Below are positions 1-64,000 of a stretch of 64,000 nucleotides of DNA, piece after piece. The position numbers and the translations under genes were made by a program. The notes below the pieces were generated by a model. The model was not told where the DNA came from. It did not search any database and saw nothing but the letters and a program-made list of their open reading frames with translations. Numbering within the stretch: the first letter of the stretch is position 1; every line of letters begins with the position of its first letter. The stretch comes from Alphaproteobacteria bacterium (GTDB lineage Bacteria; Pseudomonadota; Alphaproteobacteria; GCA-2731375): contig CBDDBZ010000037.1 in the NCBI GenBank assembly GCA_965225945.1, forward strand, positions 394,860 to 458,859, read 5' to 3'.

Positions 1-244
1 CGCGGCGCCGATTCACCGGCGTCCGGCGCCGCCGGCGTTCGCGATAGCGCCGCTGGCGCTCAGCATGCTTGTGACGGCCCCGCCGGCTGTTCTGGTAGCG
101 CTGCCCGGCATGGCGCTGCGATCGCCGGCGCACCCGATCGCTGCAGCTCCGTGAACAGTAGATGTTGCCGTGGTCGCAGTGCCGGCAGAGAACCACCTGT
201 TGATGGCACGAGGCGCAGTTGAACAGGCGGGCGGTGTTCTTCAT
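1..244 (-). CDS. Cys-rich, Arg-rich putative zinc-finger protein (C-terminus runs off the window); first ORF of an IS21-like element
   Basis: Not in the ORF track. Manual translation from ATG at 244: MKNTARLFNCASCHQQVVLCRHCDHGNIYCSRSCSDRVRRRSQRHAGQRYQNSRRGRHKHAERQRRYR..., with CxxC, CxxC, CxxxC. No stop before position 1. Confidence 0.65.
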   Translation of the reverse strand, partial: MKNTARLFNCASCHQQVVLCRHCDHGNIYCSRSCSDRVRRRSQRHAGQRYQNSRRGRHKHAERQRRYRERRRRRTPVNRRR

Positions 245-645
245 CGCGCAGCCGATGAGAACGGGGTGGACCCACGCCCAAACCCGCACGATACTGCGCA
301 TATGGGTCGTGCCTTGCATGGCTCGGGGGGTGCGGTGCCGGTCGTTGCCAGCAAGCAAACGGGGCCGGCGCCGCATCGTTCTCAGCGGCCCGAGTGTACT
401 CCCGCGGCTCCCCTTGTCAGGTCCGCGGAACCGCCGCCGCCAGCCAGCCAAAACAGGAATCGAGACGCCCGCCCGCGGTGGATAAGCAGCCCGCCGCCGC
501 CAGACTCTTGGCGGTCGCCGCGGCGGGCTACTTACCCACCGCTGCGCCGAGCCAACTCCCGCCTGCAAACCACGCAGCTACAGCGCCACGATGCCCGATG
601 TCGCTGAAATCACCATCTAAGCGCGGTTTTTCATCGCCACCGACA
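1..645 (-). mobile_element. Left part of an IS21-like element
   Basis: On the minus strand TGTCGGTGGCGATGAAAAACCGCG starts at 645, exactly where the DUF6880-like gene loses recognisable similarity; the end is TG-terminated as in IS21. Confidence 0.5.
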
Positions 646-871
646 CCCGGCGCCTTCGCGAATCGATGACCGCGCGAGACCGGCGGATAGTCGCCATCCG
701 ATGCCGCACCTCTCTGGCGAGCTTGGCCGTGCCCTGCGCACCGGCAAGCTCGAGTCGAAGCATCCGCCGAGCCGCGGGTCTTCCCTTGCTGACTTCGATC
801 AGCAGGTCGGCGAGGCGCTCTGCCCCGAGAGCCTTCAGGTTCCTGGCGTTGAGAGTTTTCTTCGATGTCAT
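646..871 (-). pseudogene. DUF6880-like protein, N-terminal fragment truncated by the IS end
   Basis: MTSKKTLNARNLKALGAERLADLLIEVSKG...RRMLRLELAGAQG resembles the N-terminus of this conserved alphaproteobacterial family; cut after about 75 aa. Confidence 0.55.
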
Positions 872-1473
872 ATCGCAGCCGGGTCGCATTGCAGTCTGGG
901 TGCGCAGGACCTTGATCCGTCGCTCCATATCGCGCAATAGCTGGGATGGGGGCGGGCTGGCCCGGAGACGCTCGGGCCAGCTGACCCCACTAAGGGACGC
1001 AGCCGCAATCCCGGGGCCGGCCAGGAAGCCGGGATAAACGGGGACGGAAGGATACAAGGGGGTTAAACAAGAGCGATTTCGATTCGATGACGGATGCCCT
1101 AGGCTCTGGCGCTCGACAGTCCGGAAAATTGAGCCACACCAAGGACTTGATATCTGGGCGGATACATGGCGCGACACGAGATTGCAAATGCGGCAAGGAG
1201 GTGATGTACCGCAACATCTTGATGTGGTTGATCAGGTAGGCGGCCTGAGATTCTGTTTGAGCATGTGATCTTGGTCCGGTGTGTTGCGTGAGTTTCCCGC
1301 TGCGGCACCCCCGAAGCAACGATTGATGCCACGTTGGGCTGTCCGAGCGCGCCAAAATCACTCGTTGAACGCATTCTCAAACGGTCTCTGAGAAACAGAC
1401 GGAATACACCTTAAGTCAGCCGCCAAGCAGCTCGAATAGGCGAGGTCAACTCAGCACAGGAGCGCGTCACCAA

Positions 1474-3516
1474 ATGAAACTCTTCCTCCAGCAGCTCGAA
1501 GCGCATCTGTGGGGCGCCGCGAACATCCTGCGCGGCAAGACAGCGGGACAGGACTACAAGAACTACATATTGTCGCTGATGTTCTACAAGCGGCTCTGCG
1601 ATCAGTGGGAGTGGGAGGCGGACGACGCCATCACCGAGCAGGAACGGCAGCAGGGCCGACCATTCACCGAGACGCAGAAGGCGATCTTCCGCAAGCGCGG
1701 CGAGCATCGATTTGCCATCCCGGACGGCTCGCGGTGGGGAGATGTCAAGGCAGTCTCGGTGAACATCGGCGAGGCCCTGACACGCGCGATGCGGGCCGTG
1801 GCCGACGCCAACAACGAGCTGCGGGGTGTGTTCACGGTTGACTGGAACCAGCCGGCACCCGACGGGTCGGGCAAGCCGCTGATCGCCAATGAAGTCGTCC
1901 ATGCGCTGGTCCAGCACTTTGATGAGCACGATCTGTCGAACCGTAGCGTGCCGGCCGATGTGCTGGGCCGGGCCTACGAGTACCTCATCAAGAAGTTTGC
2001 CGACGACGCCGGCGCGAAGGCGGGCGAGTTCTTTACGCCCCCAGAGGTCGTGGACACCCTGGTGCGCATCCTGGAGCCGGGTCCCGGCGATAGCATCTAC
2101 GACCCGACCGCGGGCTCCGGCGGGATGCTCGTGCACGCCGCCGACTACCTCCGCGAACACGGGCATCACGCGACCCATGCGCGCTACTTTGCGCAGGAAA
2201 TGAACTGGGGCAACGCCGCCATCGGCAAGATCAACTCCGTGCTCCACGGCCTCGAAGCCGACATCCGGGCCGGCAATAGCACCATCACCGACCCGCTGTT
2301 TCTCGAAGGTGGCGAGGTGCGCAGGTTCTCTCTGGTGCTCGCCAATTTTCCGTTCTCGGACGACTACTGGTGGCTGAAGCCGGAGCAGCATACCGACGAC
2401 AAGACCAGGAAGGCCCGGCTCAAGAAGGAGATTTTCGGCAATGAGGGCTACAAGGACCCGTTCGGTCGTTTCGGCCGCGGCACCGGCTTCCAGGCGCCGC
2501 CGGCCGGCTACGGGGACTACGCGTTCATACTCCACATCCTCGCTTCGCTCTCCGACGACGGGCGGGCCGGCATCGTCTGCCCGCAGGGCGTGCTCTTCCG
2601 CGGCCAGCCGGAAGTCGAGGAAGAGACAGGCGACTTCGACGCCAGGGGGAAGCCCAAGGTGAGGCGGCGCAAGGCCGACGACGAGCATCTCATCCGCCGG
2701 GCGCTGCTCGAGTCCCGGCTGATCGACGCCGTCATCTCGCTGCCGCTCAACGTCTTCTACGGCGCAGGCGTGCCCGCGTGCCTGTTGATCCTGCGCAAGC
2801 AGCGCCCCGTGGAGCGCCGGGACCGGGTTCTGCTGATCTATGCCGCCCGGCACTACCGCGAGCTCTCCGCCCAGAACGAGCTGCGCCCCCAGGACGTGAT
2901 GCGGATGCTCGTGCACTACCACTCCTACGGTGATGCGTCGAAGGCGCCCGGCCTCGTGGAAGAGCACAGCGAGAGGGTTCACTGCGAGATCGACCGACGG
3001 GAGGCGGACGAGGTCGGCCGGCTCGAGGCCGAATATCAGCCTCAAGCCGACAGGCTGGCCGCGCTCAACAACGCGCTTCAGGAGGCCCGCGAAAAGCAGC
3101 GCGCATCCGCGACGAAGCGCGACAAGGCGAAAGCGGCGCCAGCGTTGACAAAGCTCCAGAAGCAACGCGACAAGATCGCGGCGAAGGTCGCGGAGCGCGA
3201 CGAGCGCATCGCCGAGGCGCGTCGCAACGCCGAGGACGACCGTGCGGACATCAGCGCGGTGGGCGAGGAGCTGGTCGCCCTCTATGCCGATCCCGACGAG
3301 CTGATCAAGCACGCCCGCGTCGTCGACATGGATGAGGTCGAGGAGAACGAGTTCAACCTCAACGTGCCTCGGTACGTGGATACCTTCGAGCCGGAGCCGC
3401 GGATGGATGTCGATGAAGTGCTCAGGGCACTCGTTAATGCTGAGAAGAAGGCGGAGGACGCCGAAGCGACTCTCCTGAATCTCTTGCGGGATGTCGGTTA
3501 TGCCGTCGGTAAGTAG
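1474..3516 (+). CDS. hsdM: Type I R-M methyltransferase subunit M
   Basis: LWGAANILRG N-terminus, AGEFFTP, motif I DPTAGSGGML, motif IV variant ANFPF, C-terminal FNLNVPRYV. Confidence 0.95.
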   Translation: MKLFLQQLEAHLWGAANILRGKTAGQDYKNYILSLMFYKRLCDQWEWEADDAITEQERQQGRPFTETQKAIFRKRGEHRFAIPDGSRWGDVKAVSVNIGEALTRAMRAVADANNELRGVFTVDWNQPAPDGSGKPLIANEVVHALVQHFDEHDLSNRSVPADVLGRAYEYLIKKFADDAGAKAGEFFTPPEVVDTLVRILEPGPGDSIYDPTAGSGGMLVHAADYLREHGHHATHARYFAQEMNWGNAAIGKINSVLHGLEADIRAGNSTITDPLFLEGGEVRRFSLVLANFPFSDDYWWLKPEQHTDDKTRKARLKKEIFGNEGYKDPFGRFGRGTGFQAPPAGYGDYAFILHILASLSDDGRAGIVCPQGVLFRGQPEVEEETGDFDARGKPKVRRRKADDEHLIRRALLESRLIDAVISLPLNVFYGAGVPACLLILRKQRPVERRDRVLLIYAARHYRELSAQNELRPQDVMRMLVHYHSYGDASKAPGLVEEHSERVHCEIDRREADEVGRLEAEYQPQADRLAALNNALQEAREKQRASATKRDKAKAAPALTKLQKQRDKIAAKVAERDERIAEARRNAEDDRADISAVGEELVALYADPDELIKHARVVDMDEVEENEFNLNVPRYVDTFEPEPRMDVDEVLRALVNAEKKAEDAEATLLNLLRDVGYAVGK

Positions 3517-4762
3517 GGTCCTCTCGGGGTGTCAGATCTTCGACAGCCGCACCGCGCCCGACGGTTGGGCGTGTGTCCCGTTGGGAGAGCGCATCGAATT
3601 GGCATATGGACGTGGTTTGCGTGAAGAGGACCGGGAACCGGGCGACATCGATGTCTACGGATCGAACGGCGTTGTCGGAAGCCATACTCGTGCCCTCGTG
3701 AGCGGACCGGGGATTCTCGTCGGCCGCAAGGGCACGGTGGGCGCTATTCACTATGCAAGTGATCCGTTCTGGCCAATCGACACGGTCTACTACGTCGTGC
3801 CGCGGCGTGGGGACAATCTGCGATTCCTCCATCATCTCCTGAATTACTTGCCTCTGAAGTTTATGAACGCCGCTACCGGCGTACCGGGTTTATCTCGTCG
3901 CGACGCCTATTCACTTCTTGGCGTATTCCCCCGAGTCGAAGAGCAAGCCGCCATCGCCCGCATTCTCGACGCCGTGGACACGTCGCTGAAACGAACTCGT
4001 GAAGCTGTAGAACAGACGCAGCAGCTAAAAAAAGCTTTACTTGACCAGTTTCTCTACGAAGCGCTCGGCGAGACTATGTACGCGGACCGACCGCGGCGCG
4101 AGTTGCCCGACCGTTGGACGCTTGTATCCACAGAGCACCTATTGGCTAGTGATCCGAAGAATGGAATGTCACCACCGACATCTTCCAGACCCCCAGGAGT
4201 CCCCACCTTTAGCATCGGAGCTATCCGGCATGGTCGAGTGAATCTCAATGACAAGGACCACCTGAAATACGCCAAACTATCGGATACCGACACGTCGAGT
4301 CGTTTCCGCGTCAGAAGGGGAGATATCCTGATCGTTCGAGGCAATGCAAACCCCGATCTTGTGGGAAGGGCTGGAGTGATTAATGAATTCCCACGCGACT
4401 GCTTCTATCCTGACATTGCAAAGCGTGTCACATTCGGGACTAATTGTTCACCAAGAATTCTGCCAACATTCGCCGTTCTCGTTTGGAACCATTCGACTGT
4501 GCACAACCAAGTCCTGCGCCGGGCAAAGACTTCGAATGGGACGCTCAAGATAAACAACCGCGACGTTAAGCAGATAGTCCTGCCGGTTCCGCCGGAGAAC
4601 GACCAGGTCCGGATCGCTGCGATCACCGTGGCAATCGAAGAAAAGTGCGATGCGCTGATGGTTGTCAACGCCTCACTTGAACAACTCAAGAAATCCCTCA
4701 TGCACGACCTATTCACCGGCAAGGTCCGAGTCGGCGATATGACGGAGGCCCTCGCGCCATGA
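3491..4762 (+). CDS. hsdS: Type I R-M specificity subunit S
   Basis: Two TRD plus conserved-helix repeats (EEQAAIARILDAVD; DQVRIAAI...LKKSLMHDLFTGKVRV); overlaps hsdM and hsdR. Confidence 0.93.
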   Translation: MSVMPSVSRVLSGCQIFDSRTAPDGWACVPLGERIELAYGRGLREEDREPGDIDVYGSNGVVGSHTRALVSGPGILVGRKGTVGAIHYASDPFWPIDTVYYVVPRRGDNLRFLHHLLNYLPLKFMNAATGVPGLSRRDAYSLLGVFPRVEEQAAIARILDAVDTSLKRTREAVEQTQQLKKALLDQFLYEALGETMYADRPRRELPDRWTLVSTEHLLASDPKNGMSPPTSSRPPGVPTFSIGAIRHGRVNLNDKDHLKYAKLSDTDTSSRFRVRRGDILIVRGNANPDLVGRAGVINEFPRDCFYPDIAKRVTFGTNCSPRILPTFAVLVWNHSTVHNQVLRRAKTSNGTLKINNRDVKQIVLPVPPENDQVRIAAITVAIEEKCDALMVVNASLEQLKKSLMHDLFTGKVRVGDMTEALAP

Positions 4763-7700
4763 GTGAGTACGGCTACGTCGAACGGCCGATCCTGAACTGG
4801 CTCTGCGGAGAGCCCGGAGCCACCTACCCGGTAGGTGGGCTCGGGTGGACGTACCGCGACGAGGCGGCCATGGCGGAGTTCGGTCGGCCCTTGGAAGACC
4901 CGCTCGTTGAGCAGTTGCTGAAGGAGGCCATCGTTCGCCTCAACCCGCACGTGGAGACCGAGACGCAGGCATGGCGGGCAGTGGAGGCGCTGCGCAAGGC
5001 GATGGGGCAGCCGGACCGGCTTGCCGCCAACCGCGCGACGCTCGACCTGCTGCGCGACGGGGCCAGGGTCGCGCTCCGTCCCGGCGAGGACGCCCGGACC
5101 GTGCAGTTCATCGCATTCGAGGCGGAGCGTCAGCATCTGAACGACTTCACCGCGACCAATCAGTATCGCGTGCAAGGTGTCAAGCAGTGCCGCGATGACA
5201 CGGTGCTGCTGGTCAACGGCATCCCCATCGTGGTCGCCGAGTACAAGAGCTACCTGACCAGCGGCGACGACTGGTGCCAAGCGGTGCACCAGCTCCACCG
5301 CTACCAGCGCCAAGCGCCCTTGATGCTGGCCCCCAACGTCTTCTGCGTGGCTGCCGACGAGGACGAATTCCGTTACGGGACGGTGCTGTTTCACGACGCG
5401 AGCAAGGAGGACGTCGACCGCCACCTCGACCAATGGGGCCGCTGGCTCAGCCTCTATCCGGACCATCACGGCTGGTGGAACGAGCCCGCGGCCGCGGACC
5501 CCGCCGACCCGCTGGAGACGCCCGTCAAGGGTCTCCTGCGGCTGAAGCCGGCGCACTTGCTAGACTTCTTGCAACACTTCGTCGTCTTCGAGACCAAGAG
5601 AGGCGCGACCGCGAAGAAGATCGCCCGCTATCAACAGTTCGAGGCGGTGAACGAGCTGGTAGACCGCACGGTGGCGCAGGTGGGTAATCCGGTCAGCGCC
5701 CAGGATCGGACCGGCCTCATCTGGCATACGCAGGGCTCCGGCAAGTCGCTCACCATGGTGTTCGCCGGCCAGAAGCTGCGCCGACATCCGGCGCTCGACA
5801 ATCCGACGGTGCTTATCGTCGTCGACCGGCGCGACCTCAAGACACAACTCTCGGACGACTTCGACGCCTGCGACTATCCCAACGTCGAAAAGGCGCTGGG
5901 GGTCCAGGATCTCAAGCGGAGGCTACGGACTGACTGGCGCGGCACACTGGTGACGACCCTGCAATCGTTCCAGAAGATGGATGACCTTGATCCGCTGAGC
6001 CGCGACAACATCGTGAGCCTGGTGGATGAGTGCCATCGCTCGCAGACCGGAACGAGCAAGGGCAGTCGCGAGAGCCACGCGCTCACCATGCGCGTCAAGC
6101 TTGAAAACGGGTTCCGGTTCGGCTTCACCGGGACGCCCATCGACCGCACCCTGCAGAACACCCATCGCGATTTCGGCCCGCTGAAGGACGGAGTGCAGGA
6201 GCGCTACCTGAGCTACTACGGCATCCGCCGCTCTATCAAGGACGGGGCGACGCTGGAGGTCCACTACGTCCGCGACACAGTGCCCATCGAAGTGGACGAG
6301 GAGCCCTTGAGCGTAGGGTTCGAGAAGCTCTGCGAGGAAATGGAACTCGAGGACGAAGAAGCAAAGGACTTCGTCCAACGCCAGCGGTCCCAATGGAAGG
6401 AGCTTGTTCGGCATTCGGACCGGGTGGACATCGTGCTCGACAAGATGCTTGCCCACTTTCTGGCATATCCCGACCCGAGCGGCTTCAAGGCTCAGCTCGT
6501 TGCCGTCGATCGCAAGGCGTGTGCGGTCTACAAGGATGCCCTCGACCGTCGGTTGCGCGACCGGGGACTCCCGCCGGAAACTTCGGACGTGATCATCTCC
6601 AAGGCGCAGAACAGCGAGCCCGATGTCCAGCGATTCGAGTATGCCAAAGCGAAACAGGACGAGCTGATCGACTACTTCAAGCTGACCCCGGCGCAGTGGG
6701 AGGACTGGAACCGGGAGTGCCACGGGGACGACCGGAGCCGGTGGCGACCACCGCTCAAGATTCTCATCGTCTGCGACCGCCTTCTCACCGGGTTCGACGC
6801 GCCGGTGGAGCAGGTGATGTATCTGGACAAGCCGCTGCGCGACCACAACCTGCTTCAGGCCATCGCCCGAACCAACCGGCCGCTGCCGTCGATGAAGAAG
6901 CGGACGGGGATCGTCGTCGACTTCTTCGGAGTCTTTGCCGACCTCGAGAAGGCGCTTAACTTCGATGAGAGCGTTTGCGAAGAGTCCCTGATCGACTGGG
7001 ACAGGCTGCGGGAGGCGGTGTCCGGCGAAAGCTCCCGGTGCATGGAAACCTTCGAGGGCATCGCCATCGAGGATACGCGCGAGTGTCTCCTGTCCGCCCT
7101 GCGGCGGCTCCGCGATTCCGAGACCGCGAAGAACTTCGAGCAGAACTTCAGGAGCCTCGAACGGCTCTGGGAAGCCGTGTCGCCCGACCCGTGCCTGTAC
7201 CCGTACCGTCTCCAGTACAACTGGCTGTGCGGCATCTACGTCGCGCACCGGCGGCGGCAGCGCGGGAGCAGGGATACCTATGGGAAACTGTCCGCTAAGA
7301 CGAAGGAACTGATAGAAGAGAACACGACTTTTGTCGAGATGGCGCAGTCGCTGCCGGTCCTCAAGATCGACCGGGACTACGCAGGGAAGCTGGACGAACT
7401 TCCGACGCCAGCCGACAAGGCGGCCGCCCTCGAAGCGATGCTGACCGCCGAGCTGGCGGAGGACGATCCGGGCTTCCTGTATCGACTACTGGGGGAGAGG
7501 CTCCAGAAGATCAAGGAACGGCAGGAAACTGATGAGGAAGCCACCGCGAAGCGCCTGCGGGAATTGGAAGCCATCGCAGGCGAGGCGGCCGACGCGAGGG
7601 TGGAGCCGGAACGGCTGGGCCTCACGCAATCCGGGGAGTACGGACTGTTCACGATTCTGCGGGTCCACACCTCCGTCACCGACGAGACCTACATCGCGGA

Positions 7701-7923
7701 GTGTGCACGCAACATGGTCGGCCACCTGCGGCAGCACAGACTCCTGGTGACGGGGTGGAGCAACTCGGTCAGTGGGCGCATGGGCGTGGAGCAGTCGCTG
7801 TTAGCGGAGTCGTGGAATCCGCGTTACGAACGGCTGGGGTTCGATACGACCGCCCCAGCCCCTCCGTTCCTGAAGCCGGCAGTGGAGGAACTGGCCAAGT
7901 CGGACGGGGTATCTGACGGGTGA
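4759..7923 (+). CDS. hsdR: Type I R-M restriction subunit R
   Basis: Nuclease motif D...LVNGIPIVVAEYK, Walker A HTQGSGKS, DECHR, FTGTP, LLTGFDAP, QAIARTNR. Confidence 0.95.
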   Translation: MSEYGYVERPILNWLCGEPGATYPVGGLGWTYRDEAAMAEFGRPLEDPLVEQLLKEAIVRLNPHVETETQAWRAVEALRKAMGQPDRLAANRATLDLLRDGARVALRPGEDARTVQFIAFEAERQHLNDFTATNQYRVQGVKQCRDDTVLLVNGIPIVVAEYKSYLTSGDDWCQAVHQLHRYQRQAPLMLAPNVFCVAADEDEFRYGTVLFHDASKEDVDRHLDQWGRWLSLYPDHHGWWNEPAAADPADPLETPVKGLLRLKPAHLLDFLQHFVVFETKRGATAKKIARYQQFEAVNELVDRTVAQVGNPVSAQDRTGLIWHTQGSGKSLTMVFAGQKLRRHPALDNPTVLIVVDRRDLKTQLSDDFDACDYPNVEKALGVQDLKRRLRTDWRGTLVTTLQSFQKMDDLDPLSRDNIVSLVDECHRSQTGTSKGSRESHALTMRVKLENGFRFGFTGTPIDRTLQNTHRDFGPLKDGVQERYLSYYGIRRSIKDGATLEVHYVRDTVPIEVDEEPLSVGFEKLCEEMELEDEEAKDFVQRQRSQWKELVRHSDRVDIVLDKMLAHFLAYPDPSGFKAQLVAVDRKACAVYKDALDRRLRDRGLPPETSDVIISKAQNSEPDVQRFEYAKAKQDELIDYFKLTPAQWEDWNRECHGDDRSRWRPPLKILIVCDRLLTGFDAPVEQVMYLDKPLRDHNLLQAIARTNRPLPSMKKRTGIVVDFFGVFADLEKALNFDESVCEESLIDWDRLREAVSGESSRCMETFEGIAIEDTRECLLSALRRLRDSETAKNFEQNFRSLERLWEAVSPDPCLYPYRLQYNWLCGIYVAHRRRQRGSRDTYGKLSAKTKELIEENTTFVEMAQSLPVLKIDRDYAGKLDELPTPADKAAALEAMLTAELAEDDPGFLYRLLGERLQKIKERQETDEEATAKRLRELEAIAGEAADARVEPERLGLTQSGEYGLFTILRVHTSVTDETYIAECARNMVGHLRQHRLLVTGWSNSVSGRMGVEQSLLAESWNPRYERLGFDTTAPAPPFLKPAVEELAKSDGVSDG

Positions 7924-8663
7924 AGGCCGTAACGCAACATCGGATCGAGCTGCGCGGCAGTCGCGTGGACTACGACGTGGTCGTCTCCAGGGCCGCCCGG
8001 CAGACCCGCATTCGGGTCGGTCCAGGCGGTGTCGAGGTCGTGCAGCCGGCGGGCGCGAGCGACGGGGACGTGTCGGCGTTCTTGCGTCGGAACGAGAGCT
8101 GGGTGCTCGCCCAGCTCGACCGAGTGGCGAGTCTTCGTGCACTAAGGCGGCCGGTGCGGCGGCAGTCTGGGGAAATCCTGTATCGCGGCGAACTGACCCC
8201 AGTGCGCGTCGAGTTCGTCGACACGAAGGCTCGCGGAAACCGCGTCGCGTGGAGCGACGGGGAGATCGTCGTTCGCCGCGGGCCGGAGACGCAAACGCCA
8301 GCAGTGCGCGGTCTCGAGAACTGGCTGAGAGGACAGGCGCGCTCGGCCATTGCGGACTACTTGCTTGTGGTGACCGCGCGCATTGGGCGGGAGCCCGCGC
8401 GGGTCTACGTGATGGGTCAGCGCACGAAGTGGGGCAACTGCTCGTCCCGCAGGAATCTGTCCTTCAACTGGCGGCTCATTCTTGCGCCGGATTTCGTACT
8501 CCGTTACCTCGTTGCGCACGAGGTCGTGCATCTGGTCGTCCCGGATCATTCGGCGAAGTTTTGGTTGACCGTGCAGAGCCTTTGTCCCGACATGGAGCGA
8601 GCCAAGCAATGGCTAAGCCGTCATCACGCAGAGCTCACCGTGAGCCTTGCAAGCGTCATGTAG
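7920..8663 (+). CDS. M48/YgjP-like (DUF45) zinc metallopeptidase-fold protein, R-M associated
   Basis: KWGNCS...LSFNWRL...YLVAHEVVH...HS.KFW; 4-bp overlap with hsdR, a common type I R-M arrangement. Confidence 0.88.
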   Translation: MKAVTQHRIELRGSRVDYDVVVSRAARQTRIRVGPGGVEVVQPAGASDGDVSAFLRRNESWVLAQLDRVASLRALRRPVRRQSGEILYRGELTPVRVEFVDTKARGNRVAWSDGEIVVRRGPETQTPAVRGLENWLRGQARSAIADYLLVVTARIGREPARVYVMGQRTKWGNCSSRRNLSFNWRLILAPDFVLRYLVAHEVVHLVVPDHSAKFWLTVQSLCPDMERAKQWLSRHHAELTVSLASVM

Positions 8664-8733
8664 ATACAGGTGAAGGCAAAAAGAAACTCAACCGGCTGTC
8701 TGAGGACTACGGGATGGAGCAATAGGTGAAAAC

Positions 8734-9637
8734 ATGAACCTGAGTAAACGTTCCAAGCTGTCCCTCTGCCAGTTCCTGTCGTTGTTCGGACGCGAAGACC
8801 TGATCCTCCTTCTCAGCAAGTACGGGTTCTCGACAGACGAGCTCGAAAACCAATGGGCTGGTGTCAGCATTGCTGCTGCGTTGAGAGAAGTCGTCATTCC
8901 GGCGTCGGCTCAGCTTGAAAGTCTCGTTCAAGAGCTCGCCAGGACCCGAGACTCCATGCGTACCGGTGTTTCTCCGCGCTATCACTTTGACGAGCGATGG
9001 ACTGACTTGCGCTTCACAGCTTGAAAGTCTCGTTCAAGAGCTCGCCAGGACCCGAGACTCCATGCGTACCGGTGTTTCTCCGCGCTATCACTTTGACGAG
9101 CGATGGACTGACTTGCGATTGTGTCTGGAACTCGATGGATATGCCAAGGAGCGGGATGAATACGAAGTGGAGCAGGATCGTTTCGTTCCGATTGAACCGA
9201 TCATTGAAGGCGCCGAGGCCGCCGAAGACGACCTGACAAAGGAACTCCGACGGTCTGGCCTTCCCGACATCGAAGGGATAATTCAGGTCTTGGACGGTTC
9301 AGCGAGCGCATTTCGGAACAGTGATTTTAATGGCTGTCTCAACAACGCACGCGTGGCCCTGCAAACATTGGCGACTTCGATCGCGCGTGAACGGCTCCCG
9401 AACGATCCTGGCGGCTTCGATGAAACAAAATGGGGCCAGGTGATCGCCCAGCTAAGAACCACGGGCTTCATTACCCGGCAGCAAGAGCATGGTCTTGCAG
9501 GAGTGTTTGGTTTGATAAGCCCCGGCTCGCACACTCCAATCGGTTTCGACGAGGAGGAATTCGCGAGACTGGGCCGAGGTCTTGCCGTCTCTATCTCCTA
9601 CTTCCTTGCAAAACGAGTCAACGCGAATGAAGTCTGA
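8734..9637 (+). pseudogene. Abi/HEPN-like protein (about 265 aa when repaired), frameshifted by a 106-bp tandem duplication
   Basis: ORFs 8734..9024 and 8915..9637 share a duplicated segment; removing 106 bp gives 798 nt in frame. C-terminal DFNGCLNNARVALQTLA...SPGSH resembles Abi_C/HEPN helices (inference). Confidence 0.6.
8911..9117 (+). repeat. Tandem direct repeat, 2 x 101 bp (8911-9011, 9017-9117), period 106 bp
   Basis: cagcttgaaagtctcgttcaagag...gatggactgacttgcg occurs twice, separated by cttca. Confidence 0.95.
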
Positions 9638-9699
9638 GCGATTTTGCACAATGCGGAGCCATTTCATGCCTCTAACCTTGTCGCCGGGCAGGGTTGTCA

Positions 9700-9998
9700 A
9701 GTGCTGTAGCACCTCCTCTGCAACCCGAGCAACGACGCTCGCGCATCGGTTGCATAGGAGTGAACCGATCATGGTGGTCGGCGGTTCGGATGGGTGACGG
9801 TTGTTCACGGAAGTACCGAACTTTTGGATCCGGACATCGGGCAGCTCGACGCGCGTCCAGATGCGCTGCCAGGGATGCTGGAGGCCCGTGAGATACTAAC
9901 CGGGCACCTTGCGCGCGATCACCCGGGGGTTGTACTAATCGCAGGGTAGAGAGGGCAGGAGTCGAACTGCCGATGGCGCTAGGGGAACCGCGCGCCCG
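9700..9998 (-). pseudogene. Decayed tyrosine integrase C-terminal remnant
   Basis: Manual translation GRAVPLAPSAVRLLPSLPCD*YNPRVIARKVPG*YLTGLQHPWQRIWTRVELPDVRI closely matches the integrase at 18860-20032 (GRAVPLAPSAVRLLTSLPRDEDNPWVIAGRKPGWHLTDLQHPWRRIR); two in-frame stops; left boundary approximate. Confidence 0.75.
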
Positions 9999-10068
9999 CA
10001 AGCCTTTGCGGGAAGGGCATGTGGTCCGAGCCCGGAAACCGAGTGTAACGTCACAAGCGAGGGTTTTC

Positions 10069-10515
10069 TCAGCAACCCAAGCGCATCCGAGTGGTTAGGT
10101 CCCGAATGCCATTAATAGATTGCAAAAAACGGTTTCTTGTTACTTGAGTAACACTGCCCTTAGAAAGGCTCTGTTGAACGAGGTAGACCTCTTCAACAAA
10201 TGCTCCGGGTGCGGCGTGAGCGATGCTTATACATTTTTCAATCTCTTTCTGCGTTTCAGGATGTTGAGAGGCGTACCCGCGGGTCTCCAGTATCGTTATC
10301 CAGCGATTCCATACTTGCTTCCGGGCAACGTCGAGTTCAGGTAGCTTTTCTTGCCGGATGAGTCCCGTTGGCGAGGTGGCGGCAAGAACATCTGACATAA
10401 GATCCGCCAACTTATCTAGTTCATCAGCTAACGTCTTAGTTGCTTCCCTCCTATCTACAATCTTCTCTCTTTTCATAATACGGAGCCATTGAAGAACTGC
10501 AATTATCATACTCAT
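10069..10515 (-). CDS. Hypothetical helical protein (about 148 aa)
   Basis: GGAGG RBS before ATG at 10515; open frame with lower GC; no recognised motif. Confidence 0.55.
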   Translation of the reverse strand: MSMIIAVLQWLRIMKREKIVDRREATKTLADELDKLADLMSDVLAATSPTGLIRQEKLPELDVARKQVWNRWITILETRGYASQHPETQKEIEKCISIAHAAPGAFVEEVYLVQQSLSKGSVTQVTRNRFLQSINGIRDLTTRMRLGC

Positions 10516-10655
10516 AATTCCTCCGCTTTTTACCGGTCGTGACAATGGCGCTGTGACCGGGTGTCCGTTAACAAGATGATTTGGACACTGGCGGCGGTTG
10601 TCAAACGGAGTGACGATCCCTCGAATCTGAAGTTTTCCGAAGCTATACCTCGGAG

Positions 10656-11547
10656 GGCTCTGTTGCAAACCTGACGTAGGGGTGAGTCAGATCAGGACGA
10701 CAACCGTGCTTTCGTCATGTTTCTGCGTTGGCCAGACGGTCCTGTAGCAACGCCACCGCCTCGGTCAGAGCGCACGGTCCGAGATCGAAGGCACGCTCGA
10801 CGATCCGGGCCTCGCCGACGATGCCGCCCTGGAGGGCGAACGTCCCGGCCTGGCCCTTGCGCAGCGCGCGCATCACCTCGAAGCCCTTGATCGTGGCGTA
10901 GGCCGTCTTCAGCGTCTTGAACCCGCGCACGGGCCGGATCAGCAGCTTGAGCTTGCCGTGGTCGGCCTCGATGACGTTGTTGAGGTATTTCACCTGCCTG
11001 TGCCTCGTGTCCTTCGGGCACTTGCCCTCGGCCTTCAGCTCCGCGATGGCAGCGGCATAGGCCGGCGCCTTGTCGGTGTTGAGCACCTCGGGCTGCTCCC
11101 ACTCTTTCAATCCTCTCAGCGCCTTGCCGAGAAATCGCTTCGCTGCCTTGGTGTTGCGGGTCGCCGAGAGGTAGAAATCGATCGTGTTCCCGGGCTTGTC
11201 CACCGCCCGGTACAGATACGCCCACTTGCCGCGGACCTTGATGTAGGTCTCGTCGACGCGCCAACTCCGCGACTGCGGCCGGCGCCACTGCCGGCGCAGA
11301 CGTTTCTCCATCTCCGGCGCGAAACGCTGCACCCAACGATAGATCGTGGAGTGGTCGACCGCGACGCCGCGCTCGGTCATCATCGCTTCGAGGTCGCGGT
11401 AGCTGATCGGATACTGGCAGTACCAGCGTACGGCCCAGAGCACGATCTCCCCCCGGAAGTGACGTCCCTTGAAGTCGCTCATGCCTCAACCCCTCTCGGC
11501 AGATCACACAGACACGTCACCAAATAGCCGGATTTTGCAACAGAGCC
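10656..11547 (-). mobile_element. IS6 family element
   Basis: Terminal IRs GGCTCTGTTGCAAA / TTTGCAACAGAGCC; flanks are not duplicated. Confidence 0.93.
10715..11482 (-). CDS. IS6 family transposase
   Basis: FKGRHF.GEIVLWAVRWY, WRVDETYIKV, NTDKAP, LNNVIEADH. Confidence 0.95.
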   Translation of the reverse strand: MSDFKGRHFRGEIVLWAVRWYCQYPISYRDLEAMMTERGVAVDHSTIYRWVQRFAPEMEKRLRRQWRRPQSRSWRVDETYIKVRGKWAYLYRAVDKPGNTIDFYLSATRNTKAAKRFLGKALRGLKEWEQPEVLNTDKAPAYAAAIAELKAEGKCPKDTRHRQVKYLNNVIEADHGKLKLLIRPVRGFKTLKTAYATIKGFEVMRALRKGQAGTFALQGGIVGEARIVERAFDLGPCALTEAVALLQDRLANAET

Positions 11548-12440
11548 CGATAAAGTATCAGATGATTAGTTTACTCAACGGTGTAACTATAGATCAACCA
11601 CTGATATTACAAGAAGGATTGGGGATGTATCAATTGCCCCAATCGTCAAACGAGATCGCCGCGTACTTGCCCGCGATGAGCTTGGATATGCATGGGCTCC
11701 ACGCTCTGTTGGGGCGTGTGGGGCTTTCAATCGAATGTGAAGCCGGTCCTGCGCTGTTCTCGCCATCAAAGGGAGAGCCATTTTCAAATAGTATGAAGCA
11801 CACATGGGCGGGAGGAGAAATCGAAAATCTATCTGTTGACGGTTTTTGCGAAGCAATGTTTTTAGCGTGCGGCGGATGCGTCCGGTGGGAATTCAGCTGG
11901 AGGGACTTTGGGGACGTTCGAGAATTCCTTAGTGTGTACGGCGGAACATCATTTACTAATGTGCCAATTTGGACCAATGCATCTGGCTTTACTCAAGAGA
12001 ATTTAGAGCATGCACGAGAAATACATAATCTGCGAAATGCGAGGAGGGAAAGCAAACCAGGTTTGGACACTGCGGTTAGGAGGTGGATCAAGTCTAAATC
12101 GTCAGAATCATCATTCTCGGATCAACTTATAGATCTACGTATCGCTTTAGAAGCTTTGTATTTGGATAACACAGAAGGAGAGCTTCGATTTGGTCTGGCA
12201 AGCCACGGAGCGTGGCACATAAGCCAAAGCACGGACGAAAGGAAACAGAATTTTCAAACATTATTGCAGACGTACAAGCTGGCATCCAGTGCAGTTCATG
12301 GAGGCGATGTCAAGACGAACGACAAAAACAAGACACTGTTGGAGAATGCACAGACTCTATGCCAAAAAGGAATTATGAAACGATTAAAAGAGAAAGTAGA
12401 TCCGAAGTGGAACGAATTGATAATGGGGGACATTATCTAG
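11548..12440 (+). pseudogene. Apea-like HEPN domain protein, probably 5'-truncated by IS6
   Basis: DLRIALEALY...ELRFGLA...ERKQNFQTLLQTYKLASSAVHGG; the ORF start falls inside IS6. Confidence 0.6.
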
Positions 12441-12464
12441 AGAAGACTGTCAGGTTGTGTAGAG

Positions 12465-12600
12465 ATGCCCGCGCGGTGCGGATGGTTCTGGATCACGAGG
12501 GCGAACACGCCTCGCATTGGGCGGCTGTTTCCTCGATAGCCGGGAAGATTGGCTGCACTTTCTCAAGAGTTGGAGCCTCCGCCAAACCCGGTGCGGTTCA
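12465..12600 (+). mobile_element. Internally deleted IS3-family remnant
   Basis: RAVRMVLDHEGEHASHWAAVSSIAGKIGCT (OrfA-like) followed directly by an IS3-type end gcctccgccaaacccggtgcggttca. Confidence 0.7.
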
Positions 12601-12634
12601 AGTTGCCAGATGCGAAATCCCTTACACTATTTAA

Positions 12635-14095
12635 CAGCCCGTTGATTAAGTGGCTTTTTCCGGCTCTCACTCCCAGATGAGGAATGCGGCGGCGAAAACC
12701 GTCTGGCCGCTTTGCGAGACCCCCAGTGCGACCAGCATGGCCCCGGTGGGCGTGAGCAGCACGAAAATACCGCCATATCCGCCCGCCACGGCCTCGCGCG
12801 GGGTGCCGGCGCCGATGAGTTGGCGCATCAGCAACGATAGGTTGTGGCCGGCGACGTGGAGCAGGTATCGCTTGTGCACGTTCTCGCGGCCCCGAAGCCA
12901 GGTCCGGCGCATGCCGCCGCGATCGAGGTTGTGGGCGAAGGAGCGCTCGACGATCTCGGCGCGCAGCTTGAAGGCTTCCTTGGCCACCCCCGATAACAGC
13001 CGGGTCCGGTTGTTGGTGACCGCGCGCCGCGCCGCCTCGTCGCCGCGCCAGCGCGCGAAGCCCTTCTGCTTGGGCTCGGCGATCCGGGTCTTCCACGGGC
13101 CGTTGTCCAAGGCCTTCAAGACCGCCCGTGAGTGATAGCCTTTGTCGGTCACACATTCGGCCGGGTCCTCTGCCGTCGGCGCCGCGTCAACGCTCGCAAG
13201 GTTCTCCTTGGCCGTCTCCAACGTTTTGGGAAGCGTCGTCGTGTCGCCCTCGTCGGCCGGGTGCAGCTCGGCGGCCACCACCGCGCCGGTGTCCAGATCC
13301 ACCGCGTGCTCGGGCTTGTAGGCCAGATGCGTCGTGCCGTCCTTCATCTTGGCGATCTTGGCCTCGGGATCGCTCTTCGAAACCCAGTCCTCGTTGGAAA
13401 GCTTCTTGCCCTTGCGCTTGCGGTCCAGACGCGCCAAGTCCTCGGCCGTGGGCGTCTCGATGCCGCTCTCCCGGGCCAGGTGCTCCAGCATCTCCCGGTA
13501 GCCTTCACCCGTGTCGCGCCGCACGATGTTGCGCAGCGCCGCGTTGGCCTCCATGGTCGAGGCATCCACCCCGATGCGCTCGCCCTTCACCAGACCCGCC
13601 TCGCCGATCAAGGCCAGAACCCAGTCGAAGACCGCCGCGTGGACTTCATGGGGCAGGCGCGCGCGGGTCCGTGACAGCCAGGAATGGTCCGGCACCCGTT
13701 CCCGCATCTCCAACAGCAGGAACTCCCGTAGCGACAGGGAATCCGAGCAGCGCCACTCCAGCCCACGCTCAGAGTCGATACCCTCGAAGTAGCCCACCAG
13801 GTGCATACGGAAGTAGCGCCCGGGTGGCACCGAAGGCGCCCCCATCCTGGCCGCGTAATAGGGCTGGCAGACCGCCTCGGCGAAGCCGTCGAAGCCGCCC
13901 TCGATCAGCACCGACTGCAGGCGGTCGTAAAACACATGACCCGGCGAGCGCGGCATCTCCGCCCAGCCCACCATCAAGTCCCCCTGAGGATCCTTCTGCT
14001 GTCCCATCGCCATCGGCGAATCCTCCGGTCAAATCAGAACATCAAAGAATCAGACCAAGCCGCTTGCGTCCAGTGCCGACTTCGTCAACGGGCTG
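12635..14095 (-). mobile_element. IS1182/IS5-like element with TTAA target duplication
   Basis: IRs CAGCCCGTTGA / TCAACGGGCTG, flanked by TTAA at 12631-12634 and 14096-14099. Confidence 0.85.
12667..14013 (-). CDS. DDE transposase (IS1182/IS5-like)
   Basis: GIDSERGLEWRC, VPDHSWLSR, GVDASTMEANA, TDKGY, RAEIVERSFA. Confidence 0.9.
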   Translation of the reverse strand: MAMGQQKDPQGDLMVGWAEMPRSPGHVFYDRLQSVLIEGGFDGFAEAVCQPYYAARMGAPSVPPGRYFRMHLVGYFEGIDSERGLEWRCSDSLSLREFLLLEMRERVPDHSWLSRTRARLPHEVHAAVFDWVLALIGEAGLVKGERIGVDASTMEANAALRNIVRRDTGEGYREMLEHLARESGIETPTAEDLARLDRKRKGKKLSNEDWVSKSDPEAKIAKMKDGTTHLAYKPEHAVDLDTGAVVAAELHPADEGDTTTLPKTLETAKENLASVDAAPTAEDPAECVTDKGYHSRAVLKALDNGPWKTRIAEPKQKGFARWRGDEAARRAVTNNRTRLLSGVAKEAFKLRAEIVERSFAHNLDRGGMRRTWLRGRENVHKRYLLHVAGHNLSLLMRQLIGAGTPREAVAGGYGGIFVLLTPTGAMLVALGVSQSGQTVFAAAFLIWE

Positions 14096-14409
14096 TTAAA
14101 CAGCTCGTCCGAGGTCATCGGCCTCGCGGTGATGAGAGCTTGATGCCAATCATGCTCACCGAGTGATTGCGGAAACGCATCAGGACGCTTGCCTTGGCCA
14201 ACCCGGTGAACGCCTGGTCATCTTCTTCCCCAATGGGTGCGCGCTCCATTCTCTTCCTTGATCTTGTGGTCCTCCGGCACACAAGAAACTCGTAGCCTCC
14301 ACACGGGCGCACTGCCCCCCGCAGTACTTCCCGGCGGTTCCCGCCCGAGCTACGCTACTCCGAGATTCAGGATGGACTGCCTGTCCATCCCAACGATGTA
14401 CGACCTGCG

Positions 14410-14910
14410 GTGCCGTTCATGCGAAAGAAAGCGCCCCGGCGCGCCTCTCTCGACGAAGTGAAGATCACCCGCGAGGGCGAAATGGCGGTTATCGAGCATG
14501 CCGACCCCAACGTGTCGGTGGCCCGCGTGAACGTCGGCTCTCAGCTCCAAACCATGTCCGACGGCGCTGTGCTCGACCTGTTCAACGCGATGATGGACGC
14601 ACAAGAGAACTTCGCTGCCGAGTTCGACAGCACCGCGGTCGAGATACCTCCCGGCAGACCTCAGGTCAGGTTCGTCGAAGACAGCGCCCAATGGGTGCCT
14701 CGCGGCCGAGTGCTCCGCTGCCATATCGAGGACGACGAGAATGGTGAGACTGTGATCTATATCGACGACCGAGCATTCGACCTCGCCGAGTTCGACGGCC
14801 TGCTGCGATTTTTTGCCGGGTGGGGCATGCGCATCACCTTCGTGCCCGAAGACCAGGTCACGGAGCAGCCCAAGATCGAGGTGCGCGAGCCGGAGGACGA
14901 AGAGGGCTAG
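14410..14910 (+). CDS. Conserved hypothetical protein
   Basis: Protein-like 166-aa frame with GC-biased codons; C-terminal IDDR..DL.EF..LL..FAGWGMRITFVP. Confidence 0.6.
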   Translation: MPFMRKKAPRRASLDEVKITREGEMAVIEHADPNVSVARVNVGSQLQTMSDGAVLDLFNAMMDAQENFAAEFDSTAVEIPPGRPQVRFVEDSAQWVPRGRVLRCHIEDDENGETVIYIDDRAFDLAEFDGLLRFFAGWGMRITFVPEDQVTEQPKIEVREPEDEEG

Positions 14911-14928
14911 GAACGCGGCGAGGGCGTC

Positions 14929-16309
14929 GAGCTATTGTCAAAAGTTGGTGACGCAGGTTTCAGGCGGCGCGTTCGGTTAGCTTTTCTCGGTCCTTGAATT
15001 TGACGCCTTGAATGATGTCGGCGATCTGGTGCGAGCCGTCCAGGCGGCGCCACTTCTTGCTGGCCGACTGGCACAGCTTGAAGACCATGGTGAGCGCCGT
15101 CATGCGGCTGAGGCAGCCCTTGGTCTTGGTGGTCCTGAGGCGCGCGGTCGCAAAGGTGCTTTCGATGGGATTGGTGGTGCGAATGTGCTTCCAGTGCTCG
15201 GCCGGGAAGTCGTAGAAGGCGAGCAACACGTCGCGGTCCTTGGCCAGGCAGGCCACCGCTTTGTCGTACTTGGGGCCATGGGCCTCGAGGAAGAAGTCGA
15301 AGGCCTTCTCGGCCACCGCGCGGGTCTCGGCCATCCAGATGTCCTGTAGGTGCTGCTTGGCGCGTGGCTGGACGGACTTCGGGAGCTTGTTGAGCACGTT
15401 GGCGGTCTTGTGCACCCAACAACGCTGCTCGCGCGTCGTCCCGTAGACCTCGCGCAAGGCTTTCCAGAAACCGAGCGCCCCGTCGCCGGTGGCCAGCTCG
15501 GGCGCAATCGCCAGGCCGCGGCGCTTGAGATCGAGCAGCACTTCGCGCCAGGACTGGGCGCTCTCCCGGTAGCCGTCGGCGATCGCCAGCCGCTCCTTGC
15601 GGCCCAGCTCGTCGGCACCGATGATCACGCACATGCATTGCTTGTCATGGTCGAGCCGTGGTGAGAAGTAGACGCCGTCGGCCCAGAAGTAGACATGACG
15701 CTTGGCCGAGAGATCGCGCCGTTGCCAATGCTCCAGCTCGCCTTGCCAGACCTCCTTGAGGCGGGCAATGGTCGAGGCCGAGAGCCCCGGCGCCTCGGGC
15801 CCCAAGAGCGCCGCAAGCGCCTCGCAGAAATCGCCCGTGGAGATGCCCTTCAGATAAAGCCAGGGCAGGAGTTCCTCGATCGACTTGGCGCGCCTGAGAT
15901 AGGGAGGCAAGATCCGTGAGGTGAAGCGAACCCGCGGCCCCGTCTCGCCGGCGCCTCGGTCGCGCACCCTGGGACAGCGCACCGCAACCGGACCAATGCC
16001 GGTCTGGATCTCACGCTCCGGCAAATGCCCGTGGCGTACGATCCGACGGCGGCCGGCCGAGTCCGTCATATGCGCATACGCCTCGACAAAACCGGCAACT
16101 TCCGCCCCCACCGCTTGCCCAAGTAAACGCCGCGCACCAAGACGCAAAACCTCCGTCAGCGGATCGTCCTCAAATGATCCTGGTTGGCGAAGCTGGACGA
16201 CTGTATCCTCTCTCATGGCGTATCCCTCCTTCGTGGAAAATGGCGACTCTAACATCGCCAGGATACGCCGCCCTCATCTCATCCCATCACCAACTTTCGG
16301 GTATAGCTC
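14929..16309 (-). mobile_element. IS256 family element with 9-bp TSD
   Basis: Imperfect IRs GAGCTATTGTCAAAAGTTGGTGA / TCACCAACTTTCGGGTATAGCTC; GAGGGCGTC duplicated at 14920-14928 and 16310-16318. Confidence 0.92.
14960..16216 (-). CDS. IS256 family (mutator-type) transposase
   Basis: YLKGISTGDF, WADGVY, GDGALGFW, QRCWVHK, RTTNPIES. Confidence 0.93.
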   Translation of the reverse strand: MREDTVVQLRQPGSFEDDPLTEVLRLGARRLLGQAVGAEVAGFVEAYAHMTDSAGRRRIVRHGHLPEREIQTGIGPVAVRCPRVRDRGAGETGPRVRFTSRILPPYLRRAKSIEELLPWLYLKGISTGDFCEALAALLGPEAPGLSASTIARLKEVWQGELEHWQRRDLSAKRHVYFWADGVYFSPRLDHDKQCMCVIIGADELGRKERLAIADGYRESAQSWREVLLDLKRRGLAIAPELATGDGALGFWKALREVYGTTREQRCWVHKTANVLNKLPKSVQPRAKQHLQDIWMAETRAVAEKAFDFFLEAHGPKYDKAVACLAKDRDVLLAFYDFPAEHWKHIRTTNPIESTFATARLRTTKTKGCLSRMTALTMVFKLCQSASKKWRRLDGSHQIADIIQGVKFKDREKLTERAA

Positions 16310-16907
16310 GAGGGCGTCTTCGACAAGTCTCTAACTGGAACCTGTCCTCACCAAGAATTTGATCTGCGGGTTTGGGCCTTGATCCCGCGACGCATCGTGA
16401 GCCGATCCGGCGGCGATGCTTGCACTTCTGAACGCCATTTTCTGGAGTTTGTTTACGCGCTCGTTGCGCCCCTCGCGGCCTTCTGAGTGCCCGCCATGCG
16501 TGCGCTAATGCTCGCCCAAGCTTAAGGTATCTCGTGCACGCTTTATCCGCCGCCCGCCGGAAACGCGCCCCACTCGGACCAACCTCGTGATCGTGTCTCG
16601 ATTCGAGACCGTTGATGAGATTCTCTGCCACACAAGGTCCGGGATGCCCGGCAGTCGTAACGAAGCCGCTTCCACGTTGATTGCGGCATCGTTGAAGCGG
16701 CTCCTACCCGCCGCCACGAAAGCCACTGAGTTCGGCATCAAGACAACGGATTGCGTGAATGACGGAGACAATCACGGTCCAGAGACCCACGTACGTGTCC
16801 GAAATGTATCCCGTGCCCGTGTGGTGTATCATCGTGTCCAGACTCGGCAGCGCGCATCGCTCCGTTGGCGAGTGGCCTCCGCGGCACAAGGGCGACGGCA
16901 AGACGAT

Positions 16908-17370
16908 ATGAACCAAGCGGTGCAGCCTCGGATGTTCGTGGACGGCAACTAATGTGATGGGGTCACGGCCAGACGGCTGGTGGCGCGACCGTGCCGGAGC
17001 CGCGCGAAGAATCGCCGCCGAGATCGCCCTGCTTGCGCGCAACCGTAAGGGGGTATGGACGATTGTGTTCGATGGGCCGGGGCCGCGTGGCACGGAACCG
17101 TCGCCGGAGCACCTTACGGTGATTCACGCTGGGCATGGCGGCCGCGATAGCGCGGACGATCGCATCGTGGAGTTGGTGGGTGCACTCCCAGATCGGGCGA
17201 TGGCACTGGTCTACACCTCCGACGCGGCTTTGCGCGCACGTTTGCATGTGATGGGCGCGCAGGTCGTTGGCGCCCGGGCACTGCTGAAGGATATCGCGGC
17301 TGTGCGCGGCACAGTGGAGCCTGCCACCAGTGGCGGTGCATTTGCCCCCCGGCGCCGACGCCAGGCATGA
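16908..17370 (+). pseudogene. YacP-like NYN/PIN RNase, 1-bp frameshift
   Basis: RMFVDGN then an extra T creates TAA; the other frame continues NVMGSRPDGWWRDRAGAARR...VFDG...SADDRIVE...YTSD. Confidence 0.65.
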
Positions 17371-17394
17371 CCTTGGGTGTTATTCGGTGCTGAA

Positions 17395-17640
17395 CTTTGA
17401 CCCCGATCCCCCGACGCATGTGCTGCGGTCGAGGGCGCGCCGGCTGCTGGCCGAAGCGCTCGAGTCGGAGGTCGAAGCTTTTGTTGCCGCGCATGCCGAT
17501 CTTACGGACGAGAATGGATGCCGCTGGGTGGTGCGCCATGGTTATCAGCCCGCGCGCGAGGTGCAGACGGGGGATCGGCGCGGTTGCAGTGCGCCGGCCG
17601 CGGGTTCGTGACCGTCACCCCGATGCCACCGAACGGCGAG
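17395..17640 (+). pseudogene. IS256 transposase N-terminal remnant
   Basis: DPPTHVLRSRARRLLAEALESEV...VRHGYQPAREVQTG, paralogous to 14960-16216; frameshifted. Confidence 0.7.
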
Positions 17641-17758
17641 CGAACCTATATCGTCACCTAAGCCATCTCCGATACTCGGCGATGGCGTCGTGTCTTCAAG
17701 ACCATGAACGGTTTCGAAGAATGGCTCCAGCTCTCGGACTTTCAATGCCGGCTGTCTC

Positions 17759-17920
17759 GCTGGGGCGTATGACGAACGCAGTGATACCTTCCTGATCATG
17801 GACGTGAACCCCAACCGGGCACCCTGGGTGTGGGTCAGGTCCGATGACCTGACTGCGGCTATGCGGACCTTCGATACGGTCGAAAACCGCGGCTACCTAC
17901 TGGTTTCGGAAGTGGAATAG
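17759..17920 (+). pseudogene. Phytochelatin synthase-family C-terminal fragment
   Basis: Manual translation GAYDERSDTFLIMDVNPNRAPWVWVRSDDLTAAMRTFDTVENRGYLLVSEVE*. Confidence 0.6.
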
Positions 17921-18087
17921 AAGAACGACAGACATGTTCGGCGGGAGGCATCGATCGGCGATCGAACGATGCGAAGATGTTACAGCGGACTCGGAGCGCG
18001 GCTAAAGGGTACGTTGAGACGCCGCTCCCAGGTGCACCCTTCGGCGAATCTCTCCCCGATCGGCCCTGCCGTAGTTGCGCCGGTTAG

Positions 18088-18723
18088 TCAGAAGCCGGCC
18101 GCTGCCGCTTGCCGCTCGGCCTTCTCCCGCTCCCACTCGGCGAATTCCTCGGCCGTCAGACCCCAGCTCGGCGGCTCCTTGAGGTATTCCGCCTCCTCCG
18201 GCGTGCTGTCGCGCCCGAGCACCGCGTTGCGGTGCGGGAAGCGGCCGAAACGGAGAATCGCGTCGCGGTGCCCGATCGCGGCCGCCAGCGAGCGCTCCTC
18301 TCCCAGCCCCTTATAGAGCTCCAGTGCGCGGTCTTGGTCCGCGACGTTCTCGCTGTGCTCGAAGGGGAGGTAGAGGAACACCCTGAACGCCGGGCAGATG
18401 CCCTCGTCGTAGCCCCGGTTCAGCGCGATGCGGGCGATCTCGCGCGCCTTGGCGTCGGATGCGAAGGCGCGCGGCGTGCCGCGGAAGATGTTACGGGGAA
18501 ACTGGTCGAGCGCCAGCACCAGCGCAAGGCACTCCTCGCGCGTCTCGACGAAGCCATCGAAAGCCCCGCCCGCCGTCCGCTCGTGGCTTACGGTGTAACG
18601 CTCACGCAGCGTGGCGTCGAACTCGGGCGTGGAACGGAACCACACCTGCCGCCGCTCCATCACGGTGGAGAGGTCGGTGGTGCCGAACCAGAATGTAAGA
18701 ATGTCTTCCGCGATCAGGTGCAT
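18088..18723 (-). CDS. DUF924 family protein
   Basis: ILTFWFG, LDQFPRNIFRGTPRAFASD, FLYLPFEHSE, RFGRFPHRNAVLGR.ST.EE. Confidence 0.9.
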   Translation of the reverse strand: MHLIAEDILTFWFGTTDLSTVMERRQVWFRSTPEFDATLRERYTVSHERTAGGAFDGFVETREECLALVLALDQFPRNIFRGTPRAFASDAKAREIARIALNRGYDEGICPAFRVFLYLPFEHSENVADQDRALELYKGLGEERSLAAAIGHRDAILRFGRFPHRNAVLGRDSTPEEAEYLKEPPSWGLTAEEFAEWEREKAERQAAAAGF

Positions 18724-18755
18724 GGGATTGGGGAGGAACCGCTGGCATTGTCAGA

Positions 18756-18830
18756 CTAAAATGAGCGCCACGGCCCGCGCCGGTGAATGACCTCGGCTTT
18801 GTAAAGACCATTGATGGTCTCGTCCAGAGC
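18756..18830 (-). pseudogene. Short IS3 OrfB fragment
   Basis: ETINGLYKAEVIHRRGPWRSF. Confidence 0.55.
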
Positions 18831-18859
18831 AGTCATAGAAGCCGCCGACTGATGCTGCG

Positions 18860-20032
18860 CTATTCCGCGGCATCGAGGTCTCGGTCGATGCTGTCTCCGA
18901 TGCGGGCGGCGGATGCCTTGACGGTGTCGCGGGCGAGATGGGCGTATCGGGCGGTCGTCTGGACCTGCGTGTGTCCCAGCAATTTTCCTATCATGGGCAA
19001 GCCCTCGCCGAGCGCCAACGCGCGGGAAGCGAACGAATGGCGGAGGTCGTGAATTCTCACCCCGTCGAGTCCGGAGCGGGCTCGGATACGCCGCCAGGGG
19101 TGCTGCAGGTCGGTGAGGTGCCAGCCCGGCTTGCGGCCCGCGATCACCCACGGATTGTCCTCATCGCGGGGCAGGGAGGTCAGCAACCGTACGGCGGAGG
19201 GCGCAAGCGGGACCGCCCGCCCGCCGGTTTTGGTGTCGGGCAACCTCAGCTCGCCCGCATCGAGATCGACATGCTCCCAGCGCAGTTTCTGGATTTCCGA
19301 CAGCCGGCAGCCGGTCAGCATCAGGAGACGGATTGCGGCTACCGCCGAGCGGGTCTCCGATCCGTCCCCCAGAATCTCGTCGAGAACCTGGCCAAGCCGG
19401 GTGAACTCCTCCGCGCTCAGGAATCGTTCGCGCTTCTCCTCCTTGTAGCGCTTGACGTGCAGGCAGGGGTTTGAGCCGTCCGGACGCAGACCCCACAACT
19501 CGGCCAAGTTGAACATTTTTGAAAGCACCCCGAGGGTCCGGTTGGCCTGATAGGGAGTCTCCCGCATGCCATGGTGCAGTTCGGCGATGTCGCTCCGCTG
19601 GATCTCCGTCACCTTGCGGGTTCCGATCCTGGGGTCGATGAAGAACTTCACCGAACGGCGGTACTCGTAGGCCGTGCTCGGCTTGCAATGGACCGGGACG
19701 TACTCTTCCAAAAACCGCTTACCCAGAACCTTCATCGTTGCCGCCTTGCGGCCCTTGTCTCGAAGGGCGGCCGGATCCTTACCGCCCTTGGCCTCCGAGA
19801 TCAGCGCCATGGCACGCCGCCGTGCGGTCTCCGGCGTCACCGCCCCATGGCGGCCCAGGGTCATGCGGCGCAGCCGGCCGTTGGCTCGGAACTGGACGAC
19901 GTAATACTTGCGTCCCGAGGCGCGGACGCGAAGGCCGAAACCGGGAAGATCGTCGTCCCAGTAGAACCTGTCCGACCCGTCGCCGGTGATCCTGTCGACG
20001 GTTCGCTTGGTGATCTTGATCTGAGCGGCCAT
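18860..20032 (-). CDS. Tyrosine integrase with N-terminal arm-binding (DUF4102-like) domain
   Basis: WDDDLPGFGLRV, GCRLSEI, TKTG, HDLRHSFAS, LLGH...TTARY; full catalytic set; adjacent to the tRNA-Met fragment. Confidence 0.95.
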   Translation of the reverse strand: MAAQIKITKRTVDRITGDGSDRFYWDDDLPGFGLRVRASGRKYYVVQFRANGRLRRMTLGRHGAVTPETARRRAMALISEAKGGKDPAALRDKGRKAATMKVLGKRFLEEYVPVHCKPSTAYEYRRSVKFFIDPRIGTRKVTEIQRSDIAELHHGMRETPYQANRTLGVLSKMFNLAELWGLRPDGSNPCLHVKRYKEEKRERFLSAEEFTRLGQVLDEILGDGSETRSAVAAIRLLMLTGCRLSEIQKLRWEHVDLDAGELRLPDTKTGGRAVPLAPSAVRLLTSLPRDEDNPWVIAGRKPGWHLTDLQHPWRRIRARSGLDGVRIHDLRHSFASRALALGEGLPMIGKLLGHTQVQTTARYAHLARDTVKASAARIGDSIDRDLDAAE

Positions 20033-20057
20033 GGCGGGTTCCCGGTGTGTCCAGCAA

Positions 20058-20097
20058 TGGGAAGCACCATATCATATTGGGAATCACATGGGAATCA
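20058..20097 (+). repeat. Three TGGGAA(G/T)CA direct repeats, putative integrase arm-type sites
   Basis: tgggaagca at 20058, tgggaatca at 20078 and 20089, between the int start and the att core. Confidence 0.5.
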
Positions 20098-20251
20098 TCA
20101 GAATTACAAACTCTGCGCATCCGTACGCACGATTGTCATGGTGACTGTCTCTTGCATGGTCACCGAACACCCGGTAAAATCGCCAATTATCATACTTTAG
20201 CGTACCTCTGCGCACCCATGGCTGTGACTGTCGTTCCGGTTACTTGACAAA

Positions 20252-20296
20252 CTCATAACCTGAAGGTCGTTGGTTCAAATCCAACCCCCGCAACCA
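20252..20296 (+). other. 3' half of tRNA-Met(CAT): island attachment site (attR-like), not an intact tRNA
   Basis: CTCATAACCTGAAGGTCGTTGGTTCAAATCCAACCCCCGCAACCA gives the anticodon loop, T-arm (GTTGG-TTCAAAT-CCAAC) and CCA; no D-arm or 5' acceptor strand upstream. Confidence 0.88.
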
Positions 20297-20299
20297 AAT

Positions 20300-20340
20300 A
20301 ATCCCCGCTATTCCAATAGGATGGCGGGGATTTTCTTTTG
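20300..20340 (+). terminator. Hairpin plus T-run after the tRNA fragment
   Basis: aatccccgctat...atggcggggatt followed by ttctttt. Confidence 0.55.
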
Positions 20341-20514
20341 TGGCAAAGAACCCTGTTTTGCCCAGGTACCGTATAGGCACCGTTTTGTTTCCAAGTTGTG
20401 CGCAGCACTGCGCAGGGTGAAAGGTAAAGGTTCGGTTGGACCGGTATGGGGGTATGGGGGATGTAAGTGTTCGGCGAAGCCGTGGAATCGTCCGGCTGGC
20501 GCGCGAGGTCGGGG

Positions 20515-21173
20515 GCCACCGACGGCGGCGCCATCAGGGCATCTTGATCGCGGACAAACCGTTCCTCGATGCTCTCGCGATGGCCGCGCAGGATATCCGT
20601 TCCTCGTCTACGGCAGTGCGCCGCCAGATCGGCGTTGAAGGCGTCCCAGCTCTCGACGCGCGGGATCGGCACCATGAAGTTGCGCCGTGCGAGGCCGACC
20701 ATCCCTTCAACCTTGACTTTATCGTTGCCCTTGCCGGGCCGGCCGTAGCGGTCCTCGAACAGATAGTGGGATTGCAACTTGCTGAAGTCCTGCGTCCGTT
20801 GCCGCGTGCCGTCCTTCAGAATCCGCGCGACCAGGCGCTTGTCGTTGTCGTAGAGGATCGAGCGCGGCACGCCGCCGAAGAAGGCAAAGGCGCAAACATG
20901 GCCGTCCAACCAGGCTACCGTCGTCGCCGCCGGATAGGCCTTCACGAAGCACCTGTCGCTATGGGGAAGAGCCATCACGAAGAAATGGATCTTCCCCTCC
21001 ACGCCGGCGATGTACGCCTTGGCTTCCCCAAAATCCGCTTGCGCATGGCCGGGAGGGTGCGCCAGTGGCACGAACATCTCCCGCCGACGACGGCGGTGTT
21101 CGCGAACGTAGTCCTTGACGATGGTCTCCCCGCCCTCGAAGCCATGCTCGTCACGAAGACGCTCACGGATCCG
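20515..21173 (-). pseudogene. istA: IS21 IstA internal fragment
   Basis: RLRDEHGFEGGETIVKDYV...PPGHAQADFGEA...ILYDN...GNDKVKVEG; truncated at both ends. Confidence 0.85.
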
Positions 21174-22592
21174 TGTATCGCACCCGGTTCCTTGGACACA
21201 AGTTTGTCTCATGCGGCGGGCCTGAGTGACATCGCGGTGTGCCACGCCTGACGAGCTTGAGCGGGGCTCAGGTAGCCGTTCTTCTCCACGATCCACTGGG
21301 CATTGTACTGTTCGACGAACCCGCGGACGGCGTTCCGCAGCTCCGCGATGTTGCGGTAGATGCGGCCATGGATGATCTGTTCCTTGAGCGTGCGATTGAA
21401 CCTCTCGGCGACGCCGTTGGTCTGGGGCTGTTCGACGAAGGCGTAGGACGGCTGGATGCCCCAGAACTTGATCTGGTTGGTGAAGTGGTCCGACAGATAC
21501 TGGGAGCCGTGATCCATCCGCAAGGCCAGCCCCCGCGCCGCACCGCGGAGGTCGAGGCATACAGCCTCGCAAGCCCCATGGAGATTGGCTGAAGGGCGGC
21601 GAAGCGGTCGCCTCGCTTGCACACATGCCAGCCGACGCACTCGGCGTTCCAATGGCTCGATGGCGGTGAATATCCAGCCCCAGCCGTCGTCCACCGTGAA
21701 CACCCGAACGCCGTCCGTGCCCCACATGAGGTTGGGGGCATGGGTGATGATCTCACCGACATGGGGATTTCCGCCACGGCGGCGGCAGCGATGGGGCGAG
21801 AGCAGGTTGTTCTCGCGCATCACCCGGAGCACCGCTTGCGGGAAACACGGATGCCACGACAGACCCGAAGCCGAGCCCAGACCTTGCGGTGTCCCTCGCC
21901 CTCCCAGGGGGATGCCTCCAGGTCGGCCTCGATGGCCACCAGCAGAGCCTCGTCCGAGATCGAGGGCTTCGGTCCCCGGCGCTTTGCTGGTGGGCGCTCA
22001 GCGGTGGCCTGCTGCCGGGATTTCATGGCGTAGAACGAGGAACGGGCAAAACCCCAGGCCGCACAGACCCGCTGGAGGCCGTAGGCCAAACCCGTGCCGG
22101 GAGAGGTGGCGGCACTCATCGCCGCGACCTCCGCCGCCCCAAAGGGCCGGACGTCTCCGTCTTGGCCTCCAGCAGTTCCACCTGCATGATCAACTCCCCG
22201 ATCCGCTTCATGGCGATGTCCAGTTCCGCCTTTACCGGATCGCCCTTGCGTTCCTTGAGCGAGGCATCGATCCCGGCGATCGCCTTCTCACGCCACTGCT
22301 CGAGCCGGAAAATCTCCACGCCCAACTGCCGCGACAAAAGTTCCACCGGCTCGCCACGCAAAAGCCGCAGGGCAACCTCACGCTTGCGCGTCACCGTCCA
22401 CCGCTGCCAAGTCCCAGCGGGCCTGCCGGCGAAACCTGGCCCGGGGAAAACGTGGACGAGCCAAGCTCGCCCTCGTTTACCACAGGCCCATCAACAGCAA
22501 CTTTGTTCTCAAAATTGTCGGTCATGTTCCGGGTCCTCCTTGGACACTTCGATTAAGCCAATTCTGTGTCCAAGGAAATCGGGTCCGACTCA
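21174..22592 (-). mobile_element. IS3-family element with frameshifted orfA/orfB
   Basis: Ends TGTATCGCACCCGGTTCCTTGGACACA / TGTGTCCAAGGAAATCGGGTCCGACTCA; orfA around 22116-22526; orfB (WGTD, MDHGSQY, NGVAERFNRTLKE) split over several frames between 21209 and 22119. Confidence 0.8.
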
Positions 22593-22667
22593 CGGCGTCC
22601 AAAATTGACCCCCCTGGTTTTGTGATTTTTAACACACCTCGTTGTTTGGACAGACGAGGTGGGGGAG

Positions 22668-24181
22668 ATGCTGGTAGTGGAAACGATCGCACGGATCCGT
22701 CGGGATCATCTGGTGAGGGGCGTTCCGATCAAGAAGATCGCCCGGGATTTGAGGGTTTCGAAGAACACGGTGCGCAAGGTGGTGCGGGCGATGAGACCTC
22801 GTACAGCTACGAGCGCAAGATCCAGCCGATGCCGAAGCTTGGACCGTGGGTGGATGAGCTCGAGCGCCAGCTGGAGGCCAACGAGAAGAAGCCGCGCCGG
22901 GATCGGCTGTCTCTGCCGCGGCTTCATGAAGACCTTGCGGCTCTGGGCTATGGCGGCGGCTACGACGCAGTGCGCCGCTACGCCAGGACCTGGCGTCGGC
23001 GGTGGCGGCTGTTGTCGCCGTCGCAGGGTTTTGTGCCGCTGAGCTTCGATCCCGGCGAGGCCTACCAGTTCGACTGGAGCCACGAGTACGCGCGCCTGTC
23101 GGGTGTGACGACCAAGGTGAAGGCGGCGCACATGCGGCTCTGCTACAGCCGCATGCAGCTGGTTCAGATCTTCCCGCGCGAGAGCCAGGAGATGGTGTTC
23201 GAGGCGCACGAACGGGCCTTCCACTTCTTCGGCGGGGTCTGCCGGCGGGGCATCTACGACAACATGAAGACGGCGGTGAGCATGGTCTTCGTCGGCAAGG
23301 AGCGCGCCTACAACCGGCGCTTTCTGGAGCTGTGCTCCCACCATCTGGTGGAGCCGGTGGCGTGCACTCCGGGTGCGGGCTGGGAGAAGGGGCAGGTCGA
23401 GAGGCAGGTGGGTGACGTCCGCGGCCGCCTGTTCGTGCCCATCCCGCGGGGCCGCTCCTACGCCGAGATCAACGCGTGGCTGATGGATCGGTGTATCGAG
23501 GACGCCAAGAAGCGGCCGCATCCGACGATCGAGGGCAAGACGGTGTGGCAGGTGTTCGAGGAGGAGCGGCCCTTCCTGATGGCCTATCGCGGCCCCTTCG
23601 ACGGCTTCCATGCCACCGAGGTGGCGGTGTCCAAGACCTGTCTGGTGCGCTTCGACAACAACCACTACAGCGTCGCCGCACGTGCCGTCGGGCGGCCGGT
23701 CGACGTGCGGGCCTATGCCGATCGGATCGTCATCCACCAGGACGGCGAGACCGTCGCCGAGCATCCCCGGAGCTTCGGGCGCGGCGAGATCGCTTACGAT
23801 CCGTGGCACTACGTGCCGATCCTGACGCGGAAGCCTGGTGCGCTGAGGAACGGCGCGCCCTTCAAGGGCTGGCAACTGCCCGGCGCGCTCGGCCGCATAC
23901 GGGCCCGGCTGACGGGTTGCGACGACGGTGACAGGCAGTTCGTGAGGATCCTCGCGGCGGTTCAGGAGGACGGGCTGGAGGCGGTCGAGGCGGCCTGTGC
24001 CGAGGCGCTCGACTGCGGCGTCTGTAGCGCCGACGTCGTGCTCAACATCCTCGCCCGGCAGTGCCAGCCGGCACCGCCGGCGACCATCCCGACGCCCGAG
24101 GGCCTGCAGCTTCGCCACCGGCCGGTGGCCGACTGTCAGCGCTACGATCGCTTGAGGGAGGCCGGTCATGGAGCGTCATGA
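22668..24181 (+). pseudogene. istA: IS21 transposase IstA with a frameshift near 22790
   Basis: HTH MLVVETIARIRR...VSKNTVRKVVR in one frame; DETSYSYER...YQFDWS...YDNMKTAV...WEKGQVE in another. Confidence 0.85.
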
Positions 24182-24896
24182 GGTGCTGGCGATGATGACG
24201 GCGTTGAAGCTCGCGGGCATGCGCGCCGCCTACGACGACATCCTCGCCGACGGGCTCAAGCGTCGTCATCCGGTGCAGCAGATCATCGGTACGCTGCTGC
24301 AGGTCGAGATCGCCGACAAGACGGCGCGCTCGATCAAGTACCAGATGGCGTCCGCCAGGTTGCCAACGGCCAAGGAGCTGGCCGACTTCGACTTCGCCGC
24401 CTCGCCAGTCAACGAGCCCCTGATCCAGGAGCTCGCCGGCGGCGGCTTCCTGGAGGGCAAGCGCAACATCGTGCTGGTCGGCGGCACCGGCACCGGCAAG
24501 ACCCATCTCGCCGTCGCCATCGCGCGCTCCTGCATCCGCAAGGGCGCCCGGGGCCGCTGCTACAACGTCGTCGACCTGGTCAACCACCTCGAGGCCGAGC
24601 TCCGCGCCGGACGCCAGGGCCGCACCGCGGACCAGCTCGTACGCCGCGACTTCGTCATCCTCGACGAACTCGGCTACCTGCCCTTCGCCGAGGCCGGCGG
24701 GCAGCTGCTCTTCCACCTCATGAGCCGGCTCTACGAGCGCACCTCTATCGTCATCACCACCAACCTCGCCTTCGGCGAATGGCCATCCGTCTTCGGCGAC
24801 CCCAAGATGACCACCGCGCTGCTCGACCGTCTCACCCATCATTGCGAGATCATCGAGACCGGCAACGAGAGCTGGCGCTTCAAGAACCGCTCCTGA
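24168..24896 (+). CDS. istB: IS21 helper ATPase IstB
   Basis: [38 protein letters not shown]. Confidence 0.95.
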
Positions 24897-25098
24897 GCCG
24901 CCGCCGGCCGTGCCTGCGGCCCGGTTGCCCCGGTGGGTCAACAGGTACCCCCCGCGCGGCTTCGCTCCGCGTAGCGCAGGGCGCTACACGAAGCCGCGCG
25001 GGTCCCCCCTATTGACTACCGGGACAACCTCCGCCGTGCCGCTCAGGGGGGTCAATTTTGCACGCCGATCGGGGGTCAATATTGAAAGCCGTTTGACA

Positions 25099-25361
25099 GT
25101 CCGGACGGTGCAGCGGAACGTCAAGCGCTGGCGCAACGCCGAGATGGCGCTGCGTTGGACCGCCGCCGGCCTCTTGGAGGCGCAAAAGACCTTCCGCCGC
25201 CTCAAGGCCTACCGCCAGCTCCCCATCCTCGACGCCGCCCTGCGGGAGGCGGTGAGAAAGGCCGGAGCAAAGTCCGTCATTGAAGACATCGAGGTGGCCG
25301 CGTAGCCTCTCGATCAGACGATGCCTATCTCGCACTTTTCAACATTGGGTGGGACATCACC
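25099..25361 (+). pseudogene. IS256-family transposase C-terminal remnant with right end
   Basis: RNVKRWRNAEMALRWTAAGLLEAQKTFRRLKAY; end ttttcaacattgggtgggacatcacc. Confidence 0.7.
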
Positions 25362-25405
25362 CCGCCAACGGCATCTTCGGTAACCGACCTAATGGCTACT
25401 TGTCT

Positions 25406-26459
25406 TTCCGGAAGGGAATTATCCCGACTACTTGACATGCTCGGCGGGGTCGCCATGATGGGCGGATGGACTTGGAAAGGGAATAACAAAGAAAGGTTGA
25501 CGTCTACCAGTGGGGCGGGCAGAGTGCCACTCGGATTGGTGAGTGGATCATATGATGAAGTCCGGTGCGCAAAAAGTTCTCAAAGCCTTGTGGAGCCCAC
25601 TAGCCTTGGTCGGGCTCCTAATTGCGTTCGGCAAGCCAATTTGGAAGCTTGTCGAAATGGTTAGCGACCCAGATTTCCTTATGACCCATGCAAATAGCAT
25701 TGGGGATTTCTTGGACACTGGAATGGGAACCATTGTCCTCGTGATCATCGGGTTTGGGCTAGTCTTTCACGCCCTCTACAAAGCCAGAGGCACCGGGGAT
25801 GTGGCAGAGGCAGTCGATACTGCAGAAAAACCCAGCCAAGAAAGCGGGCCCCTGATACGCTCGCAGGAACCGTATGCCCCCCCTCTTCTCATGCGCATTT
25901 GTGGCCAACTATTCAGCCAGTCGAAATCTTCGTGCCAGATATCAAGTTGAGTGTTCCATCGACAGATAGCTTTCAACAGCAATTTGAGCGATACGATTCC
26001 TTCACGGTTGATGAGGCCATGAGCCTACTCTGCGAAGAGAACCCCCTGTTTACACCAATATTGGATACTTTTAGTTCTCTCAGCACGAAATAGTCCGTAG
26101 CGAAGTACCTCATCATCGCAGAATACAAGGCTGGCAATATAAGTCTAGACCACTTCAACAACCCGTCATACTACAGTGACGACTATAGGAAGTCACGAAT
26201 CTCGAAGGATGATGTGTTGGCCGTTGCAGACAAGATGTATGATCCCCCTGAGTACATGCTTTTTGAGGACGGAGGCAGCGATGGCTGAAGACGAAACAGA
26301 TGCTGGCGCAGGCCGTTTAGCTCGGCGGTATGCTGATATCAAAAGGAAGTGCCTTTACGCCCCGGAACCCGACGAAAGCCCGTTGCTGGCGATCAGACAC
26401 TCTGGATATGGGGAGTGATAGGGCGGATGTCAAGTAGTCGGGATAATTCCCTTCCGGAA
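25406..26459. repeat. Perfect 33-bp inverted repeat pair (25406-25438 / 26427-26459)
   Basis: ttccggaagggaattatcccgactacttgacat ... atgtcaagtagtcgggataattcccttccggaa. Confidence 0.9.
25552..26289 (+). pseudogene. Two-TM hypothetical membrane protein, apparently frameshifted with an internal stop
   Basis: Hydrophobic WSPLALVGLLIAFG and TIVLVIIGFGLVFHAL; protein-like continuation in the 25899 frame past TAG at 26091-26093. Confidence 0.4.
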
Positions 26460-26529
26460 CTCCGGAACCCCCGCCTTCTTCGCCGCGTCATGCTGTTCCA
26501 ACCGTTGTGTCGGGTACGCCCGCCAGCAC

Positions 26530-26667
26530 CTGCTGGTGATCGACGAGGTCGGATACCTGTCCTACAGCAACCGCCATGCCGATCTGCTGTTCAACATCGT
26601 CTCCAGCCGCAGCCAGCAGAACTCCACCATAATCACCACCAACCGGCCCTTCGCCGAGTGGGGTGAG
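26530..26667 (+). pseudogene. istB: IstB internal fragment
   Basis: LLVIDEVGYLSYSNRHADLLFNIVSSR...TIITTNRPFAEWGE. Confidence 0.75.
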
Positions 26668-27036
26668 GCCTCACGAGAAGGCCTGAACAGACTTTACACC
26701 GGGATGGTGACGGCGATCGTTGCGGGTTCTGTGCTCCTTCACCGCGTGGCGCCGCATTCCGATGCCATGTGGGTGCTGCCTGTACTCGGAATTGCGGTAT
26801 CCCTGTCCTGGATGATGTCGCTTCATTCGGTGACCGGGAGGCTGTCAGCCAAACATGCGGTGCTTATCGACCTGGAGTCGGAGTTGCCGTTCGACTTCCT
26901 CAAGCGCGAACAGGCCGAGTTCGAGAACCTGGGATTCGTCAGAAGGAAATGGAGCGGCATGCTGATGCCAGTGTCGTTTCTGGCCATTTCCAGCGGGTGG
27001 CTCGCAACACTGCTCGCCGAGCAGTTCTGCTCATAG
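26668..27036 (+). pseudogene. Small multi-TM membrane protein (TIR-associated effector type), 5'-truncated
   Basis: NRLYTGMVTAIVAGSVLL...WVLPVLGIAVSLSWMMSLHS...SAKHAVLIDLESELPF...; three hydrophobic segments; lies 23 bp upstream of the TIR gene. Confidence 0.55.
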
Positions 27037-27214
27037 CCGAGGTAGACAAGAGAACTGGAATGCACAAGGTGTTCATCAGCTACCACCATCATAAGGATCA
27101 GGAATACAAGGACCCTCTGGTGAAGTGCGGAACGGAAAACAAAATATTCGTCGACCAATCGGTGGACACCGGAGATATATCCGACGCGCTCAATGACGAA
27201 GCCATTCGAGAAAT

Positions 27215-28247
27215 ATCGCTTATGCACCAGCTTCCGGCCGGACCAACATGTTGTAGGTGAAGGGCTTGGTGCACACGGCGATGCCGAACAGCGAGCGGAA
27301 GGCGGCGTGGCGTGTCCGGCGCCGGTTGAAGCGGAACACGAACTCGTCGAGATAGCTTTGCAGGTGCTTGGCGCGCAGCCCGTGATAGACGCCGCGCGCC
27401 CAGCCCTTGAGATTGGAGAACACCTGATGGATCCAGGGCAGCACGAGGTGGGCGGCCATGGAACCGATGACGTGGGGATCGTGGGTCTCGACGGGGGCCG
27501 CGGCGTAGCCGGCCCAGCCGTCGGTCTTGGCGGTGCTGGCGGCGGCGATGTTGTGGCCGATGAAGCGGTTGAGGCTTTCGGCGCCGTAGGACGCGATCTC
27601 GGCCAGGCGCAGGCGGCCCGGCGCGTTGCCGTCGCCGACCTCGACGGCGCCGACGACGAGCAGCTTGCCGTCGTGGCTGCGCCCGGCGCCGCCGGCCACG
27701 GGATCATTCTTGGTGCGGAACGCCAGCGCGGTCTCGTCGACCTCGATGAGGCCCGACAACGGGTCGCGCTCGGGATCGACCATGGCTTTGCGCAGCTTGG
27801 CGGCGAGCAGCCAGGCGCTGCGATAAGAACCGATCCCGAGCTGGTTCTGGAGCTGCAGCGCCGCGATCCCGTTCGAATGCGTCGCCATCAGGTAGGCGGC
27901 CCAGAACCAGACGGTGAGCGCGAGCTTGCTGCCGTGCAGGATGGTCCCCGCCGTCACCGAGGTCTGGCGATGGCAGCGCGCGCACTCGAACGTGTGGGCC
28001 TTGCCGCGTAGCGCCCAGCCGTGATCATGACCGCAGCGCGGGCATTCGAAGCCCTCGGGCCAGCGCACCGAGGCGAGCCACGCCGCGCAGGCGTCGTCGT
28101 GCGGGAACATGCGTTGGAAGGCGATCAGACTGTCGGGGAAGCGATCCATGGGGCGGTTCCTGGTAATCGAACAAACCAGGAACAAACTATCCTACAACCA
28201 CGCCCAACGCAACATCTCGTGCCGCCGGAACGTCGTGCATAAGCGAT
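27215..28247 (-). mobile_element. IS1595 family element with 8-bp TSD
   Basis: IRs ATCGCTTATGCAC / GTGCATAAGCGAT; CGAGAAAT duplicated at 27207-27214 and 28248-28255. Confidence 0.93.
27220..28149 (-). CDS. IS1595 family transposase
   Basis: Zn ribbon CPRC...CARC, SVTAGT, IEVDET, KTDGW.GY, HLQSYLDEFVFRFNRR. Confidence 0.93.
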   Translation of the reverse strand: MDRFPDSLIAFQRMFPHDDACAAWLASVRWPEGFECPRCGHDHGWALRGKAHTFECARCHRQTSVTAGTILHGSKLALTVWFWAAYLMATHSNGIAALQLQNQLGIGSYRSAWLLAAKLRKAMVDPERDPLSGLIEVDETALAFRTKNDPVAGGAGRSHDGKLLVVGAVEVGDGNAPGRLRLAEIASYGAESLNRFIGHNIAAASTAKTDGWAGYAAAPVETHDPHVIGSMAAHLVLPWIHQVFSNLKGWARGVYHGLRAKHLQSYLDEFVFRFNRRRTRHAAFRSLFGIAVCTKPFTYNMLVRPEAGA

Positions 28248-28698
28248 CGAGAAATAATCCGTGACGAATATCTCCGGGATTCGACGGTGACGATTGTTTT
28301 GGTCGGCACCGAGACCAAGACCAGAAGCACGTTGACTGGGAGATTTACTCGAGTATGTTCGACGGTCGTCTAAACAAAAAATCTGGTATCCTGGTCATCA
28401 ACTTGCCGAGTATCGACAATGGCAAAGTGTGGGCAGCCCTTGGAGGGGAGGAGAAGTCGATCGTCTATCCGGACCTCAAGAGCTGGCAGCGCTGTTCGGG
28501 CAATGCGGAGTTCGAGGAGAAATTTCCGTACATGCCGCCACGTATTATCGAGAATCTGGTGAGCGGCGCCAGGATCTCGGTCGTTGGATGGGAAAGGTTG
28601 ACTGTCAGGCGGCTGAGTTATCTTCTCGATGCGACCTTTTCTCAGAGAAGCAGCTGCCAATACGACATGCGGACACCCCTGAGGCGACGGAACTCCTA

Positions 28699-29703
28699 GT
28701 GGATAAAATCTGACATTTGAATCCCGAGGGGGATTCCCGCCGGATTTTCTGTGTGCGAGTCTGGCTCATGCGCCCAGGAATCAGCATCATCTTGAGCCCT
28801 GCCGACCGTCGTCGTCTGGAGGCGCTCGTCGGGGACCGCAACGTCGCCCAGAAGCATGTTTGGCGCGCACGGATCGTACTGCACAGCGCTGATGGCATCG
28901 GCACCAATGGGATCATGCGCCGGACCGGCAAGTCGAAGACCTGCGTCTGGCGCTGGCAGGAGCGCTTCGCCCAAGAGGGCTACGACGGTCTGCTGCGCGA
29001 TAAGACACGGCCATCGCGCATCCCGCCGCTCGGCCCGGAGGTGGCCGAGCGGGTGGTCGCCCTGACGCTGAGCGACCCGCCCGCCGAGGCGACCCACTGG
29101 GTCGCCGCCATGATGGCCAAGGCGACCGGCATCAGCGTCAGCTCGGTGCAGCGCCTCTGGCGCGCACACGGGCTTCGGCCCCATCGGGTGCGGCAATTCA
29201 AGCTTTCGAACGATCCCGACTTCGTCGCCAAACTGCGCGATGTGGTCGGGCTCTACGTCGACCCGCCGGCCCACGCCATCGTGCTCTCGGTCGACGAAAA
29301 GTCGCAGATCCAGGCGCTCGACCGCACCCAGCCCGGCCTGCCGATGAAAAAGAGCCGTCTTGGCACCATGACCCACGACTACAAGCGGCATGGCACGACC
29401 ACCCTGTTCGCCGCCCACAAGCATGCCAAGGTGCGCGCCTGGCTCGGCCGCCACGAGCGCTTCACCTTCCACTTCGTGCCGACCTCCTGCTCCTGGCTCA
29501 ATGCCGTCGAGGGCTTCTTCGCGAAGCTCTCGAAGCGGCGCCTGAAACGCGGCGTCTTCCGCTCCATTGTCGACCTCCAGGTCGCCATCAACCGCTTCCT
29601 CGACGAGACCGACGACAACCCAAAGCCCTTCACCTGGACCGCCGATCCAGACAAAATCATCGCCGCCGTCAAACGAGGGCATCAAGTGTTAGATTCGATC
29701 CAC
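28699..29703 (+). mobile_element. IS630 family element (TA target) with an internally deleted transposase (28767-29706)
   Basis: TA|GTGGATAAAATCTGACATTTGA ... TCAAGTGTTAGATTCGATCCAC|TA; SVDEKSQIQAL, HDYKRHGTTTLFAA joined directly to HKHAKV, SWLNAVE. Confidence 0.88.
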
Positions 29704-30117
29704 TAGGGCGCTGTCGTCGCCGTCCGAACGCATGGCCCGCGTGATCAGGTGATCGGTGACGTCCTGGAAGTAGATCTCGAGCTCCGTGTGCAGCATGCTG
29801 AACTCCGGCCAGACCTCCCGGTCGAAGTCCCGTTCGCGGGCGCGCACCATGACCGTCGGCCGGTGTTGCCGCGCATACCGGAAGGGATGCACGCCGTGCT
29901 TGCGGCGGACCGCGATGAACAGCCTGACCGACCACATGTCGGGCAGCGAGAACTTCAGCTCGACCTCGGGTTCGCGATCCCCGTCCGAGGTGCCCAGGCG
30001 GCCTTGCAGCCGGTCCATCGCGGCCGCGGCGGCGGCCCGCTCCCCCGGACCGGCGGCCTCCCGGAACAGCGCTTCCACCTTGGCGAGTTTCGCCCTGAGC
30101 TCTTCGCCATTGATCAT
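29689..30117 (-). CDS. Conserved hypothetical protein, extreme C-terminus hit by IS630
   Basis: LRAKLAKVEALFREAAGPGERAAAAAAMDRL...FSLPDMWSVRLFIA...FRYARQ..TVMVR. Confidence 0.65.
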   Translation of the reverse strand: MINGEELRAKLAKVEALFREAAGPGERAAAAAAMDRLQGRLGTSDGDREPEVELKFSLPDMWSVRLFIAVRRKHGVHPFRYARQHRPTVMVRARERDFDREVWPEFSMLHTELEIYFQDVTDHLITRAMRSDGDDSALVDRI

Positions 30118-30456
30118 CGCAAACCGCCAGACCGGACCTCCGACAATACCAGCGAACCCGAGCTTCGCTGTCCATGCTGGAACCGCGGCAAAGAGGACCG
30201 GAACCCCGTCCATGACACATTGCGGACCGGTTTCGAGACGCTTCCCGACAGGGTACACGGGTTCGACTACAGTGCGCCGTCGGGGACACGATGCGGGGTT
30301 GCGGCCGGTGCGGAGCCGAAGCAGATCGATCTCAATCTCGGGATGTGATCGTCCATCCGACGCCCAAACCGGGCGCAATTTGGCAACCTGACCCGTGGCT
30401 GTCCGGGGCGAGCCCGGCAAGCCGCTTTCCGAAGTCCGGAATAATTGCGGCGCCGG

Positions 30457-30858
30457 CTATGCGAACGGCGCCACGCCTTCGGCCGCGGCCGCCTCGTTCA
30501 ACTGGCGGTCCAGGCTCGCCAGCGGGCAGCCTTCCCGGATCGCGAGAGCCAAATAGCTGGCGTCGTAGGCTGTCAGACGGTGACCGCGCGCCAGGGCCAT
30601 GACGCGATGGTCGTCCAACTCGCCCGGACTTTGGATGGGAAGGCGGCGGATCCGGGCCATGGAAGCGTCGGCATGGCGTTCGTCGATTCGCCCCCGGCGT
30701 TCGGCCGACAATAGCAGGTTGCGCAGCTCGTGCCAGAACAGGCTCGGAACCATCGCCGTCTCCTCGGCCAGCCGGTCGAGCGCCAGATCGGCCAGTGCCG
30801 CTTCCTCGTCCGGCAGCAGCCATGCGGCCGCGACCGAAGCGTCGGGCACGAAGGCCAT
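30457..30858 (-). CDS. vapC: VapC-family PIN toxin
   Basis: FVPDASVAAAW.LPDE...FWHELRN...LTAYDASYLALA...LASLD. Confidence 0.9.
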   Translation of the reverse strand: MAFVPDASVAAAWLLPDEEAALADLALDRLAEETAMVPSLFWHELRNLLLSAERRGRIDERHADASMARIRRLPIQSPGELDDHRVMALARGHRLTAYDASYLALAIREGCPLASLDRQLNEAAAAEGVAPFA

Positions 30859-31100
30859 CAGCGTGTGTGCCCCTCATGGCGCCAGGACAGGATCTCGGAC
30901 GTCGTCACGGCCTGCTGCCTGGACCGTTCCCGGCGCAGGGTCGCGCACAGCGCGGCATGGTCCTGTCCGCCATTGATCCCCGTGACGCGGGCGATCGGCG
31001 TCTGACCGCGGCAAATGACGAGATCCTCGCCGGCTTCCACTTCGGCCAGCAGCGCGGACAGGTGCGTCTTCGCCTCGCCGATCTTCACGTGACGCGTCAT
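30858..31100 (-). CDS. Phd/YefM-family antitoxin
   Basis: VKIGEAKTHLSALLAEVEAGEDLVICRGQTPIARV; TGATG coupling with vapC. Confidence 0.9.
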   Translation of the reverse strand: MTRHVKIGEAKTHLSALLAEVEAGEDLVICRGQTPIARVTGINGGQDHAALCATLRRERSRQQAVTTSEILSWRHEGHTR

Positions 31101-31524
31101 GTCTTGCGTACTCCTTAGTCCGGCCTCGTTCCGAAGGGGCAGGCCTGTATCGAGCCTGACCCCGGCTTCGGCCGGCATGCTAGGGTCGATACCCGGCTTG
31201 GTCAAGCGCTTGGTCTGTTTGAACGGCGGGCAGTTCGTGCCGCTCGGTCTCCAGCCGGTGCCGCGCGGCTTTTTCAGGTTTGCAACGCCACCAGACCAAT
31301 TCGCGCAAACGGCATCGCTGCCGACCACCCATCCGCGCTTCGCGTCATATGAGCGCGGCGCGATGCGCCCTGAATGTTGGATCGGCGGAGCCGCCGGCCG
31401 CGGCGCGCCGACGGATCGGAAGTGCCGCGGGTCCCGGATGCGGGCCTCGTCCGCCCCGGCCATGCGCGTGTCCTGTATCAGTCGGCTGTGGGGCTCGCGA
31501 GCCGCCGGCTCGCGCCCCTCCGAC

Positions 31525-31727
31525 GATGCCCCCGGGGAGTTGCCCGTCACATCAATGAAATTGTCCAGTGCCGACGCGCGATCACGGCGGACACTGCGCT
31601 GCGCATGGAGCGGGCGCTGGGCATGACGGCAGAGTCGTGGCTGGACCTGCAGCGGCTATACGATCTCGACCACGCACGAGCGGTGCTCGACGTCTCGGAT
31701 ATCGAACCGCTGGTTGCAACCGGCTAG
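31525..31727 (+). pseudogene. HigA-type antitoxin C-terminal fragment
   Basis: INEIVQCRRAITADTALRMERALGMTAESWLDLQRLYDL; no intact N-terminus or toxin partner seen. Confidence 0.7.
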
Positions 31728-32618
31728 ACCGAGGGCTAGCTGACCCGGTCCTCGCCCGTCAAAATTTGGAGCGGACCGATGAGGCTTGATGCTGGCGTCG
31801 GATTGCTACGAGAACGGACGACCGGTGTTCCGAAAACGCCGACGCTGGCGGTTTCAGACGACAAACGTGCCCCCGAATGCGCTGGAGTTGGATTCAATCC
31901 GCTTTCGGCTTGCTTACGGCACGCTCTATCGGATCCTACTGTCGGCTCCAAAGGACCAGATTTTCTTTATCTAAATCAGTTCTGTAAGTGGATATCTTAG
32001 GAATGAGGATGAGCCCTCATACTCAGGCTCTCCTGTCGTAAGTTGAGCAGTGGCCTCGAGACGAGGCCTTCAACTAGGTTACAGCGTCAGCCGCAGATGT
32101 ACAGCATCAAGCGGCACGCTGACAAACATATCGGACCTTCTCCGCCGTGTCGATACCGACAAGGGCTCCTCCTCGTAGGTCGCCTTGGCAACGAGCATCC
32201 TCGGAGCAACGAGCATCCTCGGATACCAGTTGCCCCTGCGGTCCACATGGGCGGAAGACTGCCAAGTCGTCTACTCCCTACACGGCTTCTTGTCGCCTGC
32301 ACCCATCCCCCGAAGGGTCGAGCAGGTTAACGTAACTACAACTACAGAATCAATTCAAGCTCCAAATTCGATCGACAGGTCAATCAGTTGGGGTTGTGGC
32401 GGACCGGCACCGCGACCCGAAAATCCCAGCTTTCTCCGGCTACACGGAAGCGAGTTCGGATGGACCGGTCGAATCCGCCGCATTGCCCGGCATGCGGCGA
32501 TATGCCGGCAGGCGCAAGCCGGGCGAGGACCGATCCGGCGCGGCCGTTTTTAAATCACCGCTCGTACCCGAATCGGTGCTCAGGGGAGAACCGTTGCATC
32601 GATACCCTTGGCGGAGCT

Positions 32619-32810
32619 TTAAGGCAGTATGTCCGCGCCGATGCTGGCGGCAACCCGGGCCGCCGATTCCTGCACCGAATCTCGCGCGAGATGGGCGTAG
32701 CGGGCCGTCGTCTGGATCTTGCTGTGACCAAGCAGCTTGCCGATCGTCGGCAGGCTCTCGCCCAGCGCCAGGGCACGTGAGGCGAAGCTGTGTCGTAGAT
32801 CGTGGCACTC
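32619..32810 (-). pseudogene. Tyrosine integrase C-terminal fragment
   Basis: HDLRHSFASRALALGESLPTIGKLLGHSKIQTTARYAHL. Confidence 0.85.
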
Positions 32811-33056
32811 TGAAAGGGTGATAGGTTCGGATGCTTCCGTGCTACAACGAGTGGTCAAAAACTATCATTCACAATAGGTTACCGCGTTTGAGAAAGCCTG
32901 CTTAGGGCTTGCATTTGCGTCACGGATGGACTCTCATACACTGGCATTGCACACCGTTTGGTATCTGGGTGTTCACGGAATTTCCAGCGGCCGGACGGCG
33001 GCGGCGGAATCCGGGCGGCGGTCCGTTCGGTCACGGGGGGAATGGGAGAGCGGCGC

Positions 33057-33929
33057 ATGCCTCGAAAGAGCACTCTCAAGCTGAGCAGGCGCGTGGTCGA
33101 GGCGCTCGCGGTCGAAAGCGGCGACCGGGTGTTCTACGACCGCGACCTCACCGGGTTCGGTGTGCGGGTCCATGCCAGCGGGCGCAAGGTCTATGTGGTC
33201 CACGCGCGGGCGCCGGGTGGGGCGCTGAAGCGCGCCGCGATCGGCCGGAAGGTCGATATCACCGTCGAGGATGCGCGGCGTGTGGCCGCGGAGGTCATCG
33301 ACCGGCTGAAGAAGGGCGAGGAGGCGTTTCCGGAGCCGGCCGCGCCCGAGCCGACCGTGGCCGACCTGGCGGAGCGCTATGTCGAGGCGCATCTGGAGGT
33401 GAACTGCCGGCCGGGGACGGTCGAGACCTTCGGGCGAATCCTCCGGCTCTACATTCTGCCCGAGTTCGGCCACATGCCGCTCTCGGCGGTCGAGCGGGGC
33501 CACGTCGCGGCGCTGCATCACAAGATGCGCGACAAGCCCTACCAGGCGAACCAGACGCGGGACGTGCTGGCGAAGATGTTCAAGCTCGCGGCGGCGTGGG
33601 GGATGACGCCGCCCAGGCGCAATCCGGCGCTGTCGATTCGCAGATATAAAGAGTATCGCCGCGAGCGGTTCCTGTCTGCGGACGAGTACCGGCGGCTGGC
33701 GCGGGTGCTGAACGAGGCGGAAGCCGACGGGTCGGTGTTCCCGACGGCGATCCCGGCGATTCTCCTGCTGATCCTGACCGGCTGCCGCAAGAACGAGATC
33801 GTCACGCTCAGGTGGGACGACATCGACCGCACCGCGGGCGAGCTGCTGCTGCGCGACGGTAAGACAGGCGTTAATTTCCTTCCCCGATGCCAGTCGACGT
33901 CCATTCAGTGCCAAACGATGCCTAACTGA
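33057..33929 (+). pseudogene. Tyrosine integrase truncated after the catalytic Lys (lacks HxxR, H and Y)
   Basis: YDRDLTGFGVRV...GCRKNEI...DGKTG, then unrelated sequence from about 33870. Confidence 0.88.
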
Positions 33930-34024
33930 CCGTATCGTTTAGGTTTTTTGTCCCGCCGTCGTTCCCGACCCCTTGAATTGATGCCACACCTACCCTAAGC
34001 TACCCCCACGGATTGATGCCGCAC
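33886..34024 (+). repeat. GATGCC repeats including ATTGATGCCRCAC x2; putative arm/att sites
   Basis: gatgcc at 33886 and 33917; attgatgccacac at 33977; attgatgccgcac at 34012. Confidence 0.45.
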
Positions 34025-34089
34025 GTTTGCGGCTTGATTACACGCTCCGGTCCCTCAGCTCGGGTCCGGGCTTCGCGTCGGGGATCGCC

Positions 34090-35274
34090 ATGCCGAAGAG
34101 AAGCACCCTCCGCCTCACCACCCGCAGCGTCGCCGCCCTGCCGGTCACCGGCAAGGACGCCGTCTACTGGGACCGCGATCTCGCCGGCTTCGGCGTCCGC
34201 GTCCAGCGCAACGGACGCAAGGTCTACGTCGTCCAGTCCCGCGGACCCGCCGGCCTCCACCGGGTGACGCTCGGACCCTGCGCGGGGGTGGCGATCGACA
34301 AGAGGCGCCGCGAGGCGGCCACCATCATCGACCGCATCAAGCGCGGCCTGGATCCGGTTCCGCCGGAGCCCGAGCCCGAACCCACCGTGGCCGATCTCGC
34401 CGCGCGGTGCATGCGCGCCTATGTGAAGGTCCATTGCAAGCCGAAGACCGAGAAGCTCTACCGCACCGCCATCGACCGGCACATCGTTCCGGCGCTCGGA
34501 ACCATGGCGGTGAAGGACGTCCGCTCGAAGGATGTCATCGCGCTCCATGACCGCCTCCGCAACACCCCGTCGATGGCCAACCACGTCGTCGCGATGCTGT
34601 CGAAGATGTTCTCGCTGGCCGAGACCTGGGACGTGGTGCCCCGGGGCCGCAATCCCTGCAAGGCGGTGAGCCACTACCGCGAGCAGCCCCGGGAACGGTT
34701 CCTGACCCCCGAGGAGTACCGGAGCGTCGGCGCGGCGCTCAGGGAAGCGGAAGCCGGGGGCTGGATGTGGCGGCCGGCGATCGCGGCGATCCGGCTGCTC
34801 ATGCTGACCGGCTGCCGCAAGTCCGAAATCCTCACCCTGCGCTGGGACGACGTGGACCGCACGGCGGGCGAGTTCCGGCTCCGCGACGGCAAGCGGGGCC
34901 CGCGCATGGTGCCGCTGACGACGCCGGCTCTGAAGGTGCTCGACGGCATCGAACGGGTCGAGGGCAATCCCTGGGTCATCCGGAGCAAGAAGCCCGGCGC
35001 CTGCCTGCCGGATCTCACCTACTACTGGAACCGCATCCAGGTGCATGCCGGACTGGACGGCGTGCGCGTCCATGATCTCCGACACTCCCACGCCTCCCGG
35101 GCGCTCGCGCTCGGCGAGAGCCTGACCATGATCGGCCGGATTCTCGGGCACTCCAAGGTCGGCACCACCGCCCGCTACGCCCATCTCGTGCACGACGCCG
35201 AGAAGGCCGCCGCCGCACGCACCGGCGACAGCATCGGCGCCCACCTGGCGCCGCAAGACGCCGAGGCGGCGTAG
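34090..35274 (+). CDS. Tyrosine integrase (arm-binding domain), intact
   Basis: WDRDLAGFGVRV, GCRKSEI, DGKRG, HDLRH, LGH...TTARY. Confidence 0.93.
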   Translation: MPKRSTLRLTTRSVAALPVTGKDAVYWDRDLAGFGVRVQRNGRKVYVVQSRGPAGLHRVTLGPCAGVAIDKRRREAATIIDRIKRGLDPVPPEPEPEPTVADLAARCMRAYVKVHCKPKTEKLYRTAIDRHIVPALGTMAVKDVRSKDVIALHDRLRNTPSMANHVVAMLSKMFSLAETWDVVPRGRNPCKAVSHYREQPRERFLTPEEYRSVGAALREAEAGGWMWRPAIAAIRLLMLTGCRKSEILTLRWDDVDRTAGEFRLRDGKRGPRMVPLTTPALKVLDGIERVEGNPWVIRSKKPGACLPDLTYYWNRIQVHAGLDGVRVHDLRHSHASRALALGESLTMIGRILGHSKVGTTARYAHLVHDAEKAAAARTGDSIGAHLAPQDAEAA

Positions 35275-35288
35275 GGGAGGCGCGGGCG

Positions 35289-36485
35289 ATGGCGGTACTG
35301 CAATACAAGACGCTCTCCAACCGCACGGTGGCGGCGCTGAGCGTCGAACGCGACACGGTGTTCTGGGATCGCGAGCTCACCGGCTTCGGGGTCAGGGTCT
35401 ATCCCAGCGGCGGCAAAGTCTTCGTCGCCCAGACGCGCGGTCCGGACGGGCCGAACAAGCCGAACAAGCCAAGGCGGATAACGGTCGGCCGCCACCCGGT
35501 GCTCAGCGCCGAGCAGGCGCGCCAGCGGGCCGCGCTCATCATCGCGCGGGTCAAGGCCGGGGAGGACCCGGTTCCCCTTCCGCTCCCGGCGAAGTACGCA
35601 GGCGGCCCGACGGTGACCGACCTGGCCAACCGCTATCTCCAAGAGCATGTCGCTGTCCGCTGCAAGCCGAAGACGCAGCGGACGGCCCGCAGCGTCGTCA
35701 ACCGCCACATCGTGCCGGCGCTCGGCAAACTGCCGATCGCCGCGGTCGAACGCCGACACGTCATGGCGCTGCACGAGAGCCTGTGCGAGACCCCCGCAAT
35801 GGCGAATATGGCGGTCGAGACCCTGCGCCACATGTACGCGCTCGCCAGGGGCTGGGACATGGCGCCGGAGGACTGCGACGATCCCTGCGAGTTCATCCCG
35901 ATGAACCCCAAGCGGAAACGGGAGCGGTTCCTGACCGACACGGAGTTCACCCGCCTCGGGCACGTGCTCGACGAAGTCTCGGGCAAGGGCAGCCGGATAT
36001 CCGCCGGCGCGATCGCGACGATCCGCCTGCTGATGCTGACGGGCTGCCGCCGAAACGAAATCCTGACTCTGCGCTGGGAGCACGTCGATCTCGACAAGGC
36101 CGAGATGCGCATCGTCGACGGAAAGACGGGCGCCCGCACGGTCCACTTGTCGCCGTCGGCGGTCCGCGTCCTCAAGACCCTGCCGCGCAAGCCCGGCAGT
36201 CTCTGGGTCATTCCGGGAGCCAAGCCGGGCACGCACATGACCGACATCGACGGGGCGTGGGCGTCGATCCGCGTGCGGGCCGGGCTCCACGACGTGCGCA
36301 TCCATGACATCCGGCACAGCTTCGCCTCGCGGGCGCTCGCACTCGGTGAGGGCCTGCCGATCATCGGCCGGCTGCTCGGTCACCGCCGGGTCGAGACGAC
36401 CGCGCGCTATGCGCACCTTGCGCGCGACTCGATCAGGGAATCCGCCGAGCGAATCGCCGTCAGCATCGTCGCCGACATCCTCTAG
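35289..36485 (+). CDS. Tyrosine integrase (arm-binding domain), intact, 14 bp downstream of its paralog
   Basis: WDRELTGFGVRV, GCRRNEI, DGKTG, HDIRH, LGH...TTARY; GGGGAGG RBS. Confidence 0.93.
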   Translation: MAVLQYKTLSNRTVAALSVERDTVFWDRELTGFGVRVYPSGGKVFVAQTRGPDGPNKPNKPRRITVGRHPVLSAEQARQRAALIIARVKAGEDPVPLPLPAKYAGGPTVTDLANRYLQEHVAVRCKPKTQRTARSVVNRHIVPALGKLPIAAVERRHVMALHESLCETPAMANMAVETLRHMYALARGWDMAPEDCDDPCEFIPMNPKRKRERFLTDTEFTRLGHVLDEVSGKGSRISAGAIATIRLLMLTGCRRNEILTLRWEHVDLDKAEMRIVDGKTGARTVHLSPSAVRVLKTLPRKPGSLWVIPGAKPGTHMTDIDGAWASIRVRAGLHDVRIHDIRHSFASRALALGEGLPIIGRLLGHRRVETTARYAHLARDSIRESAERIAVSIVADIL

Positions 36486-37090
36486 CCGCTTCAATTCCGG
36501 TGACCCGAGCCACGTTCATGCTAGATTTGCCAGAATGGCCGAAACCGGATGCAGGTCACCGGATAACCGATTACTTTTGCGGTATTTCCCGATAGCGAGA
36601 GAATCGGATCCCGGCGCTCTCGTCTTCGTACCGCAAGCAGCCGGATTCAAACTCGCGTCCCTGCTTGACCTCGTTTGGCGCTACCATCCGCCAATCACGT
36701 GGTCGTCTCGTATTCTCTGCGCCTCGTTCAAGGCGATTTGGGCGAGCCACCTCAGAGAGAACCTTGACTTGGGGCTGGTTGCGGGGGCTCGCAACCACCG
36801 ATACCGACATTTGATCGAAGTCCCGGTCTGAACCATCTCAACCTATTGATCTAACGCAAGGAATCGTATCGCCATCCCGCCGCAAGTGTCAATGGCAGCC
36901 GGCTGATGCGCAAGTGCGGGCCCGGATTAGGCCGGCAGCACACGGCACAACAATCGGACTAATTCGCAGACCACAGTGTCAGCAGCTGTCTTCTCCACGC
37001 CACAACGGATCCAGCCGCGATCGGCGAGTGAGGTCAAAGGCGGCGGCAAAGCGGTCGTAACAAGGTTCTGGATTTTCATCGCGTTCGACC

Positions 37091-37582
37091 TCACCGATCG
37101 AGACGGACACGGAGCCGCCTAGCACGCTCACGGAAGGCAGCCTCGCCACCCTCGAGGATATCGCAGACAGCCTTGCGAATTGCTGCGTTTTCCAACCCAC
37201 CTGCCGCGTAGCTGATCGGCGGAAGGCCACCTGACGGATGCGGGCCTGCTTCGGCCACGATGATCTGATCCGCGTCGGTGTTGATGACGAGGTTCGCGTT
37301 GTGCGTCACCATTATCACCTGGCGCTTCGCCTTGGCCGCAATGAAGAGCGCGACCAGCTCGTCGAAGACAGACTTCGGATCGAGGTTCTCTTCGGGCTGG
37401 TCGATGATCAACGGTCGATCGTCTGAATCGTCGAGCGCAAGGTAGAGCAGCAGCAGCACGATACCGCGCGTTCCGGGCGAGAGCTTGCGGATGTCAACGC
37501 CGTCATATGAAATCTCGTACCGCACGGTGATGTGGTCGGTGCCGAAAAGCCAGTGCGCGAACTGTTTCGACCAGGCTCGGAA
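37091..37582 (-). pseudogene. C-terminal fragment of a TrlF/Ppl-like ABC ATPase
   Basis: KLSPGTRGIVLLLLYL, PLIIDQPEENLD, QVIMVTHNANLV, ILEGG.AAFRER; N-terminus replaced by IS21. Confidence 0.75.
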
Positions 37583-38903
37583 TACCGGCATCATCGACCA
37601 GATCCTGGAAGATGACAAAAGCGAGTAGAAGAAGCAGCGCCATACCTGCAAACGCATTTTCGAATGGTTGCGCGACGAGCATGGTTATAGCGGTGGCATC
37701 ACCATCGTGACGGACTATGTCCGGGCCCGGAAGCGCCTGGGCAAAGAGGTTTTTGTGCCGCTGGCCCATGACCCCGGCCATGCCCAGGTCGACTTCGGCG
37801 AAGCCTGGGCGACCATAGCCGGTGTTAGACGGAAGGTTCACTATTTTGCCTTGGACCTGCCCCACAGCGATGCCTGTTTTGTCAAAGCCTATCCGGCGGA
37901 AACCACGGAGGCTTTCTGCGACGGCCATGTCGCCGCCTTTGGCTTCTTTAGCGGCATACCCCTCTCGATCCTCTATGACAACACGACACTGGCTGTCGCC
38001 AAGATCAAGAAAGACGGCAAGCGGGTCCGCACGAAGACCTTTACCAAGCTACAGTCACATTACTTGTTCCAGGACAAGTTTGCCCGCCCCGCCAAGGGCA
38101 ATGAAAAAGGTAAGGTGGAAGGGCTGATCGGCTATGTGCGGCGCAATTACCTTGTCCCCATTCCTCGTTTTGATAGTTTTGATGCCCTGAATGCCTGGCT
38201 TGAGGAACAATGCTTGAAGCGCCAGGGCGATCAATTGCGCGGCCATGGGGAAACCATCGAAGCGCGTCTGATGCGGGATCTGGATACCCTGATGGCGCTG
38301 CCCGCCACGCCTTATGATGCCTGCGAACAGGTCAGCACATCGGCCAATTCCATCTCGATGGTGCGCTATCGCAACAATGACTACTCGGTGCCGGTGGCCT
38401 ATGCCCATCATGAGGTTCGGGTGCGGGGCTATGTTCACCAGGTCGTCATCGGCTGTGGCGCGGAGATTATCGCCCGCCACCCCCGTTCTTATGAGAAAGG
38501 GGACATGGTCTTTGACCCGATGCACTTTCTGCCGCTGCTTGAGCAAAAGGTCGGTGCACTGGATCAGGCGGCGCCATTGAAAGGCTGGGACCTGGGTGTG
38601 GAATTTGCCACCCTGCACCGGCTTCTGGAAGCTCGCATGGGCAAGGCCGGCAAACGTGAATATGTCCAGGTTCTGCGCCTGATGGAAAACTTCGAGATGG
38701 GGGACGTGCATGGCGCCGTCAGGCAGGCACTGAACATGGGCGCCATTGGTTACGATGCGGTCAAGCATCTACTGCTCTGCCGCATTCAAAAGCGACCGCC
38801 AAGGCTGGACCTGGATATTTATCCCTACCTACCCAGGGCCAGTGTCGAGACAACAAAGCCAGCGGCCTACATGAACCTCCTGGCGGAGGAGGCAGCCCCA
38901 TGA
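37583..38903 (+). pseudogene. istA: IstA transposase, N-terminally truncated
   Basis: PGHAQVDFGEA, ILYDN, GNEKGKVEG, VRYRNNDYSVP. Confidence 0.85.
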
Positions 38904-39673
38904 GCGAGGCCCCCGAACTCCTCCTGCATCATCATCTGAAAAAGCTGCGCCTGCCGACCTTCCTCTCCGATTATGAAAAACTGGCGAAACAATGCGCCGC
39001 TCAAAACAGGGACCATGTGCAGTATCTGCTTCGTCTGTCGGAGCTGGAACTGATCGAACGGGAGCGGCGCATGATCGAACGGCGGATCAGGGCGGCCCGG
39101 TTCGGGGCGGTGAAAAGCCTGGACAGCTTCGACTTCAAAGCCATGGCTTCCCTCAACAAACCTTTAGTGATGGAACTGGCGCGTTGCCAATATATCGAGG
39201 CCAGGGAGAACGTCATCGCCCTTGGTCCCTCCGGCACCGGCAAAACCCATATTGCCCTTGGCCTCGGCTTGGCGGCCTGCCAAAAGGGCCTGAAGGTCCG
39301 CTTTATCACCGCCGCCGCCCTGGTTCACGAACTGATGGAAGCGGGTGATGAGCGGCGTCTTTTGCGCCTGCAAAAACAACTGGCCAGCCAGCATCTGTTG
39401 ATCATCGATGAACTCGGCTTCGTGCCGCTGTCTAAAACCGGCGCCGAACTTCTGTTCGAAACCATCTCGCAGTGTTACGAACGCGGCTCGGTGATTATCA
39501 CCTCCAATTTGCCGTTCGATGAATGGACGGAAATCTTCGGTTCCGAACGCCTGACCGGAGCGTTGCTGGATCGCCTGACCCACCATGTCCACATTCTGGA
39601 AATGAACGGCGAGAGCTATCGCCTCAAACAGAGCCAAAAACGGCGGAATTCCCCAAAAACCGAGCCGTCCTGA
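38900..39673 (+). CDS. istB: IS21 helper ATPase IstB
   Basis: [36 protein letters not shown]. Confidence 0.95.
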   Translation: MSEAPELLLHHHLKKLRLPTFLSDYEKLAKQCAAQNRDHVQYLLRLSELELIERERRMIERRIRAARFGAVKSLDSFDFKAMASLNKPLVMELARCQYIEARENVIALGPSGTGKTHIALGLGLAACQKGLKVRFITAAALVHELMEAGDERRLLRLQKQLASQHLLIIDELGFVPLSKTGAELLFETISQCYERGSVIITSNLPFDEWTEIFGSERLTGALLDRLTHHVHILEMNGESYRLKQSQKRRNSPKTEPS

Positions 39674-39887
39674 ACGCCGAGACCGTGGTTGCCCCGGCGG
39701 GCCCACAGGGACCTCCCACGCTGCTTCGCTCCGCGTAACGCTAAAGCGCTACACGAAGCAGCGCGGGTCCCTCCTATGGATTGCCGGGACAACCGGCAAC
39801 ACCGTATCCGGCATCAACAAGTGGCCCCTTTTTACTCCGGCGCCATGGCCCGAATTTACTCCGGCGTTGACACCTATGCCTGCATTA

Positions 39888-41054
39888 ATACCACCGAGCG
39901 GAATGCCTGACTCACGTTGGGGATTCCCAAGCGGTCCGATCTCTGACTCAATGTGGTGAACCAATGAGGTTCGCCATGGCAGCGCCTATCGACTTACGGA
40001 ACGATTTTGACAGCGTCTCACTGCGGCGCCTCGCGAAGAGGACCAGGGACGCGACCCAGAGCCGTCGTCTGCTGGCGTTGGCCGAGGTCTACGATGGTGG
40101 CAGCAGGACGGATGCGTCGCGGATCGGCGGCGTCGGTCTGCAGATCATTCGCGACTGGGTGCTGCGCTTCAACGCCCGCGGACCGGACGGGCTGGTCGAT
40201 GGGAAGTCACCGGGCGCACCCTCGAAGCTCAACGCCGATCACCGCCGCGCACTGGCGGAGGTTGTTGAGGCCGGCCCGGTCCCGGCGGTCGACGGCGTCG
40301 TGCGCTGGCGGCGCAAGGACCTGGCGCGGTGGCTCTTGGAGACGTTCGCCATCTCGCTCGACGAGACCACGGTCGGGCGCGAGTTGAAGGCGCTCGGCTT
40401 CGCCAAGATCTCGGCGCGGCCGCGCCACTACGCGCAAAACGAGCTGGCCGTCGAGGCTTTTAAAAAAAAACTTCCCCGCCGAACTGGCGAAGATCCGGGC
40501 GAGGCTCCCGAAAGGCGTCGAGATAGAGCTGTGGTGGCAAGATGAAGCCCGCATCGGCCAGAAGAATAAGCTCACACGCCGATGGGCCAGACGTGGCACG
40601 CGCCCGCGGGCGCCCCGCGACCAGCGCACCGAATGGGCCTATATCTTCGGCGCGATCTGTCCCGCGAAGGGGAAAGGCGCCGGGCTGGTCATGCCCTGGT
40701 GCGACACCGACGCCATGGCGGCGCACCTCATCGAGATCAGTGCCGCCGTCGATCCCGGCGCCCATGCGGTGCTGATCGTCGATCAGGCCGGTTGGCACTT
40801 GACGCCCAAGCTGGCGATCCCCGACAACATCACCGTCCTGGCGCTGCCGCCACGATCGCCCGAGTTGAACCCGGTGGAGAATGTCTGGCAATTCATGCGC
40901 GACAACTGGTTGTCGAACCGGATCTTCAAATCCTACGAAGACATCGTCGCGCTGTGCTGCCAAGCCTGGAACAACCTCATCGACCAACCATGGAAGATCA
41001 TGTCCCTCGGCATGCGCAAATGGGCGCATGGGTTCTGATCAATGACCGTTGGTA
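39888..41054 (+). mobile_element. IS630 family element; transposase 39976-41038 split at an A9 run
   Basis: TA at 39886-39887 and 41055-41056; HTH OrfA, then WWQDEARIGQK...VDQAGWH...SPELNPVENVW in another frame after ttttaaaaaaaaac. Confidence 0.88.
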
Positions 41055-41292
41055 TAACTCCAAGCGTTGTGATTTTGTCATCGTTGACGCAACCGGTTAC
41101 CCCGTCTTGGCCATCGAATACCAGGGAACCGGGCATTTCACCCCGGATGCTTTTGAAAGGGATTACGTCAAACAACAAGCGCTTGAGAGCGCCGGCGTTC
41201 GCCTTGTTGAAGTGTTCGACAACTTTCGCTGGGATGACGTGCAGACGCAGCTCGAGACGGCGGTGGGGACGCAAAAGAAAATGTTTGCTTAG
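41055..41292 (+). pseudogene. DUF2726 (PD-(D/E)XK-like) C-terminal fragment
   Basis: YACI|IS630|NSKRCDFVIVD...VLAIEYQGTGH....ERDYVKQQALESAGVRLVEV; the rest was lost at the IS21 end. Confidence 0.7.
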
Positions 41293-41296
41293 CTTA

Positions 41297-42265
41297 GAGT
41301 CCGTCCGGAGACTTTATGTAGGATTACAGAGTTTTCGGAGCATGAGTCGAATGGACGCGAGCTTGATGAAGGCGAGCGCGTTGCGGTTGAGGTTCTCCCA
41401 GTCCTTGGCCAGTCGGCGGCAGCGGTTGAGCCAGGCGATGGTGCGTTCGACCACCCAACGCCTGGGCTGGACGACGAAGCCCTTCACCCGATCGGATCGC
41501 TTGACGATCTCGGTCTCGAGATCGGGCAGGATGCCGGCCAGGGCGCGGTGAAAGACCGGCCCCTGATAGGCGCTGTCGGCGAACAATTTCCCGAGAAAGG
41601 GAAACAGACCGAACAAGGTCGCCAGCAGCGCGAGACCGCCGTCGCGATCCTGAACGTCGGCGGCGGTGACGATGCCGTGCAGCAGCAAGCCTTGCGTATC
41701 GACCAGAACATGCCGCTTCTTGCCCTTGATCAGCTTGCCGGCATCGAAGCCGTGGCTGTCGATGCGAGCCCCCCTTTTTCAGCGCTTTTCACACTCTGAC
41801 TGTCGATGATGCAGGCCGTGGGGCTGGCTTCGCGCGCGGCTTTCTCGCGGCACTTGAGGTAGAGCGCATGATGGATGCGATCCAGCGTGCCGTCCCAGTT
41901 CCACAGGCCGAGGTAATCATGCACGGTGCTTCTGGGCGGCAAATCCTTGGGCAGCGCGCGCCACTGGCAGCCGGTGCTCAGAATGTACATCACGCCGTTG
42001 ATCACCTCGCGGATAGCGACGCGCCGTTTGCCGCCGCCGGGCTTGCCCGGCGGGATCAGCGGCTCGATATGCGCCCATTCCGCATCGGTCAGGTCGCTCG
42101 GATAACGCAGTTTGTCGCGGTTGTAGCGCGGGCGGTTGTCGGCAGTCCACATGGGGCACCTCAAGAGCAAATTCACCACCCCAGAGAATCACAGCTGATT
42201 CAGCTCTTCAAGAGGGGCCGCCGGATAACCGATTCATCCGACTCATAAAGTCCCCGGACGGACAC
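41297..42265 (-). mobile_element. IS5 family element (IS1031-like), copy 1
   Basis: IRs GAGTCCGTCCGGAGACTTTATG / CATAAAGTCCCCGGACGGACAC; TTA TSD; transposase split at AAAAAGGGGGG (YPSDLTDAEW, IIDSQSVK, RWVVERTIAWL). Confidence 0.95.
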
Positions 42266-42330
42266 TTAACCTCGTGTCCACGAAACCGGCAGCTGGCCAA
42301 AATGGAATATTACTCATCAAGATGAGGGCG

Positions 42331-43512
42331 TTAGGCTGTTTCCCTCAGACCAGCAGACTCAATACGTAAAAGGGCATCAGAAACAAGCTCTACAGTACAT
42401 GCAATCTCCTTATCGGTTGTGTACCAACCCACGCTGAGTCTGATCGAAGATTGCGCATCTTCATCGGACAGGCCAATTGCGCGTAGGACATGAGACGCCT
42501 CCGGAATGCCGGAAGTGCAGGCGGACCCAGTCGAAACAGCCAAATCAGGTTGGAGCACTCCCAATAATTCTTCGGCGCGGAATCCCGGAAATTGCATACT
42601 CAAATTGCCAGGATGCCTTGCTGATATGGACGGGCCGTTCAGCTTGGCTTCCGGACCCAAGGCGGATAGGCCATCCCAAAGCTTCAAGGATTTCGTGCGA
42701 AGAGATTCACGCTGTTGCGGCTGTTGCAGCAATAGTTCGCAGGCGGCTCCCATTCCCACGCATAGCGGAACGGGCAGAGTTCCCGATCGAAGCCCTTGTT
42801 GTTGACCACCTCCATGTATGAGGGGCGTAATTTCACTTTGCAGCCGCCGCGTCACATAGAGACACCCGATCCCTTTAGGGCCGTAGATCTTATGTCCCGA
42901 CAGACTGATCATGTCTGCATAGCTGGAAGCGCGGGACATGTCGCAAGCCAACGGCATCTGAGCGGCGTCCAAATGCACAAGCACACCAAAGCGCGAAGCC
43001 AAGGCATAGATAGCCTCGATATCCTGAATCGTACCGATCTCGCTATTCACTGCACCGATAGACAACAGAAGCACCCGTTCAGAAAGTATTTCTTCAAGAT
43101 GACCGAGGTCGATCCGGCCATCCTCGCCTACCTTGCATGCCGTTAATTCGGCCCCATACTCATCCGTCATCGCAGCGCAGGTCGCAAGCGCACTTTTATG
43201 CTCAATATTGGTCGTTATAATTCCATTTCGTTCATTTTTACTCAATAAACGACGAAGACCAAGTATAGCGAGATTATTCGCCTCAGTTGCACCCGAGGTA
43301 TATATGATCTCATCATCGTCGCAGACTATGAGCGCCGCTATTCTTGCGGATGCTGAATTCACGGCGGCGGCTGCCGCCCATCCAGATGCGTGATCCGATG
43401 AGTGGGGATTGGCGAACGATTCGGTAAGAAACGGCAGCATTTCCTCGAAAACGGCCTCATCGAGCGGTGTCGATGCCTGATGATCGAGGTAGATTGTGTT
43501 TCCAGTTCGCAT
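42331..43512 (-). CDS. Cysteine desulfurase (IscS/DndA/SspA-like), divergent from the ssp-like operon
   Basis: IYLDHQASTP, TSGATEANN, DAAQ, SGHKIYGPKG (PLP Lys), RSGT, STGSACTSG (catalytic Cys). Confidence 0.93.
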   Translation of the reverse strand: MRTGNTIYLDHQASTPLDEAVFEEMLPFLTESFANPHSSDHASGWAAAAAVNSASARIAALIVCDDDEIIYTSGATEANNLAILGLRRLLSKNERNGIITTNIEHKSALATCAAMTDEYGAELTACKVGEDGRIDLGHLEEILSERVLLLSIGAVNSEIGTIQDIEAIYALASRFGVLVHLDAAQMPLACDMSRASSYADMISLSGHKIYGPKGIGCLYVTRRLQSEITPLIHGGGQQQGLRSGTLPVPLCVGMGAACELLLQQPQQRESLRTKSLKLWDGLSALGPEAKLNGPSISARHPGNLSMQFPGFRAEELLGVLQPDLAVSTGSACTSGIPEASHVLRAIGLSDEDAQSSIRLSVGWYTTDKEIACTVELVSDALLRIESAGLRETA

Positions 43513-43662
43513 TTAGTTTCAATATCTTATCGGTGAAAACGGTTGCTGAGCGCCACTTTCAAGGCATCGGTGCATCTTCTGGGGGATCGCCCCAGCTTTC
43601 CGTTTGACTATAGCATGTTCGAGGAGGTAAAGTCGAGCTGGAGGAACCATCCAGGAGAAACC

Positions 43663-44619
43663 ATGTCAAGAGGGCCGCTATTTCAAAAAAACTACAAACC
43701 GCTATTCTCTGGCCATGAGACATTTCCGTTGCGTTATGGCTGGCTGAAGAAAGTATATGATGCGGTGACCGAAAGCGGTGATGGGATCGCGAGCAAGTCT
43801 ATCTTCTCAGATGACAACGCCATTGCCCGTTTTGGCGTTGGCAAGAATATGGTTGCCTCCATGCGATATTGGGGCGCAGCATGTGGCATTATTGGCAACG
43901 TTTCCCCTAACCGACTCTCTGTGAAGCCTCTTGGCCACAAACTATTCGGACAAGATGGTCTTGACCCTTACATGGAATCACCTGCAACGCTTTGGATTTT
44001 GCATTGGTGGCTTTGCGGGCGAGAAGACAGAACGACCTGGTATTGGGCTTTCAACCATTTTTCGCACCTAACATTCGAGCGGGAAACACTTGTAAAAGCT
44101 TTGTTATCGCTTGCAGAAGATCGTGAATGGCCACGCGTATCCCCGGCCACCGTAAAGAGGGATGTTGAGTGCTTTGTCCGCACCTATGCCGCCAGAATGG
44201 CGACCGGGCAAAGCTCTCATGAAGATGCACTTGAATCGCCCCTGACTGAACTCGGTCTGCTAAGGGCAACTGGAAAAAAGGATGGATTCCGTTTTGTTCG
44301 TGGCGCCAAATCCACACTAGGCGAAGGGGTCTTCGCTTACGCGCTCATTGATTTCTGGGAAAGTTACTCACATTCGAAGACGCTTTCATTCGAGGCGATC
44401 GCTCATGAGCCAGGTTCCCCCGGACGGGTTTTTTCGCTTGATGAAAGCGACCTTGCCGAGCGCCTAGCTGACATCGGCGACGCCACTGACGGGCTTTTGC
44501 GATGGTCTGAAACGGCTGGCCTAAAACAAGTCATTCGATCCTCAGAGCTTAACGTCGAAGCCGCCCTTGATTTGGTCGATGCAGACTTTCGCGTTCGCGA
44601 CCGCAGGAAGGTGGCCTGA
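43663..44619 (+). CDS. sspB: DUF4007 protein (SspB-like)
   Basis: FSGHETFPLRYGWLKK, FGVGKNMVASMRYW, DPYME...TLWILHW, SPLTELGL, SPGRVF, ETAGLKQ; RBS AGGAG before ATG at 43663. Confidence 0.85.
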   Translation: MSRGPLFQKNYKPLFSGHETFPLRYGWLKKVYDAVTESGDGIASKSIFSDDNAIARFGVGKNMVASMRYWGAACGIIGNVSPNRLSVKPLGHKLFGQDGLDPYMESPATLWILHWWLCGREDRTTWYWAFNHFSHLTFERETLVKALLSLAEDREWPRVSPATVKRDVECFVRTYAARMATGQSSHEDALESPLTELGLLRATGKKDGFRFVRGAKSTLGEGVFAYALIDFWESYSHSKTLSFEAIAHEPGSPGRVFSLDESDLAERLADIGDATDGLLRWSETAGLKQVIRSSELNVEAALDLVDADFRVRDRRKVA

Positions 44620-47600
44620 TGAGTCTGAGTGAAAAGGTATACATAGCCCCAAGGTTTCAGCGCGCAATACGAATAGATACCGACCTGAAACAACCGGAAT
44701 CGCTGGAAGGCTTCATGTGCCCCCAATCATCCGCCGAAGTCTTGCTCGCGATGGCAAACCACGTGTCGGACACGAAGCAAGGCGCCTTTACATGGACAGG
44801 ACCCTACGGCAGCGGCAAATCCAGCTTAGTTGTTGCACTAAGCGCGCTGCTCGGAAACAACAAGACTCTGCGCACGCTTGCCGTTTCATCGATTGGTGAG
44901 CCCGTCGCAAGCGATATCCGGTCCAAGCTTCAATGCGGAAAGAAGGGTTGGCAGACAATCGCGGCTGTCGGGCGGCGCGAGAATGCTTGCCACGTCATTG
45001 GAGAAGCCCTGATTGATTCCGGCATAGTGCCGGGCCGCCGGAAGAAACAATGGGACGACAAAGCTATCATCGAGGCATTGGTGAACACCGCAGGAGCAAA
45101 GGATCACGGGGGCGTCATCCTCTTTATCGACGAGATGGGAAAGCTGCTTGAAGGTGCCGCGCAGGGCGAAGGCGATGTGTATCTTTTCCAACAGCTTGCC
45201 GAGGCGGCATCACGTAGTGACGGCCGCTTGATTATCGTCGGCGTCCTGCATCAGGCGTTCGAAGAATATGCCAACCGGCTTTCCAGAGATTTGCGCGACG
45301 AATGGTCGAAGGTTCAAGGCCGTTTTGTTGACTTGGTTGTTAATGCCGCCGGTGAAGAACAGATAGAACTAATCTCGCGCGCCCTATCCGGCGAAGCGCC
45401 GGGTAAAGGCCATGTGAAACTAGCCGGAAAGGTTGCCAAGGAAATCCAATCGCGCAAGGCCGGTATTTCAAGCTATCTCGATCAGGCCCTTGCTGATTGC
45501 TGGCCGCTCCACCCCGTTGTCGCGTCGCTTCTTGGGCCGATTTCGAGGCGAAGATTCGGGCAGAACCAACGCAGCATATTCGGCTTCCTGAATTCAGCAG
45601 AGCCGCACGGTTTTCAAGATTTCCTGCGAACAGCCGAAGAGCGCGACCTCTACTCCCCGAACCTGCTTTGGGAGTATCTACAACTCAATCTCGAACCCTC
45701 GATTCTCGCTTCTCCCGACGGTCACCGATGGTCGATAGCCGTAGAGGCAATCGAGCGGTGCGAAGCAATGGGGGGGGATCAATCTCAAATCGAGCTTCTC
45801 AAAGTCATTTCACTGGTTGATCTATTCAAGGACCGGTCGGGCATGGTCGCGAGCGATGCGCTGTTGGCTGCTTCGTTCCCCTCGCTTTCCAAGGCCAAGT
45901 TGCGGTCGATGCTCGACCAGCTTACCGAATGGTCGCTGATATCGTTCAGGAAGTTTCTTGGTGGCTACGCGGTTTACGCAGGAAGCGACTTCGACATAGA
46001 GGCTGCAACCGAACGAGCCCTCGGCCACATTGACGGAGTGGATTTCGAGCAGCTGCGTGCCCTTGCAAGTCTTCAACCCGTCATGGCAAAGCGCCACTAC
46101 CACGAAACAGGGGCGCTACGCTGGTTCGATGTCGAGATAGCGCCGCTTTCAGGCGCCTTGCAACATGCCGAGGAATTCGAACCGGGCGCGAGCACGATCG
46201 GCCTGTTTCTGCTCGAAATCCCGACACAAGGCGAATCCGAAGATGCAGCCAAGGACCTTTGCAAGCGAGCGGCACGATTATCCGGTCGTCACGATATAAT
46301 CGTCGGGCTGTCTTCACGGTCCTGGTCAATCAATAACCTGTCCCGCGATTTGATTGCCCTGGAGCACGTGAGAAATGGCGACTCAGAACTGCGAGGGGAC
46401 GCTGTAGCGAGGCGTGAGGTCAACGCCCGTATTGCCAGTTTGCAAGCGCAGCTAGAACAAGAGCTGCAACGCGCCTTCGACGGCGCACAATGGTTTCAAA
46501 AGCAGCATAGTCCCAAGCAGCTTATGCATGACGAGTTGAATGGCCTTGCCTCAGATCTCGCCGACAAGCGGTATCCTTTGTCGCCGGTTCTGAATAACGA
46601 GCTGCTGAACCGGATAAAGCCGTCAAGTAATGCGATTGCCGGACAAAACGCACTGCTCAGAAAGATGGTGGACAATGAAGGCGAAGAGCGGCTCGGAATA
46701 GTCGGGTTCCCGGCCGAAGGCGGTATGTTCGAATCTGTTCTCGAAAGTTCAAACCTCTATGCGAACACCCCTGATGGATGGCGCTTCGTCGCTCCGGGTG
46801 AAGGATTGCCAGACAAGGCAGGTCTGCGCCCGCTTTGGGATGCAACGGCGGAATATCTGCTCAAGCGGGAAGACCGATCAGTGACGCTTTCGGACGTTTA
46901 TGATCTTTGGCGGTCGAAGCCATTCGGCATCAAGGACGGCATGATGCCTGTCCTGGCGGTAGCGTTCATTCTGTCGAAGCGAAACGACGTTGCGCTTTAC
47001 CGGCAAGGCGTGTTTCAGGCCCGCTTTACCGACCTTGATGTCGATTATCTGGCAAAAGACCCGAATGATATCCAGCTGCGGTGGATGAATTTGAGCGACC
47101 TCGCGCGAAGGCTTTTGTCCGGTCTTGCCAATATCGTTCGCGATCTGGATGAAACGAACAGCCTGCAAAATCTAGAGCCGATCGATGTGGGGCGCGGACT
47201 GATTTCGATTTACACGAGCCTTCCCCAATGGACGCAAAGAACGATGAGATTATCCGCGAATGCCATCCGTATTCGCGACCTGTTCAAACGCGCCAGGGAC
47301 CCGAACCAGTTCATCTTCAATGATCTTCCCCAGCTTGCCAGCAACAGCAGTGATTTGGAAAGCGAGGACGGTTTCCGCCGGATCGTGGGTAGCGTCCGGG
47401 ACGCATTGGAAGAGATGGTCAAAGCTTATCCGCAAATGCTGCAACGCCTTGCAGAGCGCACGCTTGCAGAGCTTCAGGTTCCCAACAGCTCATCACAGGC
47501 CCTTAATGACCTAAGAGACCGCGCTAGTAATATTCGGGAGTTGGGGGGTGATTTCCGTCTCAATGCCTTTGTCAATCGCATATCGTCCTATCACGACGCA

Positions 47601-48005
47601 ATTACAGAAATAGAAGGATTGGCGGGGCTTGCCGCCAATAAGCCGGCTAGGGACTGGATCGACGCCGATCTGGATACGGCCTCGATTGAACTCGCCGATC
47701 TCGCGCAACGGTTCAACAAGTCCGAAGCGTTTGCGCGCGTGAAGGGCCGTCCCGATAAGCGTCACGCAATGGCAGTGATTGTTGGCGTCGGAGGCATACC
47801 GGCCCCTATAGGCGATGAGTTTGATGTTAGCGATGCGGAACTCGCAAATGTCGAAGCGCTAATCACCGATTTGCGAAAAGCGCTCCACAAGCAGCGAAAC
47901 GCCAAGCGGTCGGTAGTACTAGCCGCACTGGCAGAAATTTCTGCCGAGGTCATGCGGAACGAAGATGCGGAGCAGGCCGACCGCAGCAAGGCGGTAGTAC
48001 GATGA
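44619..48005 (+). CDS. sspC: Large ATPase (SspC-like)
   Basis: Walker A TGPYGSGKSS, Walker B FIDEMGKLLE, EWSKVQGRF, PLHP...FGQNQRSIFGFL; coupled to the genes on both sides. Confidence 0.8.
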   Translation: MSLSEKVYIAPRFQRAIRIDTDLKQPESLEGFMCPQSSAEVLLAMANHVSDTKQGAFTWTGPYGSGKSSLVVALSALLGNNKTLRTLAVSSIGEPVASDIRSKLQCGKKGWQTIAAVGRRENACHVIGEALIDSGIVPGRRKKQWDDKAIIEALVNTAGAKDHGGVILFIDEMGKLLEGAAQGEGDVYLFQQLAEAASRSDGRLIIVGVLHQAFEEYANRLSRDLRDEWSKVQGRFVDLVVNAAGEEQIELISRALSGEAPGKGHVKLAGKVAKEIQSRKAGISSYLDQALADCWPLHPVVASLLGPISRRRFGQNQRSIFGFLNSAEPHGFQDFLRTAEERDLYSPNLLWEYLQLNLEPSILASPDGHRWSIAVEAIERCEAMGGDQSQIELLKVISLVDLFKDRSGMVASDALLAASFPSLSKAKLRSMLDQLTEWSLISFRKFLGGYAVYAGSDFDIEAATERALGHIDGVDFEQLRALASLQPVMAKRHYHETGALRWFDVEIAPLSGALQHAEEFEPGASTIGLFLLEIPTQGESEDAAKDLCKRAARLSGRHDIIVGLSSRSWSINNLSRDLIALEHVRNGDSELRGDAVARREVNARIASLQAQLEQELQRAFDGAQWFQKQHSPKQLMHDELNGLASDLADKRYPLSPVLNNELLNRIKPSSNAIAGQNALLRKMVDNEGEERLGIVGFPAEGGMFESVLESSNLYANTPDGWRFVAPGEGLPDKAGLRPLWDATAEYLLKREDRSVTLSDVYDLWRSKPFGIKDGMMPVLAVAFILSKRNDVALYRQGVFQARFTDLDVDYLAKDPNDIQLRWMNLSDLARRLLSGLANIVRDLDETNSLQNLEPIDVGRGLISIYTSLPQWTQRTMRLSANAIRIRDLFKRARDPNQFIFNDLPQLASNSSDLESEDGFRRIVGSVRDALEEMVKAYPQMLQRLAERTLAELQVPNSSSQALNDLRDRASNIRELGGDFRLNAFVNRISSYHDAITEIEGLAGLAANKPARDWIDADLDTASIELADLAQRFNKSEAFARVKGRPDKRHAMAVIVGVGGIPAPIGDEFDVSDAELANVEALITDLRKALHKQRNAKRSVVLAALAEISAEVMRNEDAEQADRSKAVVR

Positions 48006-48838
48006 CGACGCCTGAAAAACATGTGCTTGGTCTTTCCGGCGGACGGGATAGCGCTGCGCTCGCCGTATATATGCGTCACTACCATCCCGCACTCGATATA
48101 AATTACTTTTTCACGGACACAGGAAAGGAATTGCCCGAAGTCTACGAGTTCCTTGGCCGCCTCGAAGGTGTGCTTGGCAAGCCTATTCAAAGGCTAAATC
48201 CCGATCGTGACTTCGATTTCTGGCTGAAACAATACAATTCCTTTTTGCCGTCGGCACAAACACGTTGGTGCACCAGGCAGCTGAAACTTCGTCCTTTCGA
48301 GATCTGGATCAAGCCGATGCTTGCCGAAGGGACAAAGGTCTTTTCCTACGTTGCCATACGCAGTGACGAGGAATACCGCGAAGGCTATACGTCCAAGCAT
48401 GAGAACCTCGTCGTGAGCCTGCCCTTTAAGGAAGCCGGAATCGACAAAGCCGGGGTTCTCGAACTGCTGGAATCTTCGGGCCTTGGTCTTCCGAAATACT
48501 ATAAATGGCGCACGCGAAGCGGGTGCACGTTTTGTTTTTTCCAACAAAAGATCGAGTGGGTCAGGCTGCGCGAGGAACACCCTGAATCCTTTGAAGAGGC
48601 GAAACGGTACGAAAAAACTGCAATGGACGGCGGGTCACCGTTCACCTGGAGCCAAGGAGAGTCGCTTGAGCAACTAGAGCAGCCGGAGCGAACCGAGCAA
48701 ATCAAAGCGGATCACGCGGAACGGCTTCGAAGGACGAAATCAAAGGCCTGCACGAATCCACTCAGACCCGACGATGAACCGCTGGACATTGACGATCTGT
48801 ATGGTCAGACAAAGGCATGTCTCGCCTGCCACAAATGA
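48002..48838 (+). CDS. sspD: PAPS reductase-family protein (SspD/DndC-like)
   Basis: LSGGRDS PP-loop, DTGKE, RWCT..LK, RSGCTFC, C-terminal CLACH. Confidence 0.85.
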   Translation: MTTPEKHVLGLSGGRDSAALAVYMRHYHPALDINYFFTDTGKELPEVYEFLGRLEGVLGKPIQRLNPDRDFDFWLKQYNSFLPSAQTRWCTRQLKLRPFEIWIKPMLAEGTKVFSYVAIRSDEEYREGYTSKHENLVVSLPFKEAGIDKAGVLELLESSGLGLPKYYKWRTRSGCTFCFFQQKIEWVRLREEHPESFEEAKRYEKTAMDGGSPFTWSQGESLEQLEQPERTEQIKADHAERLRRTKSKACTNPLRPDDEPLDIDDLYGQTKACLACHK

Positions 48839-48878
48839 TGATCCGGCTTGCTTTGAAATTGTCCCATAGGAGATATTC

Positions 48879-49400
48879 TTGAATTTTGGGGAAGTAGAAG
48901 ATTTTGCTCAAGGTGCTGCGGATGCAATAGCCAGATTCACCGTTCAATTCACGCTGTCAACAGACCAGTTGGATGACGATAATTACCGGCTCGACGGTCT
49001 GGAATGGCATTCAATCTGTTACGGCGAGGACGAAATCGAAATCGTGCCGAACGACCGGCGCGGTATATATGCATTCGCAATATGTAAAGAAAGCGAAGTG
49101 CTGCCACCGCACTGCTACGTCCTTTACATCGGCATCGCCGGGAGAAAGTCGAACCGGTCACTTCGCGAACGCTACAGAGACTACCTCAATGAAAAAAAGG
49201 TTCTGAAACGTGATCGCATAGCCTTCATGATTGGAACCTGGCATCACGTGTTACGTTTTTACTACGCGCCGGTTGACCAGAATATTACGTCAGATCAACT
49301 TGAAGGACTTGAAAGGCAGCTGAACAGCACTCTTCTTCCGCCGTTCTCACAGGGGGATCTGGAAGCCGAAATCAAGAAACAACGGAGGGCGTTCAGATGA
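48879..49400 (+). CDS. GIY-YIG nuclease-family protein
   Basis: RGIYAF...LYIGIAG...SLRERY...LEGLERQL....PPF; AGGAGA RBS and TTG start; 4-bp overlap with the DGQHR gene. Confidence 0.75.
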   Translation: MNFGEVEDFAQGAADAIARFTVQFTLSTDQLDDDNYRLDGLEWHSICYGEDEIEIVPNDRRGIYAFAICKESEVLPPHCYVLYIGIAGRKSNRSLRERYRDYLNEKKVLKRDRIAFMIGTWHHVLRFYYAPVDQNITSDQLEGLERQLNSTLLPPFSQGDLEAEIKKQRRAFR

Positions 49401-50656
49401 CAAAATCCAAGACCAAAGAAATCGTCCTCCCGGCTCTTCGAGGCGTCATGGGCACGTGGGTGTACTACACATGTCTCATGAATATGGAAGAGGTCGCGAG
49501 GCGCGTCAGTTACGCCGACGAGATACACAAGAACAAGAAGCTCTCAGATATGATTCAGCGCAGCCTAAAAGCGACGAGAAGCGCGCAGATCGCAGAATAT
49601 ATCGAGACACAGGACGAACGTTTCTTCAATTCGCTCGTGATTGCGACATATGGCGGGCAGCCCAACTGGAGCGCCATCGACAGCCTGAAAAGCAATAGCA
49701 AAAACAATATCACCGAAAGACTCTCAGAAGAGACTTTAAACTCCGTCGGCTTTTTATCGCTCAGTGGAAACGAAAAGCTCTTTGCGCTGGACGGTCAGCA
49801 TCGGCTGTCAGGTATCAAGAAGGCAATAAAGGACGGGCTGGAACAAGATCCCCCCGACGATTTGTCTGTCATTTTTGTTGCCCACAAAACTTCGCTCAAA
49901 GGCTTGGAGCGCACGCGGCGGTTATTCACCACACTCAACAAGACGGCAAAACCCGTCTCCAAGGGCGACATAATTGCGCTTGATGAGGACGATGTAATGG
50001 CGATTTGCGTCAGGCGCCTGATTGAGGAGACCAAGCTTTTTGAGGGAGAGCGAGTGGCGTTCGTTGCGAACAACAATCTTCCGACATCAAACACAAAAAG
50101 CCTCACCACGATCGGCAACCTTTATGACGTGGTTACGACCTTGTTCACCCGCGTTGAGACGGATCTTAAAACAGGCAAAGCCGAACTGCAAAGAGCCCGG
50201 CCCGACGACAAGACCCTCGGGGCATACTTCGATTTGGCTAAGCGGTATTTTGAGCTAATGGCGGCGAATTTCGGTGCCCTTTCCGAATTTTTCGCGGCAG
50301 AGGAAACTACCGGAGTTGTTAAAAAGTATCGTGGAAATCACGGGGGCAGCGCGCTGTTCCGGCCCATAGGGCTGGCCATATTCGCGGATATTGTGGCCCA
50401 CTTAAGCAAAAAATATTCTTTGAAGAAATCAATCGAAATTGCTGGAAAATTGCCAACGACACTTACTGATCTGCCTTTTGAGGGGCTTATGTGGGATTCG
50501 GCAAGTCAGCGCATCGACAACACAAACAGGGTTACGTTGCGCGAAGTCCTTTTATACATGCTGGACAATTCAAAATGGACGGACGCGACTGTATTAAAGC
50601 GTTATCAGCGGAGTATAGGAGACGAAGAAGCGGAACTGCCGGACAAAGTCGTTTGA
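49397..50656 (+). CDS. DGQHR-domain (DndB-like, ParB-fold) protein
   Basis: IQRSL...R...IAEYI...FFNSLV, LFALDGQHRL, RLFTTLNKTAKPVS. Confidence 0.88.
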   Translation: MTKSKTKEIVLPALRGVMGTWVYYTCLMNMEEVARRVSYADEIHKNKKLSDMIQRSLKATRSAQIAEYIETQDERFFNSLVIATYGGQPNWSAIDSLKSNSKNNITERLSEETLNSVGFLSLSGNEKLFALDGQHRLSGIKKAIKDGLEQDPPDDLSVIFVAHKTSLKGLERTRRLFTTLNKTAKPVSKGDIIALDEDDVMAICVRRLIEETKLFEGERVAFVANNNLPTSNTKSLTTIGNLYDVVTTLFTRVETDLKTGKAELQRARPDDKTLGAYFDLAKRYFELMAANFGALSEFFAAEETTGVVKKYRGNHGGSALFRPIGLAIFADIVAHLSKKYSLKKSIEIAGKLPTTLTDLPFEGLMWDSASQRIDNTNRVTLREVLLYMLDNSKWTDATVLKRYQRSIGDEEAELPDKVV

Positions 50657-50679
50657 TCGTTGACGCGAGAAAGCGCGCC

Positions 50680-53600
50680 CTAAATCATGTGTTCCAAGTC
50701 GTATTCCCTGAGTGTCGGAGCAAGCACTTCATAAGCTTCAGCTCTATTTTCCGAAAGAGATGAAAACTCGGCCACTCGGCCTAATTCGGACTTGATCAAT
50801 CTCTTCGCGTAGTCAGAATCGGTTTCGTACCCCTGCGGCAAAACGACGACAAAGTCGTGTGTCGTCGCCATTTCTTTTCCGGGCGAGCGCCGTAGAATTC
50901 TTCCCCGGCGCTGAACGAATTGGCGCGGATCACGAGAGCTCGCGAGAATATACGCCGTGCTGCACGCGGGTACGTCAATACCTTCGTCAAGGCAACGGAT
51001 CGCGACCATGGCATCAATGATGCTCAGCCTGAAATTCTCCAGAATTGTGTCCCGTTCCTTGCGTGTCTCCCGAGAGGTAAATCGAGAGACATCCCAGCTG
51101 CCCCGGTGGAGAAGTGAACTCACCGCCTCGACCTGTCGCTGTCCATGATCGGCATTTTCGGGCGCGGAATCCGGCCCGGCGTCCTCATCGGTCTCAACAG
51201 TGCCGTCGCCGCAATAGAACAATGTGTGCGGACACCGAGCGGCCCCTTCTAGAACCTCTTCGAGCGCACTCATCTTGTTGGCGGCAGAACCGATTAGCCG
51301 CGCGCGCCGCATCAGGAGTCCTGTTAGTTGGGGACTTGTGCCGGATGACGAAACACCCTTCCGCCTCGCCATGATCCTGCCGATCTGCTCTGACAAGGCG
51401 ACAAACTCATCGGCTTCCGCCGCAGTCAACTCAACCAACTTCGGATAGTAAAAATAGGGAGTGAGGACCTTATCCTCTATCGCTTGTTTCAGCGTATATT
51501 TCGATACGATATCGCCGTAGAAACCGGCCAAGCGCTCATTGCGCTCCTCGTCCAGATAATGTTCGGGCGTTGCCGAAAGGCCGATCCTATAGCGCGCGTG
51601 TTCGGGCAAGAAACCCTCATAGGCTTTCGATGTGTGGTGGTGACATTCATCTCCAATCCATAACAGCCGATTGCCTTTTATCTGCTTGAGGCATTTCTGG
51701 AATTCGGGGCTTTTTAGCGTCCTGTTCACGACGACGATCGCCGCGAATTTCCGGCTTCCCATCACCAGCTCATGGACAACACTCCTGAGTTTTTCCAGCC
51801 AGTTTGCCCGTGAAACGTAGCACCGGACCGGATAGATGTTGAATGAGGAAAGGATATCGACCCATTGATCGGCGAGGTTCTGATACGGCACAGCAATGAC
51901 GCAGGTCAGGCCGTCAATGCGTTCTGACAATTTTACGACGGCATGAATGGCAGTAATGGTTTTGCCGGCGCCGGTGGCTAGATCGAACGTTCCCTGAAAA
52001 TCGCCCTTAGAGTCCGTCCGGAGACTTTATGTAGGATTACAGAGTTTTCGGAGCATGAGTCGAATGGACGCGAGCTTGATGAAGGCGAGCGCGTTGCGGT
52101 TGAGGTTCTCCCAGTCCTTGGCCAGTCGGCGGCAGCGGTTGAGCCAGGCGATGGTGCGTTCGACCACCCAACGCCTGGGCTGGACGACGAAGCCCTTCAC
52201 CCGATCGGATCGCTTGACGATCTCGGTCTCGAGATCGGGCAGGATGCCGGCCAGGGCGCGGTGAAAGACCGGCCCCTGATAGGCGCTGTCGGCGAACAAT
52301 TTCCCGAGAAAGGGAAACAGACCGAACAAGGTCGCCAGCAGCGCGAGACCGCCGTCGCGATCCTGAACGTCGGCGGCGGTGACGATGCCGTGCAGCAGCA
52401 AGCCTTGCGTATCGACCAGAACATGCCGCTTCTTGCCCTTGATCAGCTTGCCGGCATCGAAGCCGTGGCTGTCGATGCGAGCCCCCCTTTTTCAGCGCTT
52501 TTCACACTCTGACTGTCGATGATGCAGGCCGTGGGGCTGGCTTCGCGCGCGGCTTTCTCGCGGCACTTGAGGTAGAGCGCATGATGGATGCGATCCAGCG
52601 TGCCGTCCCAGTTCCACAGGCCGAGGTAATCATGCACGGTGCTTCTGGGCGGCAAATCCTTGGGCAGCGCGCGCCACTGGCAGCCGGTGCTCAGAATGTA
52701 CATCACGCCGTTGATCACCTCGCGGATAGCGACGCGCCGTTTGCCGCCGCCGGGCTTGCCCGGCGGGATCAGCGGCTCGATATGCGCCCATTCCGCATCG
52801 GTCAGGTCGCTCGGATAACGCAGTTTGTCGCGGTTGTAGCGCGGGCGGTTGTCGGCAGTCCACATGGGGCACCTCAAGAGCAAATTCACCACCCCAGAGA
52901 ATCACAGCTGATTCAGCTCTTCAAGAGGGGCCGCCGGATAACCGATTCATCCGACTCATAAAGTCCCCGGACGGACACTTAGCCTTCCACGCATCAAGTG
53001 CAGCGATTTGATGTTCCTGCATCTTGAATGGTCGGCTATTGATGGTCTTTGGCTCTTTCGGCTTCGAGGATGTCGTGCTTGTCGTGCCGTAGATCTTGTC
53101 TCGCAACCTTGCAGCGATGGCCGCTTCAATCTCGGGATCAGGGGTGTAGTTCAGTGCCCTTGCGGTCGAAATCAGCTTTTCGCTGACGGCCGTCGGAATG
53201 TCCATGACTGCCGTGGCACGGCTTTCATTGCGCCAAAGCCGTTCAAAGCTATCGATATGCGGGTCGAAATATTCAGCTAGCTCAGGTCGCCAACTCGGAA
53301 AAACATTGATTGATTCATAGTTGAACGTCGGCAGCAGAGCGTGGGTGCTCTCGTTTGCCGATCCGGCAAAGACGAGCTTGTCTCCTGCCTTGTCGCTGAT
53401 GATGCCGATCTTGTCGTGATACATTCCGCGCACGCGAAGCGCGATCTTGACTTCGAGTCTGCCGTGCGCAACCAGCCACGCCAGAGTCTCAAAGCGGTTT
53501 TGAAACAGCGCGTCGCTGACATTTGTGATCTGATCGAGCAGTTCGGCCCCGATTTTTTCTGAAATCTCTCTCTGCTGATGGCCTTGCTTGATCGCTTCGA

Positions 53601-53823
53601 TGTCTTGCTCGTCGGAAAAAGCGCCCAAGATCAGGCGGATTTGACCGCCGTTTTTTACAAAAACCGAAAGCGCCTGCGCCGCGTAGCTGATCGTTGATGC
53701 CGAGAAATATCCTACGGCTCGATCATAGCGGTTAGCTACGGACAGCGCCGGTAAATAAAAGTCCTCCAAAATATTATCAAGATCGGACTTGTAGACACCT
53801 TGATATTGCAAATCACGCAACAT
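50680..53823 (-). pseudogene. PLD-like nuclease + SF2 helicase (PT-associated restriction enzyme, PbeA-like) interrupted by IS5 copy 2
   Basis: N-part YDRAVGYF, YHDKIG...GSANES; junction WKAK|GDFQGTFDLATGAGKT; DECHH, GLSATP, CLDEGIDVP, QRRGRILR. Removing the IS and one TSD gives 2172 nt (723 aa) in frame. Confidence 0.88.
52010..52978 (-). mobile_element. IS5 family element, copy 2
   Basis: Same sequence as copy 1; TTA TSD at 52007-52009 and 52979-52981. Confidence 0.95.
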
Positions 53824-54297
53824 CTAGAAAGTGATCCCTTCGATGTCCGGCTCACTGTCTTCGATGTTCAGATATCCGCTCTTCTTCAGAAGCTCCAGGA
53901 TGTCACGGTCCGGATACTCTCCTCCACTGCAAAGCATCGAGTCGCGAAGAATCTGAAAGCCGCCATTGGCGTACTCTTCGAAGATTTCGGCACACTTGCT
54001 CTCTTCCCCGTCCTTCAGAATGTCCGGATTTTTCGTTTCCGCCAGCGCGAGAAGATATATCAGGTCCTCGGCGTCCCCTCTTTCAAACTGCTGGTAAGAC
54101 ACGTCCTCGATACCGTCGCTGCGGTCCAACGGAATGCGCCGCCCCTCGGAGTAGCCCAGCATCGCCGCGAAACACAGGAGCTCACGGATCGTAGGAAAAA
54201 GCGTTCGGTCGGATCCCGGCAATTTGGTCACGGCCAGCCGCTGAACCATGTCCTCGTGTACGCGGCTTCGATTGATGTTCGGGGCTCTATCGCTCAT
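53824..54297 (-). CDS. DNA phosphorothioation-associated protein 4 family (dnd_assoc_4 / PbeD-like)
   Basis: FPTIRELLCFAAMLGY...LIYLLALAE....ILK...IFEEYANGG; coupled between the ATPase and the helicase. Confidence 0.8.
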   Translation of the reverse strand: MSDRAPNINRSRVHEDMVQRLAVTKLPGSDRTLFPTIRELLCFAAMLGYSEGRRIPLDRSDGIEDVSYQQFERGDAEDLIYLLALAETKNPDILKDGEESKCAEIFEEYANGGFQILRDSMLCSGGEYPDRDILELLKKSGYLNIEDSEPDIEGITF

Positions 54298-57296
54298 TCT
54301 GCGGTCACCTTCACAATTTCGGTCCCGTCGTAGGAAGAGTCGAAGATTGATGTCCTGAACTCCTCACCTTTGAAATACCTGCTTTCAGGCTTCCTATCGC
54401 CAATTGAATCTTTGTTGTGACGCACAAGCAGGAATTCTGCACCGATATGGCTTTGCAGTGCCGAGAGAACCTCATCGGACCCTTGAGAGCGTGATAACAG
54501 CAATACGACCTGGCGCGACATTCTAGGGATGAACTCCGCCGTTGTGCGGCGATAGGAATCGTCCAATTGGCCGAACGGAGAGTCCAGCACCAATGGCGCT
54601 ATCGTGCCCGGCAAGAGTTTATAATCCTCCGCGCTTTCCCTAAGAGTCCGTCCGGAGACTTTATGTAGGATTACAGAGTTTTCGGAGCATGAGTCGAATG
54701 GACGCGAGCTTGATGAAGGCGAGCGCGTTGCGGTTGAGGTTCTCCCAGTCCTTGGCCAGTCGGCGGCAGCGGTTGAGCCAGGCGATGGTGCGTTCGACCA
54801 CCCAACGCCTGGGCTGGACGACGAAGCCCTTCACCCGATCGGATCGCTTGACGATCTCGGTCTCGAGATCGGGCAGGATGCCGGCCAGGGCGCGGTGAAA
54901 GACCGGGCCCTGATAGGCGCTGTCGGCGAACAATTTCCCGAGAAAGGGAAACAGACCGAACAAGGTCGCCAGCAGCGCGAGACCGCCGTCGCGATCCTGA
55001 ACGTCGGCGGCGGTGACGATGCCGTGCAGCAGCAAGCCTTGCGTATCGACCAGAACATGCCGCTTCTTGCCCTTGATCAGCTTGCCGGCATCGAAGCCGT
55101 GGCTGTCGATGCGAGCCCCCCTTTTTCAGCGCTTTTCACACTCTGACTGTCGATGATGCAGGCCGTGGGGCTGGCTTCGCGCGCGGCTTTCTCGCGGCAC
55201 TTGAGGTAGAGCGCATGATGGATGCGATCCAGCGTGCCGTCCCAGTTCCACAGGCCGAGGTAATCATGCACGGTGCTTCTGGGCGGCAAATCCTTGGGCA
55301 GCGCGCGCCACTGGCAGCCGGTGCTCAGAATGTACATCACGCCGTTGATCACCTCGCGGATAGCGACGCGCCGTTTGCCGCCGCCGGGCTTGCCCGGCGG
55401 GATCAGCGGCTCGATATGCGCCCATTCCGCATCGGTCAGGTCGCTCGGATAACGCAGTTTGTCGCGGTTGTAGCGCGGGCGGTTGTCGGCAGTCCACATG
55501 GGGCACCTCAAGAGCAAATTCACCACCCCAGAGAATCACAGCTGATTCAGCTCTTCAAGAGGGGCCGCCGGATAACCGATTCATCCGACTCATAAAGTCC
55601 CCGGACGGACACTAACCTTTGCAAATTCGACAAGCGCGGCTGTGAACGCAAGCCCGAGCAACTGGTTCTCGCCGCTTGATTTCGGTAGCGCCATTCCATC
55701 GGAATTGACCAGACTGATCCCATAGTCGTCCGACATCCGCAGGGTGAGCACCTTCCGCGTTGTCGCTTCCAAGATCTTGCGTATTCCAGCCCGCAGCACT
55801 TTGCGCGCCTGCGTCTCTTCCTCCACCAGTTGCAGCTCAAGAATGCCCTTGATCGTTTCGCACAAATTCCGGCGTTTTGCGTAGATTGCGGTTTGCTGGT
55901 CCTGCTGTGCAAGAGTGTTGATATCGCGGTCAATCTGCGTCTTTTCGCGTTCGGCATTCCCAATGCCGGTCTCGATTGATCCGATATTCCGGTCGATCTC
56001 GGACAGCTCTTTTCGCAGTTGCTCCCGTCTTTCCTCACGAGAAGCGATATCGTCGAAGTTTATGCCCTTCAACTTGTCATGAATTTCGCCGAGCTGCGCT
56101 TCAATCGTCCCGAACTCCTCATTCGCTTCCGTCAAACGTTCTTTTGCTTTGATGAGACGATTTGGCGCCTTGGCGCGTTCCGATTTAAGGCTGCCGAGCC
56201 GCGCGCGGACCTTTGTGATCCTGTCGCGCATGATCTGATTGGCTGCCTTCTCCAGAAGTTTTGCTACCTGCTTTGATGCTTCACTGCCCGGTGGCAAAGG
56301 GGCTCCGCAGATACAGGTTTCCGCTTCGAGTACGTCTTTCACGAACTCCTCGTTATACGGGGAGGGAATTCGGCCGCGATGGGCCTTGTCGTTCAGAAAA
56401 TCGAATGTCTCTTCTGTGATCTTCTTCGAGACGATAAATCTGCCGTTCTCGCCAAGCCACTTATAGACCTCGCCGGCGGCCTCCTTTTGCCTCTTTTCGA
56501 CACGCTTTGACTGCTCGGTCAACCGCTCGCGGCTGCGTTGCAGTTCCTTTGCGGCGCTCGTATTGCGGAGCTTTGTATCAATGTCGTTGATTTGCTCGTC
56601 TGTAAGCTGCCTGCTCTTTTCAAGTCTTGCAATTTCCTGCGTTGCCGTGTCGATCTGAGAAACGAACGCATCGATGCGGCGGTTCAGCTCCTCAATCTTA
56701 TTCGTAGCGGGTGTTGAAGGAATCTGCTTGCGGAACTGATTGGAAATCGCCTGCAGGTCATCGACCGCTGTCTCGATTAGAGAACACCCCAAAATATCTC
56801 GAACCGCGCCGCGTATCGAAGCGCGGTTCTTCTCCCCAAGAAAGACCTCGGCATGTTCACCGTCAAACAGGAAATGTGACGCCATTTCACGTGGGATGAC
56901 CGTGTTGATGAATGTATCGGGCGACTGGACATCAATCTGGCCCCCGCTATCAAAACGCGCCACCACAAAGCTGCGACCCGCATCAGAAGCAGGACCGGCC
57001 CTGAAGAAACGCTTGGCAATGTAATGGTTGCCGTTGTGTTCGAACAACACCTCAACCGATGCAAGGGTCCTGCCTTCCTTCTTTGCGTCGTAATTTAGGA
57101 TGTCTTCCTTCTTTTCAAACCGGCTAGTTGTCTCTCCATAAAAGCACCAGAGCAAAGCATTTAGTAAGGTGGTTTTTCCGACACCGTTTTCCGCGTAGAT
57201 GAGTGTTACATTCTTGTCTTTATCGGACGAGAATGTAATCGAGCACTCCCCATAAAAACACCGGAAATCTTTCAATCTTATTTCGTCAAGTATCAT
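54294..57296 (-). pseudogene. SMC/DndD-like ABC ATPase (PbeC-like) interrupted by IS5 copy 3
   Basis: AENGVGKTTLL, FLFDGE, Zn-hook CICG, coiled coils, KSSGE|IS|LVLDSPFGQLD. Removing the IS and one TSD gives 2031 nt (676 aa) in frame. Confidence 0.88.
54644..55612 (-). mobile_element. IS5 family element, copy 3
   Basis: Near-identical to copies 1 and 2 (one substitution seen near 54907); TAA TSD at 54641-54643 and 55613-55615. Confidence 0.95.
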
Positions 57297-57530
57297 TGCC
57301 AGCGTCCGTCAATTTGGTGTGACGTTCAATCAGTTCACGTAGTTTTCGTTGGCGCTCAGTTTTTACATTTCTCTTCTCAAAGAAATACAATCGTTCAAGT
57401 TCAATTATTTCCTTTATAATAGGATCATGTCTTGCGTAGTCTATGTTTTCATCTTGCATGTCGAATCTGGCTCCTCACGATTGAAAATTGCAGAAGAGAA
57501 CGAAAAACGCAATCTATTTGGAAACTGCTA

Positions 57531-58668
57531 TACCCATCCTACCCCAAAACCCGAAATTCCTGATGGGTGATAATACGGAAGTTATCGGTTACTTTATCTC
57601 GGAATTCTCGCCAGTTTTTGGGGATTATTTCGCGCAGGAATTTGATAATTGCCTGGGCAAATTGTTGTTGGGTTGGATAGAAGCGGTTATGGGTGACATG
57701 GGCGTGCATCACAGCCCACAGGCGCTCAATCGGGTTCAAATGGGGGCAATAGGCCGGTAACCGGATGAGATTGATGCGGCAATCGTCGCGCGATAGCCAC
57801 TGCCGGACTGTCTGGCAGCGATGGTAGGGCGCATTGTCCCAGATGACATGTATTGTTGATTTTGTCGGATTGCTGGCTTCGATCTTTGCCAGAAGTTTAA
57901 CCGCACTATCACCATCAACCGTGACAGGTTCGACAAACGGTGCGTCGAAATTCTCCAGACAAAGGGCGCCGTGAATATTGACACGGCCCCGGCCGGAAGT
58001 GGTTTTGACAGCAGGGTTTGAGCCCTTGCACACCCAACCAAAGGCGGGCTTCGTTTGATACTCAGGATGCACAGCATCAGCGAAATAGACCGTCTCATCT
58101 GCGGGCAATTCATTCAACAGGTTCTCGTAAAAGGCGATGAAAGCGCGTTGCTCTGCCTCGTCGGCCACACGCGGCACCGCTTTGGGTTTGCGATACTCAA
58201 ACTCCAGCCGGTGCAGCAATTTCAGGCAACCGGAGTGCGAATAGACCGCGCCATATTGCCCTGCAATATGCGCCCGGACTTCCCCAGTCCCACGGCAAAA
58301 ACGGTTCTCCAGCCAGCCCGACAGAGCCAACTCCTGCTCAACCGCCAACCGCGACAGGCCACCCTGCCAACCATCCTGCGCCAGAACTTCCCAACCGTCG
58401 CGTTGATACGCCTTGAACCACCCCCGGATAGTGTCGTCGTCAAGATAGAGAAACTCCGCGATCTGTGCACAACTCTTGCCATCATCCAACAGCAAAATAG
58501 CATTCGCACGCCGCGCAATCCCGTGCTCTTCACGCTGACGACGAACGCAACGCTCCAGCTCAAGACGCTCGCTGGTGGAAAGAAAGTGCGGATCAATCAT
58601 GCAACAAGTGGAATCCATCCGCACAAAAACGTCAAACAAAAAATTCGGAAGTTCAGGGAGTCGGAGTA
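57531..58668 (-). mobile_element. IS630 family element with a single-ORF transposase (57539 to about 58600)
   Basis: TA-flanked; RRANAILLLDDG HTH, YFADAVHP, IWDNAPYH, PHLNPIERLW. Confidence 0.88.
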
Positions 58669-58730
58669 TAGCATTCAAAAATACAGCGTATGATTAGCAA
58701 ATTTTCATGTCTGTTTTGGTGACAACACGT

Positions 58731-59035
58731 TCACCTTGAAATCCCTTTCCCGCCTTCAACGCCAAGCCCCTTTCCTTTGCTGACTCGGGTCGCCTGCCTC
58801 CACGGCACGAGCGAGAAGTCTTTGCCTTTCTGTAGAACCGCAAATCGTCCAGAAGCCAGTTTGACAGTCTTGCTAATCTGCCCTTGCAATCGCTCCCCAT
58901 CCGCCGTTGGCTGATAGCTCAAGCCAAGCTCATTCTGAAGTTTCTGAGCAACCCGGTTCACCTCCCTCCGCTGGAGCGTCTCAAGCAATTTTCGCCGGGC
59001 GACAAGTTGGCCACCCTGCTCGATCATCAGCTCTT
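58731..59035 (-). pseudogene. DUF3363 relaxase-associated C-terminal fragment
   Basis: LLETLQRREV...LASGRFAVL....FSLVPWR. Confidence 0.65.
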
Positions 59036-59049
59036 CCCACACAAGCCAT

Positions 59050-59411
59050 TGTTGCCGTCAGCCGCCGCGGCGAGTAGCCCTTTGGACGGTCGTGAAGCCC
59101 CTCCAATCCCTTTGCATTGTAACGAACAACCGCGTCGCGAAGCGTTTGGCGATCCATCCCCGCAAGCCGCGCGGCATCAGCCCGGGGCATCTCCTCCAAA
59201 GCATTCGCGATCCCATAGGCCCGCGACGCCGCTCGACCGTACGATTCCACGCGAGCCCAGCGCCGAAGCTCCAAAGGCGTCAAATCATCCCGTATCTTGA
59301 GTGCTGATCCCATGACATCCCCCACATCTGGTGGGAGACCATAGAATCACAATCCGCCATCATCCGCCATCAATGAATATCCCGAGAGTCAATTCAGGCG
59401 CTCACTGGTAT
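59050..59411 (-). pseudogene. IS630 N-terminal remnant with left end
   Basis: ALKIRDDLTPLELRRWAR...AARLAGMDRQTLRDAVVRYNAKGLEGLHDRP. Confidence 0.75.
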
Positions 59412-59447
59412 TATACGGTTGCGAATCGATAACCGGGTCGAGCGATC

Positions 59448-60401
59448 ATGTCCCACGTCTTCCTGTCCTACTCGCACGCCGACGAGGCCCTACGCAACGA
59501 GCTTGAGAAGCACCTCGCCGGGCTCCTCCGGCAGGGCGTGATTACGACCTGGCACGATCGCCGGATCGGTCCCGGCGAGGAGCTGCACGGCCAGATCGAC
59601 GAACAGCTCAACACCGCGGACATCATTCTGCTCCTGGTCAGCGCCGACTTTCTCGCCTCCGACTATTGCTATGACGTGGAAATGATGCGGGCTATGGAGC
59701 GCCACGAACGGGGCGAGGCGCGCGTCATCCCAGTCATCCTGCGTCCCTGCGACTGGCACGGCGCACCGTTCGGCAAACTGATGGCAGTGCCCCCGGACGG
59801 CAAAGCCGTTACCAAGCACGCAACGCTGGACGACGGATTCCTCGAGGTTGCCAAGGCAATTCGCCAGGTTGCGGGGCCGGGGGACATCCGGACCCCCGGC
59901 CCCGCAACCAGCCCACCGGCACCCGGCGCGGGTGGCAGCCGCCCGGCTTCGCACGCTCCACGTTCGAGCAATCTCAGGGTGCGCAGCGGGTTCACCGACC
60001 ACGACCGCCACGCCTTCCTCACTGAATCCTTCGAGTACATCGCCCGCTATTTCGAGAACTCCCTGACCGAGCTCCAGGGGAGGAACGATCGGGTCGAGGG
60101 CAATTTCCGGCAAGTCGATGCCAACCGCTTCGAGGCAAGAGTATTCGTCAGCGGCGAAGAACGCACAGTCTGCAGCATCTGGCTCGGGGGGCTCATGGGA
60201 ACCGACGGACTGTACTTTTCCTTCGGCGGACTGGGAGGCGGCAATAGTTTCAACGAGTCGATGTCGGTATCCGACGACGGCTACACATTGTTGCTTCAGC
60301 CTCTCGGCATGGCGAATTTCGGGCGACGAGACGACGGCGCGCTCACCATGGAGGGCGCAGCAGAGTACTTCTGGACCCTCTTCATCGAGCGGCTCCGGTA
60401 G
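59448..60401 (+). CDS. TIR domain protein (TIR_2) with an uncharacterised C-terminal domain
   Basis: VFLSYSHADE, WHDRRI.PG, LLVSADFLASDYCYDVEM, VIPVILRPCDW; Pro/Gly linker; about 140-aa C-terminal domain. Confidence 0.88.
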   Translation: MSHVFLSYSHADEALRNELEKHLAGLLRQGVITTWHDRRIGPGEELHGQIDEQLNTADIILLLVSADFLASDYCYDVEMMRAMERHERGEARVIPVILRPCDWHGAPFGKLMAVPPDGKAVTKHATLDDGFLEVAKAIRQVAGPGDIRTPGPATSPPAPGAGGSRPASHAPRSSNLRVRSGFTDHDRHAFLTESFEYIARYFENSLTELQGRNDRVEGNFRQVDANRFEARVFVSGEERTVCSIWLGGLMGTDGLYFSFGGLGGGNSFNESMSVSDDGYTLLLQPLGMANFGRRDDGALTMEGAAEYFWTLFIERLR

Positions 60402-60409
60402 CGTCGCCA

Positions 60410-61252
60410 ATGGCAGGGTCGGCGCGGCCAGTGTCCGGCAATTCGTCTGTCGTGAAACGCGTTTCAGGATTGTGCCGCGCAGCCCGCGGCTGGGCCGCCG
60501 CTCTGGCGTTTATCGTCATGGTCGTGAATGCCGTGCCCGCGTTCGCGGGGAGCGAAGGCCGGACGTCCGGCTGGGCGGGAACCTATGCCGGGGCGTTTGT
60601 CGGCGTCGGGCGCCCGGACAACCGGATCGTCGATGTCGACGGGTTCGCGGACTGGGGCAATCCCGGGTCCAGGACGGGTTACGCCGGAGCAGGCGCTGTC
60701 GGCGGACTGCTGTTGGGCAAGCGGTTTGGCATCGGCGGCGTCCGGTTCCGGGTCGAGGCCGACGCGATGTTCGGCGACCTGTCGGCGGGTACGAACCGGC
60801 TCGATCCGGGATGCACCGACGAAGCGGCGGCGTCGCGGTTTCGGTGGGTCGCCACGGTGCGCGTCCGGGTGGAAGAGACAATAGGCGATGTCGGTGTGTT
60901 CGTGTCCGGCGGGCCGGCGCTGGCCCGGATCGTCAATTCGGTCACCGATACCGACTACAGCGGGAGCACATGCCTGGAAACGGATCTGCGCCTGGACGCC
61001 GACGACTCGTTTCGCCGCGTTTCGACGAAAGTCGGATGGGCGATCGGCGCCGGTTTCGAGATGCCGCTGGCCGCGCGTTGGGCTCTCCGGCTCGACGGTT
61101 CGTATCTGGACTTCGGCAGCGAGACCTATCGCGTGAACCTGTCCGGCAACAATTCATGCGGGCCCGGCGGCGCCATGGCGCCCTGCCGCTACACCGTCAG
61201 GAACGGGCTGGGGGTCGCCCGCCTGGGGATCGTCTATCGGTTCGGCGAATAG
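60410..61252 (+). CDS. Outer-membrane beta-barrel protein (Omp25/RopB-like)
   Basis: Signal-like hydrophobic segment, WAGTYAGAFVG, GWAIGAGFE, SYLDFG, C-terminal LGIVYRF. Confidence 0.75.
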   Translation: MAGSARPVSGNSSVVKRVSGLCRAARGWAAALAFIVMVVNAVPAFAGSEGRTSGWAGTYAGAFVGVGRPDNRIVDVDGFADWGNPGSRTGYAGAGAVGGLLLGKRFGIGGVRFRVEADAMFGDLSAGTNRLDPGCTDEAAASRFRWVATVRVRVEETIGDVGVFVSGGPALARIVNSVTDTDYSGSTCLETDLRLDADDSFRRVSTKVGWAIGAGFEMPLAARWALRLDGSYLDFGSETYRVNLSGNNSCGPGGAMAPCRYTVRNGLGVARLGIVYRFGE

Positions 61253-61696
61253 GCTATGCCGGCGTTGGCGGATGCGGCGCCGTGCACGGCGTGCAAATTT
61301 GCTTGGAGTAACGGTTCGGCCGCACCGTTGTGGGCCGGGCGGGTGGAGGTGGTGAACGACCACTCGGGGAAGAGATCGGGTCGGCTGCGCGCACCGATCT
61401 CACCCGCGGGACGGAGGATTCCACGGCCCGACCGAACGGATACTGCTGCTAATCTACAATCCTCCGGCACACGGTGGAGAACACCCTGCACACCCACGGA
61501 TTTTCTAGAGCTAGGTAGGACTACCTGCGAGCAAACGTTCTTGGGGAAAATCGCTCTGGCGAGCGACCAGGATCAGCAGGACAGGTGAAAAAAGCCGCGA
61601 AATGCTTTCCGGGTTCTACGGCCGAGTGCGATTAACAGGGTGAGCGTGACGAATATTCTCTCACGAACCGCTGCAGAGCTGAAAAGAGGGAGCGAA

Positions 61697-62488
61697 ATGG
61701 CTCGACCGTTGACGAAAACCAAAGGGGGAGGCGGACTGTATGCGCGTCCGATAGCGGTCGGGGCTCAGATCGACGAGGCCGTCTGCCTCTCACGATCCGA
61801 GTTGCAGACCCGTCTCTTGATCGCCGATCGCAACGCCCCCGGCTATCTGCGCTCCGAGTGTCTCGTCCATCTGGTGCGACAGGGGCGGCGGTCTGACGAC
61901 CAACAGCTGATGAGCGCTGTGTTGCCAGTCTTGCTTGGGCGATGCGAAGCGAATCTCTTGGTTAAGGTCCCGGACGGTGGAATGCCGGACGCTGCAAGCC
62001 TTCGGCAAGAAATTCTGGAAGACCTGACGGATCTTTTCGTGACAGACGGAACGGGCGCCCTCCCCGACGAGCTCGATTTCTACGAATGTCGGTTCAACAA
62101 AGCGTTCAGGGCCCTGCGCATCGATGCGGTTCGTCGGGATGTACGGCGGCGGAAACGCGGCATTACTGTGATCGACCTGCCGCCATCCGAAGCGGCAAGT
62201 GAACCAGACGGTTATGAGGATGCATTCGCCCGAGTGTCGGACACATTCAAGATTCTGCCGACGCAGGAGTGGGATGTTTTCCGGGAACCGTTCGTGAAGG
62301 CGATCGAAGCTCTGCCGGCCGATGAACGCGACGCCGTCATCCTCGTCCATGTCCTCGGGTACAAGGAAGAGTCCGAGGATCCCGAGAAGGAAACAGCCGC
62401 GACGCGGTGCAACTGCACGGGACGAACGATTCGCAATCGGCTCACACGGGCGGCTGCGAAGCTTTCCCGCTTTAAGGAGGACCTATGA
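61697..62488 (+). CDS. Divergent sigma-70/ECF-like factor
   Basis: Region 2-like FYECRFNKAFRALRIDAVRR; region 4-like AIEALPADERDAVIL...TAATRCNCTGRTIRNRLTRA; RBS GAGGGAG before ATG at 61697 (GTG at 61640 possible). Confidence 0.6.
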   Translation: MARPLTKTKGGGGLYARPIAVGAQIDEAVCLSRSELQTRLLIADRNAPGYLRSECLVHLVRQGRRSDDQQLMSAVLPVLLGRCEANLLVKVPDGGMPDAASLRQEILEDLTDLFVTDGTGALPDELDFYECRFNKAFRALRIDAVRRDVRRRKRGITVIDLPPSEAASEPDGYEDAFARVSDTFKILPTQEWDVFREPFVKAIEALPADERDAVILVHVLGYKEESEDPEKETAATRCNCTGRTIRNRLTRAAAKLSRFKEDL

Positions 62489-63141
62489 ACCAGACTCTCT
62501 GCGCAAGCCCGCCCGCATTGCGGGAAGCCCTGTATGTCCTGTCCACAGAGCAGGACGTGCCGGACGCGAAGCTGTTGGACGATGTCGTTCGCCGGTATCC
62601 CGAATTCGGAGAAGAACTGACCGAGTTCGCTATCGCTATTGCGGTAGACGCCCAGCGCGGTGAGCGCGCCGTGGAAGATGCGGAAGGGGGGATCGATCCG
62701 AGTGCCGTCAGCCTGGCTGTCAGCCGAGCGATGAGCCATTTCCAAAACCGACTTCATGCTGTGACGGTGGGTGCGGCTGAGGCGAGGAGCACACGTGCGG
62801 ACATCGCCGGTGCACCCAACCCTTTCTCGGGTTTACCGCGTAACGAATTCCGCACTTTCGCCGCGCGGCTGAACGCGAATACCGTCTTCGTTGGCAAGCT
62901 GCGTGACCGTCAAATCGACCCGGCCACAATGACGCCAGGTTTTCAAAGACGGGTGGCAGACGAGCTGAAGGCACCGCTTGATGTCGTGGTGGCGCACTTC
63001 GCCGCGCGCCAGGCAGCCCCAACCGGGCAGTTTTTCAAGGCGGAAGGCAAGCCATCAACAGGGGCACAGCAAAGCTTCGAGGAGGCGGTGAGAAGCTCGG
63101 GTTTGAGTGAGGCCCAGCAGAAAACGCTGTTGGAGCTCTGA
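62485..63141 (+). CDS. Hypothetical protein (possible anti-sigma / XRE-like HTH), coupled to the sigma-like gene
   Basis: ATGA overlap; N-terminal LLDDVVRRYPEF.EEL.EF; FAARLNANTVFVGKLRDRQI...VADEL. Confidence 0.7.
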   Translation: MNQTLCASPPALREALYVLSTEQDVPDAKLLDDVVRRYPEFGEELTEFAIAIAVDAQRGERAVEDAEGGIDPSAVSLAVSRAMSHFQNRLHAVTVGAAEARSTRADIAGAPNPFSGLPRNEFRTFAARLNANTVFVGKLRDRQIDPATMTPGFQRRVADELKAPLDVVVAHFAARQAAPTGQFFKAEGKPSTGAQQSFEEAVRSSGLSEAQQKTLLEL

Positions 63142-63145
63142 TCTC

Positions 63146-64000
63146 ATGGATCCCTTCGAACCGATCCGTTCCAAGGCAGCGGCACTTCATGAAGAATTGC
63201 TCTCGGAGGGGAAAGACCCGTTCGATCCGCTCGCTCTTGTTCAAGCTGCCGTGGAGCGCCGCGATCTGGACCTCGCATGGCTGCCGCAGGGTGACCCGGC
63301 ACTGAAGGGCGCGCGGGCTCTATACGACGACCAGGGCGGAACGATTTGCTGCGAGGAGGAAGGTGATCCAGCAACCCGGGCGCTACTCGTCGCGCACGAA
63401 CTTGGACATTCCGAACTTCACGCTGGCTCCGTGACTTGCGCCGGATCCGATATCGATCCCTCGCGGAGCACCGAGGCTGCGCCAGTTGGTCTACAGCGTG
63501 TCGAGGATTACGGCGCGCGCGAGCGGCGCGAACTGCAGGCCAATGTTTACGCGCGCGAGCTTCTGCTCCCGCGCACCTTTGTGCGCGGGCTGCACCTCGA
63601 GCAGAATGTGACCGGCGCAGCGATCGCTGACCGAACGAAATTTCCCGTGGCGCTGGTTCGGCAACAAATGTTTGACGCGTTGCTCCTGCCGCCGATGGCG
63701 GTCGACGACGAGTCCACACCCGAGCCACCGTCTGCACGCAAGCCCGATCCGTCCCAAGAACGCGCTGCGGCGCACCGCGGCAAGCCCTTTCAGTTACAGG
63801 CAGGGCCCGGAACCGGCAAAACGCGAACGCTGGTCAAACGCGTGCTCTCACTGCTGCGCGAAGACATCGATCCGGCCGCGATCCTTATTCTGACTTTCTC
63901 CAATCGCGCCGCCGGCGAGCTGTCGGAGCGACTGACGGCGGCCGCGCCAGAGGCGGCATCAAAACTCTGGATCGGAACATTTCACGCCTTTGGTCTCGAT
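63146..64000 (+). CDS. ImmA/IrrE metallopeptidase fused to a UvrD/REP SF1 helicase (runs off the window)
   Basis: Not in the ORF track. Manual translation MDPFEPIRSKAAAL...LVAHELGH...RELQANVYARELLLP...DPSQERAA...QAGPGTGKTRTLVKR...ILTFSNRAAGELSERL...IGTFHAFGLD. Confidence 0.88.
   Translation, partial: MDPFEPIRSKAAALHEELLSEGKDPFDPLALVQAAVERRDLDLAWLPQGDPALKGARALYDDQGGTICCEEEGDPATRALLVAHELGHSELHAGSVTCAGSDIDPSRSTEAAPVGLQRVEDYGARERRELQANVYARELLLPRTFVRGLHLEQNVTGAAIADRTKFPVALVRQQMFDALLLPPMAVDDESTPEPPSARKPDPSQERAAAHRGKPFQLQAGPGTGKTRTLVKRVLSLLREDIDPAAILILTFSNRAAGELSERLTAAAPEAASKLWIGTFHAFGLD

Follow-up and report, generated by a model that had tools for sequence, protein, structure and literature searches.

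An SspABCD locus convergent with an IS-interrupted Pbe module, with a GIY-YIG/DGQHR gene pair behind sspD

Introduction

In other bacteria SspA mobilises cysteine sulfur, and SspD, SspB and SspC install phosphorothioate (PT) on host DNA. Xiong, in 2020, reportedly described SspABCD-SspE as a single-strand PT defence; SspE has an N-terminal DUF262 (ParB-like) domain fused to a DUF1524 nuclease. The window (the whole stretch of 64,000 nucleotides that was analysed) holds an SspABCD-like writer convergent with genes of Pbe type, which raises the question of whether the two arms belong together and what remains of them in this genome. Wang 2021 (PMC8092258) counts 2211 of 2678 sspBCD with neither sspE nor sspFGH.

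Results

Layout of the locus

HMMs confirm a locus made of sspA, sspB-C-D, a 173-aa gene and a DGQHR gene, met by a convergent PbeC/dnd_assoc_4/PbeA arm. The original prediction had placed all of these genes, and its placing agrees with the ORFs and with the PADLOC, NCBIfam and Pfam models. The writer and the genes behind it are:

42331..43512, minus strand: sspA, cysteine desulfurase, divergent from sspB (PADLOC SspA 3.2e-124, DndA 2.1e-120; Aminotran_5)
43543..44619, plus strand: sspB (DUF4007), longest ORF (PADLOC SspB 5.5e-111; DUF4007 6.5e-93)
44619..48005, plus strand: sspC, 1128-aa ATPase (PADLOC SspC 1320 bits, positions 1-1044 of a 1045-position profile)
48002..48838, plus strand: sspD, PAPS-reductase-like PP-loop enzyme (PADLOC SspD 6.5e-136; PAPS_reduct)
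48879..49400, plus strand: predicted stand-alone GIY-YIG nuclease, 173 aa, no HMM name (conserved residues; predicted fold)
49397..50656, plus strand: DGQHR (ParB/DndB-superfamily) protein, 419 aa (TIGR03187 119.7 bits, cut-off 58.85; PF14072)

The genes are tightly coupled, as had been claimed, with overlaps of 1-4 nt at sspB/sspC, sspC/sspD and GIY-YIG/DGQHR (4 nt at the last) and a gap of 40 nt between sspD and the GIY-YIG gene. The true start of sspB is likely the ATG at 43663, which is preceded by AGGAG. The DGQHR gene and pbeA lie tail to tail, 23 bp apart as originally stated, and the low-GC block is real: GC is 0.46-0.57 across most of it, against 0.69-0.70 at 34-36 kb and 0.63-0.68 at 59-61.5 kb. 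A homologue of SspE was found neither in the locus nor elsewhere in the genome, and no locus protein matches the PADLOC models of SspF, SspG or SspH, so that the predicted absence of both partners stands.

The Pbe arm

The convergent arm and the IS elements in and around it are:

41297..42265, minus strand: IS5-family copy 1, just past the sspA 3' end (969 bp; TTA duplication; transposase NF033580 in two frames)
50680..52009, minus strand: pbeA 3' part (SF2 helicase), to the target duplication (PADLOC PbeA 3.1e-148, profile positions 303-681 of 682)
52010..52978, minus strand: IS5-family copy 2, inside pbeA after codon 280 (TTA duplication)
52979..53823, minus strand: pbeA 5' part, HKD/PLD nuclease domain (PADLOC PbeA 1.3e-82, profile positions 1-272 of 682; PLDc_2)
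53824..54297, minus strand: dnd_assoc_4, 157 aa, in the PbeD position (TIGR04062 83.9 bits, cut-off 74.25)
54294..54643, minus strand: pbeC 3' part (PADLOC PbeC 1.2e-28, profile positions 569-629 of 629)
54644..55612, minus strand: IS5-family copy 3, inside pbeC after codon 560 (TAA duplication)
55613..57296, minus strand: pbeC 5' part, ABC ATPase head and coiled coil (PADLOC PbeC 1e-245, profile positions 1-559 of 629)
57286..57459, minus strand: PbeB-like small ORF, 57 aa, conserved upstream of pbeC (no HMM match)
57539..58678, minus strand: IS630-family transposase (NF033545 4e-58)

The arm had been described as lacking an obvious small PbeB gene, which did not hold, and as rearranged in order, which is no peculiarity of this locus. 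A 57-aa ORF, for which the HMM search gave no match, ends in an 11-nt overlap with the start of pbeC; the ORF recurs upstream of pbeC in three further loci (L001, L037, L077) and, with 41-75% identity, in numerous loci from metagenomes. The set of four Pbe genes is therefore complete, in the order B-C-D-A, which the metagenome loci show to be constant in this Pbe clade, and the locus ends at 57459 rather than at 57296. Upstream of the PbeB-like ORF, at a distance of 79 bp, is the stop codon of the IS630-family transposase; this element may have displaced the pbe promoter.

PbeC has a CxC motif, ETCICG, at residue 328 (CxCG in 36/36 relatives) and also scores on the NCBIfam DndD model. The HKD motif of PbeA, HDKIGIISDKAGDKLVFAGSAN at residue 136, is kept in 38/38 relatives, and its helicase piece matches TIGR04095 with 422.9 bits (1.6e-126). 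The dnd_assoc_4 protein belongs to PF27807, as do its Atlas look-alikes; it has 460 homologues, with 75-96% identity among the best 120 of the 460. Profile comparison gave no significant match to DndE (E 0.14, in a shallow test) or to solved structures.

IS insertions and loss of the Pbe arm

PbeC and PbeA were called as fragments (55590-57296 and 54294-54614; 52921-53823 and 50680-51930) because IS5-family copies occupy 54644-55612 and 52010-52978. The original prediction had alluded to an IS-repaired locus, and each gene is indeed split by one copy and otherwise intact: once the IS and one duplication are taken out, the frames are open over 676 and 723 aa, respectively, and colinear with those of intact L001 at 86% identity. 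The three copies are nearly identical, each 969 bp long and flanked by a 3-bp target duplication, and copy 1 truncates a DUF2726-like ORF to its left; the 6.27-Mb assembly holds four full copies of this element, three of them here. Since the broken genes contain no other stop or frameshift, the insertions are recent. From the interrupted frames, the Pbe restriction arm is judged to be dead in this genome, a point on which the original prediction laid no stress.

It is very improbable that the locus as a whole is a remnant in decay, with the Ssp writer also silent or non-functional and the insertions mere neutral local hops in dead DNA. The island contains many mobile elements (IS5 in three copies, IS630 and IS21) besides truncated ORFs, and three of the four genomic IS copies fall inside 14.3 kb, as local hopping would give; however, sspA, sspB, sspC, sspD and the GIY-YIG and DGQHR genes are full-length with full-length HMM coverage, and the broken genes, free of further lesions, point to recent events. 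All insertions, moreover, lie in or before the restriction arm, the pattern that would be expected if loss of restriction were tolerated and loss of modification were not.

Recurrence of the Ssp-Pbe pairing

The PADLOC models support the proposed combination of an SspABCD writer with a Pbe-type module, and the two arms co-occur, as they should if it is genuine, in other genomes and in metagenome contigs. The nine-gene layout is intact in Devosia marina (L001), an Afifellaceae MAG (L037) and an alphaproteobacterial MAG (L077), with protein identity of 72-85% for the Pbe genes. Seventeen metagenome contigs centred on dnd_assoc_4 contain the complete 3' end of pbeA and extend at least 3.5 kb past it; a convergent sspD is found in 16 of these 17 (13 of 14 after removal of three exact duplicates), with a gap of less than 100 nt in 8 of the 17. 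Two of three genomes with distant dnd_assoc_4 matches also have sspBCD next door. A second Pbe clade, of canonical A-B-C-D order, is convergent to ssp-GIY-DGQHR genes in L002, L009 and L032, the three loci covered by HMM confirmation; L029 has the same convergent layout with pbeC split in two, and L061 has its Pbe genes co-directional with the ssp operon. The slot between pbeA and sspD is empty in some sister loci and in others holds SspE (L094, PADLOC 1173 bits; L096, by Pfam GmrSD_N and GmrSD_C only), DUF262 fusions (L091, L103) or GIY-YIG+DGQHR (L084, L085, L101).

Viewed from the Ssp side, Pbe is a minority partner. A 400-genome phylum sample contained 12 other genomes with SspD: one of them had a Pbe-like module nearby, one had SspE, one had a distant DGQHR gene, and in nine none of the three was found with the queries used. 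The hybrid is not a one-off, and no description of the pairing was found in the literature searched.

These data bear on the reading that Ssp, GIY-YIG/DGQHR and Pbe are independent systems brought together by the coincidence of a defence island, Pbe working, or having worked, regardless of Ssp-made PT. CxC/Pbe systems without dnd genes occur in many taxa according to PMC10853773 and PMC6459918, the latter counting 320 of 553 pbeAC as 'solitary', without dnd. No ssp lies beside Pbe in L138, or within 6.6 kb beyond pbeA in L089; Pbe is near only 1/12 of the sampled SspD loci, and the island also holds integrases, IS elements and a TIR gene. This reading is nevertheless improbable, given the convergent sspD in nearly all dereplicated contigs, the short gaps, and the recurrence of the pairing in two Pbe clades and several SspC classes (33-89% identity to the SspC of the window). 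Identity to the PbeA and SspC of the window also falls together (Spearman 0.81, n=19, the loci being related and not independent).

The GIY-YIG/DGQHR pair

The 173-aa protein has eight residues invariant in 35/35 sequences (G62, Y64, Y80, Y83, G85, R93, R98, E145), and the top VIA-align matches of its AF2 model (pLDDT 89.9) are all GIY-YIG proteins: T4 EndoII (Z 9.4), UvrC (Z 9.3) and I-TevI (Z 8.0). By this predicted fold and its catalytic-type residues it is taken to be a true GIY-YIG nuclease; a search for GIY-YIG fusion proteins found none. Its partner keeps D132, G133, Q134, H135 and R136 invariant, and the structure model of this protein is poor in the N-terminal half (pLDDT <50, residues 1-196). 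Assignment to TIGR04172 was rejected (42.6, cut-off 450), as was assignment to the DndB equivalog. The two genes had been regarded as extra, but they form a widespread, separable pair whose members are neighbours in 76 of 79 related loci. They stand directly behind sspD in 33/43 loci with DGQHR identity of at least 55%, and also after DndC/DndD (L057, L064) and after PDC-M33 with SspD-like writers (L028, L041, L042).

A possible, though somewhat unlikely, alternative is that the DGQHR protein regulates ssp transcription or PT density in the manner of DndB, with the GIY-YIG protein as an accessory or selfish passenger, the pair being no effector. The DGQHR protein matches the DndB Pfam family (8.1e-30) and PADLOC DndB (2.5e-16), and DndB is a negative regulator of dndBCDE according to PMC4507180 and PMC6459918; the pair accompanies several kinds of PT writer, and the DGQHR profile matches SspE only over a 13-residue DGQ[HQ]RL motif (E 0.095), with no significant similarity beyond it. 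On the other hand, the protein is far under the DndB equivalog cut-off (58.9 bits against 328) and about 60% identical across phyla, its gene sits at the operon 3' end rather than divergently at the promoter, its partner retains the catalytic-type residues throughout, and the pair occupies the slot that SspE uses in sister loci.

Discussion

The locus is probably a three-module PT defence island in which the Pbe module is dead. The first module, sspA and sspBCD, would be the writer, its homology suggesting PT installation on the cell's own DNA. The second would be a convergent four-gene Pbe restriction unit encoding a small protein, an ABC ATPase with the CxC motif, the dnd_assoc_4 protein and an HKD nuclease-SF2 helicase fusion; in its clade the unit is almost always linked on the DNA to sspBCD and not to dnd genes, and it may act as the Dnd-paired PbeABCD of haloarchaea does. 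The third, a GIY-YIG nuclease and a DGQHR/ParB-like protein presumably co-transcribed behind sspD, would be a two-protein, PT-linked sensor-nuclease or regulator in the place that SspE takes in sister loci. The working remainder in this genome would be at most the writer and the third module. Adjacency of neighbouring genes in defence islands is no proof of functional dependence.

Comparison with known systems

With SspABCD-SspE and SspABCD-SspFGH (PMC8092258) the locus shares the same four writer genes, the sspA/sspBCD layout and a restriction partner directly beside sspBCD. It differs in the partners, which are Pbe-type genes and GIY-YIG+DGQHR, with no match to SspE, SspF, SspG or SspH; two sister loci (L094, L096) have SspE and Pbe together with one sspBCD. 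The DGQHR protein shares with DndB/DGQHR proteins the DGQHR motif, the domain-level match to TIGR03187 and PF14072 and residence in PT loci, and unlike SspE it is paired with a separate GIY-YIG protein.

The TIGR04062 (dnd_assoc_4) and TIGR04095 (dnd_restrict_1) families were defined by phylogenetic profiling against DndD and already called PT-dependent (ProPhylo 2011, PMC3226654). Here the 157-aa protein is above the TIGR04062 cut-off and the PbeA helicase piece matches TIGR04095. Whereas the two families are tied to a Dnd (DptD) profile, the neighbour here and in most contigs examined is Ssp; the score of PbeC on the DndD model may have driven the original profile.

The haloarchaeal DndCDEA-PbeABCD (Xiong 2019, PMC6459918) is re-read in PMC10853773 as a CxC-ABC/DndE-anchored system. 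Both loci have an HKD-SF2 PbeA, a PbeB of about 60-80 aa, a CxC ABC ATPase PbeC and a protein of about 150 aa in the PbeD position. The present locus, however, pairs with sspBCD and not dndCDEA, has the order B-C-D-A instead of A-B-C-D, carries in the PbeD position a TIGR04062/PF27807 protein with no DndE similarity detectable in a shallow test, and has its Pbe arm broken by IS elements.

The Ssp arm of the locus

The ORF map and three HMM libraries bore out the gene list of the original prediction, coordinates included. The writer genes and the two genes behind them are as follows.

42331-43512, minus strand: sspA, cysteine desulfurase, beside the operon (PADLOC SspA, 3.2e-124)
43543 (start of the longest ORF), divergent from sspA: sspB, DUF4007 (SspB, 5.5e-111)
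44619-48005: sspC, large ATPase of 1128 aa (SspC, 1320 bits)
48002-48838: sspD, PAPS-reductase-like (SspD, 6.5e-136)
48879-49400: GIY-YIG gene, 173 aa (no HMM match, no Pfam)
49397-50656: DGQHR gene, 419 aa (TIGR03187, 119.7; cut-off 58.85)

The likely start of sspB is the ATG at 43663, which is preceded by AGGAG. sspB, sspC and sspD are a coupled three-gene operon with overlapping stops and starts; overlaps of 1-4 nt are seen at sspB/sspC, sspC/sspD, GIY-YIG/DGQHR and, in the Pbe arm, pbeC/dnd_assoc_4. The GC content of the block is mostly 0.46-0.57, with flanks of 0.69-0.70 and 0.63-0.68.

SspABCD is reported to write single-strand phosphorothioate (PT) and to pair with SspE or SspFGH (PMC8092258). 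PADLOC finds no SspE among the 11 locus proteins, none of which matches the SspF, SspG or SspH models, and tblastn with a true SspE (that of the metagenome contig L094) gives no match in the genome at E 1e-5. The SspF model PDLC02793 has no match in the genome itself, nor in any control genome. Tblastn queries with the proteins of the window revealed no second PT writer in the genome. The same searches returned two short isolated matches elsewhere in the genome, one to SspB (C32:4265-4435, 51% over 57 aa) and one to the PbeC C-terminus (C31:21177-21305, 58% over 43 aa), which may be remnants of other systems.

The Pbe arm and its small gene

The Pbe arm converges on the ssp operon, and the tail-to-tail gap to the DGQHR gene is 23 bp, with no terminator-like site in it. 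PbeA is in two pieces, each matching the PADLOC PbeA model, the gene being split by an insertion sequence (IS). Its domains (PLDc_2, ResIII and Helicase_C) define an HKD/PLD domain fused to an SF2 helicase, and the HKD-like motif is kept in 38/38 relatives. PbeC (PADLOC PbeC, 1e-245) is likewise in two pieces in a gene split by an IS; it has ETCICG at residue 328, the coiled-coil CxC motif of a DndD-like ABC ATPase, and CxCG is present in all 36 relatives. The protein in the PbeD position, dnd_assoc_4 (157 aa), scores 83.9 bits with TIGR04062 (cut-off 74.25). In 2011, profiling against DndD had marked out this family and TIGR04095 as PT-dependent (PMC3226654). Alignment of dnd_assoc_4 with two DndE sequences is not significant (hhalign E 0.14), and its profile has no match among solved structures (E up to 10). 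In a published re-reading of the system (PMC10853773), PbeA is an HKD-SF2 protein, PbeB a small protein and PbeC a CxC ABC ATPase, while PbeD, of ~150 aa and encoded after pbeC, is given as a cognate of DndE.

The original prediction had seen no obvious small PbeB gene, but the following conserved ORF overlaps the start of pbeC.

57286-57459, minus strand: PbeB-like ORF, 57 aa, ending 11 nt inside pbeC

It is conserved ahead of pbeC in each of the three genomes with an intact locus and in many metagenome contigs (41-75% identity). The likeness to PbeB, for which no model exists, is one of size, position and conservation only; PbeB of the type system is reported to have 66 aa (PMC6459918). If the ORF is PbeB, the locus has all four Pbe genes, arranged B-C-D-A.

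Disruption by insertion sequences

Three nearly identical IS5-family elements of 969 bp each, with inverted ends and a transposase matching NF033580, lie at the locus.

41297-42265: IS5-family copy 1, 3-bp duplication TTA
52010-52978: IS5-family copy 2, 3-bp duplication TTA, splits pbeA after codon 280
54644-55612: IS5-family copy 3, 3-bp duplication TAA, splits pbeC after codon 560

Removal of the IS and one duplication restores open frames of 723 aa (pbeA) and 676 aa (pbeC), colinear with the intact genes of Devosia marina at 86% identity and free of any further lesion. The Pbe unit is inactive in this genome. Of the IS5-type element the 6.27-Mb assembly has just four full-length copies, three of them at this locus. 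The sequence would fit both selected loss of Pbe, through self-toxicity, and neutral local hopping. With its restriction arm interrupted by IS and its writer intact, the locus cleanly illustrates the decay of such systems.

An IS630-family transposase gene ends 79 bp upstream of the PbeB-like ORF. Around the locus, 37091-41292 is a patch of mobile-element debris, and three tandem tyrosine-integrase genes, the first of them short at its C-terminal end, stand immediately left of the low-GC island, on its high-GC border.

32958-36485, plus strand: three tyrosine-integrase genes (Phage_integrase and Arm-DNA-bind_3)
37091-37657: AAA_21 ATPase fragment
37668-38903 and 38900-39673: IS21-type pair (Mu-transposase C domain; IstB)
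39964-41038: IS630-like HTH and DDE fragments
40582-41292: DUF2726/REase-like ORF, cut off by IS5 copy 1
59448-60401, plus strand: TIR-domain protein, 317 aa (N-terminal TIR_2, 4.7e-16), just right of the IS630

The TIR gene is possibly a further defence gene of the island. The window, which ends at the contig end, contains no tRNA gene.

Recurrence of the Ssp-Pbe pairing

The exact nine-gene layout is found intact in Devosia marina (L001), an Afifellaceae MAG (L037) and an alphaproteobacterial MAG (L077), whose Pbe proteins are 72-85% identical to those of the window. dnd_assoc_4 has 460 close homologues and is rare (4/401 genomes of the class sample, the genome studied here counted). On the Pbe side we sampled 52 metagenome contigs centred on dnd_assoc_4, 30 of which have a complete pbeA 3' end. 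Convergent sspD is present in 16/17 contigs with at least 3.5 kb beyond pbeA (13/14 after removal of three exact duplicates), L089 being the sole exception; the pbeA-sspD gap is <100 nt in 8/17. The slot between these two genes holds GIY-YIG and DGQHR in L084, L085 and L101; in other contigs it spans 0.9-3 kb and its content varies.

L094, 12665-14986: true SspE (PADLOC, 1173 bits)
L096, 3758-6079: SspE (Pfam GmrSD_N and GmrSD_C)
L091, 9387-10757 (also in L092): SspE-like N-terminus (DUF262) fused to a SAM methyltransferase, mad2-like
L103, 12669-14799: NsnA-like DUF262 gene, then a protein kinase (PD-T4-6/mad6-like)
L095: HIT gene

In L094 and L096, one and the same sspBCD operon has both SspE and a complete PbeBCDA module as neighbours. 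Among genomes with distant dnd_assoc_4 matches sspBCD adjoins in two of three, one in another arrangement. Identities of PbeA and SspC to the proteins of the window fall together (Spearman 0.81, n=19, the loci being related). The Ssp writer/Pbe combination originally proposed is thus recurrent in other genomes, and this part of the earlier interpretation stands; the lack of an obvious small PbeB gene is not upheld.

A more distant Pbe type also occurs next to ssp genes. Of the loci that have sspCD and 6 kb or more of sequence downstream, 9/37 have both PbeA and PbeC matches, and six of these nine are distant loci with a different Pbe type (30-36% identity to the PbeA of the window). The order in L002, L009, L029, L032 and L061 is PbeA, a small ORF (72-82 aa) and PbeC, followed in all of them except L061 by a 144-154-aa protein that TIGR04062 does not match; NCBIfam confirmed the distant type in 3/5 loci. 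On the Ssp side, a sample of 400 genomes of the phylum gave 12 others with SspD, one of which has a Pbe-like module, one SspE and one a distant DGQHR gene; with the queries used, the other nine show no Pbe-like module, SspE or DGQHR gene. Pbe is one partner of Ssp among several.

The GIY-YIG/DGQHR pair

The 173 aa protein encoded behind sspD is a GIY-YIG nuclease. G62, Y64, Y80, Y83, G85, R93, R98 and E145 are invariant in 35 homologues, and its AlphaFold model is confident (pLDDT 89.9). The best Foldseek matches, although weak (UvrC, E 0.027, probability 0.97), are GIY-YIG enzymes. The top ranks in VIA-align, which is independent of Foldseek, are all GIY-YIG domains: T4 EndoII [Z 9.4, rmsd 2.9 (105 aligned)], UvrC [Z 9.3, rmsd 2.0 (86 aligned)], I-TevI [Z 8.0, rmsd 2.5 (85 aligned)], the plant Grx N-domain (Z 7.9), Eco29kI (Z 6.4), PD-T4-3 (Z 6.2) and Hpy188I (Z 4.0), with the next unrelated match at Z 3.3. 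The profile retrieves 677 representative clusters, nearly all of ~160-185 aa and stand-alone. A search for fused, longer relatives turned up none, which is weak evidence.

The DGQHR protein has >3,400 homologues, ~60% identical across phyla. Assignment as a DndB equivalog was rejected (58.9 bits with TIGR03233, whose cut-off is 328). The AF2 model is poor in the N-terminal half and a fold search with it gave helical, uninformative matches (Z up to 4); the alignment profile has no match among solved structures (E up to 1). When aligned with one SspE by hhalign, the motif alone aligned (E 0.095).

The GIY-YIG/DGQHR pair is widespread. The DGQHR gene has 342 matches in species-representative genomes, from which 79 loci were examined; in 76 of them a GIY-YIG gene is directly upstream. 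For 43 loci with DGQHR of at least 55% identity and enough upstream sequence, sspD is directly upstream in 33, and sspC and sspD are present anywhere in the locus in 36. The pair is separable from Ssp. It also stands behind DndC/DndD loci (L057, L064), and no writer was recognised in four of the 11 non-Ssp loci examined. In three loci of Dehalococcoidia and gammaproteobacterial MAGs (L028, 5014-11266; L041, 5467-10831; L042, 10001-14427) the pair is beside the PADLOC candidate PDC-M33A/B/C, the C protein being fused to an SspD-like PP-loop domain in L028 and L041; PDC-M33 with this fusion may be another kind of PT writer. A plasmid search returned one record, Roseobacter litoralis pROLI83 (L139, 3386-15901 including the cassette facing the operon), with the same operon as in the window (sspA-B-C-D, GIY-YIG, DGQHR), its GIY-YIG gene annotated as 'hypothetical protein'. 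The convergent cassette of the plasmid consists of three genes (DEAD/DEAH helicase, ATP-binding protein and PLD-family protein), whereas in the window this place is taken by Pbe.

GIY-YIG and DGQHR are a candidate PT-linked effector or regulator. As an effector they could be an SspE-like sensor-nuclease, for which speak the slot shared with SspE, the combination of a ParB/DGQHR domain with a catalytically conserved nuclease, and the very strong conservation of the pair. A DndB-like regulator is the other candidate, and is what the Pfam and PADLOC DndB matches point to.

Discussion

The gene content suggests a division of labour in which Ssp would write PT on DNA, the Pbe unit would scan DNA through its ABC ATPase and a small DNA-binding partner, and the HKD-helicase would act against DNA without the PT mark; GIY-YIG/DGQHR would add a second PT-linked activity. 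A bolder proposal, which we consider possible but rather less likely than its opposite, is that the dnd_assoc_4-type PbeBCDA clade is a dedicated restriction partner of Ssp single-strand PT and that GIY-YIG/DGQHR is an SspE analogue of a new, split kind, in which a ParB-like PT sensor would drive a separate nuclease; the pair would ride behind any PT writer (Ssp, Dnd or PDC-M33/SspD-like). Were this true, the two IS insertions that disable Pbe but spare the writer would preserve a natural trace of selection against a self-toxic restriction arm.

Published censuses count 2211/2678 sspBCD without a known restriction partner (PMC8092258) and 320/553 pbeAC without a known modification partner (PMC6459918). 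To judge from the neighbourhoods we examined, one Pbe clade may provide the restriction half that Ssp lacks, and Ssp the modification half that this clade lacks; Pbe would then be expected to be able to read single-strand PT. A PbeBCDA partnership with Ssp would explain some of the 'solitary' pbeAC as well as some of the 'orphan' sspBCD. The literature searched describes neither an Ssp-Pbe pairing nor a GIY-YIG and DGQHR module, and supplements may list such neighbourhoods.

The characterised PbeABCD was paired with DndCDEA, a combination reported to give PT-dependent antiviral defence for which all four pbe genes are needed (PMC6459918), whereas the locus of the window is without DndC, DndD and DndE by HMMs, its sole DndD-like matches being PbeC itself. 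Inactivated in this genome and undescribed in the literature searched, the locus is a recurrent variant of known PT defence systems.

Follow-up and report, generated by a model that had tools for sequence, protein, structure and literature searches.

In ECF sigma/anti-sigma pairs such as sigmaE-RseA, the sigma factor is released by regulated proteolysis. In ImmR/ImmA of ICEBs1 and DdrO/IrrE (PprI) of Deinococcus, DNA damage leads to cleavage of a regulator of the XRE family by an M78 peptidase; neither system contains a sigma factor or a helicase fusion, their substrates are repressors with an N-terminal HTH, and their regulons comprise mobile-element genes and repair genes. CapP and IrrE are small stand-alone proteases with a C-terminal sensor domain of their own, and to our knowledge all known partners of M78 peptidases are XRE repressors. 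In PMC13373217, CapP is described as an M78 protease that responds to ssDNA by cleaving CapH, an HTH repressor, DNA-damage controllers of this kind are said often to precede Bub and Bil operons, and CapK + CapS and CapW/BrxR are named as other controllers beside these operons. According to the Millman preprint, Bil is a validated anti-phage system, tested under an inducible and not its native promoter. Bub operons are far commoner than Bil, and the Bub papers, including PMC13373217, describe their biological role and trigger as open.

We analyzed a 64-kb stretch of DNA (the window), part of a defence island in a region rich in IS elements, whose last three genes (Table 1) probably constitute a self-contained transcriptional switch guarding an adjacent ubiquitin-like (Ubl) operon, in which a helicase-protease would destroy an anti-sigma factor and the sigma factor would transcribe the operon. 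The three genes are co-directional. The preliminary description had read them as tightly coupled, and both signs of coupling were present in the sequence: the TGA of gene 1 and the ATG of gene 2 overlapped as ATGA (62485-62488), and 4 bp separated gene 2 from gene 3 (63142-63145). GAGGGAG (61686-61692) preceded the ATG of gene 1. A GTG at 61640 was rejected as an alternative start codon for gene 1: it sits at the proposed transcription start, just past the -10 block, and the alignment of relatives begins at the ATG. Genes 1 and 2 are labelled 'hypothetical protein' in standard annotation. The absence of gene 3 from the ORF track is explained by the contig (G000:C37, 458859 bases), whose last base is also that of the window. 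It is open to base 64000, and its truncation reflects the contig end, not biology. The remainder was not found elsewhere in the same assembly, where the other gene 3 matches (C23, C31) were ordinary helicases; contigs from other public sequencing runs extend beyond base 64000, one of them by ~2.2 kb.

Table 1. Genes, parts of the gene 2 protein (residue numbers) and copies of the promoter-like motif at the end of the window
Feature	Position	Strand	Description
P1	61606..61634	+	TTTCCGG-N16-CGATTA; ends 62 nt before gene 1 ATG; proposed -35/-10 (autoregulation)
Gene 1	61697..62488	+	263 aa; ATG start; divergent two-domain ECF-like sigma factor
P2	62278..62306	+	TTTCCGG-N16-CGATCG; inside gene 1 CDS, ~180 nt upstream of gene 2; candidate sigma-dependent internal promoter for genes 2 + 3
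Gene 2	62485..63141	+	218 aa; no named family
Gene 2, N-terminal part	residues ~5-93		four-helix, sigma-binding (predicted)
Gene 2, HTH	residues ~108-175		XRE-like HTH
Gene 2, C-terminal motif	residues 183-190		[F/Y]KAxxKP
Gene 3	63146..64000	+	first 285 codons of ~1144-aa protein; gene cut by contig end

The sigma fold that had been suggested for gene 1 was recovered by structure prediction. In its AF2 model (pLDDT 86.9), the sigma4 domain superimposed on region 4 of E. coli sigmaE bound to -35 DNA (2h27_D) with Z 9.2 and rmsd 1.9 over 67 aa (VIA), and two-domain alignments to SigL, BldN, SigK, and AlgU covered 135-160 residues with Z 7.8-9.0, the SigL match (6dv9_F) giving Z 9.0 over 160 aa (VIA). 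The structural matches included sigmaE/RseA, AlgU/MucA, SigK/RskA, and SigW/RsiW. Top Foldseek matches were all ECF sigmas at borderline E-values (from 1.2e-3), and the sigma2-like half by itself reached only Z 5.5-5.9. At the sequence level, Sigma70_r4_2 scored 27.5 bits (cut-off 25.7) and Sigma70_r2 was absent in the Pfam search. Since gene 1 stayed below the curated cut-off of TIGR02937 for sigma70-ECF (22.9 bits versus 42.9), we class it as a sigma-like, divergent ECF-type protein and not as a member of a recognised ECF group; in this it differs from the sigma factors of sigmaE-RseA-type pairs, being too divergent for the standard models. It also carried a conserved N-terminal extension of ~50 residues.

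The surroundings of the trio were surveyed in 64 related loci with an M78-fused gene 3. The trio was conserved as the preliminary description had required: relatives of gene 2 were found in 58 of the 64 loci and relatives of gene 1 in 54. Both counts take in the divergent forms c26/c27, which hhalign linked to the others at 99.0% and 99.4%. The ubiquitin-like E1/E2/JAB effectors predicted to lie downstream were likewise encountered, with a Ubl operon directly 3' on the same strand in 51/64 loci. These operons comprised 17 BilABCD (assigned by PADLOC BilA-D, E 1e-53 to 1e-168), 16 type I Bub, and 18 type II Bub. Because of the kinship among the loci, the counts overstate the independent support. 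The arrangement is far beyond chance and was found repeatedly, in dozens of loci from several phyla. BilABCD lay directly downstream in all six closest loci (L006-L009, L011, and L012) and in pRL11. The identity between the window and L006 was 56% for gene 1, 60% for gene 2, and 70% for gene 3. By extrapolation from such relatives, the remaining three quarters of gene 3 and a Ubl operon, BilABCD in the closest loci, would be expected beyond the contig end. When Bil and Bub proteins from the loci of seven relatives were used as tblastn queries, BilA-D were not found in the assembly. A JAB/E1-like match on contig C30 was rejected as the continuation; it belongs to a distinct operon, Prok-E2_E + ThiF, that follows a methylase gene. 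The genes of the trio are accessory: gene 3 occurred in 0/32 other genomes of the same family and in 2/400 sampled genomes of the class.

A bipartite motif, TTWCCGG-N15-17-CGATTR, was found at three places: past the end of gene 3, ahead of gene 1, and within the gene 1 coding sequence. The window contained exactly two matches, both within the trio, where 0.06 would be expected (100 shuffles). Across the related loci, the strict motif occurred within 150 nt past the gene 3 stop in 27/57 loci, upstream of gene 1 in 10/48, and inside gene 1, at the place of P2, in 26/48, as compared with 10 matches elsewhere in 2.59 Mb. Per kb this corresponds to 2.9 after gene 3, 0.9 upstream of gene 1, and 4.9 inside gene 1, versus 0.004 elsewhere. 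The strict form was absent after gene 3 in the other 30/57 loci. By eye, variants such as CTTCCG...CGACTT were seen in several post-gene-3 regions. On plasmid pRL11 of Rhizobium leguminosarum, the motif had two matches, one between gene 3 and bilA, the other 61 nt upstream of gene 1, a distance as in the window. Where the -10 part varied, the two sites of a locus agreed: L006 and L011 had CGATCA twice, and L012 had GGATTA twice. The copy inside gene 1 left its mark on codon usage. Among 45 aligned gene 1 sequences, the codons at the motif were CGG for 28 of 31 Arg, GCG for 36 of 38 Ala, and ATT for 30 of 37 Ile (versus 34% overall), and a variable residue had T as its third base in 34/45 codons; the synonymous codons of gene 1 are thus forced to fit the internal motif copy. 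We propose that the motif is the cognate two-block promoter of the gene 1 sigma factor, placed before its own operon and its regulon. A leader hairpin between the post-gene-3 motif and the Ubl gene of Bub operons was also considered, and was set aside as too weak (6 pairs, 4 of them compensatory, only -5.9 kcal/mol, 9 sequences).

Gene 3 proved to be the fusion of an HExxH metallopeptidase to an SF1 helicase that had been read from its motifs, and both parts scored above the curated Pfam cut-offs (Peptidase_M78, 37.0 bits versus 22; UvrD-helicase, 85.9 bits versus 23). HELGH lay at 63395-63409 (residues 84-88), followed by ELQANVYARELLLP. The M78 domain stopped near residue 175 and the helicase began at residue 202, with motifs Q, I (AGPGTGKT, 63800-63823), Ia (TFSN), and Ib (TFH) inside the window. 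PADLOC matched gene 3 to capP (E 5.2e-8). Full-length relatives of ~1144 aa contained, in this order, M78, the UvrD helicase, and a 4-Cys PD-(D/E)XK-like domain; one of them, P0001 (1144 aa; M78 + UvrD + UvrD_C + PDDEXK_1), was 98% identical to gene 3 over 284 aa. HExxH and all helicase motifs, including II-VI, were at least 90% conserved among 55 full-length relatives. The best NCBIfam matches were PcrA, Rep, and UvrD; since every equivalog cut-off was missed (PcrA, 286.8 versus 911), gene 3 is a member of the SF1 family and not a UvrD/PcrA/Rep orthologue. It shares with these proteins, with AddA/AddB/RecB, and with GajB an SF1A helicase core with all motifs, and differs from them by its N-terminal peptidase and by nuclease catalytic residues that are apparently replaced.

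Whether the helicase ends in a nuclease had been raised in the preliminary description, and the answer was divided: a nuclease-like PD-(D/E)XK domain is there in the relatives, but its catalytic residues appear to have been replaced. Iron-sulfur nuclease domains carry four conserved Cys, and the AddB/Cas4-like ones resemble the C-terminal domain of the gene 3 family in this respect, where C914, C1120, C1123, and C1129 (L006 numbering, outside the window) were present in 53-54/55 relatives. The catalytic ExK motif, which we take to lie before 'TG', read R-x-R at the expected site in most relatives (R in 40/55 and R in 38/55, with at most one E), so that the domain looks catalytically degenerate, as judged from the alignment. 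A phmmer search against PDB sequences returned nothing useful for the M78 part of gene 3 or the nuclease-like part of L006.

These features bear on the possibility that gene 3 acts chiefly as an effector of defence, unwinding and degrading foreign DNA as a helicase-nuclease of RecB/AddA-like or GajB-like type, with the sigma factor and its partner only setting the level of gene 3 and the link to Bil/Bub being due to island neighbourhood or to a combined system. The intact helicase motifs, the PDDEXK_1 score of P0001 (46.5 bits versus a cut-off of 22), and the best PADLOC matches of the helicase part (GajB and a DRT helicase) are consistent with such a role, as are five loci (L020, L022, L033, L052, and L060) in which downstream DNA was available and the Ubl operon was absent, L020 adjoining a methylase and BrxL. 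However, the R-x-R at the presumed ExK site argues against it, as does motif II, whose Asp was found in 40/55 relatives and was replaced by Asn in the closest relatives of the window. Moreover, a plain nuclease would have no use for an M78 peptidase fused to it, and the motif after gene 3 together with the same-strand Ubl operons favours control. We therefore regard an effector role as unlikely, and a regulatory role of gene 3, as part of the switch, as the better reading.

The gene 2 protein had no Pfam, NCBIfam, or PADLOC match. Its family comprised 2295 representative clusters, and the 150 best listed were 182-228 aa long. No membrane segment or zinc motif was seen. Foldseek returned nothing at E <= 0.001 for its AF2 model (pLDDT 85), and the structural matches listed for residues 1-100 were generic helical proteins (Z 5-6), with no solved anti-sigma chain among them. 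The preliminary description had supposed that gene 2 binds gene 1, and structure prediction agreed, placing the two together in an anti-sigma-like manner with an ipSAE of 0.84 versus 0.01 for the best of three controls. The mark applied to this score was attained by 116/157 solved complexes and by 2/215 mismatched pairs; because many sigma/anti-sigma complexes are already solved, the score measures likeness to known pairs and not binding. The contacts agreed by at least 87% between runs, with a partner pLDDT of at least 77, and set residues 5-93 of gene 2 against residues 40-151 and 196-239 of gene 1.

Gene 2 might instead be a CapH/ImmR-like repressor that the M78 peptidase removes and for which the bipartite motif is the operator, bound through the XRE-like HTH, with gene 1 an accessory and not the determinant of transcription. 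Residues 108-175 matched XRE HTH domains, weakly (Z 4.8-6.3) and tied with many XRE proteins, among them the DNA-binding domains of CapH (7t5u_A, Z 5.1), DdrO (Z 4.9), and ImmR (Z 4.8); HTH_31 was carried by 54% of the members of one Atlas neighbour cluster, and the precedent of the known M78 partners, CapH included, points the same way. In contrast, the motif is not palindromic, and its two blocks are spaced by 15-17 nt as in a sigma promoter and located ~60-90 nt before start codons. The HTH of gene 2 occupies the C-terminal half of the protein, unlike in CapH, ImmR, and DdrO. Genes 1 and 2 are equally conserved, and the sigma fold of gene 1 and the predicted grip of the gene 2 N-terminus on it likewise speak for a sigma factor. 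A repressor in place of an anti-sigma factor thus appears rather improbable, slightly more so than the effector role of gene 3, although the two roles of gene 2 are compatible and not exclusive. That the trio serves a mobile element as its module for immunity or induction, controlling excision or transfer as ImmR/ImmA does in ICEBs1 and not defence, is very improbable: it would fit the M78 peptidase, the patchy distribution across phyla and plasmids (112 plasmid records, 33 of them conjugative), and the IS-rich region, but the only conserved neighbours of the trio were Ubl operons, integrase and transfer genes not being among them, and the 13 matches in viral contigs covered the helicase core only and the M78 domain in none (0/13).

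The switch that we favour builds on computational results: the protein folds, the interface predicted between the sigma factor and its partner, the conserved gene order, the placement of the motif, and the constraint on codons. From these we infer DNA sensing by the helicase part, cleavage of gene 2 by the peptidase, and sigma-dependent transcription. Gene 1 would be a private ECF-like sigma factor, and gene 2 its anti-sigma factor, with N-terminal helices inserted between the sigma2-like and sigma4 domains. Gene 3 would serve as both sensor and actuator: its SF1 helicase with the 4-Cys nuclease-like domain would engage abnormal DNA, such as ends or single strands arising from phage infection or damage, and this engagement would turn on the fused M78 peptidase, leading to the cleavage of gene 2. 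The XRE-like domain of gene 2 and its [F/Y]KAxxKP stretch, an extended motif that is conserved in the family alignment with P190 invariant, would be the likely handle or cleavage site. If cleavage fell at this C-terminal motif, it would on its own leave the N-terminal sigma-binding part unreleased, and a further step would be needed. The freed sigma factor would then direct RNA polymerase to the motif at its three places, before gene 1, inside gene 1 ahead of genes 2 and 3, and before the Ubl operon.

Compared with CapH + CapP (Corbett lab; CBASS, Bub, and other operons), the trio has in common an M78/IrrE-type HExxH peptidase directly upstream of an immune operon (for the trio, in relatives), a small partner with an XRE-like HTH (in gene 2 a weak match, Z ~5), and, by analogy, DNA damage or ssDNA as the expected trigger; gene 2 similarly resembles DdrO and ImmR. 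Unlike the small stand-alone CapP, the peptidase forms the N-terminus of a ~1144-aa protein with a helicase and a 4-Cys nuclease-like domain. Unlike CapH, gene 2 has its HTH at the C-terminus and an N-terminus predicted to bind sigma. A dedicated sigma-like factor is encoded with them as a third component, and the predicted output is sigma-driven activation, not de-repression. With sigmaE-RseA-type pairs, the trio would share a two-domain sigma factor, its predicted capture by N-terminal helices of a partner that is encoded next to it and co-transcribed, and an autoregulated promoter and proteolytic release, as proposed. It differs from these pairs in that the partner is cytoplasmic, the protease is a DNA-helicase fusion and not a membrane or Clp protease, and one promoter-like copy lies within the sigma gene. 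CapK + CapS (a kinase and a STAS-wHTH protein) and CapW/BrxR (a WYL-HTH protein) occupy the same genomic position and presumably have the same task, gating Bub/Bil by a DNA-derived signal, yet their proteins are unrelated to those of the trio and include no sigma factor, peptidase, or helicase.

The trio is akin to the CapH + CapP controllers, with a different sensor and output, and is hitherto undescribed in the literature searched. Full-text searches of openly accessible papers returned no description of it. The word 'helicase' did not occur in the searched text of two Bub preprints, the CapK/CapS paper, the Hor Bil preprint, the Chambers preprint, and Iyer 2006, nor, in a term search, in the available text of the Bub preprint supplement (two files). 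Table S1 of the Bub preprint, as far as available, gives gene IDs alone for CapP/CapH, so that helicase-fused 'CapP' entries are not distinguishable there. In its broadest form, our proposal is that the trio represents an unnamed fourth class of immune-operon controllers, in which the sensor domain of an M78 protease would be a translocating SF1 helicase carrying a DNA-end module of nuclease origin with an iron-sulfur cluster, the anti-sigma factor would be destroyed, and a private sigma factor with its own promoter within its CDS would be freed, and that in many Proteobacteria, Acidobacteria, Chloroflexi, and others it natively turns on type I Bil as well as Bub operons of either type. We hold the chances of this wider proposal to be evenly balanced. 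If the trio is the native Bil/Bub on-switch, those Ubl systems would be induced by a DNA signal and not constitutive.

In relatives, the trio sits directly in front of Ubl anti-phage operons. It offers a candidate signal, DNA ends or single strands, and its position upstream of Ubl genes with a recognisable putative promoter provides a cheap experimental handle, while a search for the motif is a way to the rest of the regulon. The internal motif copy is an example of a proposed promoter constrained within coding sequence. The trio also suggests how an M78 'CapP-like' protease may be coupled to another sensor, in this case a helicase, and to another output, a sigma factor.

The last 2.4 kb of the window consisted of three co-directional genes: gene 1, a candidate ECF-like sigma factor, gene 2, a candidate anti-sigma factor, and gene 3, a fusion of an M78 peptidase with a UvrD helicase. 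The preliminary description of this trio, from the coupling of the genes with their ATGA overlap and short gap to the fusion in gene 3, was accurate in every detail by sequence and Pfam. The window is the final 64 kb of contig C37 and its last base is the contig end; no other part of the 39-contig assembly contained the remainder of gene 3. Other public runs had contigs with the same stretch that passed base 64000, and the first 1119 bases of a 3330-base contig from another run corresponded to window 62882-64000. Because these contigs continue, the break in gene 3 is an assembly boundary. The trio region was fragmented and polymorphic in the other runs. At window position 61675, in the gene 1 leader between the promoter-like copy P1 and the ribosome-binding site, 2 bases were absent in three of the four public runs compared, and the same three runs carried approximately 1% substitutions throughout the trio; close variants of the locus therefore circulate in several studies.

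Features of the trio, its promoter-like motif copies and the neighbouring defence genes
Feature	Position	Strand	Remarks
IS genes/fragments	37668-39673, 54661-55526, 57539-58678, 58731-59325		IS21 IstA/IstB-like, IS5-like, IS630-like 379-aa transposase, DUF3363 + HTH fragments
DNA-phosphorothioation-type set	42331-57296		cysteine desulfurase, DUF4007, 1128-aa ATPase, PAPS-reductase-like, DndB, SNF2-type helicase, PLD nuclease, PbeC/DndD-like ATPase
PbeC/DndD-like ATPase	55590-57296		covers positions 1-559 of 629-position model; end adjoins IS5-type transposase
ThsB-like TIR protein	59448-60401	+	317 aa; PADLOC ThsB1 full length, E 2e-123; Pfam TIR_2
Outer-membrane beta-barrel gene	60410-61252		after TIR gene
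Motif copy P1	61606-61634		
Gene 1	61697-62488	+	263 aa; GAGGGAG 4 nt before ATG
Motif copy P2	62278-62306		
Gene 2	62485-63141	+	218 aa; start overlaps gene 1 stop as ATGA
Gene 3	63146-64000, open at 3' end	+	4-bp gap after gene 2
HELGH of gene 3	63395-63409	+	M78 metallopeptidase motif
Helicase motif I of gene 3	63800-63823	+	AGPGTGKT; SF1 helicase
Separate ubiquitin-like operon (locus L086)	G000:C30:1370-3742		near contig start; 331-aa Prok-E2_E + 424-aa ThiF-type E1

The sigma fold anticipated for gene 1 was supported by its Pfam match, Foldseek and VIA-align. Sigma70_r4_2 was the sole Pfam match (27.5 bits versus a cut-off of 25.7). The leading Foldseek matches of the AlphaFold2 model (pLDDT 86.9, 45-sequence alignment) were all ECF sigma factors (Mtb sigmaH, RpoE/NepR, sigmaE/RseA, AlgU, SigW and SigK), aligned over approximately 200 columns yet with E values of only 1e-3 to 1e-2, and the TM-scores were low because the domain orientation differs. 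With VIA-align, region 4 matched sigmaE on -35 DNA at Z 9.2 (rmsd 1.9 Å, 67 aa), two-domain alignments to SigL, BldN and SigK reached Z 8-9 over 135-160 residues, and the region-2-like half by itself gave Z 5.5-5.9. Judged from its modelled fold, gene 1 is probably a divergent ECF-type sigma factor, one that would go unnamed in standard annotation because it falls below the TIGR02937 cut-off; its counterpart on pRL11, a conjugative plasmid of Rhizobium leguminosarum, was annotated 'hypothetical protein' by PGAP.

None of Pfam, NCBIfam and PADLOC assigned gene 2 to a family. When 1.84 billion representatives were searched with its profile, 2295 clusters were returned, 502 of them at E <= 1e-30, and since the best 150 of the 2295 spanned 182-228 aa, gene 2 belongs to a compact, unnamed family. 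Its model (pLDDT 85) comprised four N-terminal helices, a five-helix unit at residues 108-175, an extended stretch and two short helices. The five-helix unit matched XRE/lambda-repressor-type HTH domains at Z 4.8-6.3, and these matches included the DNA-binding domains of CapH, DdrO and ImmR, tied with many other XRE proteins; CapH, DdrO and ImmR are, to our knowledge, the three known M78 substrates. Conservation was highest in the [F/Y]KAxxKP stretch (183-190), whose P190 did not vary among 47 sequences. Multimer prediction of genes 1 and 2, proposed in the preliminary description, gave an interface with an ipSAE of 0.84 twice and 0.87 once in three runs that used both alignments, compared to 0.01 for the best of three controls. 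Of 157 solved complexes, 116 attained the mark for this score, as did 2 of 215 mismatched pairs, and a pass here means likeness to known sigma/anti-sigma complexes because many such complexes have been solved. Contacts agreed to at least 87% between runs, with a partner pLDDT of at least 77. In the predicted complex, residues 5-93 of gene 2 contact gene 1 in its region-2-like part (40-151) as well as in region 4 (196-239), the manner in which anti-sigma domains hold ECF sigma factors. The modelling thus supports binding of gene 1 by gene 2.

Residues 55-173 of gene 3 matched Peptidase_M78 in Pfam, residue 202 onward matched the N-terminal portion of a UvrD helicase, and the best non-helicase PADLOC match was capP. 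Of 7999 candidates scored in a database search, 2992 were longer relatives. P0001 (1144 aa), the best of them, matched the 284 available residues at 98% identity and contained M78, UvrD, UvrD_C and PDDEXK_1 domains. HExxH, like helicase motifs Q and I-VI, was at least 90% conserved across 55 full-length relatives taken from the fetched loci, and four cysteines of the C-terminal domain were kept in 53-54 of them. It had been asked whether the helicase C-terminus carries a nuclease: a nuclease-type domain was present in P0001, but its ExK residues were apparently replaced by Arg in most relatives. At the expected ExK site of a PD-(D/E)XK nuclease, which we take to lie just before a conserved 'TG', the residues were Arg in 40/55 and Arg in 38/55, and the Asp upstream was present in 40/55 and replaced by Asn in the nearest relatives of the window. 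On this placement of the motif, the C-terminal domain may be an inactive, cluster-bearing DNA-binding module.

A one-genome-per-species scan yielded at least 584 gene 3 relatives, from which 80 loci were kept and 64 (L006-L069) were studied; the M78 region gave a tblastn match in all except L053 and L068. By tblastn and all-against-all clustering, relatives of gene 2 and gene 1 lay at fixed spacing in 52 and 48 of the 64 loci, respectively; upstream DNA was absent in three. Six further loci carried divergent forms (c26 and c27), which profile comparison linked to gene 1 (99.0%, E 3.8e-18) and gene 2 (99.4%, E 5e-22). Conservation of the trio was thereby confirmed, and the ubiquitin-like E1/E2/JAB effectors that had been suspected were found downstream on the same strand. 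BilA-BilB-BilC-BilD, the Bil anti-phage operon, followed in 17 of the 64 loci (PADLOC E 1e-53 to 1e-168), including all six of the closest relatives of the window; a type I Bub operon (Multi_ubiq, JAB+ThiF, DUF6527) followed in 16, and one of Bub type II (Ubl, DUF6791+ThiF, DUF6527) in 18, the types being those defined in section 5 of a preprint (10.1101/2024.11.21.623953). The other 13 comprised two loci with a ubiquitin-like (Ubl) or ThiF gene downstream of the trio (L066, L065), two with a Ubl-type operon close by but differently arranged (L054, L068), four that stop at a contig edge, and five (L020, L022, L033, L052, L060) with something else or nothing recognised downstream. On pRL11, where gene 3 was 81.5% identical, the order was hypothetical, hypothetical, 'ATP-dependent helicase' and four hypotheticals of Bil size. 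The effector operon was not visible in the genome of the window. An SbcD-like Metallophos gene (approximately 400 aa) recurred directly after the Bub operon in L063, L038, L034 and L049, followed by an ORF of 875-1168 aa in the first three and, in L049, by one of 345 aa truncated at the locus end; the two may form another, linked defence module.

A bipartite motif, TT(T/A)CCGG, 15-17 nt, CGATT(A/G), was common to the stretches separating gene 3 from the Ubl gene. Its strict form occurred no more than 150 nt past the stop of gene 3 in 27/57 loci (2.9 per kb), upstream of gene 1 in 10/48 (0.9 per kb) and in a 110-nt slice of gene 1 in 26/48 (4.9 per kb), with 10 matches in the remaining 2.59 Mb on both strands (0.004 per kb). 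The window held exactly two copies, P1 and P2, with 0.06 expected and two reached in 0/100 shuffles; a somewhat tighter version, whose -10 block was CGATYR instead of SGATYR, matched 5 times in the whole 6.27-Mb genome. pRL11 also had exactly two copies, one 61 nt ahead of gene 1 and the other 18 nt past the stop of gene 3. The motif was non-palindromic, with sigma-type two-block spacing, and lay 60-90 nt before start codons. The two sites of a locus also shared their -10 variant, which was CGATCA in L006 and L011 and GGATTA in L012. At the internal gene 1 copy, codon choice tracked the motif in 45 aligned genes; the figures are given as counts, not probabilities, because the sequences are related. 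The codon of the variable residue (A, L, D, N, I, V or S) before a conserved F/Y ended in T in 34/45, Arg was CGG in 28/31 (versus 21% of all Arg codons in the same genes), Ala was GCG in 36/38, and Ile was ATT in 30/37 (versus 34% overall); the copy in the window reads TTC CGG ... GCG ATC G. Synonymous positions would not be held constant by selection on the protein by itself, and on this codon pattern the internal copy is constrained as DNA. A small putative GC hairpin (6 pairs, 4 compensatory, -5.9 kcal/mol) was also seen in the leader from the post-gene-3 motif to the Bub Ubl start (L010:11845-11899, matched in L025, L026, L031, L041, L043, L018, L028 and L037), and a longer outer pairing, specific to the L010 group among these leaders, would extend over the ribosome-binding site.

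Of 32 other genomes from the same family, none contained gene 3, and of 400 sampled from the class, 2 did. Its records covered Alpha-, Beta- and Gammaproteobacteria, Acidobacteria, Chloroflexi, Latescibacterota, Planctomycetes and Verrucomicrobia, and it was also present on 112 plasmid records. Upstream of the trio lay a defence island with a phosphorothioation set, IS elements and a ThsB-like TIR gene, interrupted by insertion-sequence genes and fragments; its PbeC/DndD-like ATPase may be truncated, given its partial model coverage and the adjoining transposase. The L086 operon, a second ubiquitin-like one on contig C30 of the same genome and unrelated to the trio, lies behind an opposite-strand DNA methylase gene with a trypsin-like peptidase downstream. 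No description of the trio was found in the full-text literature searched, and the word 'helicase' was absent from the Bub/Bil papers searched on these operons and their controllers. Some 'CapP' entries in Bub Table S1 may be M78-helicase fusions.

Together, a sigma/anti-sigma/helicase-protease switch is the most economical reading of the combined evidence; the trio is real and conserved, and its preliminary interpretation is supported. Gene 1 would be a dedicated sigma factor, gene 2 its anti-sigma factor bearing an XRE-like handle, and gene 3 a protease whose sensor domain would be the helicase with its nuclease-derived DNA module. The sigma factor would act from P1 on gene 1, from P2 on genes 2 and 3 as feedback, and from the post-gene-3 motif on the Ubl operon. 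CapP, as described in one report (PMC13373217), is activated by ssDNA and cleaves CapH; by analogy gene 3 would cleave gene 2 through its peptidase. If the cut fell at the C-terminal motif of gene 2, release of the sigma factor would require an additional event, for instance breakdown of the remnant. The trio would combine the workings of a CapH+CapP controller with those of an ECF sigma/anti-sigma switch, although it lacks the stand-alone protease that defines the former and gene 1 misses the curated ECF score that defines an ECF sigma factor. The trio is of clear interest for the field of bacterial ubiquitin-like immunity.
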